Below, one piece after another: positions 1-64,000 of a DNA stretch of 64,000 bases. The notes under the pieces were generated by a model that ran no database searches, was not told the DNA's origin, and saw nothing but the letters and a program-made list of their open reading frames with translations. The first letter of the stretch is position 1. Every line of letters begins with the position of its first letter. Location of the stretch: NCBI GenBank assembly GCA_944349735.1, contig CALVNM010000002.1:242-64241 (forward strand), read 5' to 3'. Position numbers and translations under genes: made by a program. This DNA comes from an uncultured Clostridia bacterium (GTDB lineage Bacteria > Bacillota > Clostridia > Christensenellales > DTU072).

Positions 1-1781
1 ATGACCGCGGCGTGCTTGATCGTCGAAAGACGGTGCGCTATGACGAAGCTCGTCTTACCCTCCATCATCGCGAGCATCGCGCTCTGAATATATTTTTCCG
101 TCCTCGTATCGACCGAGCTCGTCGCCTCGTCGAGAATTATGATACGCGGCTTTTTGAGTATGGCGCGCGCAATAGTAAGCAGCTGCCTTTGTCCCGCACT
201 TATATTGGTAGCGCCTTCTTTGAGCACCGTATCGTAGCCGTGTTCCATCGTTACGATGAACTGATCGGCGTGCGCTTCTTTAGCCGCGGCTATTATCTCC
301 TCACGCGTAGCGGCGGGATTGCCGTATGCTATATTGTCCGCAACCGTACCGTTGAAGAGCCAGGTGTCCTGCAAAACCATTCCGTACAGCGAGCGGAGAT
401 CCGCGCGCGAATATTCCTTGATGTCGACTCCGTCTATGAGTATCCTGCCCGAATCGGTCTCGTAGAAACGCATGAGGAGATTGACGAGCGTGGTTTTGCC
501 CGCTCCCGTAGGTCCGACTATGGCGATGCTCTCGCCGGCGTTGACGTGGAGCGAAAGATCGGTGATGAGCGGTCTGTCTTTTACGTAGGAGAAAGCTACG
601 TTCTCGATATCCACTCTGCCTTCGCAGTCCTCTACGGAGATCTTCTTCTCGCCGTCGGCGGTCATTTCTTCGAGGTCGAATACCTGGAAGACGCGTTCCG
701 CCGCGGCTATCGAGGACTGTATCGTATTGGCTATGTTACTGATGTTTTCGATAGGCTGCGCGAACTGCCTCGTATAAGAAAGCAACGCCTGTATATCGCC
801 TATAGTGACCATACCGCCGCCCGCGCGCAGTCCGCCGCCCACGCAGATACCGACGTAGCAAAGGTTGTCTATGAATTTGATACTCGGCAGGATTATGCCC
901 GCGAGGAACTGCGACTTGCGCGTGGCGCGTTTCAACGCCTTGTTGATCTCCTCGTAGGTCATTATGCTTTCTTTCTCGTGATTATACAGCTTGACGACGT
1001 TATGTCCCGTGTACATCTCCTCGATATGCCCGTTAAGCACGCCTATCCGTTGCTGTTGTTTGGCAAATTCTTTCTGCGATTTCTTGACGATGACGCCCGA
1101 AACTATCAAAAGAAGGGGCAAACTGACGAGCGCTATGATGGACAGCAACCAGTCGATACGCACCATCATGATAAACACGCCCGCGACGGTCATAACGCCG
1201 GTGATAATCTGGTTGATACTGTCCTGAAGCGTCAGGGAGATCATCTCTATGTCGATCGTGAAACGGCTCAATACGTCGCCTATCGGAGTGGCGTCGAAAT
1301 ATGAAAGCGGAACTTTGTCAAGCTTGTTCTTGACGTCGTTACGCATCCTGCGTACCACGCGCTGAGACATGGAAGCCGCTATGAGTCCGCTCGTGAATTG
1401 GAACAAAGCGTTGAGAACGTAGAGACCTGCGCACGTCCAGAGAACGGGGGCAATGTAATTGTAAAGCTGACCGTTACCGTTAGGCGCTCTGTCGATGTCG
1501 ATAAAGTATTCTATACTCTCGACGAGACAATTGGTAACCTTTTTCATAATATCGGGTACCCAAATCGCAAACCACGCGCCTATCGCCGCAATCAGGATCA
1601 TAGCGATGAGCATGGGATATTGCGGCTTCAGATACTTGATAAGCCTTATCACCGTCGCCTTGAAGTTCTCCGCTTTGTCGACTTCCTTGATCTCGGGACC
1701 GCCGACGCCGAGCGCGCGACCGAGATCGAGCCCTGCGCTTTGTTGCCCTTCGTTTCTGGAGGCGGTATTCTGATTTTGCAT
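1..1781 (-). CDS. ABC exporter half-transporter (fused TMD-NBD); 5' complete, 3' end runs off the window start
   Basis: Absent from the ORF track because it has no stop inside the window. Reverse-complement translation from ATG at 1781-1779 gives MQNQNTASRNEGQQSAGLDLGRALGVGGPEIKEVDKAENFKATVIRLIKYLKPQYPMLIAMILIAAIG... It reaches the window edge in ...LKKPRIIILDEATSSVDTRTEKYIQSAMLAMMEGKTSFVIAHRLSTIKHAAV (Walker B, D-loop, H-loop). It starts 14 nt after the stop of the upstream ABC gene, the usual heterodimeric exporter layout. Confidence 0.9.
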   Translation of the reverse strand, partial: MQNQNTASRNEGQQSAGLDLGRALGVGGPEIKEVDKAENFKATVIRLIKYLKPQYPMLIAMILIAAIGAWFAIWVPDIMKKVTNCLVESIEYFIDIDRAPNGNGQLYNYIAPVLWTCAGLYVLNALFQFTSGLIAASMSQRVVRRMRNDVKNKLDKVPLSYFDATPIGDVLSRFTIDIEMISLTLQDSINQIITGVMTVAGVFIMMVRIDWLLSIIALVSLPLLLIVSGVIVKKSQKEFAKQQQRIGVLNGHIEEMYTGHNVVKLYNHEKESIMTYEEINKALKRATRKSQFLAGIILPSIKFIDNLCYVGICVGGGLRAGGGMVTIGDIQALLSYTRQFAQPIENISNIANTIQSSIAAAERVFQVFDLEEMTADGEKKISVEDCEGRVDIENVAFSYVKDRPLITDLSLHVNAGESIAIVGPTGAGKTTLVNLLMRFYETDSGRILIDGVDIKEYSRADLRSLYGMVLQDTWLFNGTVADNIAYGNPAATREEIIAAAKEAHADQFIVTMEHGYDTVLKEGATNISAGQRQLLTIARAILKKPRIIILDEATSSVDTRTEKYIQSAMLAMMEGKTSFVIAHRLSTIKHAAV

Positions 1782-1795
1782 TTCGTCGTAATCGC

Positions 1796-4700
1796 TCACA
1801 GTCCCAGTTCCTCCTCGCTCATTTGCGACAAAGCTATATCGCGGTACAGCTTGCAATTGCGGATAAGATACTCGTGAGTACCCTGTCCGACTATATGACC
1901 TGCGTCAAGCACGATGATGTTGTCCGCGTCCATAATCGTACCTATTCTCTGCGCGACTATGATGGTCGCGCTGTTCTGCGTTATGGATTTAAGCGCCTGA
2001 CGGAGATTCTTGTCCGTACGGAAGTCAAGCGCGGAGAAGCTGTCGTCGAAAACAAGAAGCTCCGGCTTGCGTATGATCGCGCGCGCTATGGCGAGACGCT
2101 GTTTCTGCCCTCCGGAGAAGTTGCCGCCGCCCTGTTCCACACGGCTGTCGAGCGCGCCTTCTTTCTCTCTAACAAATGCGTCGCTCTGCGCTATACGGAG
2201 CGCTTCCCAGCATTCCTCGTCGGTAGCGTCGGGCTTTCCGTAAAGGAGATTATCCCTGATCGTACCGCTCATAAGCACGGAACGCTGCGGCACGAAGCCT
2301 ATCTTATCGCGCAGCTCCGCCTGATTATAGTCGTTGACGTTGACTCCGTCGAAGAGTATTTCTCCTTCGTTCACTTCGTAGAAACGCGGGATCAGATTGA
2401 TGACGGCGGATTTGCCGCTTCCGGTACCGCCCACTATGGCGGTCACTTTACCCTTCTCCGCTACGAAGTCAATATCGTTCAGAATGTATTGCTCCGCTTC
2501 GTCGGAGAATTTGAAGTTGACGTGCTTGAAGCGTATGGTGCCCACTTCCGTATAATTTCTGTCGGGGTTCTCGGGGTCCTTGATCTTATTCTCAGTATCG
2601 AGCACCTCGTTTATACGTAAAGCCGAAGCCGTGGCGCGCGGGAACATTATAAATACCGTGGCGAGCATGACGAGCGCGAGCATTATCTGCGTCATGTACT
2701 GTATGACAGCCATCATGTCGCCTACGTTGATGTTGTCGTTCAACGCTATCTGCTTACTGGCGCGCCATACGACGCCTACCATCGAGCAGTTCATGACGAC
2801 GGCGATCAACGGAGCGAGCACGGCGCACCAACGGTTGACGACGATAGCCGTTTTGGTAAGGCTGTCGTTGACTTCGCTGAACCTCTTGTTCTCCGCTTCC
2901 TGTTTATTGAACGCGCGCACTACACGGATACCGGTAAGTCCTTCGCGCGTTATGAGCGTCAGTCTGTCGACCTTCTGCTGTATCAGCTGGAAGAGCGGGA
3001 ATACCACTTTTGCCGCCACGAACGAGGCGATAACGAGTATCGGTATGTCGTAGAACAGCACCGACGTCATATAGAACGATTTTTCCGCCGACATTATGAA
3101 GCCGCCGATGAGCGTTATCGGGGCGATGAGTCCCGTCCTCAATATGAGAAGGAACACCTGCTGTATCTGGTTGACGTCGTTGGTGGAACGCGTTATGAGA
3201 CTCGCCGTGGAGAAAGTATCGAATTCCGCAAGCGAGAAAGTCTCCACCTTTGAAAACACCTTGCTGCGGATAATAGCCGAGAAATTAGCCGCCATTTTGC
3301 TGCTGAAAAGAGCCGCGAGTATAGCGCATGAGCACGCCGCGAGAGTAAGGAGAAGCATGAGACCGCCGCGCTTCAAGATAAACCCCATGTCGTCGGTCTG
3401 CGTGGTCTCTCCGTCGGGGAGCATCATGTCTTTATATGTTTTGAATTCGACGAGCGCGATGCTGTATGAGGTTATTTCCCCTTTCTCAAGCGCGTCCTGC
3501 CTCGTACCGGTCGCGGAAAGCGTCAGATAGTTGCCGAGCTTGATCCAGAACTTCTTCCACTGCATGCCGAAAGACGCGGAGGACTTGAGATCCGTTACGT
3601 TTATGCGGTTACCGTTCTCGTCGTAAGCGTTACGCACGTAATCGTCCAGCTCTTTGAGGATGCGTTCGGGCTTTCTGTCGTTGAAAGTGAGAAGATGCGA
3701 CAGGAGCATCATGTCGTTGTCTTCCGTGTAGTACAGTACTAGCCTGTTGACGCTTTCTCTGATCGTACGTACCTGATCGTCTGAAAAATCTCCCCTCTCG
3801 TAATATTTGTTGCCGTACACGAGCGCGTCCATAAGGATATCCGCATTGTATTCGTTGGCAAGCTCCTGCGCTCTCGCGTCGGTTATGCCGCGATAGGTCT
3901 CCACCCATTTGTCGCCTACGTATTTGTAAGCGTAGCCGAGTACGTTGTTACAGATTATGACCTCGTAGTCGGGCATCGGGTCGGGTCTTCCGGTAGCGCT
4001 TTCCTTAGCGGTAGACACTTCCTCTCCGTCGTCGTCGGAGTATATGTACACGAGTTTATCCGGTTCGAGCGCTCTTCCGTAGGCGTCGGTAGCAAGTCTG
4101 TTGCCGCCCTTGTCAAGCGGTATCGGCATCAGGTTGCCGTACTCGGAATGCTTCATACAACTTATGCACGCGGTAAGAATCTTGCGGTTGGACTCGTTGT
4201 CCATCGCGTCCTCGTCCACGCGGGGATCCTGATTGAGAAGATCGTTTACGCAAATGGTATTTCCGCTGCCGGAGTCGTTGATCTTGATCGAAGCGGGATT
4301 AGAGATAGCGCCCGTGGCGGGATCGTAATCGAAAACGAGCAGAACGTTGATGACTTCCGCCATTGCGATCCTGTCTTCGTCGGTAAAATAAGATTCGTTG
4401 AAATCGGGTTCCCAATCTTCCCATTGGGATTCCGGAACATTGGCGTCGCGCCATTCGAAAGCTTTGGTCTGATAAGGGGTAAGCCCGTCGAGGAAAGGCG
4501 TAAGCACCTTATCGAAAAGTTCCTGACTGTCTTTGACGGGAATATCTCTGAAAACGAAATCGATAATAGTATCGCCGCCCTCCTCGCGCTCGATCGCGTC
4601 CGCGAGATCGTGCGTGGAGAAGCCGTCCGCCATCTCGAATACGGGTATGGTGTCCTCGGAATAGCCTTTAAGTGTTTTTTCGGAATCGACGGTACTTAAA

Positions 4701-4885
4701 TTGGAAGGCTTCGGCATTTCGAGATGCTCGTACAGCGGTTCGTAATCGATATAGATACCGTCGTCGATGATCTCGGACATTTTCTCGGGGAGATACAGTT
4801 CCGCGATTGCCTGTCCTGCGACAAGCACCACTATCAAAACGAACACCCAAGCCATAGGTTTCAGATTGCGGAACAGCCGAAACAT
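1796..4885 (-). CDS. ABC exporter half-transporter (TMD-NBD) with a ~450-aa insertion in the first extracytoplasmic loop
   Basis: The track ORF is 1796..4900. I prefer ATG at 4885 (MFRLFRNLKPMAWVFVL..., a typical exporter N terminus) because GAGGTAGGG lies directly upstream. TM1 = AWVFVLIVVLVAGQAIAELYLP; TM2 resumes at GFILKRGGLMLLLTLAACSCAILAALF. NBD motifs: GGTGSGKS (Walker A), FSGGQKQRLAIARA (signature), LLVFDDSFSALD (Walker B). Confidence 0.93.
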   Translation of the reverse strand: MFRLFRNLKPMAWVFVLIVVLVAGQAIAELYLPEKMSEIIDDGIYIDYEPLYEHLEMPKPSNLSTVDSEKTLKGYSEDTIPVFEMADGFSTHDLADAIEREEGGDTIIDFVFRDIPVKDSQELFDKVLTPFLDGLTPYQTKAFEWRDANVPESQWEDWEPDFNESYFTDEDRIAMAEVINVLLVFDYDPATGAISNPASIKINDSGSGNTICVNDLLNQDPRVDEDAMDNESNRKILTACISCMKHSEYGNLMPIPLDKGGNRLATDAYGRALEPDKLVYIYSDDDGEEVSTAKESATGRPDPMPDYEVIICNNVLGYAYKYVGDKWVETYRGITDARAQELANEYNADILMDALVYGNKYYERGDFSDDQVRTIRESVNRLVLYYTEDNDMMLLSHLLTFNDRKPERILKELDDYVRNAYDENGNRINVTDLKSSASFGMQWKKFWIKLGNYLTLSATGTRQDALEKGEITSYSIALVEFKTYKDMMLPDGETTQTDDMGFILKRGGLMLLLTLAACSCAILAALFSSKMAANFSAIIRSKVFSKVETFSLAEFDTFSTASLITRSTNDVNQIQQVFLLILRTGLIAPITLIGGFIMSAEKSFYMTSVLFYDIPILVIASFVAAKVVFPLFQLIQQKVDRLTLITREGLTGIRVVRAFNKQEAENKRFSEVNDSLTKTAIVVNRWCAVLAPLIAVVMNCSMVGVVWRASKQIALNDNINVGDMMAVIQYMTQIMLALVMLATVFIMFPRATASALRINEVLDTENKIKDPENPDRNYTEVGTIRFKHVNFKFSDEAEQYILNDIDFVAEKGKVTAIVGGTGSGKSAVINLIPRFYEVNEGEILFDGVNVNDYNQAELRDKIGFVPQRSVLMSGTIRDNLLYGKPDATDEECWEALRIAQSDAFVREKEGALDSRVEQGGGNFSGGQKQRLAIARAIIRKPELLVFDDSFSALDFRTDKNLRQALKSITQNSATIIVAQRIGTIMDADNIIVLDAGHIVGQGTHEYLIRNCKLYRDIALSQMSEEELGL

Positions 4886-4915
4886 CCCTACCTCTACCAA
4901 ATATTGCTATAAAAT

Positions 4916-4944
4916 AATATAGCATACCCGGCATACATAGTCAA
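4916..4944 (-). promoter_or_regulatory. candidate sigma-70-type promoter of the ABC exporter pair
   Basis: The minus strand reads TTGACT - 17 nt - TATATT, with TGc just before the -10. The predicted TSS is ~24 nt upstream of ATG 4885. An AT-rich tract (4958..4977) sits at UP-element distance. Confidence 0.4.
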
Positions 4945-4957
4945 TAGCAAGCTTAAA

Positions 4958-4994
4958 TTTATTTATATATAAATAAAGCGCGCTTGATGCGCGC
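4958..4994 (-). terminator. rho-independent terminator of the atp operon
   Basis: GC hairpin GCGCGC-ttgat-GCGCGC (4978..4994), 21 nt after the atpC stop. On the minus strand it is followed by the T-rich tract TTTATTTATATAT... Confidence 0.7.
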
Positions 4995-5015
4995 ATGCGA
5001 TAAAGATGTGCTCTT

Positions 5016-7675
<2,660 letters not shown>

Positions 7676-7681
7676 ACCGCT

Positions 7682-9442
7682 CTATTGCTCCGCATGACGT
7701 TCCGTAAACTCTTTGACGAAAGCTTCTATCACTTCGTTGAAGCGTATTTCTTCTCTGTGATCGAGCGCGCCTCTGTCCGAAAGAGATCTCAGCAGCGCCG
7801 GTTGCTTCTCCTCGAAATGATCGTAAAGTTCGCGCAGGAAAGCACCGACGCAGCGTAGCGGTATTTCCTTCAGGAATCCATTGGAGACAGCGTAAAGGCT
7901 TACGGCTTCTTTGAGGAAAGACATCGGTTCGCCTTCGTTCTGTTTGAGAGCCTCGACCGTTTTTGCTCCGCTGTCGAGTACGGCTTTGGTGGAATCGCCG
8001 AGCGACGAGCCGAACTGCGCGAACACTTCCAGCTCGCGGTAATGGGCTATGTCGAGCCTCAGCGAAGAGCTTACTTTACGTATGAACGGACGCTGAGCCT
8101 GTCCGCCCACGCGGCTTACCGAAAGTCCGACGTTTATCGCCGGGCGTACGCCCGAATGGAAAAGCTCGCTTTCAAGATATATCTGTCCGTCCGTTATGCT
8201 TATAACGTTAGTAGGAATATAAGCGGAAATGTCCCCCGCAAGCGTTTCGATTATCGGAAGCGCGGTGACGGAGCCGCCGCCCATTTCGTCCGAAAGTTTA
8301 GCCGCTCTCTCGAGAAGGCGCGAATGGATGTAGAATACGTCTCCGGGATAAGCCTCGCGCCCTGCGGGACGTCTCAGCAGAAGCGATATTGCTCTATAAG
8401 CCACCGCATGTTTTGACAAATCGTCGTATACGATCAGAACGTCCTTGCCGTCGTACATGAATTGCTCGGCTATAGCGGCTCCGGTATACGGCGCGATATA
8501 CTGAAGAGGCGCCGAATCGTCCGCCGTCGTCAGCACTACGGTGGTGTACTCCATCGCTCCGTGCTTTTTGAGGGTACTGATAAGTTTACCTACGCCCGCT
8601 GCGCGCTGTCCTATCGCGACATATACGCAATAGACGTTCTTTCCTTTCTGGTTGATGATCGCGTCGGTAGCTATGGAAGTTTTACCTGTCTGCCTGTCGC
8701 CGATTATCAGCTCGCGCTGCCCTTTGCCTATAGGGATCATCGAGTCTATGGCGAGGATACCGGTTTCGAGAGGTTCCGATACCTTCTGCCTGTCTATGAT
8801 CTGAGGTGCAGGACTTTCTATGCAACGCGTTTCGTCTCCCGAAATGCGCTTACCGCCGTCGAGCGGCATTCCTAAAGGGTTCACGACTCTGCCGAGAAGC
8901 TCTTCACCTACAGGGACCTCTATTATCTTCCCTGTAGTATATACGTAATCGCCGTATTCCGCAGAATCGGCGTCGCTGAGTACGATAGCGCCGACGGTGT
9001 CCTTCTCCAGGTTCATCGCAAGCGCGAAACCGCCCGTACCCACGAGCAGCAGTTCGCCGTACCGACAGTTATTGAGACCCTCCACTTTTATGACGCCGTC
9101 CGCCGCGCTTATGACTTTGCCGCAATGCTCGAAGTCGGGCTTATGGTCGATCATTTCGGATAACTTACTCTTAAGAAGATCCGGAATGTCCTTGACCGAA
9201 ACGCCGTCTTTGTGCGAATGGAGTATCTTTTCGCTGTTTTTCCTTATACGTCTCAGTTCGGAAGCCACCGACGCGTCGTAAACGTCCTCTCCGTCCACTA
9301 TCATCACTCCGCCGACTATGGCGTCGATGACGTAACGGAAACGCAATTCTTCAGACTTGTCCGCTTCCCGCAATCCCTTCTCGAGACGTTGTTTCTGCGC
9401 CGAAGTAAGCGGCACAGAAGATTTGATGATTATTTCCCGCAT
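7682..9442 (-). CDS. atpA: F1 ATP synthase alpha subunit with an N-terminal ~75-aa delta(OSCP) C-terminal-domain-like extension
   Basis: 586 aa, whereas typical alpha is ~500 aa. Alpha core: GDRQTGKT Walker A, ...ITDGQIYLESELFHSGVRPAINVGLSVSRVGG. Residues ~80-125 match the canonical alpha N terminus. Residues 1-75 resemble the delta C-terminal domain. Only 9 nt separate the atpF stop from this ATG. Confidence 0.9.
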   Translation of the reverse strand: MREIIIKSSVPLTSAQKQRLEKGLREADKSEELRFRYVIDAIVGGVMIVDGEDVYDASVASELRRIRKNSEKILHSHKDGVSVKDIPDLLKSKLSEMIDHKPDFEHCGKVISAADGVIKVEGLNNCRYGELLLVGTGGFALAMNLEKDTVGAIVLSDADSAEYGDYVYTTGKIIEVPVGEELLGRVVNPLGMPLDGGKRISGDETRCIESPAPQIIDRQKVSEPLETGILAIDSMIPIGKGQRELIIGDRQTGKTSIATDAIINQKGKNVYCVYVAIGQRAAGVGKLISTLKKHGAMEYTTVVLTTADDSAPLQYIAPYTGAAIAEQFMYDGKDVLIVYDDLSKHAVAYRAISLLLRRPAGREAYPGDVFYIHSRLLERAAKLSDEMGGGSVTALPIIETLAGDISAYIPTNVISITDGQIYLESELFHSGVRPAINVGLSVSRVGGQAQRPFIRKVSSSLRLDIAHYRELEVFAQFGSSLGDSTKAVLDSGAKTVEALKQNEGEPMSFLKEAVSLYAVSNGFLKEIPLRCVGAFLRELYDHFEEKQPALLRSLSDRGALDHREEIRFNEVIEAFVKEFTERHAEQ

Positions 9443-9451
9443 ACCGCCTGC

Positions 9452-10030
9452 TTATTTCTTCTTCTTTTTTTCGGGAGCCGCAGCCTTAGTCGTGTCTGAA
9501 TCGGCGTCGCCGGCGTGGACAGCGCGGAATTGCTCGATAAGCGGCGCTATGACCGCTTCGTTATCATCCGCGTTAACCTCACGTTCAAGTATCTTGGACG
9601 ACATCGTAAGAGCAAGCGAAGTAACTTCGCGGCTTAGCGCCGCGCGTTCGCGCACTTCTTTCGCCGCCATATCCGCTTCCGCGCGCGCAACAATGTCTTT
9701 TGCGTCTTTACGGGCATTCTCAAGGATAGCGTCGGCTTCCTTGACCGCGTTGGCGTTGGCGTCGTCCTCTATTCTCGCGGCTTTGACTTCGGCCTCGCGG
9801 ATCTTGTCTTCCGCTTCGGCTTTCATCTTCTCAGCCTCTTCCTTCTTCCTTGCGTAATCCGCTTCCTCGTCGGCATATCCCTGCGCGCGCTTATCCATGA
9901 ACTTCTTGATCGGTTTATACAGCAAAAAGCGCACAGCAACTATCAGTATGATGAAGTTGAAGATATGGAGAAGGATCTCGATCACGTTCAATCCGAGCGG
10001 CATATCCGCCGCCGACATTATCACGTTCAT
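9452..10030 (-). CDS. atpF: Fo ATP synthase b subunit
   Basis: 192 aa. One N-terminal TM (VIEILLHIFNFIILIVAVRFLLYKPIKKFM), then a long charged coiled coil. Unusual Lys tail ...AAAPEKKKKK. Confidence 0.9.
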   Translation of the reverse strand: MNVIMSAADMPLGLNVIEILLHIFNFIILIVAVRFLLYKPIKKFMDKRAQGYADEEADYARKKEEAEKMKAEAEDKIREAEVKAARIEDDANANAVKEADAILENARKDAKDIVARAEADMAAKEVRERAALSREVTSLALTMSSKILEREVNADDNEAVIAPLIEQFRAVHAGDADSDTTKAAAPEKKKKK

Positions 10031-10040
10031 AAGCTCCTAC

Positions 10041-10280
10041 CTACATCGTCATGATAAGGATCGCCACGAGCAATCCGTAAATAGCCAGAGTTTCGCAGAA
10101 TGCCAGACCTAAGATCAATGTGGATCTGATCTTATTATCGGCTTCGGGCTGACGAGCTATGCCATCGAGAGCCTTACTGATGGACAGTCCCATGCCGAGA
10201 GCTGCGCCGAGGCCGGTAAGACCTATCGCGAGGGCAGCGCCCAAAGAGGAAAGTTCGCCTGCAAGAAGCATCAAGTTCAT
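10041..10280 (-). CDS. atpE: Fo ATP synthase c subunit
   Basis: 79 aa two-helix hairpin with the loop ...GIARQPEA... and the carboxylate helix [18 protein letters not shown]. Confidence 0.95.
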
Positions 10281-10308
10281 ATCACACCTCCGTGTAACGT
10301 AAGGATTT

Positions 10309-11043
10309 CTATTCTACAGCCTCACCTATGAATATGGCGGACAACGTAGCGAAAAGGAAGGACTGTATCAGCGCGTGGAATATCGTCGTGATGACCGAGA
10401 CGGCGGCAGGAACGACGAAACTCAGGTATATCACGCTGTATACAAGCTCGACGATTATGAAGCCGCTCATTATGGCTCCGAAGAGACGGAAAGAGAGCGA
10501 CAGCGGCACGGCGAGATCCGTTATGATATTTATCGGGTTACCGAGGTAGCGTTTGGCTCTGCCGAACAGCCCATTTTCGCGCAGACCGCAGTAATTGATG
10601 ACGAAGAACGTGGAAAGACCGAAAGCAAGGCAGGTATTGATGCTTGCGAAAGCCGGACGTATACCGAGAAGCTCCATAAGCGTGGTCAGGCAGATGAATA
10701 TCGCGGCTGTGGCGATATACGGACCGACGAAACTCGCCTGCCGCTTAAGGGGCGAAGCGGTCTTGTCGAAATACCCTACCAGTCCTTCGAGCAGTAGCTG
10801 AAGGCCTTTAGGCTGCTTCTTGAAACGCGGGATAACGAATATCCTTATAATGACGCAGGCGATAACGATGATCGCCGTTCCGAGAAAAGCCGAATACAAC
10901 GAGGGATTGACTTTGAGACCGAAAAAGTCGACGAGTTCGGGATCGATGGCTTCCTGAACGGCTTCGCTCATACCGCCGCCGAAAGCCTCTTTATAACTTT
11001 CCGCGAAAAAATCCGTAAAGGCGCTTGCCAGCATTGTAAGCAT
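10309..11043 (-). CDS. atpB: Fo ATP synthase a subunit
   Basis: 244 aa polytopic membrane protein, first gene of the operon. Conserved Arg helix ...[25 protein letters not shown]. Confidence 0.92.
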
Positions 11044-11118
11044 TGCATACCCTCCTTACTGACGCAGAAGTGACGGAGCGGACACTTTAATAGGTATCCT
11101 ATTATATAACGTCCCATT

Positions 11119-11147
11119 ATAATACACCCTTTTTCACGATAAATCAA
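11119..11147 (-). promoter_or_regulatory. candidate atp operon promoter
   Basis: The minus strand reads TTGATT - 17 nt - TATTAT(AAT), ~70 nt upstream of the atpB start. Confidence 0.35.
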
Positions 11148-11247
11148 GCATTTTCGAGATAAGGCGCGACGAAGGCGCGTGAGCGCGACAAAATCACGAA
11201 AACGGACTGAAAACGCGCATTATATCGCAAAAACAGCAAATTATAAG

Positions 11248-11279
11248 TAAAAAAATGCGCCGCGGCAAATGCCGCGGCG
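11248..11279 (-). terminator. rho-independent terminator after gpmI
   Basis: 9-bp GC stem CGCCGCGGC-aaat-GCCGCGGCG (11258..11279). A T7 run follows on the minus strand (plus-strand A run at 11249..11255). It lies 35 nt after the gpmI stop. Confidence 0.8.
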
Positions 11280-11313
11280 ACATAAATTTAGTAAAGAATA
11301 TTTTTGCAAAAAA

Positions 11314-12894
11314 TTATTCTTTGATAACGGAATGCTCCCAGCAATCGGGCGCACGGTATCCCATAAGTTCTACTACGGTAGCCGCAACGTTGGCAAGTCC
11401 GATACTTCCTTCTTCCTCGAGCGCCTTGACGGAAGAATTATAAATAATAAAAGGCACGGGGTTCAGACTGTGCGCGGTACGCACCGCGAGAGCGCCTTTT
11501 TTATTTTTCTCCAGCATCTGATCGGCGTTTCCGTGGTCGGCGGTTATCACGAGTACGGAATCGGTCTCGTCGATAACGGGAAGTATGCGTTGGATACCGA
11601 GATCCACAGCTTCAACGCCTATCACCGTAGCGTCCATATTGCCGGTATGTCCTACCATGTCGCCGTTGGGGTAATTGAGACGTATGAATCCGTATTTACG
11701 GGAACGTATCGCCTCTATGACCTTATCGGTTATCTCTGCCGATTTCATCCAGGGACGCTCGTCGAAAGACACTTTATCGGAAGGTATCTCCTCGAAGGTT
11801 TCCAGCTTCTCGCTGAATTTCTCGCTGCGGTTGCCGTTCCAAAAATAGGTGACGTGACCGTATTTCTGCGTTTCGGACACCGCGTATTGCGCGACGCCCT
11901 TCTCGACGAGGAATTCGCTCAGAGTGTGTTTGATGCAGGGCGGCTCCACCAAAAATCTCTTGGGAAGCGCGAGATCTCCGTCATACTGAAGCATTCCCGC
12001 ATAGAGAACGTCCGGAACTCTGCCGCGGTCGAAAGCGGAGAAATCCTTGTCGTCGAACGCTTCGCTTATCTCTATCGCGCGGTCGCCGCGGAAATTGAAA
12101 AGGATAACGGAATCGCCGTCCTCTATCGTACCTACGGGTTTGCCGTTCTCGGTGATAACGAAAGGAGGAAGATCCTGGTCGATAACGCCTTCGTTCTCTT
12201 TGCGGTAGGTCTCTATGGCTTCGGTTGCGGAAGCGAATCCCCTGCCCTCTCCGTGGACGTGGACGTCGTAACCCTTCTTAACCATATCCCAGTTGGCGCG
12301 ATAGCGATCCATGGTTATCTTCATTCTTCCGCCGCCGGAAGCGATCCTTCCGTCGAAGCCCGCGGCGTTGAGCTCCGCGAGTTTCGCTTCGAGCTCGTCA
12401 ACGTATACGAGCGCCGAAGTGGCGGGAACGTCCCTTCCGTCGAGAAGGATATGCACGCGCGCTTTTTTGATGCCCTGCGCTTTACACGCTTCGAGCATAC
12501 TGAGAAGGTGCGAGATGTTGGAGTGTACGTTGCCGTCCGACAAAAGCCCTATGAAGTGCATCGTGGAAGATTTTTTAAGACAATTCTCCTTGAGTTCCGT
12601 CCACGCTTTAGAAGCGTATATCGCCCCTGAAGAGATGCTTTCGTTGACGAGCTTTGCGCCCTGCGAATATATCTGACCGCAACCGAGCGCGTTATGTCCC
12701 ACCTCGGAATTTCCCATATCGTCGTCGGAGGGAAGTCCCACCGCAGTGCCGTGCGCCTTGAGATAGGTATGCGGACAGGTTGCGAGCAGCTTGTCTATGG
12801 CAGGCGTGCGCGCTTCGGATACGGCGTCGCCTATTCCGTCTGCGGATCTGCCGACGCCGTCCATAACTATCAAAACAACCTGTTTATCGCTCAT
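11314..12894 (-). CDS. gpmI: 2,3-bisphosphoglycerate-independent phosphoglycerate mutase
   Basis: 526 aa, MSDKQVVLIVMDGVGRS...DDDMGNSEVGHNALGCGQIY... and ...ITADHGNAD... (iPGM metal and Ser motifs). Confidence 0.97.
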   Translation of the reverse strand: MSDKQVVLIVMDGVGRSADGIGDAVSEARTPAIDKLLATCPHTYLKAHGTAVGLPSDDDMGNSEVGHNALGCGQIYSQGAKLVNESISSGAIYASKAWTELKENCLKKSSTMHFIGLLSDGNVHSNISHLLSMLEACKAQGIKKARVHILLDGRDVPATSALVYVDELEAKLAELNAAGFDGRIASGGGRMKITMDRYRANWDMVKKGYDVHVHGEGRGFASATEAIETYRKENEGVIDQDLPPFVITENGKPVGTIEDGDSVILFNFRGDRAIEISEAFDDKDFSAFDRGRVPDVLYAGMLQYDGDLALPKRFLVEPPCIKHTLSEFLVEKGVAQYAVSETQKYGHVTYFWNGNRSEKFSEKLETFEEIPSDKVSFDERPWMKSAEITDKVIEAIRSRKYGFIRLNYPNGDMVGHTGNMDATVIGVEAVDLGIQRILPVIDETDSVLVITADHGNADQMLEKNKKGALAVRTAHSLNPVPFIIYNSSVKALEEEGSIGLANVAATVVELMGYRAPDCWEHSVIKE

Positions 12895-12899
12895 AATTC

Positions 12900-13646
12900 T
12901 CAGTAATTGACGACTTTTGCGAAGTCCTCGGCTTTAAGAGAAGCGCCGCCGATAAGTCCGCCGTCGATCTCGGGCATAGCCATAAGCTCGGAAGCGTTCT
13001 TAGGATTCATGCTGCCGCCGTACTGGATGCGCATAGCGCCTGCAGCGGTTCTGCCGTACAGTTTGCGGATAGCTTTACGTATAACCGCGATGGTATTGTT
13101 GGCGTCCTCCGCGGTAGCGGTCTTGCCGGTGCCTATAGCCCATACGGGTTCGTATGCGACGACGATGCTCTTAAGAGCGATCTTCTCGAGTCCTTCGAAT
13201 GCGCCGTTGATCTGTCTCGTGACCACTTCGTTGGTCTTGCCGGCTTCGCGCTCTTCGAGCGTTTCGCCTACGCAAACGATGGCTTTAAGTCCCGCGCCTA
13301 CTGCTGCTTTGACTCTGGCGTTGACGGAAGCGTCGGTCTCGCCGAAGTACTGTCTTCTCTCACTGTGTCCGATGATGACGTATTCGACTTTGAGTTCCTT
13401 GAGCATTTCGGCGGAAATCTCACCGGTGAACGCGCCTTTGGGCGCCCAGTGTACGTTCTGCGCTCCGAGTTTGATTTTGGTGCCGCGTATGGCTTTACGT
13501 GCGGTGTCTATATCGGTGAAAGGTACGCAAACCACTACTTCGCATTTAGCGTCTTTGACGAGAGGAGCAAGCTCGGTAAGTAATGCTTTGGTGCCTGCGT
13601 TGGTGTTGTTCATTTTCCAGTTGCCTGCAATGATAGGTCTTTTCAT
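12900..13646 (-). CDS. tpiA: triosephosphate isomerase
   Basis: 248 aa, IIAGNWKMN..., IIGHSERR, AYEPVWAIGTGKTAT. Confidence 0.98.
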   Translation of the reverse strand: MKRPIIAGNWKMNNTNAGTKALLTELAPLVKDAKCEVVVCVPFTDIDTARKAIRGTKIKLGAQNVHWAPKGAFTGEISAEMLKELKVEYVIIGHSERRQYFGETDASVNARVKAAVGAGLKAIVCVGETLEEREAGKTNEVVTRQINGAFEGLEKIALKSIVVAYEPVWAIGTGKTATAEDANNTIAVIRKAIRKLYGRTAAGAMRIQYGGSMNPKNASELMAMPEIDGGLIGGASLKAEDFAKVVNY

Positions 13647-13775
13647 TTCGATTTCTCCTTTTATAAAAATATGTAGAGCGCCGCGTACGGCGCGCCGACC
13701 GTTTGTATCACAGCCGTCCGCGCCTTATACGGCGCGGAACGGTATTGTCTGAGAATTTGAGCCGTATGATCTGTA

Positions 13776-15047
13776 TTATTTGTTGTCGAGACAAGCCACT
13801 CCGGGAAGTTCGAGTCCTTCGAGGAACTCGAGAGAAGCGCCGCCGCCCGTCGAAATATGGGTCATCTTATCGGCAAATCCGAGCTGTTTGACGGCAGCCG
13901 CGGAATCTCCTCCGCCGATTATCGTGGTGGCGTCGGTCTCGGCGAGCGCTTTCGCTACCGCTATGGTGCCTGCCGCAAGCGTGGGGTTCTCGAACACGCC
14001 CATAGGTCCGTTCCAGATAACGGTCTTAGCGTTCTTCACCGCGTCTGCGTATATCTCGCGGGTCTTGCTGCCGATGTCGAGTCCCATCATATCGTCGGGA
14101 ATGGCGTCGGAAGCGTATTCCTTGACTTCCACCGCGCCGTCGATGGGATCGGGGAATGCCTTGGCTACTACGGTATCGACGGGAAGGAGCATATTGACGC
14201 CTTTTGCCGCCGCTTTGTCGATGAGTTCTTTCGCAAGATCCACTTTGTCAAGCTCGCAGAGGCTGGTGCCCACGCCGTAGCCTTTCGCTTTGAAGAAGGT
14301 GTACGCCATAGCGCCGCCGATAATGAGAGTATCGACCTTCTCGATGAGATTATTGATAACGCCGATCTTGTCGGAAACTTTCGCTCCGCCGAGGATAGCG
14401 ACGAAAGGACGAACGGGATTCTCGAGAGCGCCGCCCATGACGTCGAGTTCCTTGCCGATCAGGAAACCGGCTACCGCTGCTTCGCAGAGGCCGTATTGCG
14501 CTATACCGGCAGTCGAAGCATGCGCGCGGTGAGCGGTACCGAACGCGTCGTTAACGTAAATATCGCAGAAACGCGCGAGCGCTTTGCAGAAGTTCTCGTC
14601 GTTCTTGGTCTCCTCTTCGTGGAAGCGGAGGTTCTCGAGAAGCACGACTTCGCCGTCTTTGCAAGCGGCTACCGCGGCTTCGGCGGCGGGTCCTATCACG
14701 TCGGAAGCGAAAGTGACTTTGCCGTCGAGAAGCTCGTTGAGACGTGCCGCAACGGGCTTGAGGGAGCACTTCTTGAGAGTGAGAGCGACGAGTTCATCGC
14801 GGGTCTTGCCCTCGTCCTCGGGTTTGATTTTCTTGATTTTTTCGTTGAAGATATTATAAGGTCTGCCCAGATGAGAGCAAAGAATTACCTTCGCGCCCTG
14901 CTCCATGAGATATTTGATGGTGGGAAGCGCGCCGTTGATACGGTTCTCGTCGGTGATGACTCCGCCCTTCATGGGGACGTTGAGATCCACGCGGACAAGG
15001 CATTTCTTACCTTTTACGTTTACGTCTAAAATGGTTTTTTTGTTCAT
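13776..15047 (-). CDS. pgk: phosphoglycerate kinase
   Basis: 423 aa, [13 protein letters not shown]..., ...[10 protein letters not shown]..., ...[15 protein letters not shown]. Carries a ~20-aa insertion after SHLGRP relative to typical Pgk. Confidence 0.97.
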
Positions 15048-15082
15048 AGTAGTCTCCTGACAAAAAATTATTTCCGTGAGAT

Positions 15083-15111
15083 ATTATATCACCGAGAAAA
15101 AAAGACGGCAA
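15083..15111 (-). promoter_or_regulatory. candidate promoter of pgk-tpiA-gpmI
   Basis: The minus strand reads TTGCCG - 17 nt - TATAAT with an extended TGa just upstream of the -10. It lies ~35 nt upstream of the pgk ATG. Confidence 0.5.
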
Positions 15112-15169
15112 TAATATTCTAATAAAAAATTATAAATTTTCTTAAAGATATTTCGCAATTTCTATAAAA

Positions 15170-16141
15170 TCAGACCATACTCTCCGAATAAAGTCGGCTG
15201 AAGGCTTCCGCGACCTTCAGGATGTCATCCGCGCAGGAAGCGGCGAAGGCTCTGAGCTTGAGATCTTTGCCGCCGCGCAAGCCGTACGCGTAAGCGGCGA
15301 TATGCTTTTTCATGCAATTAACGGCGACTTTTTCGGGCATAACGGCGGAAATTATCGAAAAATGCTCCGCGATCAACGCGCCCCTGTCTATATCCGGATA
15401 TTCTCCTCGGAGTTCGGAAAATATATATGGTCTTCCCATAGCGGCGCGCGCCACGGCGACGCCGTCCGCGCCGGTTTCCTCGAGTGTGCGCAGGTAAGAA
15501 TCCCGATCCGTCACGTCGCCGTTGGCGATAACGGGTATCGAAACGCTCTCTTTCACCTTTTTGATTATCTCTCTGTCCGACTTCCCCGAATAGAACATGT
15601 CGCGCGTTCTGCCGTGAACGGTGACGGCGGAGGCTCCCGCCGATTCTATGACTGCGGCTATCTCGGGCGCGTTGCGCTCGCAGGAGGTAAAGCCCGCGCG
15701 TATTTTCGCGGTTACCGGTCTTTTGTCCGCGCTTTCCACCGCCGCGCAGACAACTTCTTTGAGCCTGACCGGGTCCCGCATGAGCGCGGAACCTTCTCCG
15801 TTACGCACTATCTTAGGCACAGGACAGCCGAAGTTAAGGTCGATAAGCGCGAATTTAGCTATCGCGGGGTGCTTTACCGCTTTGGCTATAAATTCCGGTT
15901 CGCTTCCGAAAAGCTGTACGGCGAGTATTTTTTCGCGCGGATCCGTGGCAAGGAGAGCTTCGGTATTGTCGCTGCCGTACACCAATCCTTTGGCGGAAAT
16001 CATCTCGGTATGCGCAAGCGACGCGCCGTAACGGTACGCCAGCACTCTCTGCCCGACGTCGCTGTATCCCGCTACCGCGGGCATCACGAGATCGCCGTCG
16101 AGAATAATATTTCCAATTTTGATACCGCGCCCTTCCGACAT
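15170..16141 (-). CDS. dus: tRNA-dihydrouridine synthase
   Basis: 323 aa TIM-barrel flavoenzyme pattern ...IDLNFGCPVPKIVRNGEGSALMRDP... and ...VTVHGRTR.... Confidence 0.9.
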   Translation of the reverse strand: MSEGRGIKIGNIILDGDLVMPAVAGYSDVGQRVLAYRYGASLAHTEMISAKGLVYGSDNTEALLATDPREKILAVQLFGSEPEFIAKAVKHPAIAKFALIDLNFGCPVPKIVRNGEGSALMRDPVRLKEVVCAAVESADKRPVTAKIRAGFTSCERNAPEIAAVIESAGASAVTVHGRTRDMFYSGKSDREIIKKVKESVSIPVIANGDVTDRDSYLRTLEETGADGVAVARAAMGRPYIFSELRGEYPDIDRGALIAEHFSIISAVMPEKVAVNCMKKHIAAYAYGLRGGKDLKLRAFAASCADDILKVAEAFSRLYSESMV

Positions 16142-16148
16142 AACGACG

Positions 16149-17174
16149 TCATTCCTCGGCTTTCGCTTCCCGATAATACTTTTCCATCGCGTCGATATTC
16201 CCGGGAACGAGGTCTATTCCGTTCTCCGCGCATTTTTTCTCGACATAAAGAAACCTTTTCACGAATCTGTTGGTGGTGCCGTTGAGCGCGGTTTCCGGAT
16301 CTATATCGTGCATCCTGAGCGTATTGACAACCGCAAACAGCATGTCTCCGCCCTCTTTCTCACGTTCCTCGGGAGACGATGCACGATCGAATTCTTCCGC
16401 TTCTTCGTATATCTTCGCGGCGGCGTCCTTAGGAGACGCGAAATCGAATCCCGTTTTCTTGATGATCTTCTGCACCTTGTACGCTCTCATCAGCGCCCCG
16501 AACGTGACCGGCACCGAATCTATCTTGTCTTTTATACTGTGATAGCCTTTTTCGACGGCTTTGGCTTGCTCCCAGTTTTTGAGCGCCTCTGCGGCGTCGT
16601 CGGCTTTCTTGTCTCCGAATATATGAGTGTGCCTGAAAACCAGTTTGCGGCACAGGTTGTTGACGAGATCGTTAGCGGTGAATAAACCCTCTTCCTCCGC
16701 GATGGACGCGTGGAAAAGTCCCTGCAGCATGACGTCGCCGCTCTCTTCCACCATTTTTTCGCGGTCCTTGAGATCGACGGCTTCGGCAAGTTCGTAAGCT
16801 TCCTCTATCGCGCAGCTGCGTATGCTTTCGTGAGTCTGCGCTCTGTCCCAGGGACATCCGTCGGGATCGCGGAGCCTTGCGATTATCTCGAGAAGGTCGC
16901 CGTATGTGAAATAATCTCTCGCGGTGAAATCCGCGCATTTGACTATGAGACGGGGAGCGTATTCCAGATTTTCCGCCGCTTTTTCTTCGCTTTCTCCGCG
17001 GTCGTTCATTATAACTATCACAGCGTTCGGACCGAAGTTGGACAGTATTTTGGCTTTTACCGCCGGAAAAAGCTCTTCGGTGATACCGTCGATTATAATC
17101 GGAATATTACATTCGAAATTGCGTATCTTGCGCTCGGTAAAGTCCGATGCGGTAAAATATGTAAAGGAATTCAT
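16149..17174 (-). CDS. mazG: MazG-family nucleoside triphosphate pyrophosphohydrolase (YabN-like position)
   Basis: 341 aa with tandem MazG repeats (...CPWDRAQTHESIRSCAIEEAYELAEAV... and ...AAKIYEEAEEF...). The N-terminal ~95 aa have no affinity I can recognise. Sits downstream of the flippase and spoVT, as yabN does in Bacillus. Confidence 0.85.
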   Translation of the reverse strand: MNSFTYFTASDFTERKIRNFECNIPIIIDGITEELFPAVKAKILSNFGPNAVIVIMNDRGESEEKAAENLEYAPRLIVKCADFTARDYFTYGDLLEIIARLRDPDGCPWDRAQTHESIRSCAIEEAYELAEAVDLKDREKMVEESGDVMLQGLFHASIAEEEGLFTANDLVNNLCRKLVFRHTHIFGDKKADDAAEALKNWEQAKAVEKGYHSIKDKIDSVPVTFGALMRAYKVQKIIKKTGFDFASPKDAAAKIYEEAEEFDRASSPEEREKEGGDMLFAVVNTLRMHDIDPETALNGTTNRFVKRFLYVEKKCAENGIDLVPGNIDAMEKYYREAKAEE

Positions 17175-17194
17175 GCTGCCTCCGGCGCGGAAAT

Positions 17195-18781
17195 TTATTC
17201 CGCGCGTTTTATTTTCAATTTTTCGCTGAGCGCCGCCAGTTTGGTGCCGAGCGGCAAACTCAGAAGCTCGCTTTTACGGAACACGGGGATCACGAATAAA
17301 GCGGCGAGATACACGACTCCGGCAAGTGCTGCTACGACAAGCGTAAGGATACGCGAGTCTCCGTAAACCGCGGCAAGCGGAACGGGCAGGCATATTATAA
17401 CACCGCTTAAGAGGATTACGCCACTGTTTTTGAGCATATCCGGGTTTTTGCCGGTGAGTCTTGTAAGCGACGCGGCGTTAAGGACGGCAGCTGCCGTAAA
17501 AGCCGCAAGAGAAGCTATCGCCACGCCTTCTATACCTACGGTGAAAAGCAATACCACGTCCGCCGCGACTTTGACCGCTCCGCCTATAGCGAGATTTATT
17601 ATCGGGGTACGTGTATCTCCCAAGCCCTGTTGCACCGACACGCAAATCTGCATGACGGCAAGCGACACCACGGTGAGCGCGCTTATACGGAGAAGCGACG
17701 CGGCTTCCGCAAGCTCCGCTTCCGAGAGCGCGGGATAAAGCACGCCCAGCACCTCCGTCGGCGCAACGAGGAAAAGCGCGGCGAAAGGCACTCCTATCGC
17801 TACGGATACTTTTACGGCGGTGGCGAGCTTAAGGCGTATGGCGTAAATATCGTGTTCCGTCTTGTTTTTGGCAAGATGCGGCACCACCGCCACACCTACG
17901 GCGAGAGCGAACGTGACGGGGAGATTTATGAGCGTATTCACCGGACCGGACAGCAGACCGTAGCTTGCCGTAGCCGCCGACGTGCCTAAGACGGGCGAAA
18001 GAATATTCACCACGAGGAAAGAATCCACGAACTGCGTGAGCGGAAATATCATACTGCCCACCGTTATCGGCATAGATATACGCAATATGGCTTTGTATTC
18101 TTCTTTTGCCGCTCTGTAATTCAATTTCAGTTTCAGAGGCGGGTTGTCGCGTCTGTACATAAGGTAGAGTATGAGCAGCGTGATACCTTCCGCCGCGCTT
18201 ACTCCTATAAGCGCCCCCGCCACGGCGAAGGCTATCCCGTAACCTTTCAGAAAATACGCAAGCAGAAGTCCCACCGCCAGCTTGACCGCGGCTTCCGAGA
18301 TCTGCGAAAGCGCGCTCGGGCGCATATCGGCTTTGCCCTGGAACCAACCTTTGAATACCGCGATACCCGAAACAAAAAATATCGAAGGCGCTATGGCGAT
18401 ATATCCCCACTTCGTGTCCGCCGAGCCTTGGAGTTCGCCGAGCACGCCCGAAAAAAGCACCAACGCCGAAGAAAGCGCGATACCGGCTATCAATAAAGCC
18501 GCCAGAGCGGAACGCACGAGCTTACGAGCTTCCTCGGTCTTACCTTCACTTGTAGCTGAAGCTACCAAAACTGAGACGGCTAACGGCAACGCCCCGCTCG
18601 ACGAAGTCAAGATGAGCGAATATACCGGATAAATAAGCTGATAAACGCCCATACCTTCCGCGCCGAGTATGTTGGTAAGCGGAATACGGTAACACGCGCC
18701 CAAAACTTTGGCGAGCACCGTGGCGAGCATTATAAGAGTTGCACCCCTCAGGAAGGAGCGCGTTTCCCTTTTCTCTTTCAC
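17195..18781 (-). CDS. MOP-superfamily (polysaccharide/lipid II type) flippase, YabM/SpoVB-like
   Basis: 528 aa with ~14 predicted TM segments. N terminus ...FLRGATLIMLATVLAKVLGACYRIPLTNILGAEGMGVYQLIYPVY is typical of this family. Synteny with spoVT. Confidence 0.85.
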   Translation of the reverse strand: MKEKRETRSFLRGATLIMLATVLAKVLGACYRIPLTNILGAEGMGVYQLIYPVYSLILTSSSGALPLAVSVLVASATSEGKTEEARKLVRSALAALLIAGIALSSALVLFSGVLGELQGSADTKWGYIAIAPSIFFVSGIAVFKGWFQGKADMRPSALSQISEAAVKLAVGLLLAYFLKGYGIAFAVAGALIGVSAAEGITLLILYLMYRRDNPPLKLKLNYRAAKEEYKAILRISMPITVGSMIFPLTQFVDSFLVVNILSPVLGTSAATASYGLLSGPVNTLINLPVTFALAVGVAVVPHLAKNKTEHDIYAIRLKLATAVKVSVAIGVPFAALFLVAPTEVLGVLYPALSEAELAEAASLLRISALTVVSLAVMQICVSVQQGLGDTRTPIINLAIGGAVKVAADVVLLFTVGIEGVAIASLAAFTAAAVLNAASLTRLTGKNPDMLKNSGVILLSGVIICLPVPLAAVYGDSRILTLVVAALAGVVYLAALFVIPVFRKSELLSLPLGTKLAALSEKLKIKRAE

Positions 18782-18783
18782 CT

Positions 18784-19302
18784 TTATACTCTCGAAGCAA
18801 AGAACGCTGCCGCCGTTTCTGCGGTCTTTGCGGCAAGCTCGCTTGCGGGTTTAGAGGAGAGGATCACTACGCCGCCCATGACATCGCCGCCGCTGATTAT
18901 CGGAGCGACTACCGCGGAACGGTATTCCGCTTTGCCCGCAAATACATCGTCCGCTCCCGTGAATTCCGTTCGTCTCCTTCCTTCGTAAGCGGACAACAAT
19001 TTGTCGGAAACGGGATCGCCTATGCGAATACCTTTGATGTCACCGCTGACGGCGACCACTTTGTCGTTGTCCGTTATCACGGCGGTAAGTCCAGTCGCTC
19101 CGTATACGCTCGAAGCGTAATCGTGTCTGAAATCGGCAAGCTCTTCCATCGCGGAATACTTTTTCAATACGAGCGCGTTGTCGTCGGTTGTAAAAACTTC
19201 GAGTTCTTCGCCCTCGCGTATCCTCATGGTACGCCTCAATTCTTTAGGTATGACGACTCTTCCGAGCTCGTCCATTCTTCTCACAATTCCTGTAGCACGC
19301 AT
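18784..19302 (-). CDS. spoVT: stage V sporulation regulator SpoVT (AbrB-type N-terminal domain + GAF-like C-terminal domain)
   Basis: 172 aa, MRATGIVRRMDELGRVVIPKELRRTMRIREGEELEVF (SpoVT/AbrB swapped-hairpin motif). Length and gene neighbourhood match spoVT. Confidence 0.88.
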   Translation of the reverse strand: MRATGIVRRMDELGRVVIPKELRRTMRIREGEELEVFTTDDNALVLKKYSAMEELADFRHDYASSVYGATGLTAVITDNDKVVAVSGDIKGIRIGDPVSDKLLSAYEGRRRTEFTGADDVFAGKAEYRSAVVAPIISGGDVMGGVVILSSKPASELAAKTAETAAAFFASRV

Positions 19303-19401
19303 AATCGTTTCTCCTTACGATAGCGTGTGCAAATTAAGGGAAAAAATTTCATAAATATATGTTATAATTTAATTGCCGTATACGGCTACAAGGAGGCACA
19401 C

Positions 19402-21000
19402 ATGCAGATAAAGTTTTTAGGAGCGGCAAGAGAGGTGACCGGCAGTTGTTATCTCGTGACCGTGGGCGGCAAAAACATACTTATCGACTGCGGCATGGAG
19501 CAAGGACCGGACATATACGAATCCCAGGGATTGCCCGTAGCGCCCTCGGCGATTGACGCGGTTCTGCTCACACACGCGCATATCGACCACTCGGGAAGAC
19601 TGCCTTTGCTTTATAAAAACGGGTACCGCAACAAAATTTTCTTGACGTGCGCATCGCGCGATCTTTGTAGACTAATGCTTATGGATTCCGCTCACATACA
19701 GGAGCAGGATGCGAAGTGGCGCAACCGTAAAGCCAAACGCGGCGCATATACCGCATACACTCCGTTATACGATTCGGAGGACGCCGAAAAGACGCTCGGA
19801 CTGATACGTGGGATAGACTACGACGACGAAGTGGACGTTACCGACGGTATCAAGGCTAGATTCATAGACGCGGGACACCTGCTCGGCTCGTCGTACGTAG
19901 AGCTCAGGCTTACCGAAAACGGCGTTACGAAAACGGTACTGTTTTCGGGCGACATCGGTAACGTGCACAAACCGATAATACGCGATCCGTCCGTCGTTAC
20001 GAAAGCCGATTACGTGATAATGGAAAGTACTTACGGCGACCGGTCTCACGGCGACGATCCCGATTACGCGAAACATCTTGCGGAAATCATCGAGCGCACA
20101 TTCAAGCGCGGCGGCAACGTGGTGATACCTACGTTCGCGGTGGGCAGGATGCAGGAAATGCTGTATTTTCTGCGCGAAGTGAAGCGCGGTAAAATGGTAA
20201 AGGATTTCCCCGACTTCGAAGTATACGTCGACTCGCCGCTCGCGATAGAGGCTACCGGAGTGTATTCACGCAACGTAGCCGAATACTGCGACGACGAAAC
20301 GCGCGCGCTTATCGACAAAGGGATAAATCCGATAGGCTTCGAGGGATTGAAGCTGTCGGTAACGAGCGAAGATTCCAAAGCGATCAACTACGATCCCACG
20401 CCGAAAGTGATCTTATCCGCTTCGGGAATGTGCGAAGCGGGCAGAGTGCGGCATCATCTCAAGCACAATCTGTGGCGTCCCGAAAGCACCATCGTGTTCG
20501 TGGGCTATCAGGTGCAGGGCACGCTCGGCAGGTCGCTTCTCGACGGTGCGAAAGCGGTAAAGCTTTTCAACGAAGCGGTGAAAGTGCGCGCGGAGATAGT
20601 GTCTTTGCAGGGCACGAGCTCTCACGCCGACAGAGAGGCGCTCATGGAATGGGTACACAATATTTCGCCGGCGCCGCAGAGAGTATTCGTCACTCACGGT
20701 GAGGACGAAGTGGCGTCGGGCTTTGCCGACGCATTATACCGTGCCTACGGACTGCGCGCGTTGGCTCCTTATCCCGGAAGCGCGTACGACCTGATCGCGG
20801 ACGAATGCGTGGAAAGCGGCAACACGAAGAAGAAAGCCCCGTCCGCGAATAAGTCGCGCAAAGTGTCCCCCGTTTACAAAGCTCTGCAAGCAGCGCTCGA
20901 CGAACTCGAACTTGCTGTCGCCGCAGCCGAAGGATATTCCAACCACGATCTCAAGGAAGCCACTAAAGCCATACGCAATATAACCGCCCGCTTACGTTGA
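19402..21000 (+). CDS. MBL-fold / beta-CASP metallo-hydrolase (RNA-metabolising type)
   Basis: The track ORF starts at GTG 19327. I prefer ATG 19402 (MQIKFLGAAREVTGSCYLV) because AGGAGG at 19391..19396 precedes it. HxHxDH motif LTHAHIDHSG. The C-terminal ~60 aa form a Lys/Ala-rich helical tail. Confidence 0.88.
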   Translation: MQIKFLGAAREVTGSCYLVTVGGKNILIDCGMEQGPDIYESQGLPVAPSAIDAVLLTHAHIDHSGRLPLLYKNGYRNKIFLTCASRDLCRLMLMDSAHIQEQDAKWRNRKAKRGAYTAYTPLYDSEDAEKTLGLIRGIDYDDEVDVTDGIKARFIDAGHLLGSSYVELRLTENGVTKTVLFSGDIGNVHKPIIRDPSVVTKADYVIMESTYGDRSHGDDPDYAKHLAEIIERTFKRGGNVVIPTFAVGRMQEMLYFLREVKRGKMVKDFPDFEVYVDSPLAIEATGVYSRNVAEYCDDETRALIDKGINPIGFEGLKLSVTSEDSKAINYDPTPKVILSASGMCEAGRVRHHLKHNLWRPESTIVFVGYQVQGTLGRSLLDGAKAVKLFNEAVKVRAEIVSLQGTSSHADREALMEWVHNISPAPQRVFVTHGEDEVASGFADALYRAYGLRALAPYPGSAYDLIADECVESGNTKKKAPSANKSRKVSPVYKALQAALDELELAVAAAEGYSNHDLKEATKAIRNITARLR

Positions 21001-21019
21001 AGCGTGGGAAGGGGTGATC

Positions 21020-22375
21020 ATGAAAATACTTTTTATAAACGGGAGTCCCAAAGGAGACCGCAGCGTTACTCTTTGTACCGCCAGGCATCTCGAGAAGCGT
21101 TACCCTGCTCACGAATATTCGGTGCTGAATGCGGGAGCGCGCATTAAGGCTCTCGAAAAAGATTTTTCGGAAGCCGAGAGCGCGATAAACGCAGCGGAAG
21201 TAGTCATATTCGTATATCCCGTGTATACGTTCATAGCCCCCTATCAGCTGCACCGATTCTTCGAATTGCTTAAAGCTTCCGAAGCATCGTGCAAGGGAAA
21301 ATATTTCGCGGAGATAACCACGTCAAAGCACTTCTACGACGTGACCGCCTTGAAATACGTGGAGGAAAACGCATGCGATCTCGGCATGCGTTACGTAGGC
21401 GCGCTAAGCGCAGACATGGACGATCTGCGCTCGGAAAAGGGCAGGCATGAAGCGGATTCTTTCTTCGAAAGACTGATGTTCGACATAGAGAACGGGCATT
21501 ACAAAGAGGCTGAAGCGCTCTGCGCACGCACGGATAGCGAGGTATACGCGCAGCAATTGCCTTATAAGAAAAAAACCGGCGGCAAAGAAGTCGCGGTAGT
21601 AACTAACGCCGCTACAGACGACATAAATCTCAGGAACATGATCGAAGATTTCTCCGCCGCGTGCAAATACCGAGTGCGTGTGGTTAACGTGCGCGATTTT
21701 CCTTTCAAGGGAGGCTGTCTCGGGTGTTTCAACTGCGCCGTCAGCGGTAAATGCGTATATAACGACGGATTCGAGGAGTTTTTGCGCAAAGACGTACAAA
21801 CCGCGGACGCAATAATATACGCCTTCACCGTATCCGACCATTACACGCACTCTTCCTTCAAGCTCTACGACGACAGGCAGTTCTGTAACGGACATCGTGC
21901 CGTTACGGCGGGTAAAGTTACCGGTTACATTATAAGCGGAAGGTATTCCGAGGAAGCCAATCTCAGAATGATCACGGAAGCCCGGGCGGACGTATCCGGA
22001 ATGTATTTCGCCGGAGTGGCGGGAGACGAAGGCGACACGGCCAAGGAGCTGGAAGGGCTTGCGAAAACGGTATGCTTTGCGCTGGACAACGGGCTTAGCG
22101 CGCCTAAAAGCTTCTACGGAGTCGGCGGAACCAAGATATTCCGCGACCTCGTGTATCTCATGCAAGGCATCATGCAAGCGGATCATAAATTCTATAAAGC
22201 GCACGGCATATACGATTTCCCGCAGAAAAAGCGCGGTATGATATTTGCAATGAAAGCCCTCGGACTTTTGATGCGTTCGGAAGCGGTACAGAAGAAGATG
22301 AAAGGCGAAATGACCAAATACATGCTGCTTCCCTACGAAAAAGTCATCGAAAAGACCGTCCCGAAAGAAAATTAA
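21020..22375 (+). CDS. two-domain flavodoxin-fold NAD(P)H-dependent oxidoreductase; second half is iron-sulfur-flavoprotein-like
   Basis: ATG 21020 (MKILFINGSPKG...) is preceded by GGAAGGGG; the track start is GTG 21014. The second domain carries a compact Cys cluster GGCLGCFNCAVSGKC (CX2CX2CX5C). Confidence 0.8.
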   Translation: MKILFINGSPKGDRSVTLCTARHLEKRYPAHEYSVLNAGARIKALEKDFSEAESAINAAEVVIFVYPVYTFIAPYQLHRFFELLKASEASCKGKYFAEITTSKHFYDVTALKYVEENACDLGMRYVGALSADMDDLRSEKGRHEADSFFERLMFDIENGHYKEAEALCARTDSEVYAQQLPYKKKTGGKEVAVVTNAATDDINLRNMIEDFSAACKYRVRVVNVRDFPFKGGCLGCFNCAVSGKCVYNDGFEEFLRKDVQTADAIIYAFTVSDHYTHSSFKLYDDRQFCNGHRAVTAGKVTGYIISGRYSEEANLRMITEARADVSGMYFAGVAGDEGDTAKELEGLAKTVCFALDNGLSAPKSFYGVGGTKIFRDLVYLMQGIMQADHKFYKAHGIYDFPQKKRGMIFAMKALGLLMRSEAVQKKMKGEMTKYMLLPYEKVIEKTVPKEN

Positions 22376-22386
22376 GAGTTAATCGA

Positions 22387-22424
22387 TAAAAAACCCGACC
22401 TCGGCGAGGTCGGGTTACGTTTAT
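22387..22424. terminator. bidirectional rho-independent terminator between convergent genes
   Basis: Stem AACCCGACCTC-ggc-GAGGTCGGGTT, flanked by an A run on the left and a T-rich stretch on the right. Confidence 0.8.
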
Positions 22425-22435
22425 GTTACGCTATT

Positions 22436-23752
22436 TTACGCTTCGGCGCCCGTTGCTTCTTCTTTCGTTTCGGATGTCGGTTCCTCTGCGTCGGACGCGG
22501 GAGCCACTACTTCGGTAACGGCGATTTCCGGTACGAGCGCGCGTTGATCGGCTATCTTCTTGATGACCTTATATATAACGTTGAGACCCGTTTCGAAAGT
22601 GCTTACGTCGATGCGGTCGGAGACGTCTTTATATGTATGATAGTATTCGGTGGAGACGGGATTCTGTGCCGCGAACGTGGTGGTCGGAACGCCTATCTTG
22701 CAGAACGGCGTACTGTCGCAGCCGCCTACGGGATTAACTATGGTGTGAGGCTCTTCTCCGCTCTCCCTGATGGCTTCGCAGGTCATGTCGATGAGTTTTT
22801 TATCGAACTTGGTGCCCTGCCACGGATCGCCTTTGACCGCCTCGAAGTGTCCGGGATCGGCCACGGAATCGACGTTGAAAACATAGGAATTGTTGACGTC
22901 TATCTCGTTCTTATGCGCTTTGACGTAAGCGAAACTTCCTTTGAGACCCGCTTCTTCGCTCGCGAATCCTATGTTTACGAGCTTCATTCCTTCGGGCATG
23001 TCTTCGGGATGCTCTTTGAAGTACTTGACTATCATCATATTGAGCGCGATACCGCTCAGATTATCCATTGCGCCGGGGCTGCCGACGGTCTTATCCTGAG
23101 TAAGGTACTGCGTGAGGAAGAAAAATCCGGGCAAAAACGCTAGAGGAATTATATATAAAGATATATTCCACGCCGTGTAATCTTCGAACGCCATGTTGTA
23201 CATGCAAAGTCTGAGTATAGACAATATCATGAGTACTATGACGCCGAAAACGCCGTAACCGGTCTTGATAAGCGCAGTATTGGGATTGCGCGCGGCGAGC
23301 TTCCAGCACCAGCTGCTGTCGTAATGCGCGCCGAGATATACGGTATATTCGGTCTCGCCTTTGGCGGGTTCCAGCTCCGTAACGATATTCTCGGCAGTCT
23401 CGTGTTTGAACGCGAAGTCCCACATTCCCGTGTATCTAACTATCTGCGTAAGAGTAAACACGAGCAGTCCGAAACAGCCCAGCATCGCTATTATCGTGCC
23501 GCCGATACCGCCTATGTAATAAACAAGGAACATTATGAGCGCCACCCAGCCGAGCTTATTGATGGCTCCGATACTGGCATTGGGAGCGTAGGTGAACTTC
23601 TCTGTGTGCGGAGTAAGTCCCGTACGCTTCACTATTTCGCCCTGTATCTTCTTACAAGCGGCTTTTTCCTCATCCGTACCGGGCAATCTTGCGCCGTCGG
23701 CTTCGATGAGCTTGACGAATTCCATTGCTTCATCTGCGTATTTCTTAAACAT
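22436..23752 (-). CDS. M28-family zinc peptidase interrupted by hydrophobic (TM-like) segments
   Basis: 438 aa. M28 ligand motifs appear in order: LGAHYDSS, GAMDNLSG, ASEEAGLKGS, FNVDSV, YYHTYKD. Four strongly hydrophobic ~20-aa stretches are inserted in two pairs. Acidic C-terminal tail. Confidence 0.8.
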   Translation of the reverse strand: MFKKYADEAMEFVKLIEADGARLPGTDEEKAACKKIQGEIVKRTGLTPHTEKFTYAPNASIGAINKLGWVALIMFLVYYIGGIGGTIIAMLGCFGLLVFTLTQIVRYTGMWDFAFKHETAENIVTELEPAKGETEYTVYLGAHYDSSWCWKLAARNPNTALIKTGYGVFGVIVLMILSILRLCMYNMAFEDYTAWNISLYIIPLAFLPGFFFLTQYLTQDKTVGSPGAMDNLSGIALNMMIVKYFKEHPEDMPEGMKLVNIGFASEEAGLKGSFAYVKAHKNEIDVNNSYVFNVDSVADPGHFEAVKGDPWQGTKFDKKLIDMTCEAIRESGEEPHTIVNPVGGCDSTPFCKIGVPTTTFAAQNPVSTEYYHTYKDVSDRIDVSTFETGLNVIYKVIKKIADQRALVPEIAVTEVVAPASDAEEPTSETKEEATGAEA

Positions 23753-23794
23753 ACAAACCTCCTCGGTTACGATTATTGACTGATCTGAGTCCCC

Positions 23795-25033
23795 TTACTC
23801 TACGGGGAGACCTTTAAGCTTACGGTAGCTTTCTTCTACGAGAATATTGAACTTCGCCGAATACCGTACGTCGCGGAAATAAAATCTGTTGATCTGCGTA
23901 CCCACCGTGAGATCGATAGCTTCGTAATTTTTATGGACTATGGTGGGTTGCTTGGCAAGCGGTATCTCGATAACGACGTCTTCGTCGGTAGCATATCTTT
24001 TGCCGCTGAAGCCTATTACCTCTTTGTTTATATAGAAATCTCCTTCTCCGACGTCGCGGTAGGTATTCGTATCGTCCTCTTCCGCCCATGTGACCGGATA
24101 ACGAAGTTCGAAGTCATCGGCGGCGATCTCTTCACGCGCGCTTTCGCGCTCGTACTCGTACCAAAGGTCGATCCTGTCGAATCCGACGGAACCCTCCGAC
24201 GGTATCATTTCACCATACTCGGTGTATTCAACGGTATTACCGCACTTTTCGCAGACGAGGTGGCGCGCTGTCGATATCATCTCGTATTCCGTTCCGCACT
24301 TCGGGCACTTGTAAAGTATGTAATGGAGACCCGAAGCGGGATCTTTACATTTATAACGCAAATGATTTTCGCGCTGATACACGTTGTCGTTGAAGGTGAA
24401 TTTACTTTTAAGAACGGCGTATATTTCTTCCGTGGAGAGCGATTTCAATTCCTCTCGCGTGAACAGCAATTCGCTCTTGTTAGTCACAAGCCCTTTCTTG
24501 AAACCGGAATACCACCTCGGACGCGAACAGTATCCGCCGTAGTTGTGGCAGAATACGACGTCGGCGTCGAGGAGCCTGAGAAGTTTGGCTAGGCTTTCGG
24601 GAAGATAGTATAAATTCTTGCCGTCCAAAGTAAACTTACCCTCGGGGAAAAGCGATAGAGAGCAACCCGCTTCGACCGCTCTCTTCATCGTGCGTATCGA
24701 GCCTAAATCCATCTCGAACTGATTGATGGGTATAAGCCCGGCGGCTTTCTGAATCGGCTTGATTTTTGACCAGGTGAAAACGTCTCTGCCGCATACGATG
24801 TTGAGTCTAACCGGCTTCATGGCAAGCATCATCATCGCCACGTCCATTATACAGGTGTGCGTGCCTATCACCACGAAAGGTCCCTTGCGCTCTTTGATAC
24901 GCTCGTCCCTAACGAATCTCGCCTTAATAAGTATATGCGACAAAAGCTGTACGAGCGGAACCAGTATCCAGTACAGGAAGCCCGAAGGTCTGCGCGGCGT
25001 GAATTTGATCTCTTGTTTTTCCGTCTTATCCAT
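23795..25033 (-). CDS. PlsC-type (lysophospholipid) acyltransferase with a C-terminal zinc-ribbon-containing domain
   Basis: 412 aa. HX4D block GTHTCIMD, FPEG block LFPEGKF, then CPKCGTEYEM...CEKCGN. Confidence 0.8.
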   Translation of the reverse strand: MDKTEKQEIKFTPRRPSGFLYWILVPLVQLLSHILIKARFVRDERIKERKGPFVVIGTHTCIMDVAMMMLAMKPVRLNIVCGRDVFTWSKIKPIQKAAGLIPINQFEMDLGSIRTMKRAVEAGCSLSLFPEGKFTLDGKNLYYLPESLAKLLRLLDADVVFCHNYGGYCSRPRWYSGFKKGLVTNKSELLFTREELKSLSTEEIYAVLKSKFTFNDNVYQRENHLRYKCKDPASGLHYILYKCPKCGTEYEMISTARHLVCEKCGNTVEYTEYGEMIPSEGSVGFDRIDLWYEYERESAREEIAADDFELRYPVTWAEEDDTNTYRDVGEGDFYINKEVIGFSGKRYATDEDVVIEIPLAKQPTIVHKNYEAIDLTVGTQINRFYFRDVRYSAKFNILVEESYRKLKGLPVE

Positions 25034-25036
25034 AGT

Positions 25037-26152
25037 TTATTTGAGGTTTTCGGGGTTGAGACAGTCAAGCTCCTCGAGCACGAACCTGCCGTCCTTGCGG
25101 ATCAGCACGTCGTCGAAGTATATTTCTCCGCCGCCGTATTCGGGAGTGTGTATCTGCACGAGATCCCAGTGGATCGCGCTTTTGTTACCGTTATAGCAGT
25201 CGTCGTAACACGCTCCGGGCGTGAAGTGTATGGAACCGGAGATCTTCTCGTCGAAAAGTATGTCTCCCATCGGTTTCACGATATACGGGTTTACTCCGAG
25301 AGCGAATTCGCCTACGTAACGCGCGCCTTCGTCGGTATCGAATATCTTGGTCGCGGCTTCGGTATTATTGGCGGAAATGCCTACGATCTTACCGTTACGG
25401 AATTCGAGACGTACGTCTTTGAATTCTATGCCGTTCTCTATACTGGGCGCGTTGTAGTGTATATATCCGTTCACGGAATCCCTTACGGGCGCGGAATAAA
25501 TTTCGCCGTCGGGAATGTTCCTAAGTCCCGCGCATTTCTCGGAGCCTATACCTTTTATACTGAACGTAAGATCGGTATCCTCCGCCTTGATACGCACCTT
25601 ATCGGTTCTGTTGAGGAGAGCTTGGAGAGAATCCATCGCCCTGTCCATCTTGGCGTAATCGAGGGTGCATACGTCGAAATAGAAGTTTTCGAACGCCGAA
25701 GTGCTCATTCTCGCCTGCTCCGCCATTCCCTCGGTAGGATAACGCAAAATTACCCATTTGGTCTTGGCGACGCGGAGATTATGATGTACGGGATGAGCGT
25801 AATCGCGGTCGTATATCTGCATGCGCGCGCCGTCCACGTCGGAAAGTTCGTAGCAGTTGTTGCCGCCGCGTATCCCTATATACGCGCTCATTTCCGCCAT
25901 ACGCGCCGCGTCGTACTTCGCCATTGCTTTCGCAAGTTCCTCCGTCATACCCATGCGCAGAGCGCGCGATACACGCATGTCTTCCATGGACACGAAAGGA
26001 AGCCCGCCCGCTTTATACACTTCTTCCACTATAGCCGTTACGAGCTGATAGTCGATACCTCTTGCTTCTATCAGTATCTTTTCGCCTTTCTTGAGATCGC
26101 AGGAGTAATTTACGAGTACGTCTGCCAGCTTTCTGATTCTCGGATCGGTCAT
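25037..26152 (-). CDS. M29-family (AmpS/PepS-type) aminopeptidase
   Basis: 371 aa, MTDPRIRKLADVLVNYSCDLKKGEKILIEA... and ...GEFALGVNP...HFTPG..., typical of thermophilic-metalloprotease M29. Confidence 0.85.
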   Translation of the reverse strand: MTDPRIRKLADVLVNYSCDLKKGEKILIEARGIDYQLVTAIVEEVYKAGGLPFVSMEDMRVSRALRMGMTEELAKAMAKYDAARMAEMSAYIGIRGGNNCYELSDVDGARMQIYDRDYAHPVHHNLRVAKTKWVILRYPTEGMAEQARMSTSAFENFYFDVCTLDYAKMDRAMDSLQALLNRTDKVRIKAEDTDLTFSIKGIGSEKCAGLRNIPDGEIYSAPVRDSVNGYIHYNAPSIENGIEFKDVRLEFRNGKIVGISANNTEAATKIFDTDEGARYVGEFALGVNPYIVKPMGDILFDEKISGSIHFTPGACYDDCYNGNKSAIHWDLVQIHTPEYGGGEIYFDDVLIRKDGRFVLEELDCLNPENLK

Positions 26153-26154
26153 GA

Positions 26155-26664
26155 TTAAGATTTCTTCCTTTCCCTCTTGACGGGGTAAACGAGATTTTCC
26201 TTCTTCGGATTAATTATCACGTTGTAATACATAGTTGCGTCCACGCGCGCCTCCGCAAGATCCATATCCATACAATACCCGCATTCTTTGGGCGTGGCTC
26301 CGGGAATTTCTCCGTCGTACTCCGATATAAAGTCGAAGGTGCGCTCGAGAAGGGGCAGAATATCCTGCGGAACGAGATCTCCCGCCATTATGAGATAAAA
26401 TCCCGTTCTGCATCCCATAGGTCCGACATAAATGACTCTGTCGCCCCAGAGCGGGTCGGAACGGAGATATGTCGCAAGCAGATGTTCCAGAGCATGCACG
26501 GAGCCGGTGGTCATCACTTCGTCGTGATAAGGTCTTTTCATCCTTATGTCGAAAGTGGTGAGTACCCCCGAACCCATTATATCCTTACGCGAAACAAATA
26601 AACCGCATTTAAGTTTGGTGTGGTCGAATTTGAAACTCGGTACGTTACTAACGTCCATTTCCAT
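26155..26664 (-). CDS. luxS: S-ribosylhomocysteine lyase
   Basis: 169 aa, ...SFKFDHTKL..., metal motif HALEHL, and GPMGCRTGFYL. Confidence 0.93.
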   Translation of the reverse strand: MEMDVSNVPSFKFDHTKLKCGLFVSRKDIMGSGVLTTFDIRMKRPYHDEVMTTGSVHALEHLLATYLRSDPLWGDRVIYVGPMGCRTGFYLIMAGDLVPQDILPLLERTFDFISEYDGEIPGATPKECGYCMDMDLAEARVDATMYYNVIINPKKENLVYPVKRERKKS

Positions 26665-26704
26665 AAATAATACAGTCTCCTGAAATTAAATTCGTTATAC
26701 GGAA

Positions 26705-27685
26705 TTATTGTACTACATTTTTATCTTTATTACAAGCATTTGTTTGAGTGTCCCCCACCATCAGGCAAGCAAGATTGGCGAGCGCTTTTACGAAAGGCAA
26801 CAAAATTATCGTTGTAACAAGATTGAACGCTATATGGAAATACGCGATTATCACGGAAGGACTGAACATACTTATCGCATTCACGGTCCTTTCGCCGAAA
26901 ATAATTACGAACGGAAGAAACAGTATCACCCCTATCGCGTTGAAAAGGAGATGTATCATAGCCGTCCTCCTTGCGTTTACGGAGCCGCCTATCGCAGCGA
27001 GCATGGCAGTTGCGCAGGAGCCGACGTTGCTACCCATGATGATATAGAAAGTTGCGGTAACGGGCATTATACCGAGCTGTGCGAGTGTAATGACTATACC
27101 CGTGACTGCGGAGGAACTCTGTATGACCGCAGTGAAAGCGACTCCTATTATAAGAAGCAGCAGCGGTGAAGTCATACCCGAAAAAAGGTTCAGAAAAACT
27201 TCGTTGGATTTCAGGTTGAACGCGCCCGCTTTGATTATTTCAAGTCCTATGAATATGAGTCCCACGCTGGTCATTATCCAGCCGGCAGTCCTTACGCGCG
27301 AGCGCTTCGCCGCCATGACCGTCATCATGCCGACGAATGTAAGAAACGCGAAAAACTCTGATATAGGGAGATAATTCAAAGATATGATCAGCGCCGTAAA
27401 AGTCGTGCCGATATTCGCGCCCATTATAATGCACGTCGCCTGGAAAAGACTTACTATGCCCGAATTGACAAGTCCGAGGAGAATGACGGTCGTGGCAGAC
27501 GAGCTTTGAAGTACCGCCGCGGAGCCTACGCCTATGCCTACGCCCGCAAGCTTATGATCGGACAACTTGGAAAAAAGTTTCTCTACCCTGCCGCCGGCGA
27601 CGGCTTCGAGATTTACCGAGCAAAGTTTCATGCCCGTGAGGAAGGCGCCTATCCCGGCAAACATCATGAGAACGTCGGACAACAT
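26705..27685 (-). CDS. Na/Pi-cotransporter-family membrane protein (short form, no PhoU domain)
   Basis: 326 aa polytopic protein, ...FAGIGAFLTGMKLCS..., with the duplicated motif ...LQSSSATTVILLGLV... / ...IQSSSAVTGIVITL.... Confidence 0.85.
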   Translation of the reverse strand: MLSDVLMMFAGIGAFLTGMKLCSVNLEAVAGGRVEKLFSKLSDHKLAGVGIGVGSAAVLQSSSATTVILLGLVNSGIVSLFQATCIIMGANIGTTFTALIISLNYLPISEFFAFLTFVGMMTVMAAKRSRVRTAGWIMTSVGLIFIGLEIIKAGAFNLKSNEVFLNLFSGMTSPLLLLIIGVAFTAVIQSSSAVTGIVITLAQLGIMPVTATFYIIMGSNVGSCATAMLAAIGGSVNARRTAMIHLLFNAIGVILFLPFVIIFGERTVNAISMFSPSVIIAYFHIAFNLVTTIILLPFVKALANLACLMVGDTQTNACNKDKNVVQ

Positions 27686-27722
27686 ACCTAATTATATTCC
27701 GTACGGCGCGCGTTATGCTTTT

Positions 27723-27755
27723 GAGAAAAAATACGCCCCGCCGTTTCGGCGGGGC
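27723..27755 (-). terminator. rho-independent terminator closing the giant-lipoprotein operon
   Basis: Stem GCCCCGCC-gtttc-GGCGGGGC (27735..27755), followed on the minus strand by TATTTTTTCTC. It lies ~30 nt after the stop at 27784. Confidence 0.85.
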
Positions 27756-27783
27756 TGAATTCGTTTCGTAACTACGTTACCGA

Positions 27784-30381
27784 TCATTTCTCCATTCTGT
27801 AACAAGGATACAGACGGATGTCGTAGTCGATCTCTTCGTCCAGGATGACGGGATAGAGGAAGTTCTCGTCCACGTACCAACCGATGAACGTATAGGTGTA
27901 TTCGGTGGAATTCTTCGTTACCTTCAGCGTATTCACGTTCGAGGAGCTGGACACTTTTATGGCGGAATCGGTGTAAGTAGGCACGTTCATCCAGTTTGCG
28001 GACTCGCTTGTCGCGTTGTAGTTGGTGCGGCATACGGACCCGATCTCTTCGTCGCTCATCACGTTCTCGGTGGAGGACACTACATAATTCGTAACACCGT
28101 ACCACTTGCCGGCGACCGCGTCTTTACTGGTCGAGCCGGACGCTCCGTTAGTAAACTTGTTGGAATCCTTCACGTCGGCAGCCGAGAGCATATAGAAAGT
28201 AACTTCTATCTGACCGTACATGTAACGGAGCACGATTTCGTGGTTGTCGAGGAGACGCGACAACGCCCAGTTGGTATCGTATTCCTTGGAGCAGTTGATG
28301 TGACCGTTGTTGTCGAGGCAGTTATCGAAGTCGCCGCCGCAGGAATAAGTCTTCCTGATAAGAGTATCTTCGAAATATTCGTCTACATGTATATTGTTGT
28401 GATCTTCGGGTTTGTAGGACTCGTAATTTACTGCGAGAGTATCTTTGATATTGCTCTTCACGCCTTCCCAGTTAGCGCCGTCCGCGGTCGTTATCTGGCT
28501 CGTCACGTTGGTATAGCTGTAATTACTTACGAGGTTCTGATACTTCGCGTAATTCCTGCCGCCGTCCTCTACGAGAGCCGCGTATGCGTTCTTCTGATAC
28601 ACTGGAGTGCTTGCCGCGCCGAGGAATTGGTCCTCGTCGGTACCGAGCGCTGCGAAGAAGCGGTCGATGTCTTTGTAATAAATGACTTCGCTCTTCTTGT
28701 TCGACTGTATGCCGCGCACGGAGTCTGCAGAATAGGACTTGATCTGATACTTGAGCGCCTTGGTGAGATCGGCATTGGTTATCGTAGCGTGGTTGATGGC
28801 GTAATCCTGGCTCTTGAGCTGTTCGAGTTCGAGACGGACTTTCTTGATCTTCTGATTGATGTTTTCCTGCTCGGTATCGGAAAGCTTGTTCCACTCGGTA
28901 TTCGCGGAGTTATAAGCAAGCGTTTTCTGGTTGCTTCCGGTGTACTCCCAGTTGACGTCGGAAAGCTTCAGCGTCGATTCGAATCCCATTTCGAGAGCCT
29001 GCTGCATCTCCTTGGTATAAGTGGTGACGCTGCTGCCGGTAGCGCTCATCGAGCCGTTGTAATAGCCGATGCCGCTCGAGAAACGGTTATTGTAACCGCC
29101 CACGTAGAGAGTTACGTCGTTCTCTTCCTGGAGAGCCTGGAAGTTCAACTGTTTCTCATAGTATTTCTGATAGCAGCTTATCGAATAACGGTATGCTTGC
29201 TCGTACTGTCTGCGATCGAAATCACGATAATCGAGCGCTTCGTTCTCGGAAGTGAAATAACTCTTATGGCTCAGTTTGAGGAAATATTCGTATTCGGTGA
29301 TCTCTTTACCGTTATAGGTCTTTTTCACGCTGTCGTCGAATACGTTGTAATCTCTATGTTTGTATTGATAGTGATAGCCGTACAGGGACATGGCGTTTGC
29401 TTTCTGTTCCGCCATATAGTTCGCGTTGAGAGACGTATATTCGCGGAAAGCGAGCAGATAACTCAAAGTCTCGTAATCGTACATTTCGTCGCGCATGTAG
29501 TTCTCGAGATCGCTGTCGCCGGTGATCTCGCCGTTAGCTTCTTCGTAAGCGGGAAGCATCACGGTCTCTACGATTTTGACGGCGTATCCGCACATGGTGA
29601 TGGCGGCTCTTGCGAACTGCGCCGCGTCGTCGCCGAAGATAGTGAATATCTCGCCGTAGACTTTGCGCTGTTTGAGGCTCAGCGCGTCATAAACGTCGTC
29701 CTCGGACTCAAACTTGGGTTTGGCATAGCTCGAATCATCTATATAAGCGTCGAAATCGTCGTATATCTCCTGAAGCTCCTCGAGCTGCGAGTAGTCCTCT
29801 ATCGCGCTGCTCTGTCCGATAGTAAAGGTATATCCGGTACCTTTCTCTCTGTCGGGATCTTCGCGCGCTATGTATTTGACTATGGCGTCGGTCTTATCTC
29901 TGTCGATAGCCGCTACCGAGAATCTCGCTATGATGTCGGCAGGCTCCGAATAGCAGAAAATACGCTCGACGGTGTTGGCAGACTCATCGGTCACCCAGTT
30001 GCCGCTGGCATCGAAATAACCTATATTTGACTGACGTTTCTCCTCGGTCTCGCCGTACGCCTTTGCCACCGGTCCGAAGGTATAATACTCGGTATTGTCC
30101 CAGGTGGTAACGTCGTCTATCCAGTACTCGCGTTCCTCGGTCTGCTTATCGGTAAGCTCTTTGTCCCAGTTCTTCTTATCGGTATCGGAATAATTGATAG
30201 CGTTGACCTCGTAATAACTCGGAGTGCCGTAGTCGACCATGTCGGGCAGTATTTTGATGTCAACGGCGGTCTTAGTATCGTCGGTATTGGTTGTTTTGTC
30301 TTTTTTACAGCTCACAAGGCCTAATACCGTTGAGCAGAGCAAAGCCAACACGACAATGAAAGCAAAAATTTTTCTTTTCAT
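27784..30381 (-). CDS. 865-aa lipoprotein of unknown function with a C-terminal Listeria-Bacteroides-type repeat
   Basis: Signal peptide plus lipobox: MKRKIFAFIVVLALLCSTVLGLVSC. The body is rich in Tyr/Asp/Glu/Asn and I recognise no family. The C terminus ...YTYTFIGWYVDENFLYPVILDEEIDYDIRLYPCY matches the Flg_new repeat pattern. Starts 48 nt downstream of the giant gene. Confidence 0.88.
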   Translation of the reverse strand: MKRKIFAFIVVLALLCSTVLGLVSCKKDKTTNTDDTKTAVDIKILPDMVDYGTPSYYEVNAINYSDTDKKNWDKELTDKQTEEREYWIDDVTTWDNTEYYTFGPVAKAYGETEEKRQSNIGYFDASGNWVTDESANTVERIFCYSEPADIIARFSVAAIDRDKTDAIVKYIAREDPDREKGTGYTFTIGQSSAIEDYSQLEELQEIYDDFDAYIDDSSYAKPKFESEDDVYDALSLKQRKVYGEIFTIFGDDAAQFARAAITMCGYAVKIVETVMLPAYEEANGEITGDSDLENYMRDEMYDYETLSYLLAFREYTSLNANYMAEQKANAMSLYGYHYQYKHRDYNVFDDSVKKTYNGKEITEYEYFLKLSHKSYFTSENEALDYRDFDRRQYEQAYRYSISCYQKYYEKQLNFQALQEENDVTLYVGGYNNRFSSGIGYYNGSMSATGSSVTTYTKEMQQALEMGFESTLKLSDVNWEYTGSNQKTLAYNSANTEWNKLSDTEQENINQKIKKVRLELEQLKSQDYAINHATITNADLTKALKYQIKSYSADSVRGIQSNKKSEVIYYKDIDRFFAALGTDEDQFLGAASTPVYQKNAYAALVEDGGRNYAKYQNLVSNYSYTNVTSQITTADGANWEGVKSNIKDTLAVNYESYKPEDHNNIHVDEYFEDTLIRKTYSCGGDFDNCLDNNGHINCSKEYDTNWALSRLLDNHEIVLRYMYGQIEVTFYMLSAADVKDSNKFTNGASGSTSKDAVAGKWYGVTNYVVSSTENVMSDEEIGSVCRTNYNATSESANWMNVPTYTDSAIKVSSSSNVNTLKVTKNSTEYTYTFIGWYVDENFLYPVILDEEIDYDIRLYPCYRMEK

Positions 30382-30429
30382 AAGCTGTGTCTCCTGTTTG
30401 GGTTACTTACTTTTTATATGACACGGCGT

Positions 30430-33400
30430 TCAAGCCGCTATGTCCTGTTGCACCGGCGCCGCCTCCAGCAAAGTATAATATCTCTGCCAGTAGGAATGCT
30501 GACGGTATTGCGCGAGATTCGCCGCGGGGACATATATTGCCTGCATGGCGCTCAACGCAGATCCGGGATTTATTGCGCCGGGATCGGTCGACGTAAGCGT
30601 CACCGCAGAGACCGTAGTCCCGCTGAAAGCGTAGTCCGCTATCACGCGTACTCCCGAAGGAATGGTGTACTCGGTCGCAGTTCCCTTATAGAACAACAAC
30701 CTTCCGTTATAGATGTACGCGCCGTCGGTAAGACCGTTGTCGTTACTGAGAGCGTCGTACCAGGGTGTGCCTTCGAATGCGCCCTGTCCTACCGTCTCGA
30801 TACCTTCGGGGAAGGTAAACGACGTAAGCGACGTGCATCCCGCGAACGCGCCTGCGGGTATGCTTCTCACATAACTGCCGAGCGCGAAGGATACCGATGT
30901 GATAGAGGTATTTCCGGAGAATACCCCTCCGCCTATGCTCTGCACGGTAGTAGGTATCACTATGTCTCCGCCCGCGCCGCGGTAAGCAACGAGTTTGGTC
31001 CCCACTACTATCATTTCGCCCTGCGCGGCAAGCCACGGAGTGCCTTCGAACGCAGCGATCTCTAGATAATTGAGCGAAGCGGGCAACGTTACCGTAGCAA
31101 GCGAAGCGCAACCCGCGAACGCCTTGCCCGTGATGCTCTCGATACGCGTGCCCGTAGCGAATGCAAGCGATACTATATTCGTATTGCCGACGAAGACGTA
31201 ATCGTAGATATAAGTCACGTTGGCGGGAATGGTTATCTCGGGCGAAGTACCTTTATATCCGATGAGCTTGCCGTTGACCGCGATATACGAACTAGTCTGT
31301 CTCGTATACCAGTTGGTGCCGAGGAAAGCGTCCTTACCGATCTCAATATTGGTTCCCGGGAAGGTCACCGTATTCAGCGAAGTGCAATTCATGAAGGCTT
31401 CCGCGGGTATAGTGATAAGCGAAGTTCTCGCGTCAAATGTAAGCGATACTATATTCTTGTTGCCCGTGAACACGTTCTCGGCAAAAGAATTAACGTCGTT
31501 CGTGATCCTGATCGAAGTACCTTCCTCGAGATAAGCAAGCAGTTTTCCGTTGACAACGAGCAACGCCTGACCGTAACCGTCTGCCCATGCCGTATTGTAG
31601 AAAGCGCGGTAACCGACAGAGCGTATCTTATCGCTGAAAGTAATTTCCGCAAGATTTACGCAGTTGCGGAAAGCTTCCGCGTCGATCGAAAGCTCCGCGT
31701 CGATATTTTCGAAGGACAGCGACGTTATCGAAGCATTCCCCGTGAATACTCCTGCGGCTATACGGCTTACGCCTGCGGGTATGACTACCTCGCCGCCTTT
31801 GCCGGAATATGCACTCAGGACTCCGTTAATCACGGTCATTCCTGCCTCGGATGTCACGCCGTTAGCGTAAAGCGTGCCGGCGAATATGTCTCCCGACACG
31901 TCGACGTACTCTATTCCGTTGACTGTCTGCAGGAACGCGCAACCGTTGAACGCGCCGGTTTCGACCGTTACGGGAGCGGTGAACGTGATCTCGGTAAGGT
32001 GCGTATTGCCTTTGAAGACGTGGGCGGGTATATAGCTCACGTTTTCGGGGATAACTGCGGATGCCGGTCCGCTCTTAGCGGCTATAAGCAAAGCGCCGTC
32101 CCCTGCCGCAGCAAGCAGCAAGTCGTCGTCGGAGGCTTCGAATGCCGCGAGATAACCCGTGCCTGTGAACGCGCCGGAACCTACGTAAACCGTAGAGGGA
32201 GCGAAGATCACCGTAGTCAGCGAAGTCATACCGGAGAACGCACCTGCGGGTATTTCCGTTATCGAAGTGGCGCTCATATCAACAGACACGATACCGCTCT
32301 TTCCGCTGAACGCGCCCGCGTCGAGAGCCGTGATACCAGCGGGGAGCGTTACCGCCGAAGCGGAACCGTTATAGCGCACGAGTTTACCGCCGACCACGAC
32401 GAATTCCGCGGTCAGCGCGTTGAGATAAGGCGTGCCGCTGAACGCGTTGTCCCCTATAGTTTTGATCGCGCTTACCAGGGTAACGGTACTGAGCGAAGAG
32501 CAACCTTCGAAGGCTCCTGCCGGTATCTCGGTAAGTCTGGTATTCTCGGTAAATACGATACCTGTGATCGTGGTGACGCCGCGGAAAGCGTTGGGAGCGA
32601 TCTCCGTAACGTCGTAAGGTATCCTCACCATGCCGCCGTTACCCACGTATAATACGGCGCGTTTGATGCCGTTATATGCGTCTATATAATACAGTATATC
32701 GTTGGAATTTATCCAAGCCGTTCCGGTGAACGCAGTCTTATCGATATTCACGATATACTCAGAGAGCGTTATCGACGTAAGATTGGCACAGTCGCGGAAG
32801 GTATTGGCGTCAACGGTATCCATAAGGCAATAGCGGTCAAATGTAACGGAAGTGATGTCTTCGTTGCCGCGGAACACGTACGAATATATCTTCTCCGTTC
32901 CCGCAGGGATCACTATATCCGACGAGGCGCCTATATAAGCGATCAACGCTCCGCCCAGGACGACGTAGCCGTTCTCGTCTGCTACTGAAGCGAGCCACGG
33001 CGTATCGGCAAATGCGTTTTCGCCGTAAACGGTCACCGTTTCGGGCAACACAATATCGGTCAGCGCCGTGCATCCCATGAATGCTTCCGCAGGTATTTCG
33101 GTGATATTCGAAACATATTCTCCGAATATTATTCCCGTAATTGTCGTATTGCCGCGGAAAGCGTCTGCGGAAATGCCTTTGATATTCGAGCCGTAAATAT
33201 TGCCGATGCTGACTACGCCGCCCGCTCCGTTATACTTGATCACGAATCCGCCGAGAGTGACAAGTTCTTCAGAACGATCGTCGTACCACGCGGTACCGAC
33301 GAAAGCGCCGTTACCTATCCTCGAAATGCTGCTCGGAGGATCGACCGAAGTCACTCCGGACCAGCCGTATGCGTAATTATCGGTGATCTCGGTAGCGTAA

Positions 33401-36400
33401 TCGCTGAAACCGAGGCTCGTTATATTAGTAAGCGGCTCGCGTCCTCCGATGAGCGACGACAGCGAGCGGTTGCCGTCGGACACGAAGCGATAAACGCCTA
33501 TCGTCGAGAGCAGACCGTACATATCGTCGGCGGAAACAGTGGCTCCCGGCGCAAGTTCCACAGTCTCTATCCCGGGATCGCAGGTGAAGGTCTCGCCTTC
33601 TATAGCGAACGAAACCGGTTCGAGCGCGCCTGAGGTCACGGAGACCACGTCGGATTCTATGAGATAATATCCGTTGTCGCTCGAGATCTTCTGGTAAAGT
33701 ACGCCCTGTATCTCGGCGTCCGTACCTGCATTTATATGATCCGCGAGCCAACGCGTGTTATGGAAAGCGCCTCTGCCTATAGAAACGAGCGATGAAGGCA
33801 AAGTAAGCGATCTGAGATTTACGCATCCGTAGAAAGCTTCCTCGCATATCGTCGTCAAAAGGCTTCCGCTTGCAGACAAATTGAGAGAAACGAGGTACTC
33901 GTTATTCTTGAACGCGCCCGCGGAGATAACCTTCACTTCGGTAGGCAATATGACCGAAGGCGAAGTGCCGTAGTACTTGACCAGCGTCGCGCCTACGCTG
34001 TCTCCGCTGACGATAAGCATATCGTTTTCTGTTTTGAACGCGGTTCCCTCGAAGGCGTTATCGGCTATAAATCTCATCGAAGAAGGCAGCGTTATGCTGT
34101 TGAGAGATACGCAACCCGCGAATGCGTAATCGAGTATCTCGGTCGCTTTGCTCCCCGCTTCGAAGCGTATACGGGATACTTTAAGCGTGCTTGAGGTATC
34201 CCAATCGCCGGAATCGCCGGCATTTTCATTCCAGACCAATGTACTGAACGCACCGGTGTTTATAACTTTGACAGACGCGGGTATGACCACGGTTGCGGAC
34301 GAGCCTTTATATTTATAGAGCAATCCTCCGCCCAATATCACGAACTCTCCGGAGCCTGCGTACCACGCGGTATTCTCTAGAGAATTGGGACCAACCTGTT
34401 CAATGCTGTCTGGGAACGTCACCGAGGTTATGAGATCCCAGTTAACCAAGAGGTTCTTGACGGTGGAAGTAACTCCGTCTGACACTGTTACTCCTGTAAG
34501 AGTTTCGGGTCTTACCGAAGGAACGCCGAGCAATTCGTCCAAAGTTATGCTGCCGTCGTACTCTATCTCGATTACCTCTTTGTCACGGACGACCTGCCAT
34601 AAGGCTTCGCCCTGTTTCGCAGTGCCGTTCACGTCGTATAAGATCAGCTTATCGAGAGCGTGTATATTGTCGAACGTCTTTTCTTTGTCGAATACGGAAG
34701 TAAGGCTTATGCCGACCGTCTTGACCGTATGCAGGAATGCATTCGCGCCGATATTGGCGATATTGTACTCGGTGCCGTTCACGTTTATCGTAGCCTTCAC
34801 CGTCACGCCGTCGTAATCGGTGACCGCCGCGATATTGCCGTCAGCGTCATAGTTTTCGGTATACTTGCGGTAGAAATGCAAAGTACGCGTAGCGGTATCG
34901 AATATTATCTGTTCGAATACGCCTTCCGATATTTCTTTGACGGAGTTGACGATGGAGCCGTTTTCCTTGGGATTGTAACTCTGCCAGCCCTGGGCCTGGT
35001 AAGATGCGAGCGAACCAACGGGAATAAATATTTCCAACGTACCTCCGACGTTGAATACGGAATTGCCGAGCACCGGCGCCGTCGATCCCGCCATAAAGAC
35101 TTTCACCACGTTGACCGCGCCTGAGAAGGCGTTGTCGCCCAGCGCGACGACGCTTGCGGGTATATACACTACGGCGAGATCCGTAGCCGTGGCAAACGCG
35201 CCGCCGTTAACTCTCACTGTCTCTTCCGGGATATCCGCCACGGCGCCCAGTCCCTTATAATCGATAAGGTTACCGCCGAGAACGGTGATGAAATCGCCGT
35301 CGTAATCGTTCATCCACGCCGTTCCTCTGAACGCGTATGCGCCTACGGCGGCTTCGATGAATACGTATCCGGCGTCTGCGTCGTCCTTATTAGTATTCTC
35401 GAGAGGAACGAGTTGTGAATCGACTTCTACGTATATGTTTTCCACGTACGTCGCGTTATACAGGAATCTGTCGACTATCTTATTGTCGGAAGACCCCGTC
35501 TCGAATCCCGTGATCACCACGCTTACGATATTGGCGGGAAGCGCGTCCGCGGAGCCGAACAATTCTTCCACGCTGTTGTTCCCGTCCACTCGGATCTCGG
35601 TAAGCGAAGCGTTCGCTCCGACGAGCGCCTTGAGGCTGGAGGCTATGCCTACGCTTCCGCCGGCGCCGCCATTATAATATATGGTTAGAGAGACGAGCTT
35701 CGTAACGCCCGAGAACGCCTTTCCGAGATCTTCGCTCCCTATCGGCTTTAGTGCGGAATTGACCGTCAGAGAAGTCGTGGAACGCAGCAACGCGTAATCG
35801 GCTATCTGCGTTACGTTATAATGCCCTATCATCTCGGGTACGACGATAGTTCCGTCGTTATCGATCGATTTGATAAGCATCAGCCCGCCGAGAGAGGAAT
35901 CGGAATATATATATCCTGCCTCTTCATCTATAACTATGTTGGTTACCTGGACGGCAGTGGCTCCCGCTATCCAGTTGGTATACGCGCCGTGCGAATAAAC
36001 CTTGAGTATCGCTCCGGAAGTAAACGCGTTTACTCCGAGAGAAGGTCTCGACGAAGGCATTGCGACCACGGTTGCGAGTTTTGCGTCGTTGTAGAAGGCG
36101 TATGATCCTATATTCTCTACGTGCGCGGGAATGACGACGGCTTCGAGAGAAGCGCATTCGGCGAAAGCGTATTCGCCTACGGTCACGAGTTGCGAGCCGC
36201 TTCCCGCTATCAGAACGGTAATCGCGCTGTCGGCATAGAAAGCGTAAGGCGCTATCGTGACGACTTCGTCGGGCAGAGAGACTACGGCTTCGCCCGAACC
36301 GTTATATTTATAAAGGATACCCTGACCCACTATCACGAATGCGTCGCCGTGTCCGTTCAGCCACGGGGTATTCGTGAAGGCGTCGGAACCTACGGAAGTT

Positions 36401-39400
36401 ATACCGGTGGGCAATCCTTCCGCACCGAGATAACGGAAATCCATAAGAGATACGCAGCCGTTAAACGCGTTCGCGCCTATCGACGTCACGCTTCCGCCTT
36501 GGAAGTAAACGGCTTTGAGCGCCGTATCGTTACGGAAAGCGCCCGCGGAAACGGAACCGACCGATGCGCCGATACGCACTTCCGTGATATAGGGGTTATT
36601 GGCGTACGCGTTATCCGACATCGCACCGGTGAATTCGAGAACGAGTATCTTGAGATTGACCGGAGCGTTGCCGCCGAATATTTCCGCAAGAGAGAGATCC
36701 GCAGCGCCGAGCGTGAGCGTATTGAGCGTCGCGCTTGTGGCGAAAGCGTTATAGAGATCCTGCGAAGAAGCGGAAATGCCCGAAGCTCCGAGGATGAGAT
36801 TGCTTAGTGATGTCGCCGAAGAGAACGTGTATGCAGTTATGGTCACGCCGGCGGGCAACGTCACTTCCGTTACCGAAGCGCCGAATACGTAATCGGCTAT
36901 GCCCGATACAGCCATATTGCCGCCGCCTACCGTAATAACTGTCGGAACGACGACGGAAGTTTCATTGCCGATATACTGCCGGAGCACTGCTTTGCCGGCT
37001 ACCGATTCGTAAGTCCAGTTGCCGGAATCGTCGACGTTTGCGGAAGAGCAAAGTCTCGACGCAAGAGCAAGCCAGTTGGCTCCCGCCCCGGAAGCCGTAT
37101 ATGCGGTAACGTTGGGAACGTAAATGCGGAACGCGCTGTACGCTTCGTCGTTCCGTGTAAACACGTCGGCGCCGAGGTTACACGGAATAGTCCTGTCGAA
37201 TACCGCATAACGCAGGAAATTGCAGCCTGCGAAGGCGTTATCTCCTATCTCTATCACGGAAGCGGGAATACGCACGTAAGTGAACGACGCGCAGTTATAG
37301 AAAGCGCCCGCCCCTATCGTAGTGAGCGTTTCCGGGAAAGAAGTACCCTCTGAATACGTCATGGCTCCGTCGAGGAGCTTGCAACCCATGAACGCGCTGT
37401 TGCCTATAGCGGTAAGAGTGGAATTCGAGGGGAATTTCACGGTAGCAAGCGAGATGCATCCGTTGAAGCAGTTATCGGGTATAACGGATACTTTCTCGGG
37501 TATCTCTATGTGCTCCAGTTTAACTGCGTTTCTGAACGCGTTGGGTCCTATCTTGAGAATAGTAGACGGCAATACTATCCTGCGCACCGAGTCGTTATCC
37601 GCGAATGCGTCCGCGGCGATCTCCGTGACCGGCTTGCCGTTATAATAATTCGCTACCACGAACACGCCGTCGGCGGGAATGTCGCTCGCGTCGATACCCG
37701 AAGCGATGTACGCGTCTCCCGTACCGTTGAGCGTATACGTTATACCTACGGTCGTGGTCTGAATTTCCCATCTCGCGTACAATTCCGCGGGGGCGGTCGC
37801 GGGATTGCCGAATGCGAATTCGTATGAATAAGTCTCGTCTGTATACCAACCGAGGAAGACATATCCTTCCTTATCTTCCGATTCGGGCGCGTAGACGATC
37901 TCGCCGTAAGTATATACGCGAGTCTCGACGATCTCTTCGTCTCCGTCGAAAATTCCGGTATGATATACGAATTCGTACCTGCTTGCGGTAAATTCGGATT
38001 CGAACACGAGCTCGCTCTCGACTGCATAATACAATCCGCCCGCGAACGCTACAGTTCCTTCGGCGATTTCCTCAGGCGCAGCGCCCTCTTTTACGAGACG
38101 CCACCTGCCGTTATATTCTTCCAATCCGGACACGAGCCTTATCCAATCGCCGGATATAAGCGCACTTTCGAGTGAATCGGTATTCTCGGCATAATAGTAT
38201 CCGTCTAAAGTTACTATCAGCGCGCCGTCGAGAACGCACGTTCCTTCCGCGGCATCGGCGGCGAACAACTTCCACAGGCTCTTTCCGCCGTCGCCTATAC
38301 CGTATCCGAGCAACAGTTTGGTTCCCCCTCTCGCTATACGCCAGCCGACAAAGTCCTTACCTTGCTCGGAAGGCGCGGATACTATGGTATTCATGGGAAG
38401 GAAAGTGTAGTATTCGAGATACTGTTCGGTCGTGGTTCCCGTTCCGTTATAGACAGTCTGCGGATATACCTCGTTGGTCAGAGGGTTACGGAAACGTACG
38501 GGATACGTATTGGTCCTGAACGTGGGACGCAATGTGATGTCCTCGGTCACGACGTTCATATTCTTATCGCCGTCCACCACCCAACCGGTAAACGTATAGC
38601 CGATCTGAGCGGGCAGATCGTACAAGGACGACGGGAATACCGCGGCGGAACCGTGTTCGATAGAGGTGACGGTTATGGTCTCGCCGACAGCGTCCTTCCA
38701 GGTAGCGGAATACTTAGCTATCTCGTAGTTGGAACGGATATCCGTGTCTTCCGTTATTATGTAAGACGCAACGTCTACCTGCCAGGAAATAAATTTCCTT
38801 CCGTTGACCGGCTGTGCAGGTCTGGGAATGTCGGTGACCGTGGAACCGTATTCGACGTCGCGGGTAGCGAATACAGCGTCCGGGAAAAGGAATCTGACCG
38901 TGAATACTATGGGCGTGTACTTAGGGATCAGATTTATATTGCCGGTCACGGGAAGAGACCAGTCGTATGCGTCCGCCGCCGTCACGCCGCCGCTGTAAAT
39001 ATGCCATGCGCCGGTTTTGCCCGGTTGTTCCTCGATAGCGGGCGCGGACGCTTCGTCGAATATCTGACCGTTCTCGACCTCGAAAACGGCTACCGGCACG
39101 GTAGCTCCGGTCTCGGTCTCGTTAAGGAACGTCACCGTGTAAAGTCTCGTCCATTTGGCGTAGAGCGAAAGCACGACGCCGTCTCTCACCTCGTATCTGT
39201 CTAGGACCTGTTCGTTTATCTTCCATTCGTTGACGTATGCGCTGTCGGTATACCAACCCGCGAATTTGTATCCGCTGTAAACAGGCGTGTCGAGAATGAT
39301 GTAGCTGTCGAAACGCACGTTATCCACTATGCGCGAAGCGTTGGGATTATCGGGGTTATTGCCGTCGTACACTCTGATACTGTAAAGATTGGGTTCGAAT

Positions 39401-41028
39401 TCGGCGGTAACTTCGAGATCCCTTTCCACGTTGGTGAAATCGACGTTCCAGCCCGTGAAACCGTAACCGTTCCTTACGGGATCGGCGGCGGGAGGAGTCG
39501 CGTCCCCTCCGTACAACACTTTTTCCGTCTTAAGCTGAGTATGATCGTAATTATAGAAAATCACGGTGTACTCGTTGATCGTATATTCGCCGAATACGTC
39601 AAGATCGTTGGTTACCGCATTGAGCGCCGCATCGGCCACGTCCCATCTGCCCGTATATCCTTTGACCGCGGGAGTCACCGGTTTCTCCACGGTCGCGCCG
39701 CCGCGTACGTGATAGGTAGCGTAGACTTTGTATTCCGTATCGCCAATGATCACCGATTCGGTAATGGGTTCGTCCGTGACGATGTCCGCCGAAACCAGGA
39801 ACCTTACGTTAAAGAGCTTCGTCCATTTCGCATACAGCGTGGTATCTTTCTCTACTCTGTCGATATTGAATTTCCATTCGGTCGTGCATTCGGGCTGACG
39901 ATACCAGCCGCCGAATTCGTAACCTTCTCTGACAGGATCTGTTGCGGGAGCGCTCACCGGGTTATTGTAGGTGATGTCTTCTACAGTTGAGTAAACGCTG
40001 TCGTCAGCGCCTTCGGGCGTGTATTGGAGATCGAACGTCACGTCGTATTTGTTGGTAGCATAGACGGCGTTGATCTCGAGATTGCTCGTTACCGAATCGA
40101 AAGACTGATCCCACCCGATGAAATGGGTATTGTTGCTTAGCTCTTTAGGAAAATCGAACGCCGCGATCGCTTCCGCGTATTCGCTTGCGAAATCACACCC
40201 GTACGGCACATTTTCGAAGGAACTGATGAGCACGAGTCCCGAAACGTCGGGTTGTTTATAATAGAATCTGACCGTAAAAGTCTGCACAGAATATATTGCG
40301 TTCACCGTGACGTCGGTGCGGATATTAGTGAAAGTGGTTCTGTCCCATTTACCAGTCATACCTTCCACCGGCGGGACGACGGGCACGTCAGTAAGCGTCG
40401 CGCCTTCCTTAACGCTCTTGACCACCATTTCCTCTCCGTCGACGTAGAACGTTATGTAATACAGTTTCGACCACTTTGCATACAGAGTGGTGTCGGCGGT
40501 GATTATCTCGGTCGAAAAATTGAATTGGTTATTATAAGTGGCTTCCTTGTACCAGCCGTCGAAGGCGTATCCGTCTCTCACCGGAGCCTCGGGAGACGCC
40601 ACTTTGCCGTATTCGGGTACGGTCGCGCTCTCTACATCGCTTCCCTCTCCGGTCTCGAAAGTGACGGTATAACGTCTCATCGCAGCGTCTGCGGCTTTGA
40701 CGTCCACTGTAAAGGAAGTAGTCTGCCCTTTGTATTCGATGATAACTGCGAGATCGTCCTGAACTTTGGAAGTGCTGAAGTTAAGTATTCTGAGATCTTC
40801 GCGCACGTCGGTAGCGAAAACTATGTATTCTTTTCCGTCGGAACGCTTTACGTTGAGTTTGATACCGCTTATGTCGAGGTCTTCGCCGATAACGTATTCG
40901 GTCTTGTATTCGCTGTCCTCGGTGATGGCTATACCGACGACTTCGACCGCTACGCAGGAAGCGAGAGTGATTGCAGTCAGAACCAACAGGATAATTAAAA
41001 CCGAAACAAATCTTCTTTTAGCCATCAT
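30430..41028 (-). CDS. giant (~3530 aa) surface lipoprotein: Ig-like domain + ~12 Listeria-Bacteroides (Flg_new) repeats + long BspA-type LRR array
   Basis: A single uninterrupted ORF (track 30430..41061). I prefer ATG 41028/41025 (M-MAKRRFVSVLIILLVLTAITLASC, lipobox LASC) for two reasons. GAGGT precedes these codons, and the predicted promoter would leave only ~5 nt of leader for ATG 41061. I see no LPXTG, SLH or choline-binding motif at the C terminus. Confidence 0.93.
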   Translation of the reverse strand: MMAKRRFVSVLIILLVLTAITLASCVAVEVVGIAITEDSEYKTEYVIGEDLDISGIKLNVKRSDGKEYIVFATDVREDLRILNFSTSKVQDDLAVIIEYKGQTTSFTVDVKAADAAMRRYTVTFETGEGSDVESATVPEYGKVASPEAPVRDGYAFDGWYKEATYNNQFNFSTEIITADTTLYAKWSKLYYITFYVDGEEMVVKSVKEGATLTDVPVVPPVEGMTGKWDRTTFTNIRTDVTVNAIYSVQTFTVRFYYKQPDVSGLVLISSFENVPYGCDFASEYAEAIAAFDFPKELSNNTHFIGWDQSFDSVTSNLEINAVYATNKYDVTFDLQYTPEGADDSVYSTVEDITYNNPVSAPATDPVREGYEFGGWYRQPECTTEWKFNIDRVEKDTTLYAKWTKLFNVRFLVSADIVTDEPITESVIIGDTEYKVYATYHVRGGATVEKPVTPAVKGYTGRWDVADAALNAVTNDLDVFGEYTINEYTVIFYNYDHTQLKTEKVLYGGDATPPAADPVRNGYGFTGWNVDFTNVERDLEVTAEFEPNLYSIRVYDGNNPDNPNASRIVDNVRFDSYIILDTPVYSGYKFAGWYTDSAYVNEWKINEQVLDRYEVRDGVVLSLYAKWTRLYTVTFLNETETGATVPVAVFEVENGQIFDEASAPAIEEQPGKTGAWHIYSGGVTAADAYDWSLPVTGNINLIPKYTPIVFTVRFLFPDAVFATRDVEYGSTVTDIPRPAQPVNGRKFISWQVDVASYIITEDTDIRSNYEIAKYSATWKDAVGETITVTSIEHGSAAVFPSSLYDLPAQIGYTFTGWVVDGDKNMNVVTEDITLRPTFRTNTYPVRFRNPLTNEVYPQTVYNGTGTTTEQYLEYYTFLPMNTIVSAPSEQGKDFVGWRIARGGTKLLLGYGIGDGGKSLWKLFAADAAEGTCVLDGALIVTLDGYYYAENTDSLESALISGDWIRLVSGLEEYNGRWRLVKEGAAPEEIAEGTVAFAGGLYYAVESELVFESEFTASRYEFVYHTGIFDGDEEIVETRVYTYGEIVYAPESEDKEGYVFLGWYTDETYSYEFAFGNPATAPAELYARWEIQTTTVGITYTLNGTGDAYIASGIDASDIPADGVFVVANYYNGKPVTEIAADAFADNDSVRRIVLPSTILKIGPNAFRNAVKLEHIEIPEKVSVIPDNCFNGCISLATVKFPSNSTLTAIGNSAFMGCKLLDGAMTYSEGTSFPETLTTIGAGAFYNCASFTYVRIPASVIEIGDNAFAGCNFLRYAVFDRTIPCNLGADVFTRNDEAYSAFRIYVPNVTAYTASGAGANWLALASRLCSSANVDDSGNWTYESVAGKAVLRQYIGNETSVVVPTVITVGGGNMAVSGIADYVFGASVTEVTLPAGVTITAYTFSSATSLSNLILGASGISASSQDLYNAFATSATLNTLTLGAADLSLAEIFGGNAPVNLKILVLEFTGAMSDNAYANNPYITEVRIGASVGSVSAGAFRNDTALKAVYFQGGSVTSIGANAFNGCVSLMDFRYLGAEGLPTGITSVGSDAFTNTPWLNGHGDAFVIVGQGILYKYNGSGEAVVSLPDEVVTIAPYAFYADSAITVLIAGSGSQLVTVGEYAFAECASLEAVVIPAHVENIGSYAFYNDAKLATVVAMPSSRPSLGVNAFTSGAILKVYSHGAYTNWIAGATAVQVTNIVIDEEAGYIYSDSSLGGLMLIKSIDNDGTIVVPEMIGHYNVTQIADYALLRSTTSLTVNSALKPIGSEDLGKAFSGVTKLVSLTIYYNGGAGGSVGIASSLKALVGANASLTEIRVDGNNSVEELFGSADALPANIVSVVITGFETGSSDNKIVDRFLYNATYVENIYVEVDSQLVPLENTNKDDADAGYVFIEAAVGAYAFRGTAWMNDYDGDFITVLGGNLIDYKGLGAVADIPEETVRVNGGAFATATDLAVVYIPASVVALGDNAFSGAVNVVKVFMAGSTAPVLGNSVFNVGGTLEIFIPVGSLASYQAQGWQSYNPKENGSIVNSVKEISEGVFEQIIFDTATRTLHFYRKYTENYDADGNIAAVTDYDGVTVKATINVNGTEYNIANIGANAFLHTVKTVGISLTSVFDKEKTFDNIHALDKLILYDVNGTAKQGEALWQVVRDKEVIEIEYDGSITLDELLGVPSVRPETLTGVTVSDGVTSTVKNLLVNWDLITSVTFPDSIEQVGPNSLENTAWYAGSGEFVILGGGLLYKYKGSSATVVIPASVKVINTGAFSTLVWNENAGDSGDWDTSSTLKVSRIRFEAGSKATEILDYAFAGCVSLNSITLPSSMRFIADNAFEGTAFKTENDMLIVSGDSVGATLVKYYGTSPSVILPTEVKVISAGAFKNNEYLVSLNLSASGSLLTTICEEAFYGCVNLRSLTLPSSLVSIGRGAFHNTRWLADHINAGTDAEIQGVLYQKISSDNGYYLIESDVVSVTSGALEPVSFAIEGETFTCDPGIETVELAPGATVSADDMYGLLSTIGVYRFVSDGNRSLSSLIGGREPLTNITSLGFSDYATEITDNYAYGWSGVTSVDPPSSISRIGNGAFVGTAWYDDRSEELVTLGGFVIKYNGAGGVVSIGNIYGSNIKGISADAFRGNTTITGIIFGEYVSNITEIPAEAFMGCTALTDIVLPETVTVYGENAFADTPWLASVADENGYVVLGGALIAYIGASSDIVIPAGTEKIYSYVFRGNEDITSVTFDRYCLMDTVDANTFRDCANLTSITLSEYIVNIDKTAFTGTAWINSNDILYYIDAYNGIKRAVLYVGNGGMVRIPYDVTEIAPNAFRGVTTITGIVFTENTRLTEIPAGAFEGCSSLSTVTLVSAIKTIGDNAFSGTPYLNALTAEFVVVGGKLVRYNGSASAVTLPAGITALDAGAFSGKSGIVSVDMSATSITEIPAGAFSGMTSLTTVIFAPSTVYVGSGAFTGTGYLAAFEASDDDLLLAAAGDGALLIAAKSGPASAVIPENVSYIPAHVFKGNTHLTEITFTAPVTVETGAFNGCAFLQTVNGIEYVDVSGDIFAGTLYANGVTSEAGMTVINGVLSAYSGKGGEVVIPAGVSRIAAGVFTGNASITSLSFENIDAELSIDAEAFRNCVNLAEITFSDKIRSVGYRAFYNTAWADGYGQALLVVNGKLLAYLEEGTSIRITNDVNSFAENVFTGNKNIVSLTFDARTSLITIPAEAFMNCTSLNTVTFPGTNIEIGKDAFLGTNWYTRQTSSYIAVNGKLIGYKGTSPEITIPANVTYIYDYVFVGNTNIVSLAFATGTRIESITGKAFAGCASLATVTLPASLNYLEIAAFEGTPWLAAQGEMIVVGTKLVAYRGAGGDIVIPTTVQSIGGGVFSGNTSITSVSFALGSYVRSIPAGAFAGCTSLTSFTFPEGIETVGQGAFEGTPWYDALSNDNGLTDGAYIYNGRLLFYKGTATEYTIPSGVRVIADYAFSGTTVSAVTLTSTDPGAINPGSALSAMQAIYVPAANLAQYRQHSYWQRYYTLLEAAPVQQDIAA
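30560..37745 (-). repeat. BspA-type leucine-rich repeat (LRR_5-like) array, protein level, inside the giant CDS
   Basis: Dozens of units of the type (I/V)xIPxxVxxIGxxAFxxCxxLxx(V/I). Examples: VRRIVLPSTILKIGPNAFRNAVKLEHIEIPEKVSVIPDNCFNGCISLATVKFP and SFTFPEGIETVGQGAFEG. Begins just after ...ELYARWEIQTTTVGI (about 37745..37790). Confidence 0.85.
37790..40680 (-). repeat. Listeria-Bacteroides (Flg_new / InlB B-repeat type) repeat array, protein level, inside the giant CDS
   Basis: About 12 units by eye. Examples: GYAFDGWYKEATYNNQFNFSTEIITADTTLYAKW, GYEFGGWYRQPECTTEWKFNIDRVEKDTTLYAKW, GYGFTGWNVDFTNVERDLEVTAEF, GYVFLGWYTDETYSYEFAFGNPATAPAELYARW. Confidence 0.85.
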
Positions 41029-41072
41029 AATACCTCGAAGCGCGCGAATGCGCCGGCGCATAATATATAATA

Positions 41073-41100
41073 ATTATAACAGAGAGCAACAAAATTGCAA
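41073..41100 (-). promoter_or_regulatory. candidate strong promoter of the giant-lipoprotein operon
   Basis: The minus strand reads TTGCAA - 16 nt - TATAAT with a perfect extended -10 (TGtTATAAT). Confidence 0.55.
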
Positions 41101-41212
41101 CCGCTTTCCGAATTTTTTACCCTTAATTTATTATTATATAAACTGAAATTATCGTTAGGCGCCCCTCGCATGCGAAATTCTTTCACTCTCACGCGATACT
41201 GCTCCTTTTCGC

Positions 41213-41241
41213 TTGTCAATCTCCGATAATTTTGATAATAT
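41213..41241 (+). promoter_or_regulatory. candidate promoter of the GNAT gene (possibly giving a leaderless mRNA)
   Basis: TTGTCA - 17 nt - TAATAT with TGa before the -10. The -10 ends 6 nt before the A of ATG 41248, and there is no Shine-Dalgarno sequence. Confidence 0.4.
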
Positions 41242-41247
41242 ATTGCT

Positions 41248-42237
41248 ATGTATGTGCAAGCGCTGAAAAATCTCCATAAGATATGCTTCGGCGACGGAGA
41301 CGCGTATACCGATTTCTTTTTCTCTGAACGCTATCCGGTAGCGAAAAGCTATGTCGAGGAACGCGACGGGCGACCCGTCAGCGCGGTTTACGCACGCACT
41401 TTTGAACTCGACCTGATGGGCAGACGGCTTAAGGTCCCGTTCTTCACGGGCATAGCGACCGACCCCGCTTACAGAGGACGGCACCTTGCGACCGAACTTA
41501 TTTCGAGAGCCTGCGCCGACCTTTCCGACGAGGGCATGCCTTTCGTGCTGCTGCATCCTTTCAATCACGATTTTTATGCAAAAATGGGCTTCGGCACAGC
41601 CAACAGAATGTCGTGGTTTTCGCCCGCGCCATATGCGCCGAGCGACGGTATCGACCGCGCCGCACGCCCATTATCGGCTGACGACGCCGAGGTCGCATAT
41701 GAGCTTTACCGCGTCTTCACCTCAGGCGCGGCAGCATACCGTTCCCGCTCGCGCGACGAGTTTGACAAGTCATTCAAACAATTTCTCAAAGACAGCGGTT
41801 CGGGTTACCTTATAACTCATAGCGGTATCCCTAAAGCTTATGTGCTAATCGAAGACAACACGGTCTCGGAAGCGGTTTTCGCCACTTCCGACGCATTCGA
41901 CGGCATCGAAGAATGCCGCTCGCTCAGACTGCCGTTGCACAATGCGCGCGGCGACGCTTATTCGATGGCAAAAGTCCTCGACCTACGCAGTCTGTTCCTA
42001 CTCCTCCCCTTGAGGGGAGTTACTGTAAACGCGCGCTTCGGGTACGGCGGTAAGACGTACGAACTTAATATCGAAAAAGGCAATTTCGTTTCGCTTGCGG
42101 AAGCAGACGGACCGGCATACGAAGTCTCGGACGCCGAGCTTATCGAAATTGCGCTGGGAGGCGGTGCCCGCCTGAGGGGTAATCCCCTTGCGGAAGTCTT
42201 CCCGGAATACAATCTCGTAATGTTCGAGAAATACTGA
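41248..42237 (+). CDS. Eis-like GNAT N-acetyltransferase (GNAT + central + SCP2-like C-terminal domain layout)
   Basis: 329 aa. Acetyl-CoA motif ...FFTGIATDPAYRGRHLATELISRA..., then ...LLHPFNHDFYAKMGF.... Length and organisation resemble the Eis family. Confidence 0.75.
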   Translation: MYVQALKNLHKICFGDGDAYTDFFFSERYPVAKSYVEERDGRPVSAVYARTFELDLMGRRLKVPFFTGIATDPAYRGRHLATELISRACADLSDEGMPFVLLHPFNHDFYAKMGFGTANRMSWFSPAPYAPSDGIDRAARPLSADDAEVAYELYRVFTSGAAAYRSRSRDEFDKSFKQFLKDSGSGYLITHSGIPKAYVLIEDNTVSEAVFATSDAFDGIEECRSLRLPLHNARGDAYSMAKVLDLRSLFLLLPLRGVTVNARFGYGGKTYELNIEKGNFVSLAEADGPAYEVSDAELIEIALGGGARLRGNPLAEVFPEYNLVMFEKY

Positions 42238-42256
42238 CATCCAAGGAGTAAAACCG

Positions 42257-43468
42257 ATGAGACAAGTCGACCACAAAAAACAAAACAAAATATTATGGAT
42301 AATCATAGCCGTAATATTGAGCGTATGCATAGTTACGAGCGCGATACTGTTCTCGATATATTATGTCGATTCCAGCGTCAAACCTCAGGTAAACGACAAT
42401 GCCAAGAACGTTATACTTCTTATCGGCGACGGCATGGGCGAAGAGCATATCAAAGCCGGAGAACTTTACGAAGGCGCATTGCTTGCGATGCAGAAATTCC
42501 CCGTTCAGGGAGAAGTCGTCACGCGTTCTCTGACGCCTCCTTTCACCGATTCCGCAGCTGCGGCGACGGCGATGGCTACCGGAAACAAGACCTATAACAG
42601 CCGTATAAGCTACAAGGACGGCAAAAATCTCACCACCATAGCCGAAGAAGCCATGGCAGCCGACAAGAAAGTGGGCATCATCGCCACCAAGAGCGTGACG
42701 GACGCGACCCCTGCGGCATTCCTCGCTCACGCCAAGAAACGCGATATGTCCGACGAGATAGCCGCCCAGATAGTGGCGTCCGACGTGGACGTCCTCTTCG
42801 GACTGAACGACGATTCAATGCGCGCGCTTGCTTCCTCGATAGCTACCGATACGCGCGATTATTGTACGAGTTTCGAAGAGATAGCGGCGTCTTCCTCAGA
42901 GAAGATATTCGGTCTTTTCGACGAAGCCATACCCACTCTCGGCGCGAACACACTCTCCTATCTTACCGAAAAAGCGCTCAGCACTCTTTCCGCCGATAAC
43001 GACAACGGTTTCTTCCTCATGGTAGAAGGCTCCAAAATCGACTCTTACAGCCACGACAACGACATGGAAGGTATGTTGAGAGAATTGAGAGCTTTTGACG
43101 ACGCGGTATCCACCGCGAAGAGCTGGGCTGCCAAGAACGGCGACACTGCGGTCATAGTGGTAGCCGATCACGAGACCGGCAATCTCAAGATCCCCGATGA
43201 CGCCACGATGGAAGATCTTATCGATTACGAAAAGAGCAACAATTGGTTTAAATCCACGATGCACACCAACTCGAATGTCAGATATTTCATATATAACGTA
43301 GGAACGGAACCCGTCTACGGCGACGTACCGACAGGCACTTTCGACGACGACGGCAATCAGATCTACGAATCCGCTATCACTTCTTACAAAGAAGAACAGC
43401 TCAAAGACTTCCCGGACAAGATCGACAATACCGATATATACCGGCTGGTCAAGCAACTCCTTTTCTAA
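42257..43468 (+). CDS. membrane-anchored alkaline phosphatase
   Basis: 403 aa. N-terminal TM ILWIIIAVILSVCIVTSAILFSIYY. VILLIGDGMG; nucleophile motif FTDSAAAATAMATGNKT; ...VEGSKIDSYSHDND.... AAGGAG RBS. Confidence 0.92.
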   Translation: MRQVDHKKQNKILWIIIAVILSVCIVTSAILFSIYYVDSSVKPQVNDNAKNVILLIGDGMGEEHIKAGELYEGALLAMQKFPVQGEVVTRSLTPPFTDSAAAATAMATGNKTYNSRISYKDGKNLTTIAEEAMAADKKVGIIATKSVTDATPAAFLAHAKKRDMSDEIAAQIVASDVDVLFGLNDDSMRALASSIATDTRDYCTSFEEIAASSSEKIFGLFDEAIPTLGANTLSYLTEKALSTLSADNDNGFFLMVEGSKIDSYSHDNDMEGMLRELRAFDDAVSTAKSWAAKNGDTAVIVVADHETGNLKIPDDATMEDLIDYEKSNNWFKSTMHTNSNVRYFIYNVGTEPVYGDVPTGTFDDDGNQIYESAITSYKEEQLKDFPDKIDNTDIYRLVKQLLF

Positions 43469-43528
43469 GAAGTCGCTGTCGCGCGGCACTCAGATTCAAG
43501 CAAGAATAATAAGGAAAGGTATAAAAAT

Positions 43529-45199
43529 ATGGATAAATTGATGAACATCACGGTAGGCGACATGCTGAATAACATAGCTAAAAAATACCCTACCAAACTC
43601 GCGGTGAAATATATCGAAGTTAATTACACCCGCACATATTACGAATTCAACAAGGAAGTTGACAAATACGCCAAAGGCTTGCTCGGTATGGGCATCCGCA
43701 AAGGCGACCACGTGGCTGTATGGGCGACCAACTATCCCGAATGGCTGATACTGTTCTTTGCTACCGCCCGTATCGGCGCCGTACTTGTGACGGTAAACAC
43801 CAACTACAAAGAAGCGGAACTCGAATATCTTCTGTCCAACTCGGACAGCAAAGCGTTGTTCATCTGCGACGGTATCAAGGACATCGACTGCGAAAAGATA
43901 ATATATTCCGTATGTCCCGAACTCAGAAAGTGCAAGCCCGGCGAACTCAATAACGAAAGACTGCCCTTCCTGAAATACGTCATCTCCTTCGACAACTGGT
44001 ACGAAGGAATGTATAACTGGTCTCAGATCCCCTATTTCGGCGTTCTGGTCAGTAACGAAGAGTACAACGCGGTCAAGCATTCCATCGATCCGGACGACGT
44101 GGTTAACATGCAGTACACTTCGGGCACTACGGGCTTCCCAAAAGGAGTCATGCTTACGCATAACAATATCGTGAACAACGGTATGGCTATCGGCGACTGT
44201 ATGAAATTCACCACGAAAGACAAGCTCTGCATTCCCGTGCCCTTCTTCCACTGCTTCGGAATGGTCCTTGCTATCATGGCGTCGGTAACGCACGGCGCGG
44301 CAATGGTGCCGCTGCTGTGGTACACCCCCATGAAGGTCATGCACGCGGTGGAATACGAGAAATGCACGGCTGTACACGGCGTTCCCACTATGTACATCAG
44401 GATGCTCGAGCACCGCGACTTCGCTCGCTACGATTTCTCCTCGCTCCGCACCGGGATCATGGCAGGCTCCCCATGCCCCGTCAAAGTCATGCAGGACGTT
44501 ATCGACAAGATGAATATGAAGGAGATAACCATTACTTACGGACAGACCGAAGCAAGTCCCGCCTGTACGATGACCACCGTCGACGACAGTCTCGAGAAGC
44601 GCGTTGCGACCGTAGGTAAAGAGCTCCCGTTCATGGAGACCAAGATCGTCGATCCCGAGACCGGAGAAGATCTCCCCAACGGACAGCCCGGCGAATTCGT
44701 GGTACGCGGTTACAACGTGATGAAAGGCTACTACAAGATGCCCGAAGCTACCGCAGCCGCCATCGACAAGGACGGCTGGCTCCATACCGGCGACATCGCC
44801 ATCAAAGACGACGACGGCTATTACCGCATCACCGGACGTATCAAGGACATGATCATCCGCGGCGGCGAAAACATTTTCCCGAAAGAGATCGAGGACTTCA
44901 TCTACACTCATCCGGACGTGGTTGACGTACAGATCGTGGCGGTCCCCTCTCAGAAATACGGCGAAGAAGCGTACGCGTTCATCATCAAGCGCGAAGGGAG
45001 CAAAGTCACTCCGAAAGACATACAATCCTATGTCGCCAACAATATGGCTCGACATAAAGTTCCCTCCTATGTCGAATTCATCGACAAGATGCCCATGACG
45101 GCAAGCGGAAAGATACAGAAATTCGTACTCCGCGACATGGCGAAAGAGCATCTCAACGTAAAAGGCGACAACTTCGTTTACGTCGATTCCGAACAATAG
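43529..45199 (+). CDS. AMP-forming acyl-CoA synthetase / fatty-acid-CoA ligase
   Basis: 556 aa. AMP-binding motif YTSGTTGFPKGVMLTH; ...GYGQTE-like ITYGQTEASP; ...TGDIAIKDDDGYYRITGRIKDMI...; C-terminal ...SGKIQKF. Confidence 0.95.
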   Translation: MDKLMNITVGDMLNNIAKKYPTKLAVKYIEVNYTRTYYEFNKEVDKYAKGLLGMGIRKGDHVAVWATNYPEWLILFFATARIGAVLVTVNTNYKEAELEYLLSNSDSKALFICDGIKDIDCEKIIYSVCPELRKCKPGELNNERLPFLKYVISFDNWYEGMYNWSQIPYFGVLVSNEEYNAVKHSIDPDDVVNMQYTSGTTGFPKGVMLTHNNIVNNGMAIGDCMKFTTKDKLCIPVPFFHCFGMVLAIMASVTHGAAMVPLLWYTPMKVMHAVEYEKCTAVHGVPTMYIRMLEHRDFARYDFSSLRTGIMAGSPCPVKVMQDVIDKMNMKEITITYGQTEASPACTMTTVDDSLEKRVATVGKELPFMETKIVDPETGEDLPNGQPGEFVVRGYNVMKGYYKMPEATAAAIDKDGWLHTGDIAIKDDDGYYRITGRIKDMIIRGGENIFPKEIEDFIYTHPDVVDVQIVAVPSQKYGEEAYAFIIKREGSKVTPKDIQSYVANNMARHKVPSYVEFIDKMPMTASGKIQKFVLRDMAKEHLNVKGDNFVYVDSEQ

Positions 45200-45244
45200 C
45201 CTTATATCGGGCGACCCGAATCCGCAATTCGGTCACCGTAATTA

Positions 45245-45277
45245 CAAAAAAGCGTTCCGTAACGGAACGCTTTTCTT
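45245..45277. terminator. bidirectional terminator between convergent genes
   Basis: AAAAAAGCGTTCCG-taa-CGGAACGCTTTTCTT. Confidence 0.85.
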
Positions 45278-45287
45278 GTTCGTAAGT

Positions 45288-46994
45288 TTAATAATTCTTG
45301 ATTATGTCGTAACTTTCTTCTATCGGATTGACTACGAGAGTATATCTTCCGCGCATAAGGCGCAATTCGTTTCCTCTGCGTTCCAGCGAAAATTCGTCCG
45401 AGAAATCTCTGTGTATCCCGCCGAGATAGCGGTAGTGCCCGAGCAATTCGAAGTCCTCGTATCCGTAAGAATAAGGACGTCTGTTGATGGGGTCCTCGAA
45501 GCCCTGCATGCCTATCTCGTCTCCGTAATAAACGGTCGGAAGACCGGGAAGGAAAAACTGCAACGCGCTCGCTATGCGTAACAGCCTCTTGCCCTTGGCA
45601 AGTTCGTCGGGCGTAAGCCTGTACGCTAGACGCTCCGTTTTGGTGGCGCAGGGCACCGCTCCCGAGAGTGCGGTAAGTATCCTTACCGTATCGTGCGTGC
45701 CGAGAAGACACATCGAAGACGCGAGCGCTTCTTTGGGATAGTTCTCGACTATAGTCATTATTTCGTTAATGAAAGAATCGATGTTTTTCGTTTTGAGAAG
45801 AGCGATCACGGCGTTACGGAATGGATAATTCATCGTGCCGTCCAACTCGTCGCCGAAAAGGTATCTGCGCGCTTCTCCGTAGCTGATCTTTGTCGTCGCG
45901 TCCTCCCAGACTTCTCCTATCACGGCTATATCGCCGAGTTCTTTACAGCTCGCGCGTAACCTCTCGATAAATTCGGTACTCAGCTCGTCCGCCACGTCGA
46001 GACGCCAACCTCTGACCCCCATTTTCGTCCATTTCTCTATAACGCCGCCCTTCCCCGCTATGAATTTCTGGAATTCTTTGCAGTCGCGGCGTACGGTAGG
46101 CACTACGGTCACCCCCCACCAACATGTATATTTGTCGGGATATTCTGAGAACGTGTACCACTTGTAATAAGGACTTTTTTTCGATTGATACGCTCCGACA
46201 GAAGGGTAATGACCGAATTTATTGAAATAAATACTGTCTGCTCCCGTATGGTTGAATACACCGTCCAGGATGATGCCGATACCCCTCTTATCCGCTTCGG
46301 TCACCAACTCGGCAAACTCTTCCTCGGTACCGAAAAGGCGGTCGATTTTCATATAATCCGCCGTATCGTATCTGTGATTGGAGTGGCTCTCGAATACGGG
46401 CGAAAGATATATCGCAGTCACGCCGAGCGAAGCGATATAATCGAGACGAGATATTATACCCTTGATGTTGCCGCCGTAGAAGTCGTTGGCGCGATATACG
46501 CCGTCGTCGTCTGCGACGGTGAGTTCTTCTCCCCAACCTTTGAGGTATCCGTATTCGGGACGTAAGCCGTCCTCTACGCGCGCGAACCTGTCGGGGAAAA
46601 TATGATAGATAACGCCGCCCCTGAGCCAATCGGCGGTCTTGAAACTCTCGTCGTAAACGGTGAGCTGCCATTCGGGGAGCCAATCGCCCGCTACGGCTAC
46701 GCCGTCGGGATTTTTGCCCACGAAAATACACCCTTCCGCGGTATATACCTCGAAACGGTATCTGTAAAGTCCCGGTTCGTCTACGGTAAAATCGAGAGTG
46801 TAATACTTATACTCGCCCGTCGTGCGCTGATAGATCATATCGTAACGCACTGTTTTTTCCCCACGCAAAATCATCCCTACGCCCGTTGAACACGCCGAGA
46901 TGTTGACAGGGAAAACAAGCGACACCTTCCGGTGCGTTCTGACTGCACCGAAAGGCCGCTTATACTCAATATTGCGAGAATCGAATTTAAGCAT
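45288..46994 (-). CDS. GH13 alpha-glucosidase/neopullulanase-type glycoside hydrolase
   Basis: 568 aa. GH13 conserved regions: ILDGVFNHTG, GWRLDVADEL, GEVWED, LLGTHDT. An N-terminal beta-sandwich domain precedes the barrel. Confidence 0.92.
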   Translation of the reverse strand: MLKFDSRNIEYKRPFGAVRTHRKVSLVFPVNISACSTGVGMILRGEKTVRYDMIYQRTTGEYKYYTLDFTVDEPGLYRYRFEVYTAEGCIFVGKNPDGVAVAGDWLPEWQLTVYDESFKTADWLRGGVIYHIFPDRFARVEDGLRPEYGYLKGWGEELTVADDDGVYRANDFYGGNIKGIISRLDYIASLGVTAIYLSPVFESHSNHRYDTADYMKIDRLFGTEEEFAELVTEADKRGIGIILDGVFNHTGADSIYFNKFGHYPSVGAYQSKKSPYYKWYTFSEYPDKYTCWWGVTVVPTVRRDCKEFQKFIAGKGGVIEKWTKMGVRGWRLDVADELSTEFIERLRASCKELGDIAVIGEVWEDATTKISYGEARRYLFGDELDGTMNYPFRNAVIALLKTKNIDSFINEIMTIVENYPKEALASSMCLLGTHDTVRILTALSGAVPCATKTERLAYRLTPDELAKGKRLLRIASALQFFLPGLPTVYYGDEIGMQGFEDPINRRPYSYGYEDFELLGHYRYLGGIHRDFSDEFSLERRGNELRLMRGRYTLVVNPIEESYDIIKNY

Positions 46995-47012
46995 TCAAAC
47001 CGAAATTGGTGA

Positions 47013-49430
47013 TTATTTAACTTTCTTTATGTTCCAAATACGCGACGCGTACTCCTCCACGCTTCTGTCCGCCGCAAAGAATCCCGATTTAGCGGTATTC
47101 ACGAGAGACATTTTCTGGAAACGGTATTTATCCTTGTACGTGCGATCCACGTTGTCCTGCGCTTCCACATAGGACGCGAAATCGGCAAGCACCATATAAG
47201 GATCTGCCGCGGAATGACGACCTACCGTGAGGTTGTCGGCAAGTTCCGCAAAGGACGTTCCCGCTATGCCCGCGCGCAACATGTCGATTATCTGCTTGAT
47301 ACGAGCGTCTTTAGAGTAATACTCGGTGGGGTTGTAGTGGGCGCGCAGTTTTTCCACTTCGTCGGCAAGAAGTCCGAAAATAAAGATATTCTCGTCCCCT
47401 ACTCTCTCGTGTATTTCGACGTTGGCGCCGTCCATCGTGCCTATCGTCACGGCGCCGTTGATCATGAATTTCATATTTCCGGTGCCGCTCGCCTCTTTAC
47501 CCGCAGTAGAGATCTGTTCGCTTATTTCGCTCGCGGGCATAATTATTTCGGCAAGACTTACGCGGTAATTCTCGAGGAATACCACTTTGATCTTATCTTT
47601 GACGCTCTTGTCGTTGTTGACCATCTGACCGATCATATAGATGAGTCGGATGATAAGTTTGGCGATATAATACGAGCTTGCCGCTTTCGCTCCGAAAATA
47701 AAAGTGCGCGGTTCTATGTCGAGATCGGGATTTTCTTTGAGTCTGTTGTACAGATTGAGTATCTGCAACGCGTTGAGAAGCTGTCTCTTATACTCGTGCA
47801 ATCTCTTGACCTGAACGTCGAATATCGACGCGGGATTTATGATGACGTTGTTGCTCTTTGCAATATACTCCGCAAGACGCTCTTTATTCTTGAATTTGAT
47901 CTCCGCCCAACGATCCAGCACGTCTTTGTTGCCCTGGAATTTCATGAGCTTCTCCAACTCGTCCGCTTTGCGTATGAATTTGTCGCCGATAAGCTCTTTG
48001 ATGAAATCGGTAAGAAGCGGATTCGCTTCCGCGAGCCAGCGTCTGTGAGTTATGCCGTTGGTCACGTTGGTGAATTTCTCTGGCGCCACCTTATAGTAAT
48101 CGGCGAAAACGTCCTTCTTCAAAATGTCGCTGTGCAATGCGGAAACGCCGTTAACGGTATGCGAAGCGACGAGGCAGAGATTTGCCATACGTATCTCGGA
48201 ATCGGAAAGTATCGCGTTCTCGCTTATGCGCTTCCAGTCGCCGGGGAAGATATTCCAAAGATCCGCGCAGTATCTCTGGTTGATCTCTTTGATGATCTGA
48301 TAAATACGCGGAAGAAGGCTCTGGAAAAGGCTCTGCGGCCAGCGTTCGAGAGCTTCCTGCATTACCGTGTGGTTGGTGTAGCTTATGACCTCGGTCACCG
48401 TCTTCCATGCGTCGTCCCACGACCAGCCGTAATCGTCGAGCAATATCCTCATGAGTTCGGGTATGCACAGCGTAGGATGCGTATCGTTGATATGGATGGC
48501 GATCTTCTCGGAAAGATTGCTGAGGTCCTTATTATATTTGAGATGTTTGTAAAGTATGGACTGTATCGAAGCGGATACGAAGAAATACTGCTGCTTAAGG
48601 CGCAGAGATTTTCCTTCGATATGGTTGTCGGCGGGATACAGTACTTTGCTTATCGCCTCGGCCATAGCCTTGGCTTCGATGGCTTTGACGTACTCGCCGC
48701 GCGAGAACATCGCCATGTCGAGTTCCACGGGAGCTTTCGCGCTCCAGAGCCTCAGAACGTTAACGGCTTCGGAATCGTAGCCGGTCACGTTCATGTCGTA
48801 CGGCACAGCCATAATGGTGGTATGCCCTTTCTGTTCGCAGATGAGCCTGCCGTTTTCCCAGCGTTCCTCTATCCTGCCGCCGAAACGTACCTCGAATACC
48901 TCGTCGCGCGGATTGAGCCATACGTCGCCCTGCGCGAGCCAGTTATCGGGCATTTCCATCTGCCAGCCGTCTACTATCTTCTGCTCGAATATACCGTAAT
49001 CGTACCTGATGCTGAATCCGCCTGCGGGATAACCCAAAGAAGTAAGCGAATCCATGTATGCCGCGGCAAGTCTTCCGAGACCGCCGTTACCGAGCCCTGC
49101 GTCGGGCTCTATCGCCATAAGTTTCTCTATATCGAATCCGAGTTCCTTGACTACGCTTGTCGCGGTGTCGAGAAGTCCGATGTTATACAGGTGGTTGCGC
49201 AAAGATCTGCCAAGCAGAAATTCCATGGACATATAGTATATCTGTTTGTAGCCTTTGCTACGTACTTTGCTCTTAAATTCTATTCTTTTCTGTGTGATTC
49301 TGTCCTTGACCACGAGACAGAGGGCGCGATACATCATCGTCTCGGACGCTTCTTCGTAGCGCACGCCGAATGTCTTGGCAAGTTTCAGCTCGATGAGTTC
49401 TCTCAACTCGTTCTTAGTTAAACGTGACAT
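47013..49430 (-). CDS. glgP: glycogen/maltodextrin phosphorylase (GT35)
   Basis: 805 aa. ...GLGNGGLGRLAA... and the PLP-lysine motif EASGTGNMKFMINGA. Confidence 0.97.
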   Translation of the reverse strand: MSRLTKNELRELIELKLAKTFGVRYEEASETMMYRALCLVVKDRITQKRIEFKSKVRSKGYKQIYYMSMEFLLGRSLRNHLYNIGLLDTATSVVKELGFDIEKLMAIEPDAGLGNGGLGRLAAAYMDSLTSLGYPAGGFSIRYDYGIFEQKIVDGWQMEMPDNWLAQGDVWLNPRDEVFEVRFGGRIEERWENGRLICEQKGHTTIMAVPYDMNVTGYDSEAVNVLRLWSAKAPVELDMAMFSRGEYVKAIEAKAMAEAISKVLYPADNHIEGKSLRLKQQYFFVSASIQSILYKHLKYNKDLSNLSEKIAIHINDTHPTLCIPELMRILLDDYGWSWDDAWKTVTEVISYTNHTVMQEALERWPQSLFQSLLPRIYQIIKEINQRYCADLWNIFPGDWKRISENAILSDSEIRMANLCLVASHTVNGVSALHSDILKKDVFADYYKVAPEKFTNVTNGITHRRWLAEANPLLTDFIKELIGDKFIRKADELEKLMKFQGNKDVLDRWAEIKFKNKERLAEYIAKSNNVIINPASIFDVQVKRLHEYKRQLLNALQILNLYNRLKENPDLDIEPRTFIFGAKAASSYYIAKLIIRLIYMIGQMVNNDKSVKDKIKVVFLENYRVSLAEIIMPASEISEQISTAGKEASGTGNMKFMINGAVTIGTMDGANVEIHERVGDENIFIFGLLADEVEKLRAHYNPTEYYSKDARIKQIIDMLRAGIAGTSFAELADNLTVGRHSAADPYMVLADFASYVEAQDNVDRTYKDKYRFQKMSLVNTAKSGFFAADRSVEEYASRIWNIKKVK

Positions 49431-49476
49431 TTATCCTCCGGAATTATATTATATCCACCCTTGCGGGTTTTAGTGA

Positions 49477-50895
49477 TTACAAAGATTTATAGAGCGCCAA
49501 ATATTGTTCTGCCGACTTGTCCCATGAGAAGTCCGCGCTCATCGCATTCTTGACTACGCCCTTATACCACAGCTCGGGCTGATAATAACAGTCGAGCGCG
49601 CGGCGGATAGCGTCGAGCATATCGTGGGCGTTATAGGTTTTGAAAGTGAATCCCAGTCCTTCTTTCGTCTCGGGATTGAAGGCGGGTACGGTATCCTTGA
49701 GACCGCCGGTCTCTCTTACCACTGGGATGGAGCCGTAGCGCATCGCTATCATCTGCGACAGACCGCAAGGCTCGTATTTCGAGGGCATCAGGAATATATC
49801 CGATCCGGCGTATATCTTACTCGCTACGTCCGCAGAGAAATAAATCGCGGTGGCAAGCTTTGTCGGGAACTGTTTCGCCACTTCTTTGAGAGCGTTCTCG
49901 TACTTCCAGTCGCCCGTTCCGAGTATCACGAGCTGTATGTCCATCGACAGGATGTCGCGGATAACGCCGAGCACGAGATCAATACCCTTCTGAGTAGTGA
50001 GGCGCGTAACCATGCCGATGAGCGGCTTATCGTTCTTCGGGAGTCCGAAAAGCTCCTGAAGTCCGTGCTTGTTCTCCGCTTTCTTCGCGTAAGTCTTATA
50101 ATTGTAATTGGCAAACAGCGCCTTGTCCGTCTCGGGATTATAGAGATCCACGTCGATACCGTTGACGATACCGGTGAGCTTATAACGGCGCGCGTTCAGG
50201 ATATTGTCGAGTCCGTAAGAATAATAAGGATCGAGTATCTCGTTCGCGTAGGTGGGCGAAACGGTAACCACGCGGTTAGAGGATTCTATACCCGCTTTGA
50301 GCATATTGGCGTCGTGCTTGTACTCCGCGATAGCGTAATGCGACGCGGGGATACCGAATACGTTATCGATAACGTACTTGTCCATATTGCCCTGGAACTC
50401 GATGTTGTGAATGGTAAGTACCGTCTTCATCGTCTTGTAGCCGTCTACGTAACGATAGAAACAATCGAGATAAAGGGGGCAAAGACCGGTTTGCCAGTCG
50501 TTGCAATGCAGAACGTCTGGATAGAATTTCGTGACCTGCATCGTCTCGAGTACGGCTTTGCTGAAGAATGCGAATCTTTCGCCGTCGTCAAAGTGTCCGT
50601 AGAATCCCTTTCTCTTGAAATAGAATTCGTTGTCGATGAAGTAATAATCTATGCCGTTGTAATTGCTCTTGAAAACGCCTGCGTATTGATTACGCCAGCC
50701 GAGGGGAACGGTGGTATTGCCTATGTACTGAAGGTTGTTGCGGTATTCGGGTTTCATGTCCTCGTAAAGAGGAAGAACGACCGCGACTTCCTGTCCGATA
50801 TGCTTGAGAGCGAGAGGCAACGCACCCATCACGTCGCCCAATCCGCCGGTGCGGACGAAAGGCGATGCTTCCGATGCAGCTAATAAGATTTTCAT
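49477..50895 (-). CDS. glgA: glycogen synthase
   Basis: 472 aa, MKILLAASEASPFVRTGGLGDV... and ...PSKYEPCGLSQM.... Confidence 0.97.
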   Translation of the reverse strand: MKILLAASEASPFVRTGGLGDVMGALPLALKHIGQEVAVVLPLYEDMKPEYRNNLQYIGNTTVPLGWRNQYAGVFKSNYNGIDYYFIDNEFYFKRKGFYGHFDDGERFAFFSKAVLETMQVTKFYPDVLHCNDWQTGLCPLYLDCFYRYVDGYKTMKTVLTIHNIEFQGNMDKYVIDNVFGIPASHYAIAEYKHDANMLKAGIESSNRVVTVSPTYANEILDPYYSYGLDNILNARRYKLTGIVNGIDVDLYNPETDKALFANYNYKTYAKKAENKHGLQELFGLPKNDKPLIGMVTRLTTQKGIDLVLGVIRDILSMDIQLVILGTGDWKYENALKEVAKQFPTKLATAIYFSADVASKIYAGSDIFLMPSKYEPCGLSQMIAMRYGSIPVVRETGGLKDTVPAFNPETKEGLGFTFKTYNAHDMLDAIRRALDCYYQPELWYKGVVKNAMSADFSWDKSAEQYLALYKSL

Positions 50896-50943
50896 ACTAA
50901 CCTCCTGATATTGACGGTATGCCGCCTTGCGGCGGCTTACCGG

Positions 50944-52059
50944 TCAGACGATTTTGTTTTTGACTATGACGATCGGGTAAGTCTCCGAGCCGGAGATCTG
51001 CCTTCCCGCGCCGATGACCACCTGCTTGTCGGTGATGGCGTAAGAGATGTGCCCGTCCTTCATGACGATGCCGTGCTCCATAATTATACTGTTACGGACG
51101 ACGGCGCCTTCTTCGATGCGCACTTTACGGAAAATAATGCTGTTTTCCACGGTGCCGTTGATAATGCAGCCGTCTGCGATGAAGCTGTTGACGACTTTCG
51201 CTTTGTCTTTGTATACGGTAGGAACGGAGTCTTTGACTTTGGTGTATACCTTGCGATCGGTGCCGAAAAGTTCTTCTCTGACTCCGGTCTCGAGGGTACG
51301 CATGCTCTCGTTGTAGTAGGTCTTGACGTCGTCCACGATAGCTGCGTAGCCTGCATGTTCGTGGGCGAATATCTTACCTCCCGCCACTTCTTTGAAAAGG
51401 ACGTCTTTCTCGAAGTCGACGTATCCGCGGGCGTAAGCCTGCTCGACGCGGCTGATGAGAAGGTCTTTCCTGAGAATATAGATGTTGAGGGAAATGAGTC
51501 TCTCCTCGTCAGACGGTATTTCGACCGCGCAAAGATCGGTAACTCTGTCCTCTGCGTCTTTAGTGATTATAACGCGCTTACTGCTGTTGACGCAAGCTTT
51601 GTGACACAACATCGTGCAATCCGCGCCGCGCGCGATATGCTCGTCGAGTATTGCGTCAAAATCTATATTCGCCGCTATATTGCAGTTGCTTACGCAGACG
51701 TAATCTTCCGGCGCTTTCTTGAGATAGTCGAGTACGGTATACAGCGCTTCGATCTTGCCTTTATACACTTCGCGGGAAGTATTGAGGACGAAGGGAGGGA
51801 ATACGGCTATACCGGAATTCTTTCTGTTGAGATCCCAGTCACGACCCATACGGATGTGATCCATGAGCGAAGAGTAATTGTTACGCGTTATGATACCTAT
51901 TCTGGTAACGCCCGAGTTCACCAAGCTCGACAAAGTGAAGTCGATAAGCCTGTACCTTCCCGCGAACGGAAGAGACGCCGTGGTGCGGTGTATCGTAAGC
52001 TCGTTTAATTTACTCTCGTTGCCGCTGGCAAAGAGTATTGCGACGATTTTCTTATTCAT
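50944..52059 (-). CDS. glgD: glucose-1-phosphate adenylyltransferase regulatory subunit
   Basis: 371 aa, a GlgC paralogue lacking the GGxGxRL motif (AILFASGNESKLNELT...). Positioned between glgC and glgA as in Bacillus. Confidence 0.9.
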   Translation of the reverse strand: MNKKIVAILFASGNESKLNELTIHRTTASLPFAGRYRLIDFTLSSLVNSGVTRIGIITRNNYSSLMDHIRMGRDWDLNRKNSGIAVFPPFVLNTSREVYKGKIEALYTVLDYLKKAPEDYVCVSNCNIAANIDFDAILDEHIARGADCTMLCHKACVNSSKRVIITKDAEDRVTDLCAVEIPSDEERLISLNIYILRKDLLISRVEQAYARGYVDFEKDVLFKEVAGGKIFAHEHAGYAAIVDDVKTYYNESMRTLETGVREELFGTDRKVYTKVKDSVPTVYKDKAKVVNSFIADGCIINGTVENSIIFRKVRIEEGAVVRNSIIMEHGIVMKDGHISYAITDKQVVIGAGRQISGSETYPIVIVKNKIV

Positions 52060-52060
52060 T

Positions 52061-53263
52061 TTATCTACCCTCCTCCTGAATCATTTCTCCGGCGGCTACT
52101 TTAGCTCCGGCGGATATGACCGCCTGGGGCGCTATAACCGCGATCTTCCACTCTCCGCCTTCGGGAGCTTTCTGCGTTTCGCCGATGACCGCGCCTTCGC
52201 TGATCACGGCGTTCCAGCCTATGATGGAATGACGTATCTCGGCTCCGGATTTGATCACGGCGTCCGGCATTATGATACTGTCGTGGATAACGGTGCCTTT
52301 TTCAACGACCGCTCCGCGGAATATAACGGAATTGACCACCTCGCCGTCCACTTCGCATCCTTCGCTTACCACGGAATTGCGGATCTTCGCGTTCATGCCG
52401 ACGTAATGCGGCGGTTCGGCGGTATTCCTCGCATAGATCTTCCAGTCGGGATCGTCGAGGTTTATACCGCTCCGGGGATCCAGAACATCCATATTAGCTT
52501 CCCAAAGTGAGGAAATCGTTCCGACGTCTTTCCAGTATCCGGAGAAATCGTAAGTATACATCTTCTCACCCGCGTTGAGCATGTTCGGAATGATGTTCTT
52601 GCCGAAGTCGTTATGGCTCGATTTATCCTGCTCGTCCGCGATAAGGTACTGCTTGAGCTTAGCCCAGTCGAAAATATAGATGCCCATGCTAGCCTTGGTC
52701 GATTTCGGGTGCTTGGGTTTCTCCTCGAACTCATAGATCTTGCCCTCGTCGTCCGCGTTCATTATACCGAGGCGGCTGGCTGCCTCGATCGGCACGTCGA
52801 GGACCGCGATGGTACAGGCAGCGCCTTTATCGATATGATGCTGGAGCATCTTCGCGTAATCCATTTTATAAATGTGATCGCCCGATAGTATCAGGACATA
52901 GTCGGCGTCGTATCTGTCCACGAAATCTATGTTCTGATAGATCGCGTTTGCCGTACCTTTATACCATTCGCCGGACTTGGCTTTCTGATAAGGAGGCAAC
53001 ACGAAAGCTCCGCCTTCAAGTCTGTCGAAGTCCCAGGGCTGTCCGTTACCTATGTACTGGTTGAGTTCGAAGGGCTGATACTGAGTCAGTATGCCGATCG
53101 TGTCGATGTCGGAATTGATAGTATTGGATAACGTGAAGTCTATTATCCTATACTTACCTCCGAACGGTACCGCAGGTTTGGCGACTTTCTGGGTGAGTAC
53201 CCCCAGTCTCGTGCCCTGCCCGCCGGCAAGTAACATTGCTACGCATTCTTTTTTGACTCGCAT
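52061..53263 (-). CDS. glgC: glucose-1-phosphate adenylyltransferase
   Basis: 400 aa, [39 protein letters not shown]. Confidence 0.97.
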
Positions 53264-53274
53264 AACGGTTCCTC

Positions 53275-55149
53275 CTAATTAAGTCCGAGATATAGTGCGG
53301 TATTGCCCTCGAGCGTGAGGGTCAAGCTTTGTTTGCAACCGTGAGACTCCACGGGTTTTGTCCTGAATTTTTCGGGAATGACCGAATTCCCGCCGAATTT
53401 AGGCGAATTACTGTTGAGAATAACTTTATAAACGCCTTTATCCGGCACGCCGAAGGTATAGTCTTCGCGCGTCACGTCGGAGAAATTGATTATCACCACC
53501 ACGCGCTTGCCGGCTTTGTCCTCGCGGTAAAAAGCCACCACGTTCTGCACGGTATCGTCCACAACGAGCCATTTGAAACCGTCGTAAGTGTTGTCCTGCT
53601 CGAACAATGCGGGGTATTTAAGATAAACTTCGTTGAGTTTCTTGACGAAACGGTGTACTCCGGCATGAGTGTCGTACGCAAGAAGGAACCAGTCCAGCGG
53701 ACGGGTATAATTCCATTCGATGAACTGACCGAATTCGTTGCCCATAAAGTTGAGTTTCTTGCCGGGATGCGCGAACTGATAAGCGTACAACGCCTTCAAA
53801 GCGGAAAATTTATCCTGATACGCCCCGGGCATTTTCGAGATCATCGAGCATTTGCCGTGCACCACTTCGTCGTGCGAAAACGGCAGTATGTAGTTTTCGC
53901 TGAAAGCGTAAGATATACCGAAAGTAAGTTTATTATGGGCGCCTTTTCGGAAGAACGGATCTATTTTGACGTAATCGGTGACGTCGTTCATCCAGCCCAT
54001 GTTCCACTTGAAATTAAATCCGAGTCCGCCTATATCCGGCGGCATCGTGACCATCGGGAAAGCGGTGGATTCCTCCGCTATCGTTATGGCGTGCGGATTG
54101 CGGCTCAGAACGGTCGCGTTGAGATCTCTGAGGAAGGAAATAGCCTCGATATTGTGATTGCCGCCGTCCTTATTGGGACGCCATTCGCCGCCTCTCCTGT
54201 CGTAGTCGAGATAGAGCATGCTCGCCACCGCGTCGAGACGCAGTCCGTCTATATGGTAGTATTCTATCCAGAAGCAGGCGCAGGATATGAGGAAGCTTCT
54301 GACCGCGCCCTTGCCGTAATCGAATACCATCGTGCCCCATGTCTTATGCTCCGCTTTTAGGGGGTCGTCGTATTCGTACAGCGGCTCGCCGTCGAAGCGG
54401 AAAAGTCCGAACGCGTCTTTCGGGAAATGCGACAAGACGAGATCGAGTATGACCGCGATACCCGCTTCATGACACTTGTCCACGAGATACATGAAGTCGT
54501 GCGGGGTCCCGAAACGCGATGTCGGGGCGAAGAAACTGCCCACTTGGTATCCCCAACTCATTTCGAGCGGATGTTCCGTAACGGGTAGGAATTCCACGTG
54601 AGTATATCCCATTTCCTTGAGATAAGGGACAAGCGAATCGGCAATATCTCTGTATGAATAATAATTGCCGTCGTCGTGTCTGCGCCAGGAGCCGAGATGC
54701 ATTTCGTAAATATTCATCGGCGACTCGACGTGGTTGCGACGTTTGAGAGAATCGATAAATTCCTTGTCGTGCCACTCGTATCCGCCTATGTCATATATCT
54801 TTGAAGCCGTGGCGGGAGGCGTCTCGGTATGAGTCGCAAACGGGTCGGCTTTCATCAGTATGTCGCCCGCCTGCGTCTCGATACTGAATTTATAAGTATC
54901 GTATTTCTTGAGCGACTTGGCGTATCCTTCCCAGATACCGCCTCCGATAGGCGCCATTTTATTCATCGTGCGGTTCCAGCCGTTAAATTCGCCGACGACC
55001 GACACCGATTTCGCGTGCGGCGCCCAACAACGGAAACGCCATAATTTCTTGCCGTCTTTCACGACGTAGCTTGCGTGCATGAGACGGAATGCTTCGGCGT
55101 TGGTGCCCTCGTTGAATAAATAGATCGGCAATTCGAGTTGTTTGTTCAT
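53275..55149 (-). CDS. glgB: 1,4-alpha-glucan branching enzyme
   Basis: 624 aa GH13. ...[10 protein letters not shown]..., ...[12 protein letters not shown]..., ...TIAEEST..., ...LPFSHDEV.... Confidence 0.96.
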
Positions 55150-55161
55150 ATGTACTCCCGT

Positions 55162-55980
55162 TTACGGTTTTATGACGGAATTTAATATATTGAGTCCCAG
55201 TTTCCCCGCTTCTTCCGAAGCCTTTACGAAAAGCGCTTCGTTTTCCGCTCTGTCGTACGTTATTCCTATATATCCGCACCCGCTCCCGGTCATCGTCACC
55301 CTGTCGAACCCCGCGCAACAAAGCGCTTTACGCGCCGCGAGCTGGGAAGGATTGACGAAGACCGCCGCGGTCTCCAATTCGTTGAAGGGGACGAGATCCG
55401 TAAAGTACCCGTCCGTGTCTCCCCCGATACCTCCCAAGTGGTCGTATGCGGCGAATACGCATGCAGTGGACGACGGCGTATTCCCCCATACGAGGGTAAA
55501 ATACGCTTCCGGCAAAGAGAGCGGCTCTACGTTCTCGCCTTTTGAGCGCACTCGACATGACTTTGCGCCGGAATACTGAAACGGTACGTCAGCGCCCAGT
55601 TTAAGAAGAAAATCGCGCGTATATTCGGAGCCGAAAAGCTCACGGCAACAGCGCGCCACTCCCGCCGCGTCGGCGGAAGACCCGCCGATCCCAGCGCCGG
55701 ACGGAATCCTCTTTACGATATGAACGTCGAATCCGGGGAGCCCGAAGGCTTCTTTGACGATCTTAGCGGCTCTTAAGGCGTTGTCGTCCTGATACGACCT
55801 CATATCGTCGTACGTGACCGTAACGCGGTCGCACGGCGCTACCGTCACACGCACCTCGTCGTATACCGGAAACGCGTACATTACCGAATCTATGAGATGA
55901 AAGCCCTTCTCATCCCTGCCCGTAACCTTAAGTACCGTATTGACTTTGGCAGATATTTCCGTTACGACGCTTCGCTCCAT
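55162..55980 (-). CDS. ispE: 4-diphosphocytidyl-2-C-methyl-D-erythritol kinase
   Basis: The track ORF extends to 56094. I prefer ATG 55980 (MERSVVTEISAKVNTVLKVTG...), which gives a typical ~272 aa. GHMP motif IPSGAGIGGSSADAAG. Confidence 0.9.
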   Translation of the reverse strand: MERSVVTEISAKVNTVLKVTGRDEKGFHLIDSVMYAFPVYDEVRVTVAPCDRVTVTYDDMRSYQDDNALRAAKIVKEAFGLPGFDVHIVKRIPSGAGIGGSSADAAGVARCCRELFGSEYTRDFLLKLGADVPFQYSGAKSCRVRSKGENVEPLSLPEAYFTLVWGNTPSSTACVFAAYDHLGGIGGDTDGYFTDLVPFNELETAAVFVNPSQLAARKALCCAGFDRVTMTGSGCGYIGITYDRAENEALFVKASEEAGKLGLNILNSVIKP

Positions 55981-56128
55981 ACTTATATTTATTATAAAAT
56001 AATGATTAAGCAAAATCAATACCCGCGGCAAATTTTGGTAAAAGATTTTGTATGAGCGAAGGCGCGCGTTCTGAGGTATATACGGAAAAGACACGGCGTG
56101 CCGTGTCTTACCGTTTTCCCCTTATTAT

Positions 56129-57595
56129 TCAGTCTATGGGTCGGTACAGAAGTACTTTGTCTCCCCTCTTGAGCGGCAATTCGAGGTCGGGATTGAGCGA
56201 CATCAGTTCCTCTTCGTCGCTGTTCAGCTCCTTGGCTACGTCAAACAGCGTCTCGCCTTCGCCGACGAGATAGAGACTTATCGCCACGTCGGGAATTTCC
56301 TTGTCCGCCAATTCCTCATAGGAAGCGACGTAGGTTATTTCTCTGTCCCCCGAGCCGTGTATCTCCACGCACAGCTCGCCGTTAAGCTCGACGGTATCTC
56401 CCGGGCGTATCCTCGCGTTGATCGAAGTCACTACCGCAGAAGCGGTTATGGAACTTCTGCACGCAAACTCTCCACCGATAACGAAACGGAACGGTATTTC
56501 GGCAAGCGCGCGACCGGGTTTTCCGTCATTATCGAGGTATATGACTTCGGCGCCCACAATTCCTTCGACCGTAAGGCCGTCGGCGTAACGGGCGTTACAC
56601 GCGCCTATCCACGGCGCACCGATAAAGAGGAGATTGCGCATTCCAGCTTCTCCCGCGTCCACCGGAAGCGCGCCCGCGAATTTCTCATGAGAACTTATGA
56701 CGCACTCGTTGTCTTCCACGACGGCGTGCGCATAATCGAGTTTTATATCTTTGGAGCGGCTGTATGCGTCGACCACTATTTCCGCCTCGGTAGCCGCTAC
56801 CGCGAATCCCTTCACGGATACCACGGTCTCTGTCTTGAGTTCGGCGCCGTTATCCGCGTCGGTCACGCTGACTCCAGTAGATATGACGGTAGGAGTAAAA
56901 TACGCAGTGTCCGCAGGTGTCACCGTAGGCGCGAGTATTTCCGCTTCGAACGGAGCGGCAAGCGTGCCGTAACCTATCTTTCCGTCGGTGAGATACGTGA
57001 CGTATGTATAGCATACTCCCTTAATTTCGCATATTTCCGTAGCTGTAGATACATAATTTATACATACTGCCGAATCGGAGGTCAATACTTTGTCTATCTT
57101 GTCTCCGACGCGCTCCACGCCTTCCACCAGTATTTCGCTCCCGTTCAAGGGTTCTATACGTTCCACGCGTACGGAGGCGGTCTTACAACACAGCCCTTCC
57201 GCGCATTCCATGGTATCGAATCCGGAGGGAAGCACTACGTAACCCTTGATCTCCAGCATGAGCCTTACCTTGAGACGAGTCACGCCCACGAATTCCGTGG
57301 CGATAACGTTGGTCGTCGCGTCGACAAAGCTTTTGGGGGTAATGTCCGCCGACTTTATCTCTGCGGTATACTCATACGAATCTTCGATGCTGTCGAAGTT
57401 TTCCCCGCTACTGTAGATGACCTTATAAGTCACTCTGTAACCTATACGCGCTTCGCCCTGAATCGGCTCGATCTGCGTAGTACGCGCAGACGCGCTTACG
57501 GATACGATGTTCTCCGCGGCGGATACGTCTAAGTCGCGGTCGAGATAGAATTGGATAGGCGTAAAGTTTGCTTTCCTGTCCCCTTTTACAAACAT
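56129..57595 (-). CDS. DUF3794 (SPOCS)-type repeat protein with C-terminal LysM domain, sporulation-associated family
   Basis: 488 aa. AAGGGGGA RBS. C terminus ...YLVGEGETLFDVAKELNSDEEELMSLNPDLELPLKRGDKVLLY is LysM-like. Sits between veg and ispE, as in many Clostridia. Confidence 0.8.
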   Translation of the reverse strand: MFVKGDRKANFTPIQFYLDRDLDVSAAENIVSVSASARTTQIEPIQGEARIGYRVTYKVIYSSGENFDSIEDSYEYTAEIKSADITPKSFVDATTNVIATEFVGVTRLKVRLMLEIKGYVVLPSGFDTMECAEGLCCKTASVRVERIEPLNGSEILVEGVERVGDKIDKVLTSDSAVCINYVSTATEICEIKGVCYTYVTYLTDGKIGYGTLAAPFEAEILAPTVTPADTAYFTPTVISTGVSVTDADNGAELKTETVVSVKGFAVAATEAEIVVDAYSRSKDIKLDYAHAVVEDNECVISSHEKFAGALPVDAGEAGMRNLLFIGAPWIGACNARYADGLTVEGIVGAEVIYLDNDGKPGRALAEIPFRFVIGGEFACRSSITASAVVTSINARIRPGDTVELNGELCVEIHGSGDREITYVASYEELADKEIPDVAISLYLVGEGETLFDVAKELNSDEEELMSLNPDLELPLKRGDKVLLYRPID

Positions 57596-57679
57596 ACGGA
57601 AGTCCCCCTTTGCTGGTTATACCTAAAGATATTCGCCGAGGGACGCGTATATTCCGCTTGAGCAAAAAATTATTTCACG

Positions 57680-57922
57680 TTATCGGATCTTTCTTTTATA
57701 AAATAGGATATTGCGCGCCATGACGTCGGCATAAGTAAACGTATTTAACCCGCCGTCAGTTAGCCTGACCGTGAATACGTTGGGATACGTGTTTTCTATG
57801 ACGCCGTCAACCGTCTCGATCTTGTTCCTTCCGCGATTGACCTTGACGGTGAGCGGATACCCGCGCATGTTGTTTAGTTTTGCTATCGTGCTTTCCGTAT
57901 CGAGCAAAGTATAGTTTCTCAT
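57680..57922 (-). CDS. veg: Veg protein
   Basis: 80 aa, ...IAKLNNMRGYPLTVKVNRGRNKIETVDGVIENTYPNVFTVRL... matches the Veg (DUF1021) pattern. AGGAGA RBS. Confidence 0.88.
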   Translation of the reverse strand: MRNYTLLDTESTIAKLNNMRGYPLTVKVNRGRNKIETVDGVIENTYPNVFTVRLTDGGLNTFTYADVMARNILFYKRKIR

Positions 57923-57968
57923 TCTCCTATTATTGACCCTAACGGAAATTTTATCCCCGTACTGCCGT

Positions 57969-57998
57969 CAAAAAAAGGACCGCCGCGGCGGTCCTTTG
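57969..57998 (-). terminator. rho-independent terminator after ileS
   Basis: GGACCGCC-gc-GGCGGTCC stem, followed on the minus strand by T7. It lies 20 nt after the ileS stop. Confidence 0.85.
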
Positions 57999-58017
57999 GG
58001 ATACATTGCCCGGATCG

Positions 58018-61000
58018 TTATTTACGCGAGATCCTTACTTTGATGTTGTGAGACTGTACGTTGAACTCCGCTTCTGCCTCGGGCGCCTCTATCGCGGAAA
58101 GCTCTTTAGCGAGAATGTCGGCTTTGATCTTATCGGCATACTTTGCTATAGCCGCGCCGGCGACATCGTCGTCGGTGATTATCTCGGCATAGATGCGCTG
58201 CTCGACCGCAAATCCCGCGTCCTTACGCATGACCTGTATCTGACGTATCAGTTCTCTCACTATACCTTCAGCTATGAGTTCGTCGTCAAGCTCGGTATCG
58301 AGCGCGAGCGTTCTCGAATTTTCCGTAGTCACCACGAAATTTTTTCTCGGACGGTCGTGCGCGTCGAAAAGATTTCCTTTGAGTCCGCTGAACGCGCCTA
58401 TATCCACCGAATCCGAAGCGACTTGCTTTGCTAACGCCGCGTGTCCTAAGGCATCGAGTCCGTCCACGAGCGCTTTGAGTTTCTGAGCTTCTCCCTTCAA
58501 TGCGGCACCCGCTACGCGGAAATTCACGGTGAAATAGACTTCGTTGTACACGCTCGTATCGGAGGTGAACTCCACGTCTTTTACGTTAAGCTCTTCCTTA
58601 ATGACTCCGATAAGCGGCTTCACCGCTTCGTATTCGCCCTCCTGGGCGGTAACGTACATCTTTGAAAGCGGCTGTTTTACTTTGATCTGCGCTTCGTTAC
58701 GCATGCGCTGTGCGGTCGCTATGATCTCGCGTGCGATACGCGTGCTTTCCAATACCGCTTTATCCTCGGGAATATCCATGACCTCGGGATACGCCGTAAG
58801 GTGGACCGATACGGGAGCGTCTTTCTCTATCTCGCGCACGGTATTCTGATACACGTAATCGGTAAGGAAAGGAGTAATGGGCGCCATCACGCCGATTATA
58901 GCCTTGATCGCGTTGTAAAGGCAGGCATAAGCGTTCATCTGGTCCTCCTTGTCCGTGGATTTCCAGAAACGTTTGCGATTTATCCTTATATACCAGTTGG
59001 AAACGTCGTCGACGAATACTTCGAACTCTTTCACGAGCGAAGCATGACGGAACGTGTCCATCGCGTTGCGCGCAAATTTAATAAATTCGTTCGTGCGCGT
59101 AAGGAGCCACTTGTCGGAATAGTTGAGGTTTTCGTAAACTATCTTATGAGACGCTATGTCGGGATTGTCTATCGCGGCATAAAGATTGAAGAACACGTAT
59201 ATGTTCCAGAATCCTATTATCTTACGGCGCGCTTCGTCGGCGAGGTTGTAACCGAAGCGCACGTCAGAAGCTATGGGATTGCCCATGAAAAGATAACGTA
59301 TCGCGTCGGCGCCCATCTCTTCCGCCGCGTCGTCGAAACGGATCATATAACCCGTCTTGCTGAATTTGCCGCCGTCCTCTTTGATAACGCTCGAGTGAGC
59401 GACGACCTGCTTGTAGGGAGCTTTGCCGGTAAGAGTGACCGACATGAAGAGCAACGAGTAGAACCAAAGCCTTATCTGCTCTTTCATCTCTATTACGAGA
59501 TCGGAGGGGAAGTTGTTTTCGAAATACTCTTTGTCTTCGAAATACTTTTTGGTCGAGAAAGGAGTTATGCCCGCGTCGAGCCAGCAGTCTCCTACTTCGG
59601 GTATGCGCTCGACAAGCTCACCGCAGTTTTCGCAGTGGATCTTTATATTGTCGATGTAAGGCTTATGAAGATGCGGCACTCCGTCGATGTTGCCGTGCTC
59701 GCTCCTTGCGATAAGTTCTTCCTTGCTGCCTATAACGGTGACGTGACCGCACTTCTTGCAGACGTAGAAAGGAAGCGGCAGACCGTAGAAACGCTTACGG
59801 CTGATATTCCAGTCTCCCATGTTGTTCAACCAGTCGAGCATGCGCTTTCCTGCGAATTCGGGTTCCCATTTGACTGTTTTGGCAGCCTCTATCATCAAAG
59901 GCTTGATCTCGTCGGTACGGATATTCCACTCGTCCACGAGCTTGAATACCACGGGAGTCTTGCACCTCCAGCACTTGGGATAGCTGTGAGTGTACATCTC
60001 TGTCTTATAGAGTTTGCCTTGCTTTTCGAGAGAGCTGACGACCGCGTCCACTACGTCGGTGGTCTTCACTCCGGTGAACTCACCGAAGCCTTCGGTGATT
60101 ATGCCTTCGTCGTCTATAGGGCATATTGCGGGGATACCGAGTTTTTTACCCAGCTCGAAGTCCTCCGCGCCGCAACCGGGAGCGATATGCACAACGCCCG
60201 TTCCTTCCGTAGCGTCCACGTCTTCCCACGGGACTATTTTATGCGTGAATTTCTGACATTCGAAATCTTCGAAGCAGGTACGGTATTCTTTACCGACAAG
60301 CTCCGCACCTTTGAACGGTTCGCTGACTTCGACTATATCTCCTTTAAGTTTTCCGAGCGCGTTTTTGCCTACGATAAGGGGCGAAGAATCGCTCTTGACC
60401 TTCACGCGCACATATTCTATTTCGGGATTTACCGCAAGAGCGCAGTTCGACGTAAGCGTCCACGGCGTTGTAGTCCAAAGAATTATTTTATCGTCGGTGC
60501 CTACTATCGGCAGTTTAGCGAAAATGGAAAGGTGCTCCATATCCGAGTAAGATCCGCTCATCTCGTGATCGGACAGACTCGTTCCGCATCTCGGGCACCA
60601 GGGCATCGGGCGATGCGAGCGTACCAGCCAGCCGCGCTCGTTGCAAACCTTCAGGAAATGCCATATCGAAGTGATGTTCAGATCGGTATTGGTGAAATAG
60701 GAATGATCCCAATCCATCCATTGACCGAGACGCTTGCTCTGTTCGGTGATTATGCCCGCGAATTTTTTAACGCGATCCATGCACTGAGTGGTGAATTTGT
60801 CGACGCCGTACTTAACGATATCGCTCTTAACCTGGATACCGAGATCCTTCTCGGTCTCGACCTCAACCCACAAGCCCTGCGAATCGAAACCGTTCTGATA
60901 CTGGCAGGACTTACCGAGCATCGCGTTATACTTGATGTACATGTCCTTCATCGTTCTGCCCCAGGCATGGTGGATACCCATAGGGTTATTGGCGGTGATG

Positions 61001-61137
61001 GGACCGTCGAGGAAGCGGAAGCGTTCGCCGTTTTTGTTCTTTTCGACGAGTTTATCGAAACAACGGTTATCTTCCCAGAACTTAAGCATCGATTTTTCTA
61101 TCGCTATAAAATCGGGTTTGCTGTTTTCTTTTTTCAT
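58018..61137 (-). CDS. ileS: isoleucyl-tRNA synthetase, type 2 (long, eukaryote/archaeal-like form)
   Basis: 1039 aa. HIGH-region variant GPITANNPMGIHHAWGRT, KMSKS variant KFSKT, CP1 editing domain, and Cys pairs CWRC / CKKCGH...CENCG. Confidence 0.96.
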   Translation of the reverse strand: MKKENSKPDFIAIEKSMLKFWEDNRCFDKLVEKNKNGERFRFLDGPITANNPMGIHHAWGRTMKDMYIKYNAMLGKSCQYQNGFDSQGLWVEVETEKDLGIQVKSDIVKYGVDKFTTQCMDRVKKFAGIITEQSKRLGQWMDWDHSYFTNTDLNITSIWHFLKVCNERGWLVRSHRPMPWCPRCGTSLSDHEMSGSYSDMEHLSIFAKLPIVGTDDKIILWTTTPWTLTSNCALAVNPEIEYVRVKVKSDSSPLIVGKNALGKLKGDIVEVSEPFKGAELVGKEYRTCFEDFECQKFTHKIVPWEDVDATEGTGVVHIAPGCGAEDFELGKKLGIPAICPIDDEGIITEGFGEFTGVKTTDVVDAVVSSLEKQGKLYKTEMYTHSYPKCWRCKTPVVFKLVDEWNIRTDEIKPLMIEAAKTVKWEPEFAGKRMLDWLNNMGDWNISRKRFYGLPLPFYVCKKCGHVTVIGSKEELIARSEHGNIDGVPHLHKPYIDNIKIHCENCGELVERIPEVGDCWLDAGITPFSTKKYFEDKEYFENNFPSDLVIEMKEQIRLWFYSLLFMSVTLTGKAPYKQVVAHSSVIKEDGGKFSKTGYMIRFDDAAEEMGADAIRYLFMGNPIASDVRFGYNLADEARRKIIGFWNIYVFFNLYAAIDNPDIASHKIVYENLNYSDKWLLTRTNEFIKFARNAMDTFRHASLVKEFEVFVDDVSNWYIRINRKRFWKSTDKEDQMNAYACLYNAIKAIIGVMAPITPFLTDYVYQNTVREIEKDAPVSVHLTAYPEVMDIPEDKAVLESTRIAREIIATAQRMRNEAQIKVKQPLSKMYVTAQEGEYEAVKPLIGVIKEELNVKDVEFTSDTSVYNEVYFTVNFRVAGAALKGEAQKLKALVDGLDALGHAALAKQVASDSVDIGAFSGLKGNLFDAHDRPRKNFVVTTENSRTLALDTELDDELIAEGIVRELIRQIQVMRKDAGFAVEQRIYAEIITDDDVAGAAIAKYADKIKADILAKELSAIEAPEAEAEFNVQSHNIKVRISRK

Positions 61138-61169
61138 AAAATAGCTCCGTATCGTGTTATACGCAGTAG

Positions 61170-61198
61170 ATTATAACACACGCACGGAATAAAGACAA
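61170..61198 (-). promoter_or_regulatory. candidate ileS promoter
   Basis: The minus strand reads TTGTCT - 17 nt - TATAAT with an extended TGt. It leaves only a ~30-nt leader containing ACGGAG before the ATG. Confidence 0.5.
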
Positions 61199-61269
61199 AT
61201 ATTTTACCTCAATATCGTTTCGATTATTGAGAATACGAACTATAATGCTTACTACGACGGCGCGCCGAC

Positions 61270-61782
61270 TCAGCCCGCCTCTACAATAACGGAGACTACG
61301 CCGCGTACTTCCTCGTAACCCTCGGAAGAAGAACGGAATATTACTTCGTACGAATAAGCGTAACCCGCGCTTCCTACCGGAGTGTCCTCGTCTTCCGCAA
61401 AGCTCCATCCGGCCGTAAAATACTTCTCGGCGATTTCTCCCAAAGTAACGCCTTCTATCACCCTGTATTCCTCAAATAACGGATAATAGTCCGGAGCTTC
61501 CGTACCGTCGGCTTTCTCTATACGCGGTATGACGGCAAGATAGCTCTTACCGCACCGCGAGCACACCATGAGTTGCCTCCCCTCGGTATCGAAGGTTGCG
61601 GGACGATCGTATTCGCTATCCACTGCGACATAATCGTGCGCGCATTCAGCGGGAGTATTATCCTCGCGGCTGAAAATATCGGTGCCGAAATACAAAGCGA
61701 GCGCAACGACCGCCGCTATAACGACAACGGCTGCCGCGCTTAAAATTATGATCATATTCTTTTTCGACAGCGATTTTGCCAT
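61270..61782 (-). CDS. hypothetical N-terminally membrane-anchored protein
   Basis: 170 aa. TM MIIILSAAAVVVIAAVVALALYF, then a soluble domain with CAHDY...CSRCGKSY. I recognise no family. Confidence 0.65.
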   Translation of the reverse strand: MAKSLSKKNMIIILSAAAVVVIAAVVALALYFGTDIFSREDNTPAECAHDYVAVDSEYDRPATFDTEGRQLMVCSRCGKSYLAVIPRIEKADGTEAPDYYPLFEEYRVIEGVTLGEIAEKYFTAGWSFAEDEDTPVGSAGYAYSYEVIFRSSSEGYEEVRGVVSVIVEAG

Positions 61783-61884
61783 ACACGCATTTTACCACCG
61801 CACACAAAAAGTGTCAACGTAACAATTTCAACGATTGCGCGGAAACGACTCAATATGTTATCATTATCGTTAGGAGAAACATAT

Positions 61885-62697
61885 ATGGCAATACCGAGCG
61901 GCAAAACGATAGTTATAACGGGAGCTTCTTCCGGGATAGGCAAGGAGCTTCGCAAGTTACTCACGGAACACGGCAACACCGTAGTCAACATATCCCGTCA
62001 TCCCGACAAATCGGACGATATGAGCTACGCCGCCGATATGAGCGACCGCGAAAGAGTGAAGGAGGTATTCAAGAAAATAGGCTCGCGTTTCGGCAAAATT
62101 GATATTTTGTTCCTGAACGCAGGCTACGGACTTTCGGGTCCCGTAGAACTTATTCCGGATACCGAAATAGAAAAAATCAACGACGCAAACTTTCTCGGCG
62201 CAGTATGGTCTACGCGAGCCGCGCTCCCCTATATCCCGCGCGGCGGGAGGATAATTTACACAGGTTCCGTGAGCGGTATAATACCCATGCCGTACCGCAC
62301 GATGTACAACGCGACGAAAGCGGCGCTTATAGAGTTCGCGATGAGTATGTCGATGGAGCTCAAGCCTTTGGGCATAAGCTCGAGCGTAATGCTGGTGGCG
62401 GCCGTGGAAACCGATTTCGCTTCGCGCAGAACGAAATTCACAACGAAAGATCCGCGGTATGCGGAAGCGGTCAACGCCTGCGACGAATTCATCGACGGCA
62501 AGGGCGGCAAGAACGCTACGGGTAAACTCACGGCGCGCAAAGCCGCCGAAAAGATAGTGCGCCGCGCCGGCAAACGGCGCGCCCCGCTCCGCTCTCTCAT
62601 CGCGACCCCGCTGTATTACCTTGCCTACCCTCTCGCGCTGTTGTGTCCTTCGCTCGTGATACGCATCGTCGCCAACGTATTTATGGGAAAAGCGTAA
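61885..62697 (+). CDS. short-chain dehydrogenase/reductase (SDR)
   Basis: ATG 61885 follows AGGAG at 61872 (the track start 61855 is less likely). TGASSGIGKEL cofactor motif, NAG, and the catalytic YNATKAAL (YxxxK). Confidence 0.9.
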   Translation: MAIPSGKTIVITGASSGIGKELRKLLTEHGNTVVNISRHPDKSDDMSYAADMSDRERVKEVFKKIGSRFGKIDILFLNAGYGLSGPVELIPDTEIEKINDANFLGAVWSTRAALPYIPRGGRIIYTGSVSGIIPMPYRTMYNATKAALIEFAMSMSMELKPLGISSSVMLVAAVETDFASRRTKFTTKDPRYAEAVNACDEFIDGKGGKNATGKLTARKAAEKIVRRAGKRRAPLRSLIATPLYYLAYPLALLCPSLVIRIVANVFMGKA

Positions 62698-62723
62698 AGC
62701 CGCGAGTAAAATTTGCTCTACGT

Positions 62724-62757
62724 AAAAACGCCGCCACATTACGTGACGGCGTTTTCG
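62724..62757. terminator. bidirectional terminator between convergent genes
   Basis: AAAAACGCCGCCAC-attac-GTGACGGCGTTTTCG (one mismatch in the stem). Confidence 0.7.
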
Positions 62758-62777
62758 TCTACTGTTTATTCGTCGGG

Positions 62778-63521
62778 TCAGCTTTCCGAAGGCGCTTCCT
62801 TTCCCCCGGTTTCCGGTTCGTCTTTAACTTTCAGTAATTGTTTGGCGAGTTTCGTCGTTTCCTTTTCGAGATATACCGTGATACGTTCCGCTTCGATCTT
62901 GATTTTCTCGTTCGGGTCATATTCGGTGGGCTCACCTATCAATATCCTGCGCGTTTTGACGTCGCAATAGCTCGGATAGAACTTAAGTGTTTTGCCGGTA
63001 GCTTTATAGTAATAATATGCCGAATAGGCAAATCCTCTCTGGAAAGCGAGCATATATTCGTTGTACGGAGTGTCTTTCGTCTCCGCAAAAATAATCACCT
63101 GATTGCCTTCTTCGAGCGATTTGACGGTGGCGTTATAGGTTTCTTTCACTTTGAGGTCATGCCAGACGGGTATCGTGTCGTAACTTTTGTAGTAAAAATT
63201 GATTATCGGCATCAACACATACGCGAGCGGCATAAGGAAACCCAATTTCGTTACCTTCGCAAGCACGGTACGGAAATGATGTATAGCGTTTTTATAGGTA
63301 AAAAGTTTGGCGTTGGACCAAAAGTTGATTTTTTCGCCGTAAAAGAGTTCGTAAGCGAACGGCGCCTGTAAAGAAGTATGGTTGCAAGTGACGATGCAAG
63401 GTGCTTCGGGTTTTTCGGAAGTAAAAGAGAATTCCGCTTTTTTGCTGAAGAAACCGACAAGCTTATTGAAACCTGTCGCGAATTTACCGTACTTACGCTT
63501 ATTGAAATTAAGTTTCGCCAT
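62778..63521 (-). CDS. hypothetical protein, distantly PlsC-acyltransferase-like
   Basis: ATG 63521 (MAKLNFNKRKYGK...) is preceded by GGAGAAG; the track start is 63551. CNHTSLQAP and IIFAETKD loosely resemble acyltransferase blocks I and III, but the block I Asp is missing, so the functional call is weak. Confidence 0.6.
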   Translation of the reverse strand: MAKLNFNKRKYGKFATGFNKLVGFFSKKAEFSFTSEKPEAPCIVTCNHTSLQAPFAYELFYGEKINFWSNAKLFTYKNAIHHFRTVLAKVTKLGFLMPLAYVLMPIINFYYKSYDTIPVWHDLKVKETYNATVKSLEEGNQVIIFAETKDTPYNEYMLAFQRGFAYSAYYYYKATGKTLKFYPSYCDVKTRRILIGEPTEYDPNEKIKIEAERITVYLEKETTKLAKQLLKVKDEPETGGKEAPSES

Positions 63522-63687
63522 TCGACTTCTCCGGGATAAAATATGCAGCAAAAAGCGCTATTATCCCGTGAAGGAAAAAGCGGTCTGCGGCACCGAATAA
63601 AGTATAACGTAAACCGACGAAAAAATCAAGCGAAGCCCCGCCGAAACAACCGCGAAGCGCATACGAATATAAATATCGGCAAAACGC

Positions 63688-63716
63688 TTGCAAAAATTAT
63701 AATCGTTTGGTATTAT
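63688..63716 (+). promoter_or_regulatory. candidate promoter of tRNA-Val
   Basis: TTGCAA - 17 nt - TATTAT, ending 18 nt before the mature tRNA 5' end. Confidence 0.5.
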
Positions 63717-63734
63717 ATATAAGCACCTTGATAC

Positions 63735-63810
63735 GGACGATTAACTCAGTTGGTAGAGTGTCTTCTTGACGTGGAGAAAGTCAGGGGTTCGAGTCCCTTA
63801 TCGTCCACCA
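63735..63810 (+). tRNA. tRNA-Val (anticodon GAC), CCA encoded
   Basis: Manual cloverleaf, 76 nt in total: acceptor GGACGAT/ATCGTCC, D arm ACTC-AGTTGGTA-GAGT, anticodon arm TCTTC-TTGACGT-GGAGA, variable loop AAGTC, T arm AGGGG-TTCGAGT-CCCTT, discriminator A, CCA. Confidence 0.9.
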
Positions 63811-63812
63811 TA

Positions 63813-63853
63813 AGCAAACAAAATTGAACCCGGTTTTGTTTGCTTTTTCTTTT
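63813..63853 (+). terminator. rho-independent terminator after tRNA-Val
   Basis: AGCAAACAAAA-(10-nt loop)-TTTTGTTTGCT, followed by TTTTCTTTTATC. Confidence 0.75.
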
Positions 63854-63861
63854 ATCAACCT

Positions 63862-63899
63862 AAGGCAATCCGTGGTTTGCGGACTGCCTTTTTTGTTTT
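63862..63899 (+). terminator. second hairpin + T run (tandem or bidirectional terminator)
   Basis: AAGGCAATCCG-tggtttg-CGGACTGCCTT (one mismatch), followed by TTTTTTGTTTT. Lies between the tRNA and the 3' end of a minus-strand ORF. Confidence 0.6.
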
Positions 63900-63911
63900 A
63901 TCTTGCGTGGT

Positions 63912-64000
63912 TTAGACTTTCATTACGGTATAAATCGGAACGGATATCGTCTGTCCGCTTTGCGGCACGGTGTAAGGAAGATACAACATTTTTTCGTAAA
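63912..64000 (-). CDS. possible 3' end of a minus-strand CDS that continues beyond the window
   Basis: The open frame on the minus strand reads ...YEKMLYLPYTVPQSGQTISVPIYTVMKV, then a stop (TAA, complement of 63912..63914). It is too short to identify. Confidence 0.25.
   Translation of the reverse strand, partial: YEKMLYLPYTVPQSGQTISVPIYTVMKV

Follow-up and report, generated by a model that had tools for sequence, protein, structure and literature searches.

Organization of the atp operon

The window, that is, the whole 64-kb stretch of DNA that was analysed, carries an F-type atp operon on its minus strand with the gene order a-c-b-[fusion]-gamma-beta-epsilon, which follows the canonical order a-c-b-(delta)-alpha-gamma-beta-epsilon. 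A promoter-like site (TTGATT, 17-nt spacer, TATTAT; positions 11119 to 11147, minus strand) lies 5' of atpB and is a pattern match only, from a consensus scan. The same scan returned a second promoter-like match (11268 to 11240), also a pattern match only, which overlaps a hairpin (11279 to 11258) just downstream of a gpmI-like open reading frame (ORF; 11314 to 12894). The first gene, atpB (10309 to 11043, minus strand), encodes Fo subunit a of 244 aa (PF00119 ATP-synt_A, E 4e-28) and has the strongest Shine-Dalgarno motif in the operon, AAGGAGGG. It is followed on the same strand by atpE (10041 to 10280), encoding Fo subunit c of 79 aa (PF00137 ATP-synt_C, E 1.6e-21), and by a single copy of atpF (9452 to 10030), encoding Fo subunit b of 192 aa. 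The b protein matches PF00430 over residues 19-149 (E 8e-20) and TIGR01144 over residues 23-167, and ends in a tail of about 24 residues that is acidic and then Lys-rich; PF00430 was its only Pfam match, and no OSCP domain was detected on it.

The TAA stop codon of atpF (9454 to 9452) is separated by a spacer of 9 nt, GCAGGCGGT (9443 to 9451, minus strand), from the ATG at position 9442, at which an ORF of 586 aa begins that extends to position 7682. The spacer is identical in four independent metagenome assemblies, and its length agrees with that given in an earlier note on this DNA, made from the sequence alone. The b stop codon and the fusion ORF are in the same frame, which is probably incidental, given that the related locus L003 lacks this arrangement. 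All parts of the 586-aa ORF lie on the minus strand. Residues 1-68 (9239 to 9442) correspond to the delta/OSCP C-terminal domain (PF00213 positions 105-170 of 172), the predicted docking module for the b2 dimer, and residues 69-82 (9197 to 9238; NSEKILHSHKDGVS) form a linker, at the place taken by GSGG in 9jc1_I, the engineered chain described below. The alpha N-terminal helix is retained in residues 83-100 (9143 to 9196), where the TIGR00962 alignment starts, where AlphaFold2 places a helix (residues 83-98) and where the protein aligns to the alpha N terminus of 9jc1_I. Residues 101-586 with the stop codon (7682 to 9142; PF02874, PF00006 and PF00306) make up the F1 alpha body, consisting of the beta-barrel crown, the nucleotide-binding domain and the C-terminal domain.

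The operon continues on the minus strand with atpG (6821 to 7675; gamma, 284 aa; PF00231, E 9e-77), atpD (5410 to 6810; beta, 466 aa; PF00006 and PF02874) and atpC (5016 to 5417; epsilon, 133 aa), the last identified as an ORF, with PF02823 ATP-synt_DE_N recorded for the identical gene in L081-L084. A terminator-like hairpin with a T-run (4978 to 4994, minus strand) lies 22 nt past the atpC stop codon and is again a pattern match only, from the consensus scan. No second ATPase or ion pump was found in the annotated 64-kb window; the context of the operon consists of housekeeping genes only, for glycolysis, glycogen metabolism, IleRS and transporters.

Domain identity of the 586-aa protein

A full delta/OSCP subunit is a single protein of about 175-180 aa, composed of an N-terminal alpha-helical bundle, whose usual position is on the pseudo-threefold axis of alpha3beta3, and a C-terminal alpha/beta domain, to which the b2 peripheral stalk attaches by its C termini. 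The alpha N-terminal helix is part of the canonical docking site.

The resemblance of the N-terminal region of the 586-aa protein to delta/OSCP is far beyond chance. The Pfam OSCP family (PF00213) was matched on residues 4-68 with an E value of 6.2e-9 and a score of 36.6 bits against a cut-off of 22.3, in agreement with the proposal in the earlier note that the first 75 or so residues resemble the delta C-terminal domain. Only positions 105-170 of this profile are present, and the region is not a full-length delta/OSCP as described by PF00213 and TIGR01145. In the PDB, a profile of the N-terminal 100 residues matched delta/OSCP chains, 29 in number, with E values from 8e-14 to 4e-4. The delta part was modelled by AlphaFold2 as strand-helix-three strands-helix with pLDDT values of 75-90, followed by the helix of residues 83-98, and the last delta helix ends in the first linker residues. 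When the model of the N-terminal region was submitted to Foldseek, the top 42 matches were all delta/OSCP C-terminal domains, the best being the Bacillus PS3 delta subunit (6n2y_I), with an identity of about 29 % over the delta domain. The ORF opens with the first strand of this C-terminal domain, and no N-terminal segment precedes it.

The remainder of the protein is an alpha subunit, with Pfam matches to ATP-synt_ab_N (residues 107-171), ATP-synt_ab (228-443) and ATP-synt_ab_C (450-575). Residues 83-580 align to positions 4-502 of the NCBIfam model TIGR00962 (atpA) with a score of 712 bits against a cut-off of 484. This start of the alignment places the canonical alpha N terminus near residue 80, as had been noted earlier. 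The model for the alpha subunit of the N-ATPase (TIGR03324) scored the protein at 584 bits, below its cut-off of 750. The best full-length match in the PDB is 9jc1_I (580 aa), of which residues 8-577 align to residues 6-580 (E 6.8e-180).

For the missing half of delta, a hidden Markov model (HMM) of the delta N-terminal domain was built from 10 canonical deltas. It gave no match in any of the six frames over the full 64 kb of the window, in which an HMM of the C-terminal domain matched the alpha ORF alone; the lack of a stand-alone atpH and of the N-terminal bundle in the operon, both reported in the earlier note, was thereby upheld across the window. As a positive control, the N-terminal HMM found every canonical operon (E 1e-15 to 1e-44), and among 80 species-level genomes its matches were confined to 14 canonical operons, with a single match per operon. 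It detected no such domain within 6 kb of the 65 operons that are without it. A location of the domain hidden in the C terminus of b was considered and rejected, as marginal matches (E 0.003-0.01) occurred only in the b ORFs of L013, L023, L025 and L033, where they were treated as helical noise, and none occurred in the window.

Integrity of the junction and distribution in relatives

Comparison with the atp operons of relatives, which the earlier note had proposed as a check, found the same delta-alpha fusion in 55 of the 80 related species-level genomes, including the cultured species Anaerocaecibacter muris. A further 10 of the 80 encode the same truncated delta as a separate gene of about 75 aa, whose products score under the TIGR01145 cut-off. 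In a neighbour-joining tree without support values, the alphas from operons that have no delta N-terminal domain form one clade, which consists mainly of Christensenellales-type genomes and includes the protein of the window. As judged from these genomes, the fusion is the norm in a large clade of Clostridia from the gut and anaerobic digesters. The N terminus of the fused domain is conserved (MR-x-I-x-V-K-S), linker length and sequence vary among relatives, and a few (L012, L032 and L039) have lost the alpha N-terminal helix. Read-through between the two genes of the split lineages was rejected, since the truncated delta ends in TAA (TGA in L066) and a proper ATG follows 3-11 nt on in 9 of the 10, the spacer before the ATG being longer in L035; the short spacers would fit ordinary translational coupling. 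The covalent link is evidently not strictly needed for function, because these sister lineages manage with an unfused truncated delta.

A profile search of protein representatives with the N-terminal alignment also returned truncated deltas that stand alone, as well as deltas in which the C-terminal domain is repeated in tandem, in two or three copies. Fused alphas were absent from that listing, probably because they were merged into alpha clusters at 50 % identity, and no fusion count was taken from it. Homologue searches with the N-terminal 134 aa gave no match and those with the N-terminal alignment gave canonical deltas only, as the word-index prefilter misses fused proteins.

That the 586-aa ORF is a real, functional delta-alpha fusion is almost certain, and three other accounts of the locus were weighed against it. 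The chance of an assembly or sequencing artefact (a collapsed atpH, a frameshift or a chimeric contig) is put at virtually nil. An A-rich run, GAAAAAAAGAAGAAGAAA, just upstream of the junction does offer a context prone to indel errors, but four independent assemblies from different samples have exactly the same junction DNA, the exact protein was found on 31 contigs (in 54 index blocks), and other species at 88 %, 75 % and 50-60 % identity have the same architecture, with the start motif conserved directly after the b gene. The assembly deletion raised as a concern in the earlier note is not supported, and a collapsed segment of about 300 bp at the junction already looks excluded. Two separate polypeptides, alpha and a delta fragment, are also an improbable product of the ORF, whether by internal initiation or by proteolysis in the linker. 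Such an outcome would resemble the split lineages, in which the truncated delta of about 75 aa precedes a normal alpha, and the linker is indeed the least constrained segment, with dN/dS values of 0.11-0.50; against it, there is no ATG, GTG or TTG codon between residues 61 and 96, and use of the next in-frame start, M97, would cost the protein its N-terminal helix, in line with the earlier note; M97 is also without a Shine-Dalgarno motif. A scan of all 55 fused loci led to the rejection of an internal translation start, because a candidate with a Shine-Dalgarno motif is absent from most of them and none is conserved; start codons and Shine-Dalgarno motifs at the junction thus gave no evidence for downstream initiation of alpha. 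Read-through of the in-frame b TAA to give a b-delta-alpha protein was likewise rejected, as L003 does not share the frame and the ATG with the MRE start is conserved.

A very improbable account is that a normal delta is supplied from elsewhere in the genome, by a full-length atpH or by another complete atp operon, leaving the fused domain accessory or vestigial. The search covered 64 kb of the genome, which leaves some room for such a gene, but the N-terminal domain is missing from the surroundings of the relatives' operons as well as from the window, and the trait defines the whole clade. The fused domain, with its conserved N terminus, also does not evolve like a vestige: its dN/dS is 0.07-0.09 against three congeners and that of the alpha body 0.05-0.07, values that are approximate because dS is saturated (about 1-1.5) and that indicate purifying selection on the delta domain as strong as that on alpha.

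Known relatives of the architecture and the peripheral-stalk number

The earlier note knew of no described delta-alpha fusion, but the kind is already on record. Ueno et al. (Nat Commun 2025; PMC12229609) fused the delta C-terminal domain, without the N-terminal domain, to alpha of Bacillus PS3 (construct delta(105-178)-GSGG-alpha; PDB 9JC1/9JC2), and cryo-EM of the engineered enzyme showed as many as three b2 stalks and three a-subunits, with canonical b2 binding. It carried about two stalks on average, the value obtained both by SDS-PAGE and from function, while the cryo-EM data gave about 1.26 stalks per particle with many single-stalk particles; its H+/ATP ratio was 5.9, about twice as many protons per ATP (PMC12229609). 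The same paper, in its Discussion and in one supplementary figure, mentions natural fusions as three proteins awaiting experimental verification (UniProt D2RLW6 from Acidaminococcus fermentans, G4Q3K6 and A0A1I2C5T3), and several stalks were predicted by the authors for the Acidaminococcus fusion (PMC12229609).

The protein of the window has the defining features of the engineered fusion: the delta C-terminal domain stands alone on the alpha N terminus, the N-terminal bundle is absent, the alpha helix is kept, and the two proteins (580 aa and 586 aa) are collinear over residues 6-580 of the latter. They differ in the linker, which is GSGG in the construct and a natural segment of about 14 residues in the window. 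They may also differ in epsilon, which is without its C-terminal domain in the engineered enzyme and has 133 aa in the operon of the window. The protein of the window is natural, and the values of stalk number and H+/ATP were measured on the engineered enzyme. With the A. fermentans fusion the window shares a natural atp operon in which delta is joined to alpha and the delta N-terminal domain is missing. A. fermentans is the only organism named by Ueno et al. for the natural fusions, and the window, which belongs to a Candidatus Stercoripulliclostridium-like Clostridia genome, adds a natural case from a much larger, Christensenellales-like clade of Clostridia, of which no description was found in the literature on the Christensenella delta subunit or in papers citing Ueno 2025.

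Three further systems were compared. The F1Fo of Chloroflexus aurantiacus has two peripheral stalks, two a-subunits and a delta whose N-terminal domain is shortened (Zhang et al., PNAS 2025; PDB 9ITJ series); its delta is a separate protein of 157 aa with a four-helix N-terminal domain and dimerises atop F1 (Zhang et al., PNAS 2025). This delta is the best PDB sequence match for the N-terminal profile of the family, and in both enzymes, which are natural and F-type, the delta N-terminal domain is reduced or absent; in Chloroflexus its reduction accompanies multiple b2 stalks and multiple a-subunits. However, the window has no separate delta gene and the Chloroflexus delta is not fused to alpha. 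The N-ATPase (alternate F1Fo) resembles the window in that its operon has no delta gene and a delta C-terminal-like module without the N-terminal domain is carried on a neighbouring subunit; positions 178-245 of 246 in its long b model (TIGR03321), the C-terminal 70 or so residues, match a truncated delta from the clade (E 5e-5). The gene order differs, and the module is fused to b rather than to alpha and is therefore present once per b chain, not once per alpha. The mycobacterial b-delta fusion (e.g. PDB 7JG5 chain d) is likewise a peripheral-stalk gene fusion with delta, but it joins a full-length delta, including the N-terminal domain, to a b-like segment, whereas b is separate in the window, and the B/delta model NF009961 gave no match above noise on either b or the fusion.

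The explanation favoured here, with a probability of roughly 0.7, is a genuine, maintained fusion in which covalent anchoring probably allows more than one stalk. The covalent link would take the place of the non-covalent contact by which the delta N-terminal domain is anchored on the alpha N termini, so that each of the three alphas would carry its own b2 docking site. Nothing would then be left to break the threefold symmetry, so the enzyme could probably bind additional b2 stalks, each paired with an a-subunit, to a maximum of three as in the engineered enzyme. The presence of more than one stalk in vivo, judged by analogy with that enzyme and with Chloroflexus, is an even bet. With additional a-subunits the ion-to-ATP ratio would go up, and the changeover between ATP synthesis and ATP-driven pumping would occur at a lower membrane potential, which would be plausible for a fermentative gut anaerobe. 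The earlier note had found it puzzling that three alphas should each carry a delta C-terminal domain for one peripheral stalk; as the premise of a single stalk is overturned by the engineered enzyme, the puzzle has a candidate answer, for which there is experimental support in that enzyme.

A sizeable minority chance is given to the alternative that a single peripheral stalk is kept, one delta C-terminal domain binding b2 and the other two lying idle atop F1. Expression could limit the enzyme to one stalk, as there is one copy each of the a and b genes, in normal order; the many single-stalk particles of the engineered enzyme also point this way, and no stoichiometry of a natural fusion was found in the literature. 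On the other hand, the engineered fusion gained stalks and a-subunits without any other adaptation, the three docking modules are identical polypeptides with no symmetry-breaking element encoded in the operon, and the atpB ribosome-binding site, the strongest in the operon, is weak evidence in the same direction.

Beyond the favoured explanation of a fusion that probably allows more than one stalk, a wider proposal by analogy falls just short of even odds: the whole clade without the delta N-terminal domain, fused or not, may naturally assemble two to three b2 stalks with their own a-subunits, up to a3b6c_n, as a clade-defining bioenergetic adaptation of fermentative gut anaerobes to a very low membrane potential, the fused and split forms having replaced each other repeatedly. 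The engineering of 2025 showed that the number of a-subunits, besides the size of the c-ring, can set H+/ATP, and a multi-stalk state has been seen once in nature, with the two stalks of Chloroflexus. If the proposal is true, the ions moved per ATP would be doubled or tripled across the clade, and, together with the deltas that have tandem C-terminal domains, multi-stalk F-ATPases would have been reached by several independent natural routes. The fusion is not a curiosity of Acidaminococcus, as the architecture is widespread in a clade of Clostridia that offers tractable organisms, including the cultured A. muris, and a natural series of variants with short or long linkers, with or without the alpha N-terminal helix, and in fused or split form. 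This series could serve to test natural three-stalk F-ATPases and their role in fermenters at low pmf. In current annotation the fusion proteins are labelled only 'F0F1 ATP synthase subunit alpha', and their operons appear to be without atpH.

The fused alpha gene of the atp operon

On the minus strand of the window, the atp operon comprises the genes for subunits a (atpB, 11043-10309), c (10280-10041) and b (10030-9452), a fusion ORF of 586 aa (9442-7682), and the genes for gamma (7675-6821), beta (6810-5410) and epsilon (5417-5016). The b gene ends in TAA (9454-9452) and only 9 nt separate it from the ATG of the fusion ORF at 9442, which leaves no space for atpH between b and alpha, as the earlier note had stated. 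In the Pfam search, residues 4-68 of the fusion matched OSCP (PF00213, positions 105-170 of 172) with 36.6 bits, above the 22.3-bit cut-off, and were followed by three alpha domains; the NCBIfam atpA equivalog alignment begins at residue 83 (712 bits, cut-off 484). The described 586-aa ORF, with a delta C-terminal-like segment ahead of a canonical alpha from about residue 80, was thus confirmed; all factual statements of the note hold up, and its finding is real and was read correctly.

When the N-terminal 100 residues of 31 members of the family were made into a profile and run against the PDB, 29 delta/OSCP chains matched (E 8e-14 to 4e-4). The AlphaFold2 models (mean pLDDT 81 for the full length and 77 for residues 1-100) contain a strand (2-8), a helix (14-27), three strands (33-39, 46-50, 53-56) and a helix (58-76), followed by the alpha N-terminal helix (83-98). 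The best 42 Foldseek matches in the PDB were all delta/OSCP C-terminal domains, headed by Bacillus PS3 delta (6n2y_I, rmsd 2.9 A over 69 columns), and the three lines of evidence agree that the N-terminal segment is a delta C-terminal domain.

Several explanations that would remove the fusion were weighed. An artefact, including the collapsed assembly considered in the earlier note, is unlikely, as the b-to-fusion junction DNA is the same in four assemblies from different samples and the exact 586-aa protein occurs on 31 contigs of public assemblies (in 54 index blocks). Against three congeners of 86-88% identity, of which the closest named is Candidatus Stercoripulliclostridium pullicola, Nei-Gojobori dN/dS came to 0.07-0.09 in the delta domain and 0.05-0.07 in the alpha body, with higher values of 0.11-0.50 in the linker; the ratios are approximate because dS is saturated. 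The domain start, M-R-x-I-x-V-K-S...L-T-x-x-Q-K, is kept across the family. The fusion has been maintained as a coding feature. Separation of alpha from a delta fragment by processing or internal initiation is also improbable, the latter because no ATG, GTG or TTG was found between residues 61 and 96, in accordance with the note, and no Shine-Dalgarno motif was found for M97. A delta encoded elsewhere in the genome is, on a search that covered the window and the related loci, unlikely as well. When the six-frame ORFs from the window and from 80 related loci were searched with delta N-terminal and C-terminal HMMs, the N-terminal HMM recovered all canonical deltas (E 1e-15 to 1e-44) and had no match in the 64-kb window or within 6 kb of any fused-type operon, and the C-terminal HMM match in the window was confined to the alpha ORF. 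The sole delta-N-terminal-like trace in four fused-type operons (L013, L023, L025, L033) was a marginal match (E 0.003-0.01) of the N-terminal HMM to b ORF residues ~99-161, in the C-terminal half of b, which is probably noise from helical composition.

The Shine-Dalgarno motif of the fusion gene is weak (GCAGGCGG, window 9443-9460), and its translation probably relies on coupling to b. The strongest motif of the operon precedes the a gene (AAGGAGGG, window 11044-11060); this would agree, weakly and far from proof, with a higher a stoichiometry. The b TAA lies three codons upstream of the fusion ATG in the same frame, a register not common to the related locus L003. The C-terminal tail of b is acidic and then Lys-rich (…DADSDTTKAAAPEKKKKK), is encoded from an A-rich run (GAAAAAAAGAAGAAGAAA, window 9452-9475, minus strand) and reaches ~24 residues past the canonical b end; congeners have the tail too. 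The c subunit (10041-10280) has M at the position of Ilyobacter tartaricus Q32 and E-T-L at the place of E-S-T in the Na+-binding motif of I. tartaricus, a comparison that would point to H+ over Na+ coupling.

Distribution of fused and split forms

The operons of relatives bear the fusion out. Scanning GTDB species, each represented by a single genome, gave 80 loci. In 55 of them a linker of ~12 to >60 residues joins the delta C-terminal domain to alpha; these come from Christensenellaceae, Christensenella and many Clostridia and Bacillota metagenome-assembled genomes. Ten loci (L035, L042 at 5875-6102, L045, L046, L051-L053, L055, L058 and L066) encode a truncated delta, the C-terminal domain only (PF00213 positions ~104-172), as a separate gene of ~75 aa (72-80 aa) between b and alpha. 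A further 14 are canonical, with b, a delta of 175-183 aa and alpha, and one is interrupted by a contig end. The stop codon of the split delta is TAA or TGA, and in nine of the ten loci the ATG of an ordinary alpha lies 3-11 nt beyond it (further in L035), an arrangement that suits normal translational coupling better than read-through.

In a neighbour-joining tree of alpha cores, which carries no support values, the operons that lack the delta N-terminal domain all group in a single clade adjoining Thermoanaerobacterium-type canonical operons, with the split form at three places inside it. The simplest reading would be one loss of the N-terminal domain, then a few switches between fusion and fission. 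Many protein-database clusters combine PF00213 with PF00006 and PF00306, all labelled just 'F0F1 ATP synthase subunit alpha', and the fused proteins include one of 618 aa from the cultured Anaerocaecibacter muris.

The canonical docking site for b2 includes the alpha N-terminal helix. In the fused alphas of L012 (5923-7620), L032 (5983-7677) and L039 (5983-7677) the delta domain sits almost directly on the beta-barrel crown and Walker A is at 227-230 versus the usual ~250, so this helix is missing. Linkers also vary among P0023-P0025 and P0030, whose N-terminal regions are 127 aa, and P0082 and P0115 of the Anaerocaecibacter type: the helix motif is apparently duplicated in some fusions (…LKSKISEL…LKSQLERL…), and others have Lys/Pro/Ala-rich linkers of 50-60 residues. 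Dozens of further stand-alone truncated deltas (68-82 aa) occur among the representatives clustered at 50% identity. Unstable binding of a free truncated delta was feared by Ueno et al. (PMC12229609); such a form appears to be in actual use by nature.

Known systems and the number of stalks

The best PDB match of the full-length fusion was 9JC1 chain I (580 aa; 6-580 to 8-577, E 6.8e-180), titled 'ATP synthase delta subunit, ATP synthase subunit alpha', from an engineered Bacillus PS3 enzyme (Ueno et al., Nat Commun 2025, PMC12229609). These authors reasoned that the delta N-terminal domain, on the pseudo-threefold axis, restricts the enzyme to one stalk; they removed delta 2-104 and joined 105-178 to alpha via GSGG. 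The resulting enzyme had a mean stalk number of about 2, up to three b2 stalks by cryo-EM, each with one a-subunit and with b2 docked canonically on the delta C-terminal domain, an H+/ATP of 5.9 and a halved equilibrium pmf. The window fusion is put together from the same kinds of parts in matching order. Ueno et al. also point out that the Acidaminococcus fermentans operon naturally encodes such a fusion, with the delta N-terminal domain missing (D2RLW6, named alongside UniProt G4Q3K6 and A0A1I2C5T3), and predict natural multi-stalk enzymes, 'awaiting experimental verification'. A delta-alpha fusion, of which the earlier note knew no description, has thus been described: the window fusion is not a new kind but corresponds in nature to an engineered design already in print, and A. 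fermentans is a natural precedent mentioned briefly in the literature. The F1Fo of Chloroflexus aurantiacus, whose delta is the top PDB match of the family's N-terminal profile, was solved by Zhang et al. (PNAS 2025, PMC12002316); it has two stalks, each F1Fo carries two a-subunits, and the N-terminal domain of its delta is shortened. Within the library covered, the literature search returned no account of a Christensenellales-type clade with the fusion or of a split truncated delta, and no experiment on a natural delta-alpha fusion.

In every alpha chain a delta C-terminal domain comes first, then a short linker and the helix that normally begins alpha; the symmetry-breaking delta N-terminal domain is not encoded in the operon. 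The covalent link would take over the anchoring of the delta N-terminal domain to the alpha N termini and would place equivalent b2 docking sites on all three alpha subunits, so that more than one b2/a unit could be recruited. We give more than one stalk in the natural enzyme even odds (about 0.5); the main rival is a single-stalk enzyme with two delta domains idle. With several stalks, three a-subunits and a c10-like ring would give about 10 ions per ATP and, by our arithmetic at a phosphorylation potential of ~55 kJ/mol, a reversal potential down to roughly 55-60 mV. Such a value would suit an organism with glycolysis and glycogen genes, which are present in the window, and no respiratory or ion-pump genes, none of which occur in the window annotation. 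The analysis adds that the delta-alpha architecture characterises a large Clostridia clade with a cultured member and natural variants (operons with a split delta, fusions that lack the alpha N-terminal helix and fusions with long linkers), which makes the multi-stalk hypothesis directly testable.

Other delta-domain arrangements and window genes

Some deltas carry tandem C-terminal domains, with two to three stretches matched by PF00213: P0121, P0122 and P0123 (360-412 aa), P0136 and P0143 (285 aa), and P0125, P0128 and P0133 (145-157 aa). Their forms are an N-terminal domain with three C-terminal domains, an N-terminal with two, and two C-terminal without an N-terminal. They may be a further way in which nature gives F1 several docking sites for b2, of which no mention was found in the literature consulted. 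In P0157 (535 aa), EAD7 and TIR domains stand alongside two repeats matching the delta C-terminal domain and, faintly, FliH, so that a defence-like protein has apparently taken over a stalk-type domain. Over positions 178-245 of 246, its C-terminal ~70 residues, the N-ATPase 'long b' model TIGR03321 matches the truncated delta of L066 (E 5e-5); by this alignment, delta-less N-ATPases may carry a delta C-terminal-like module on b, an extension called E-subunit-like in the literature consulted. Elsewhere on the minus strand of the window, a 3543-aa ORF (30430-41061) adjoins an 865-aa ORF (27784-30381) that has no Pfam match at E 1e-5. The remaining genes are housekeeping: gpmI, tpiA, pgk, the glycogen genes glgA/C/D/B/P, IleRS, a Na/Pi cotransporter and an ABC transporter whose N terminus is extended by roughly 500 aa.
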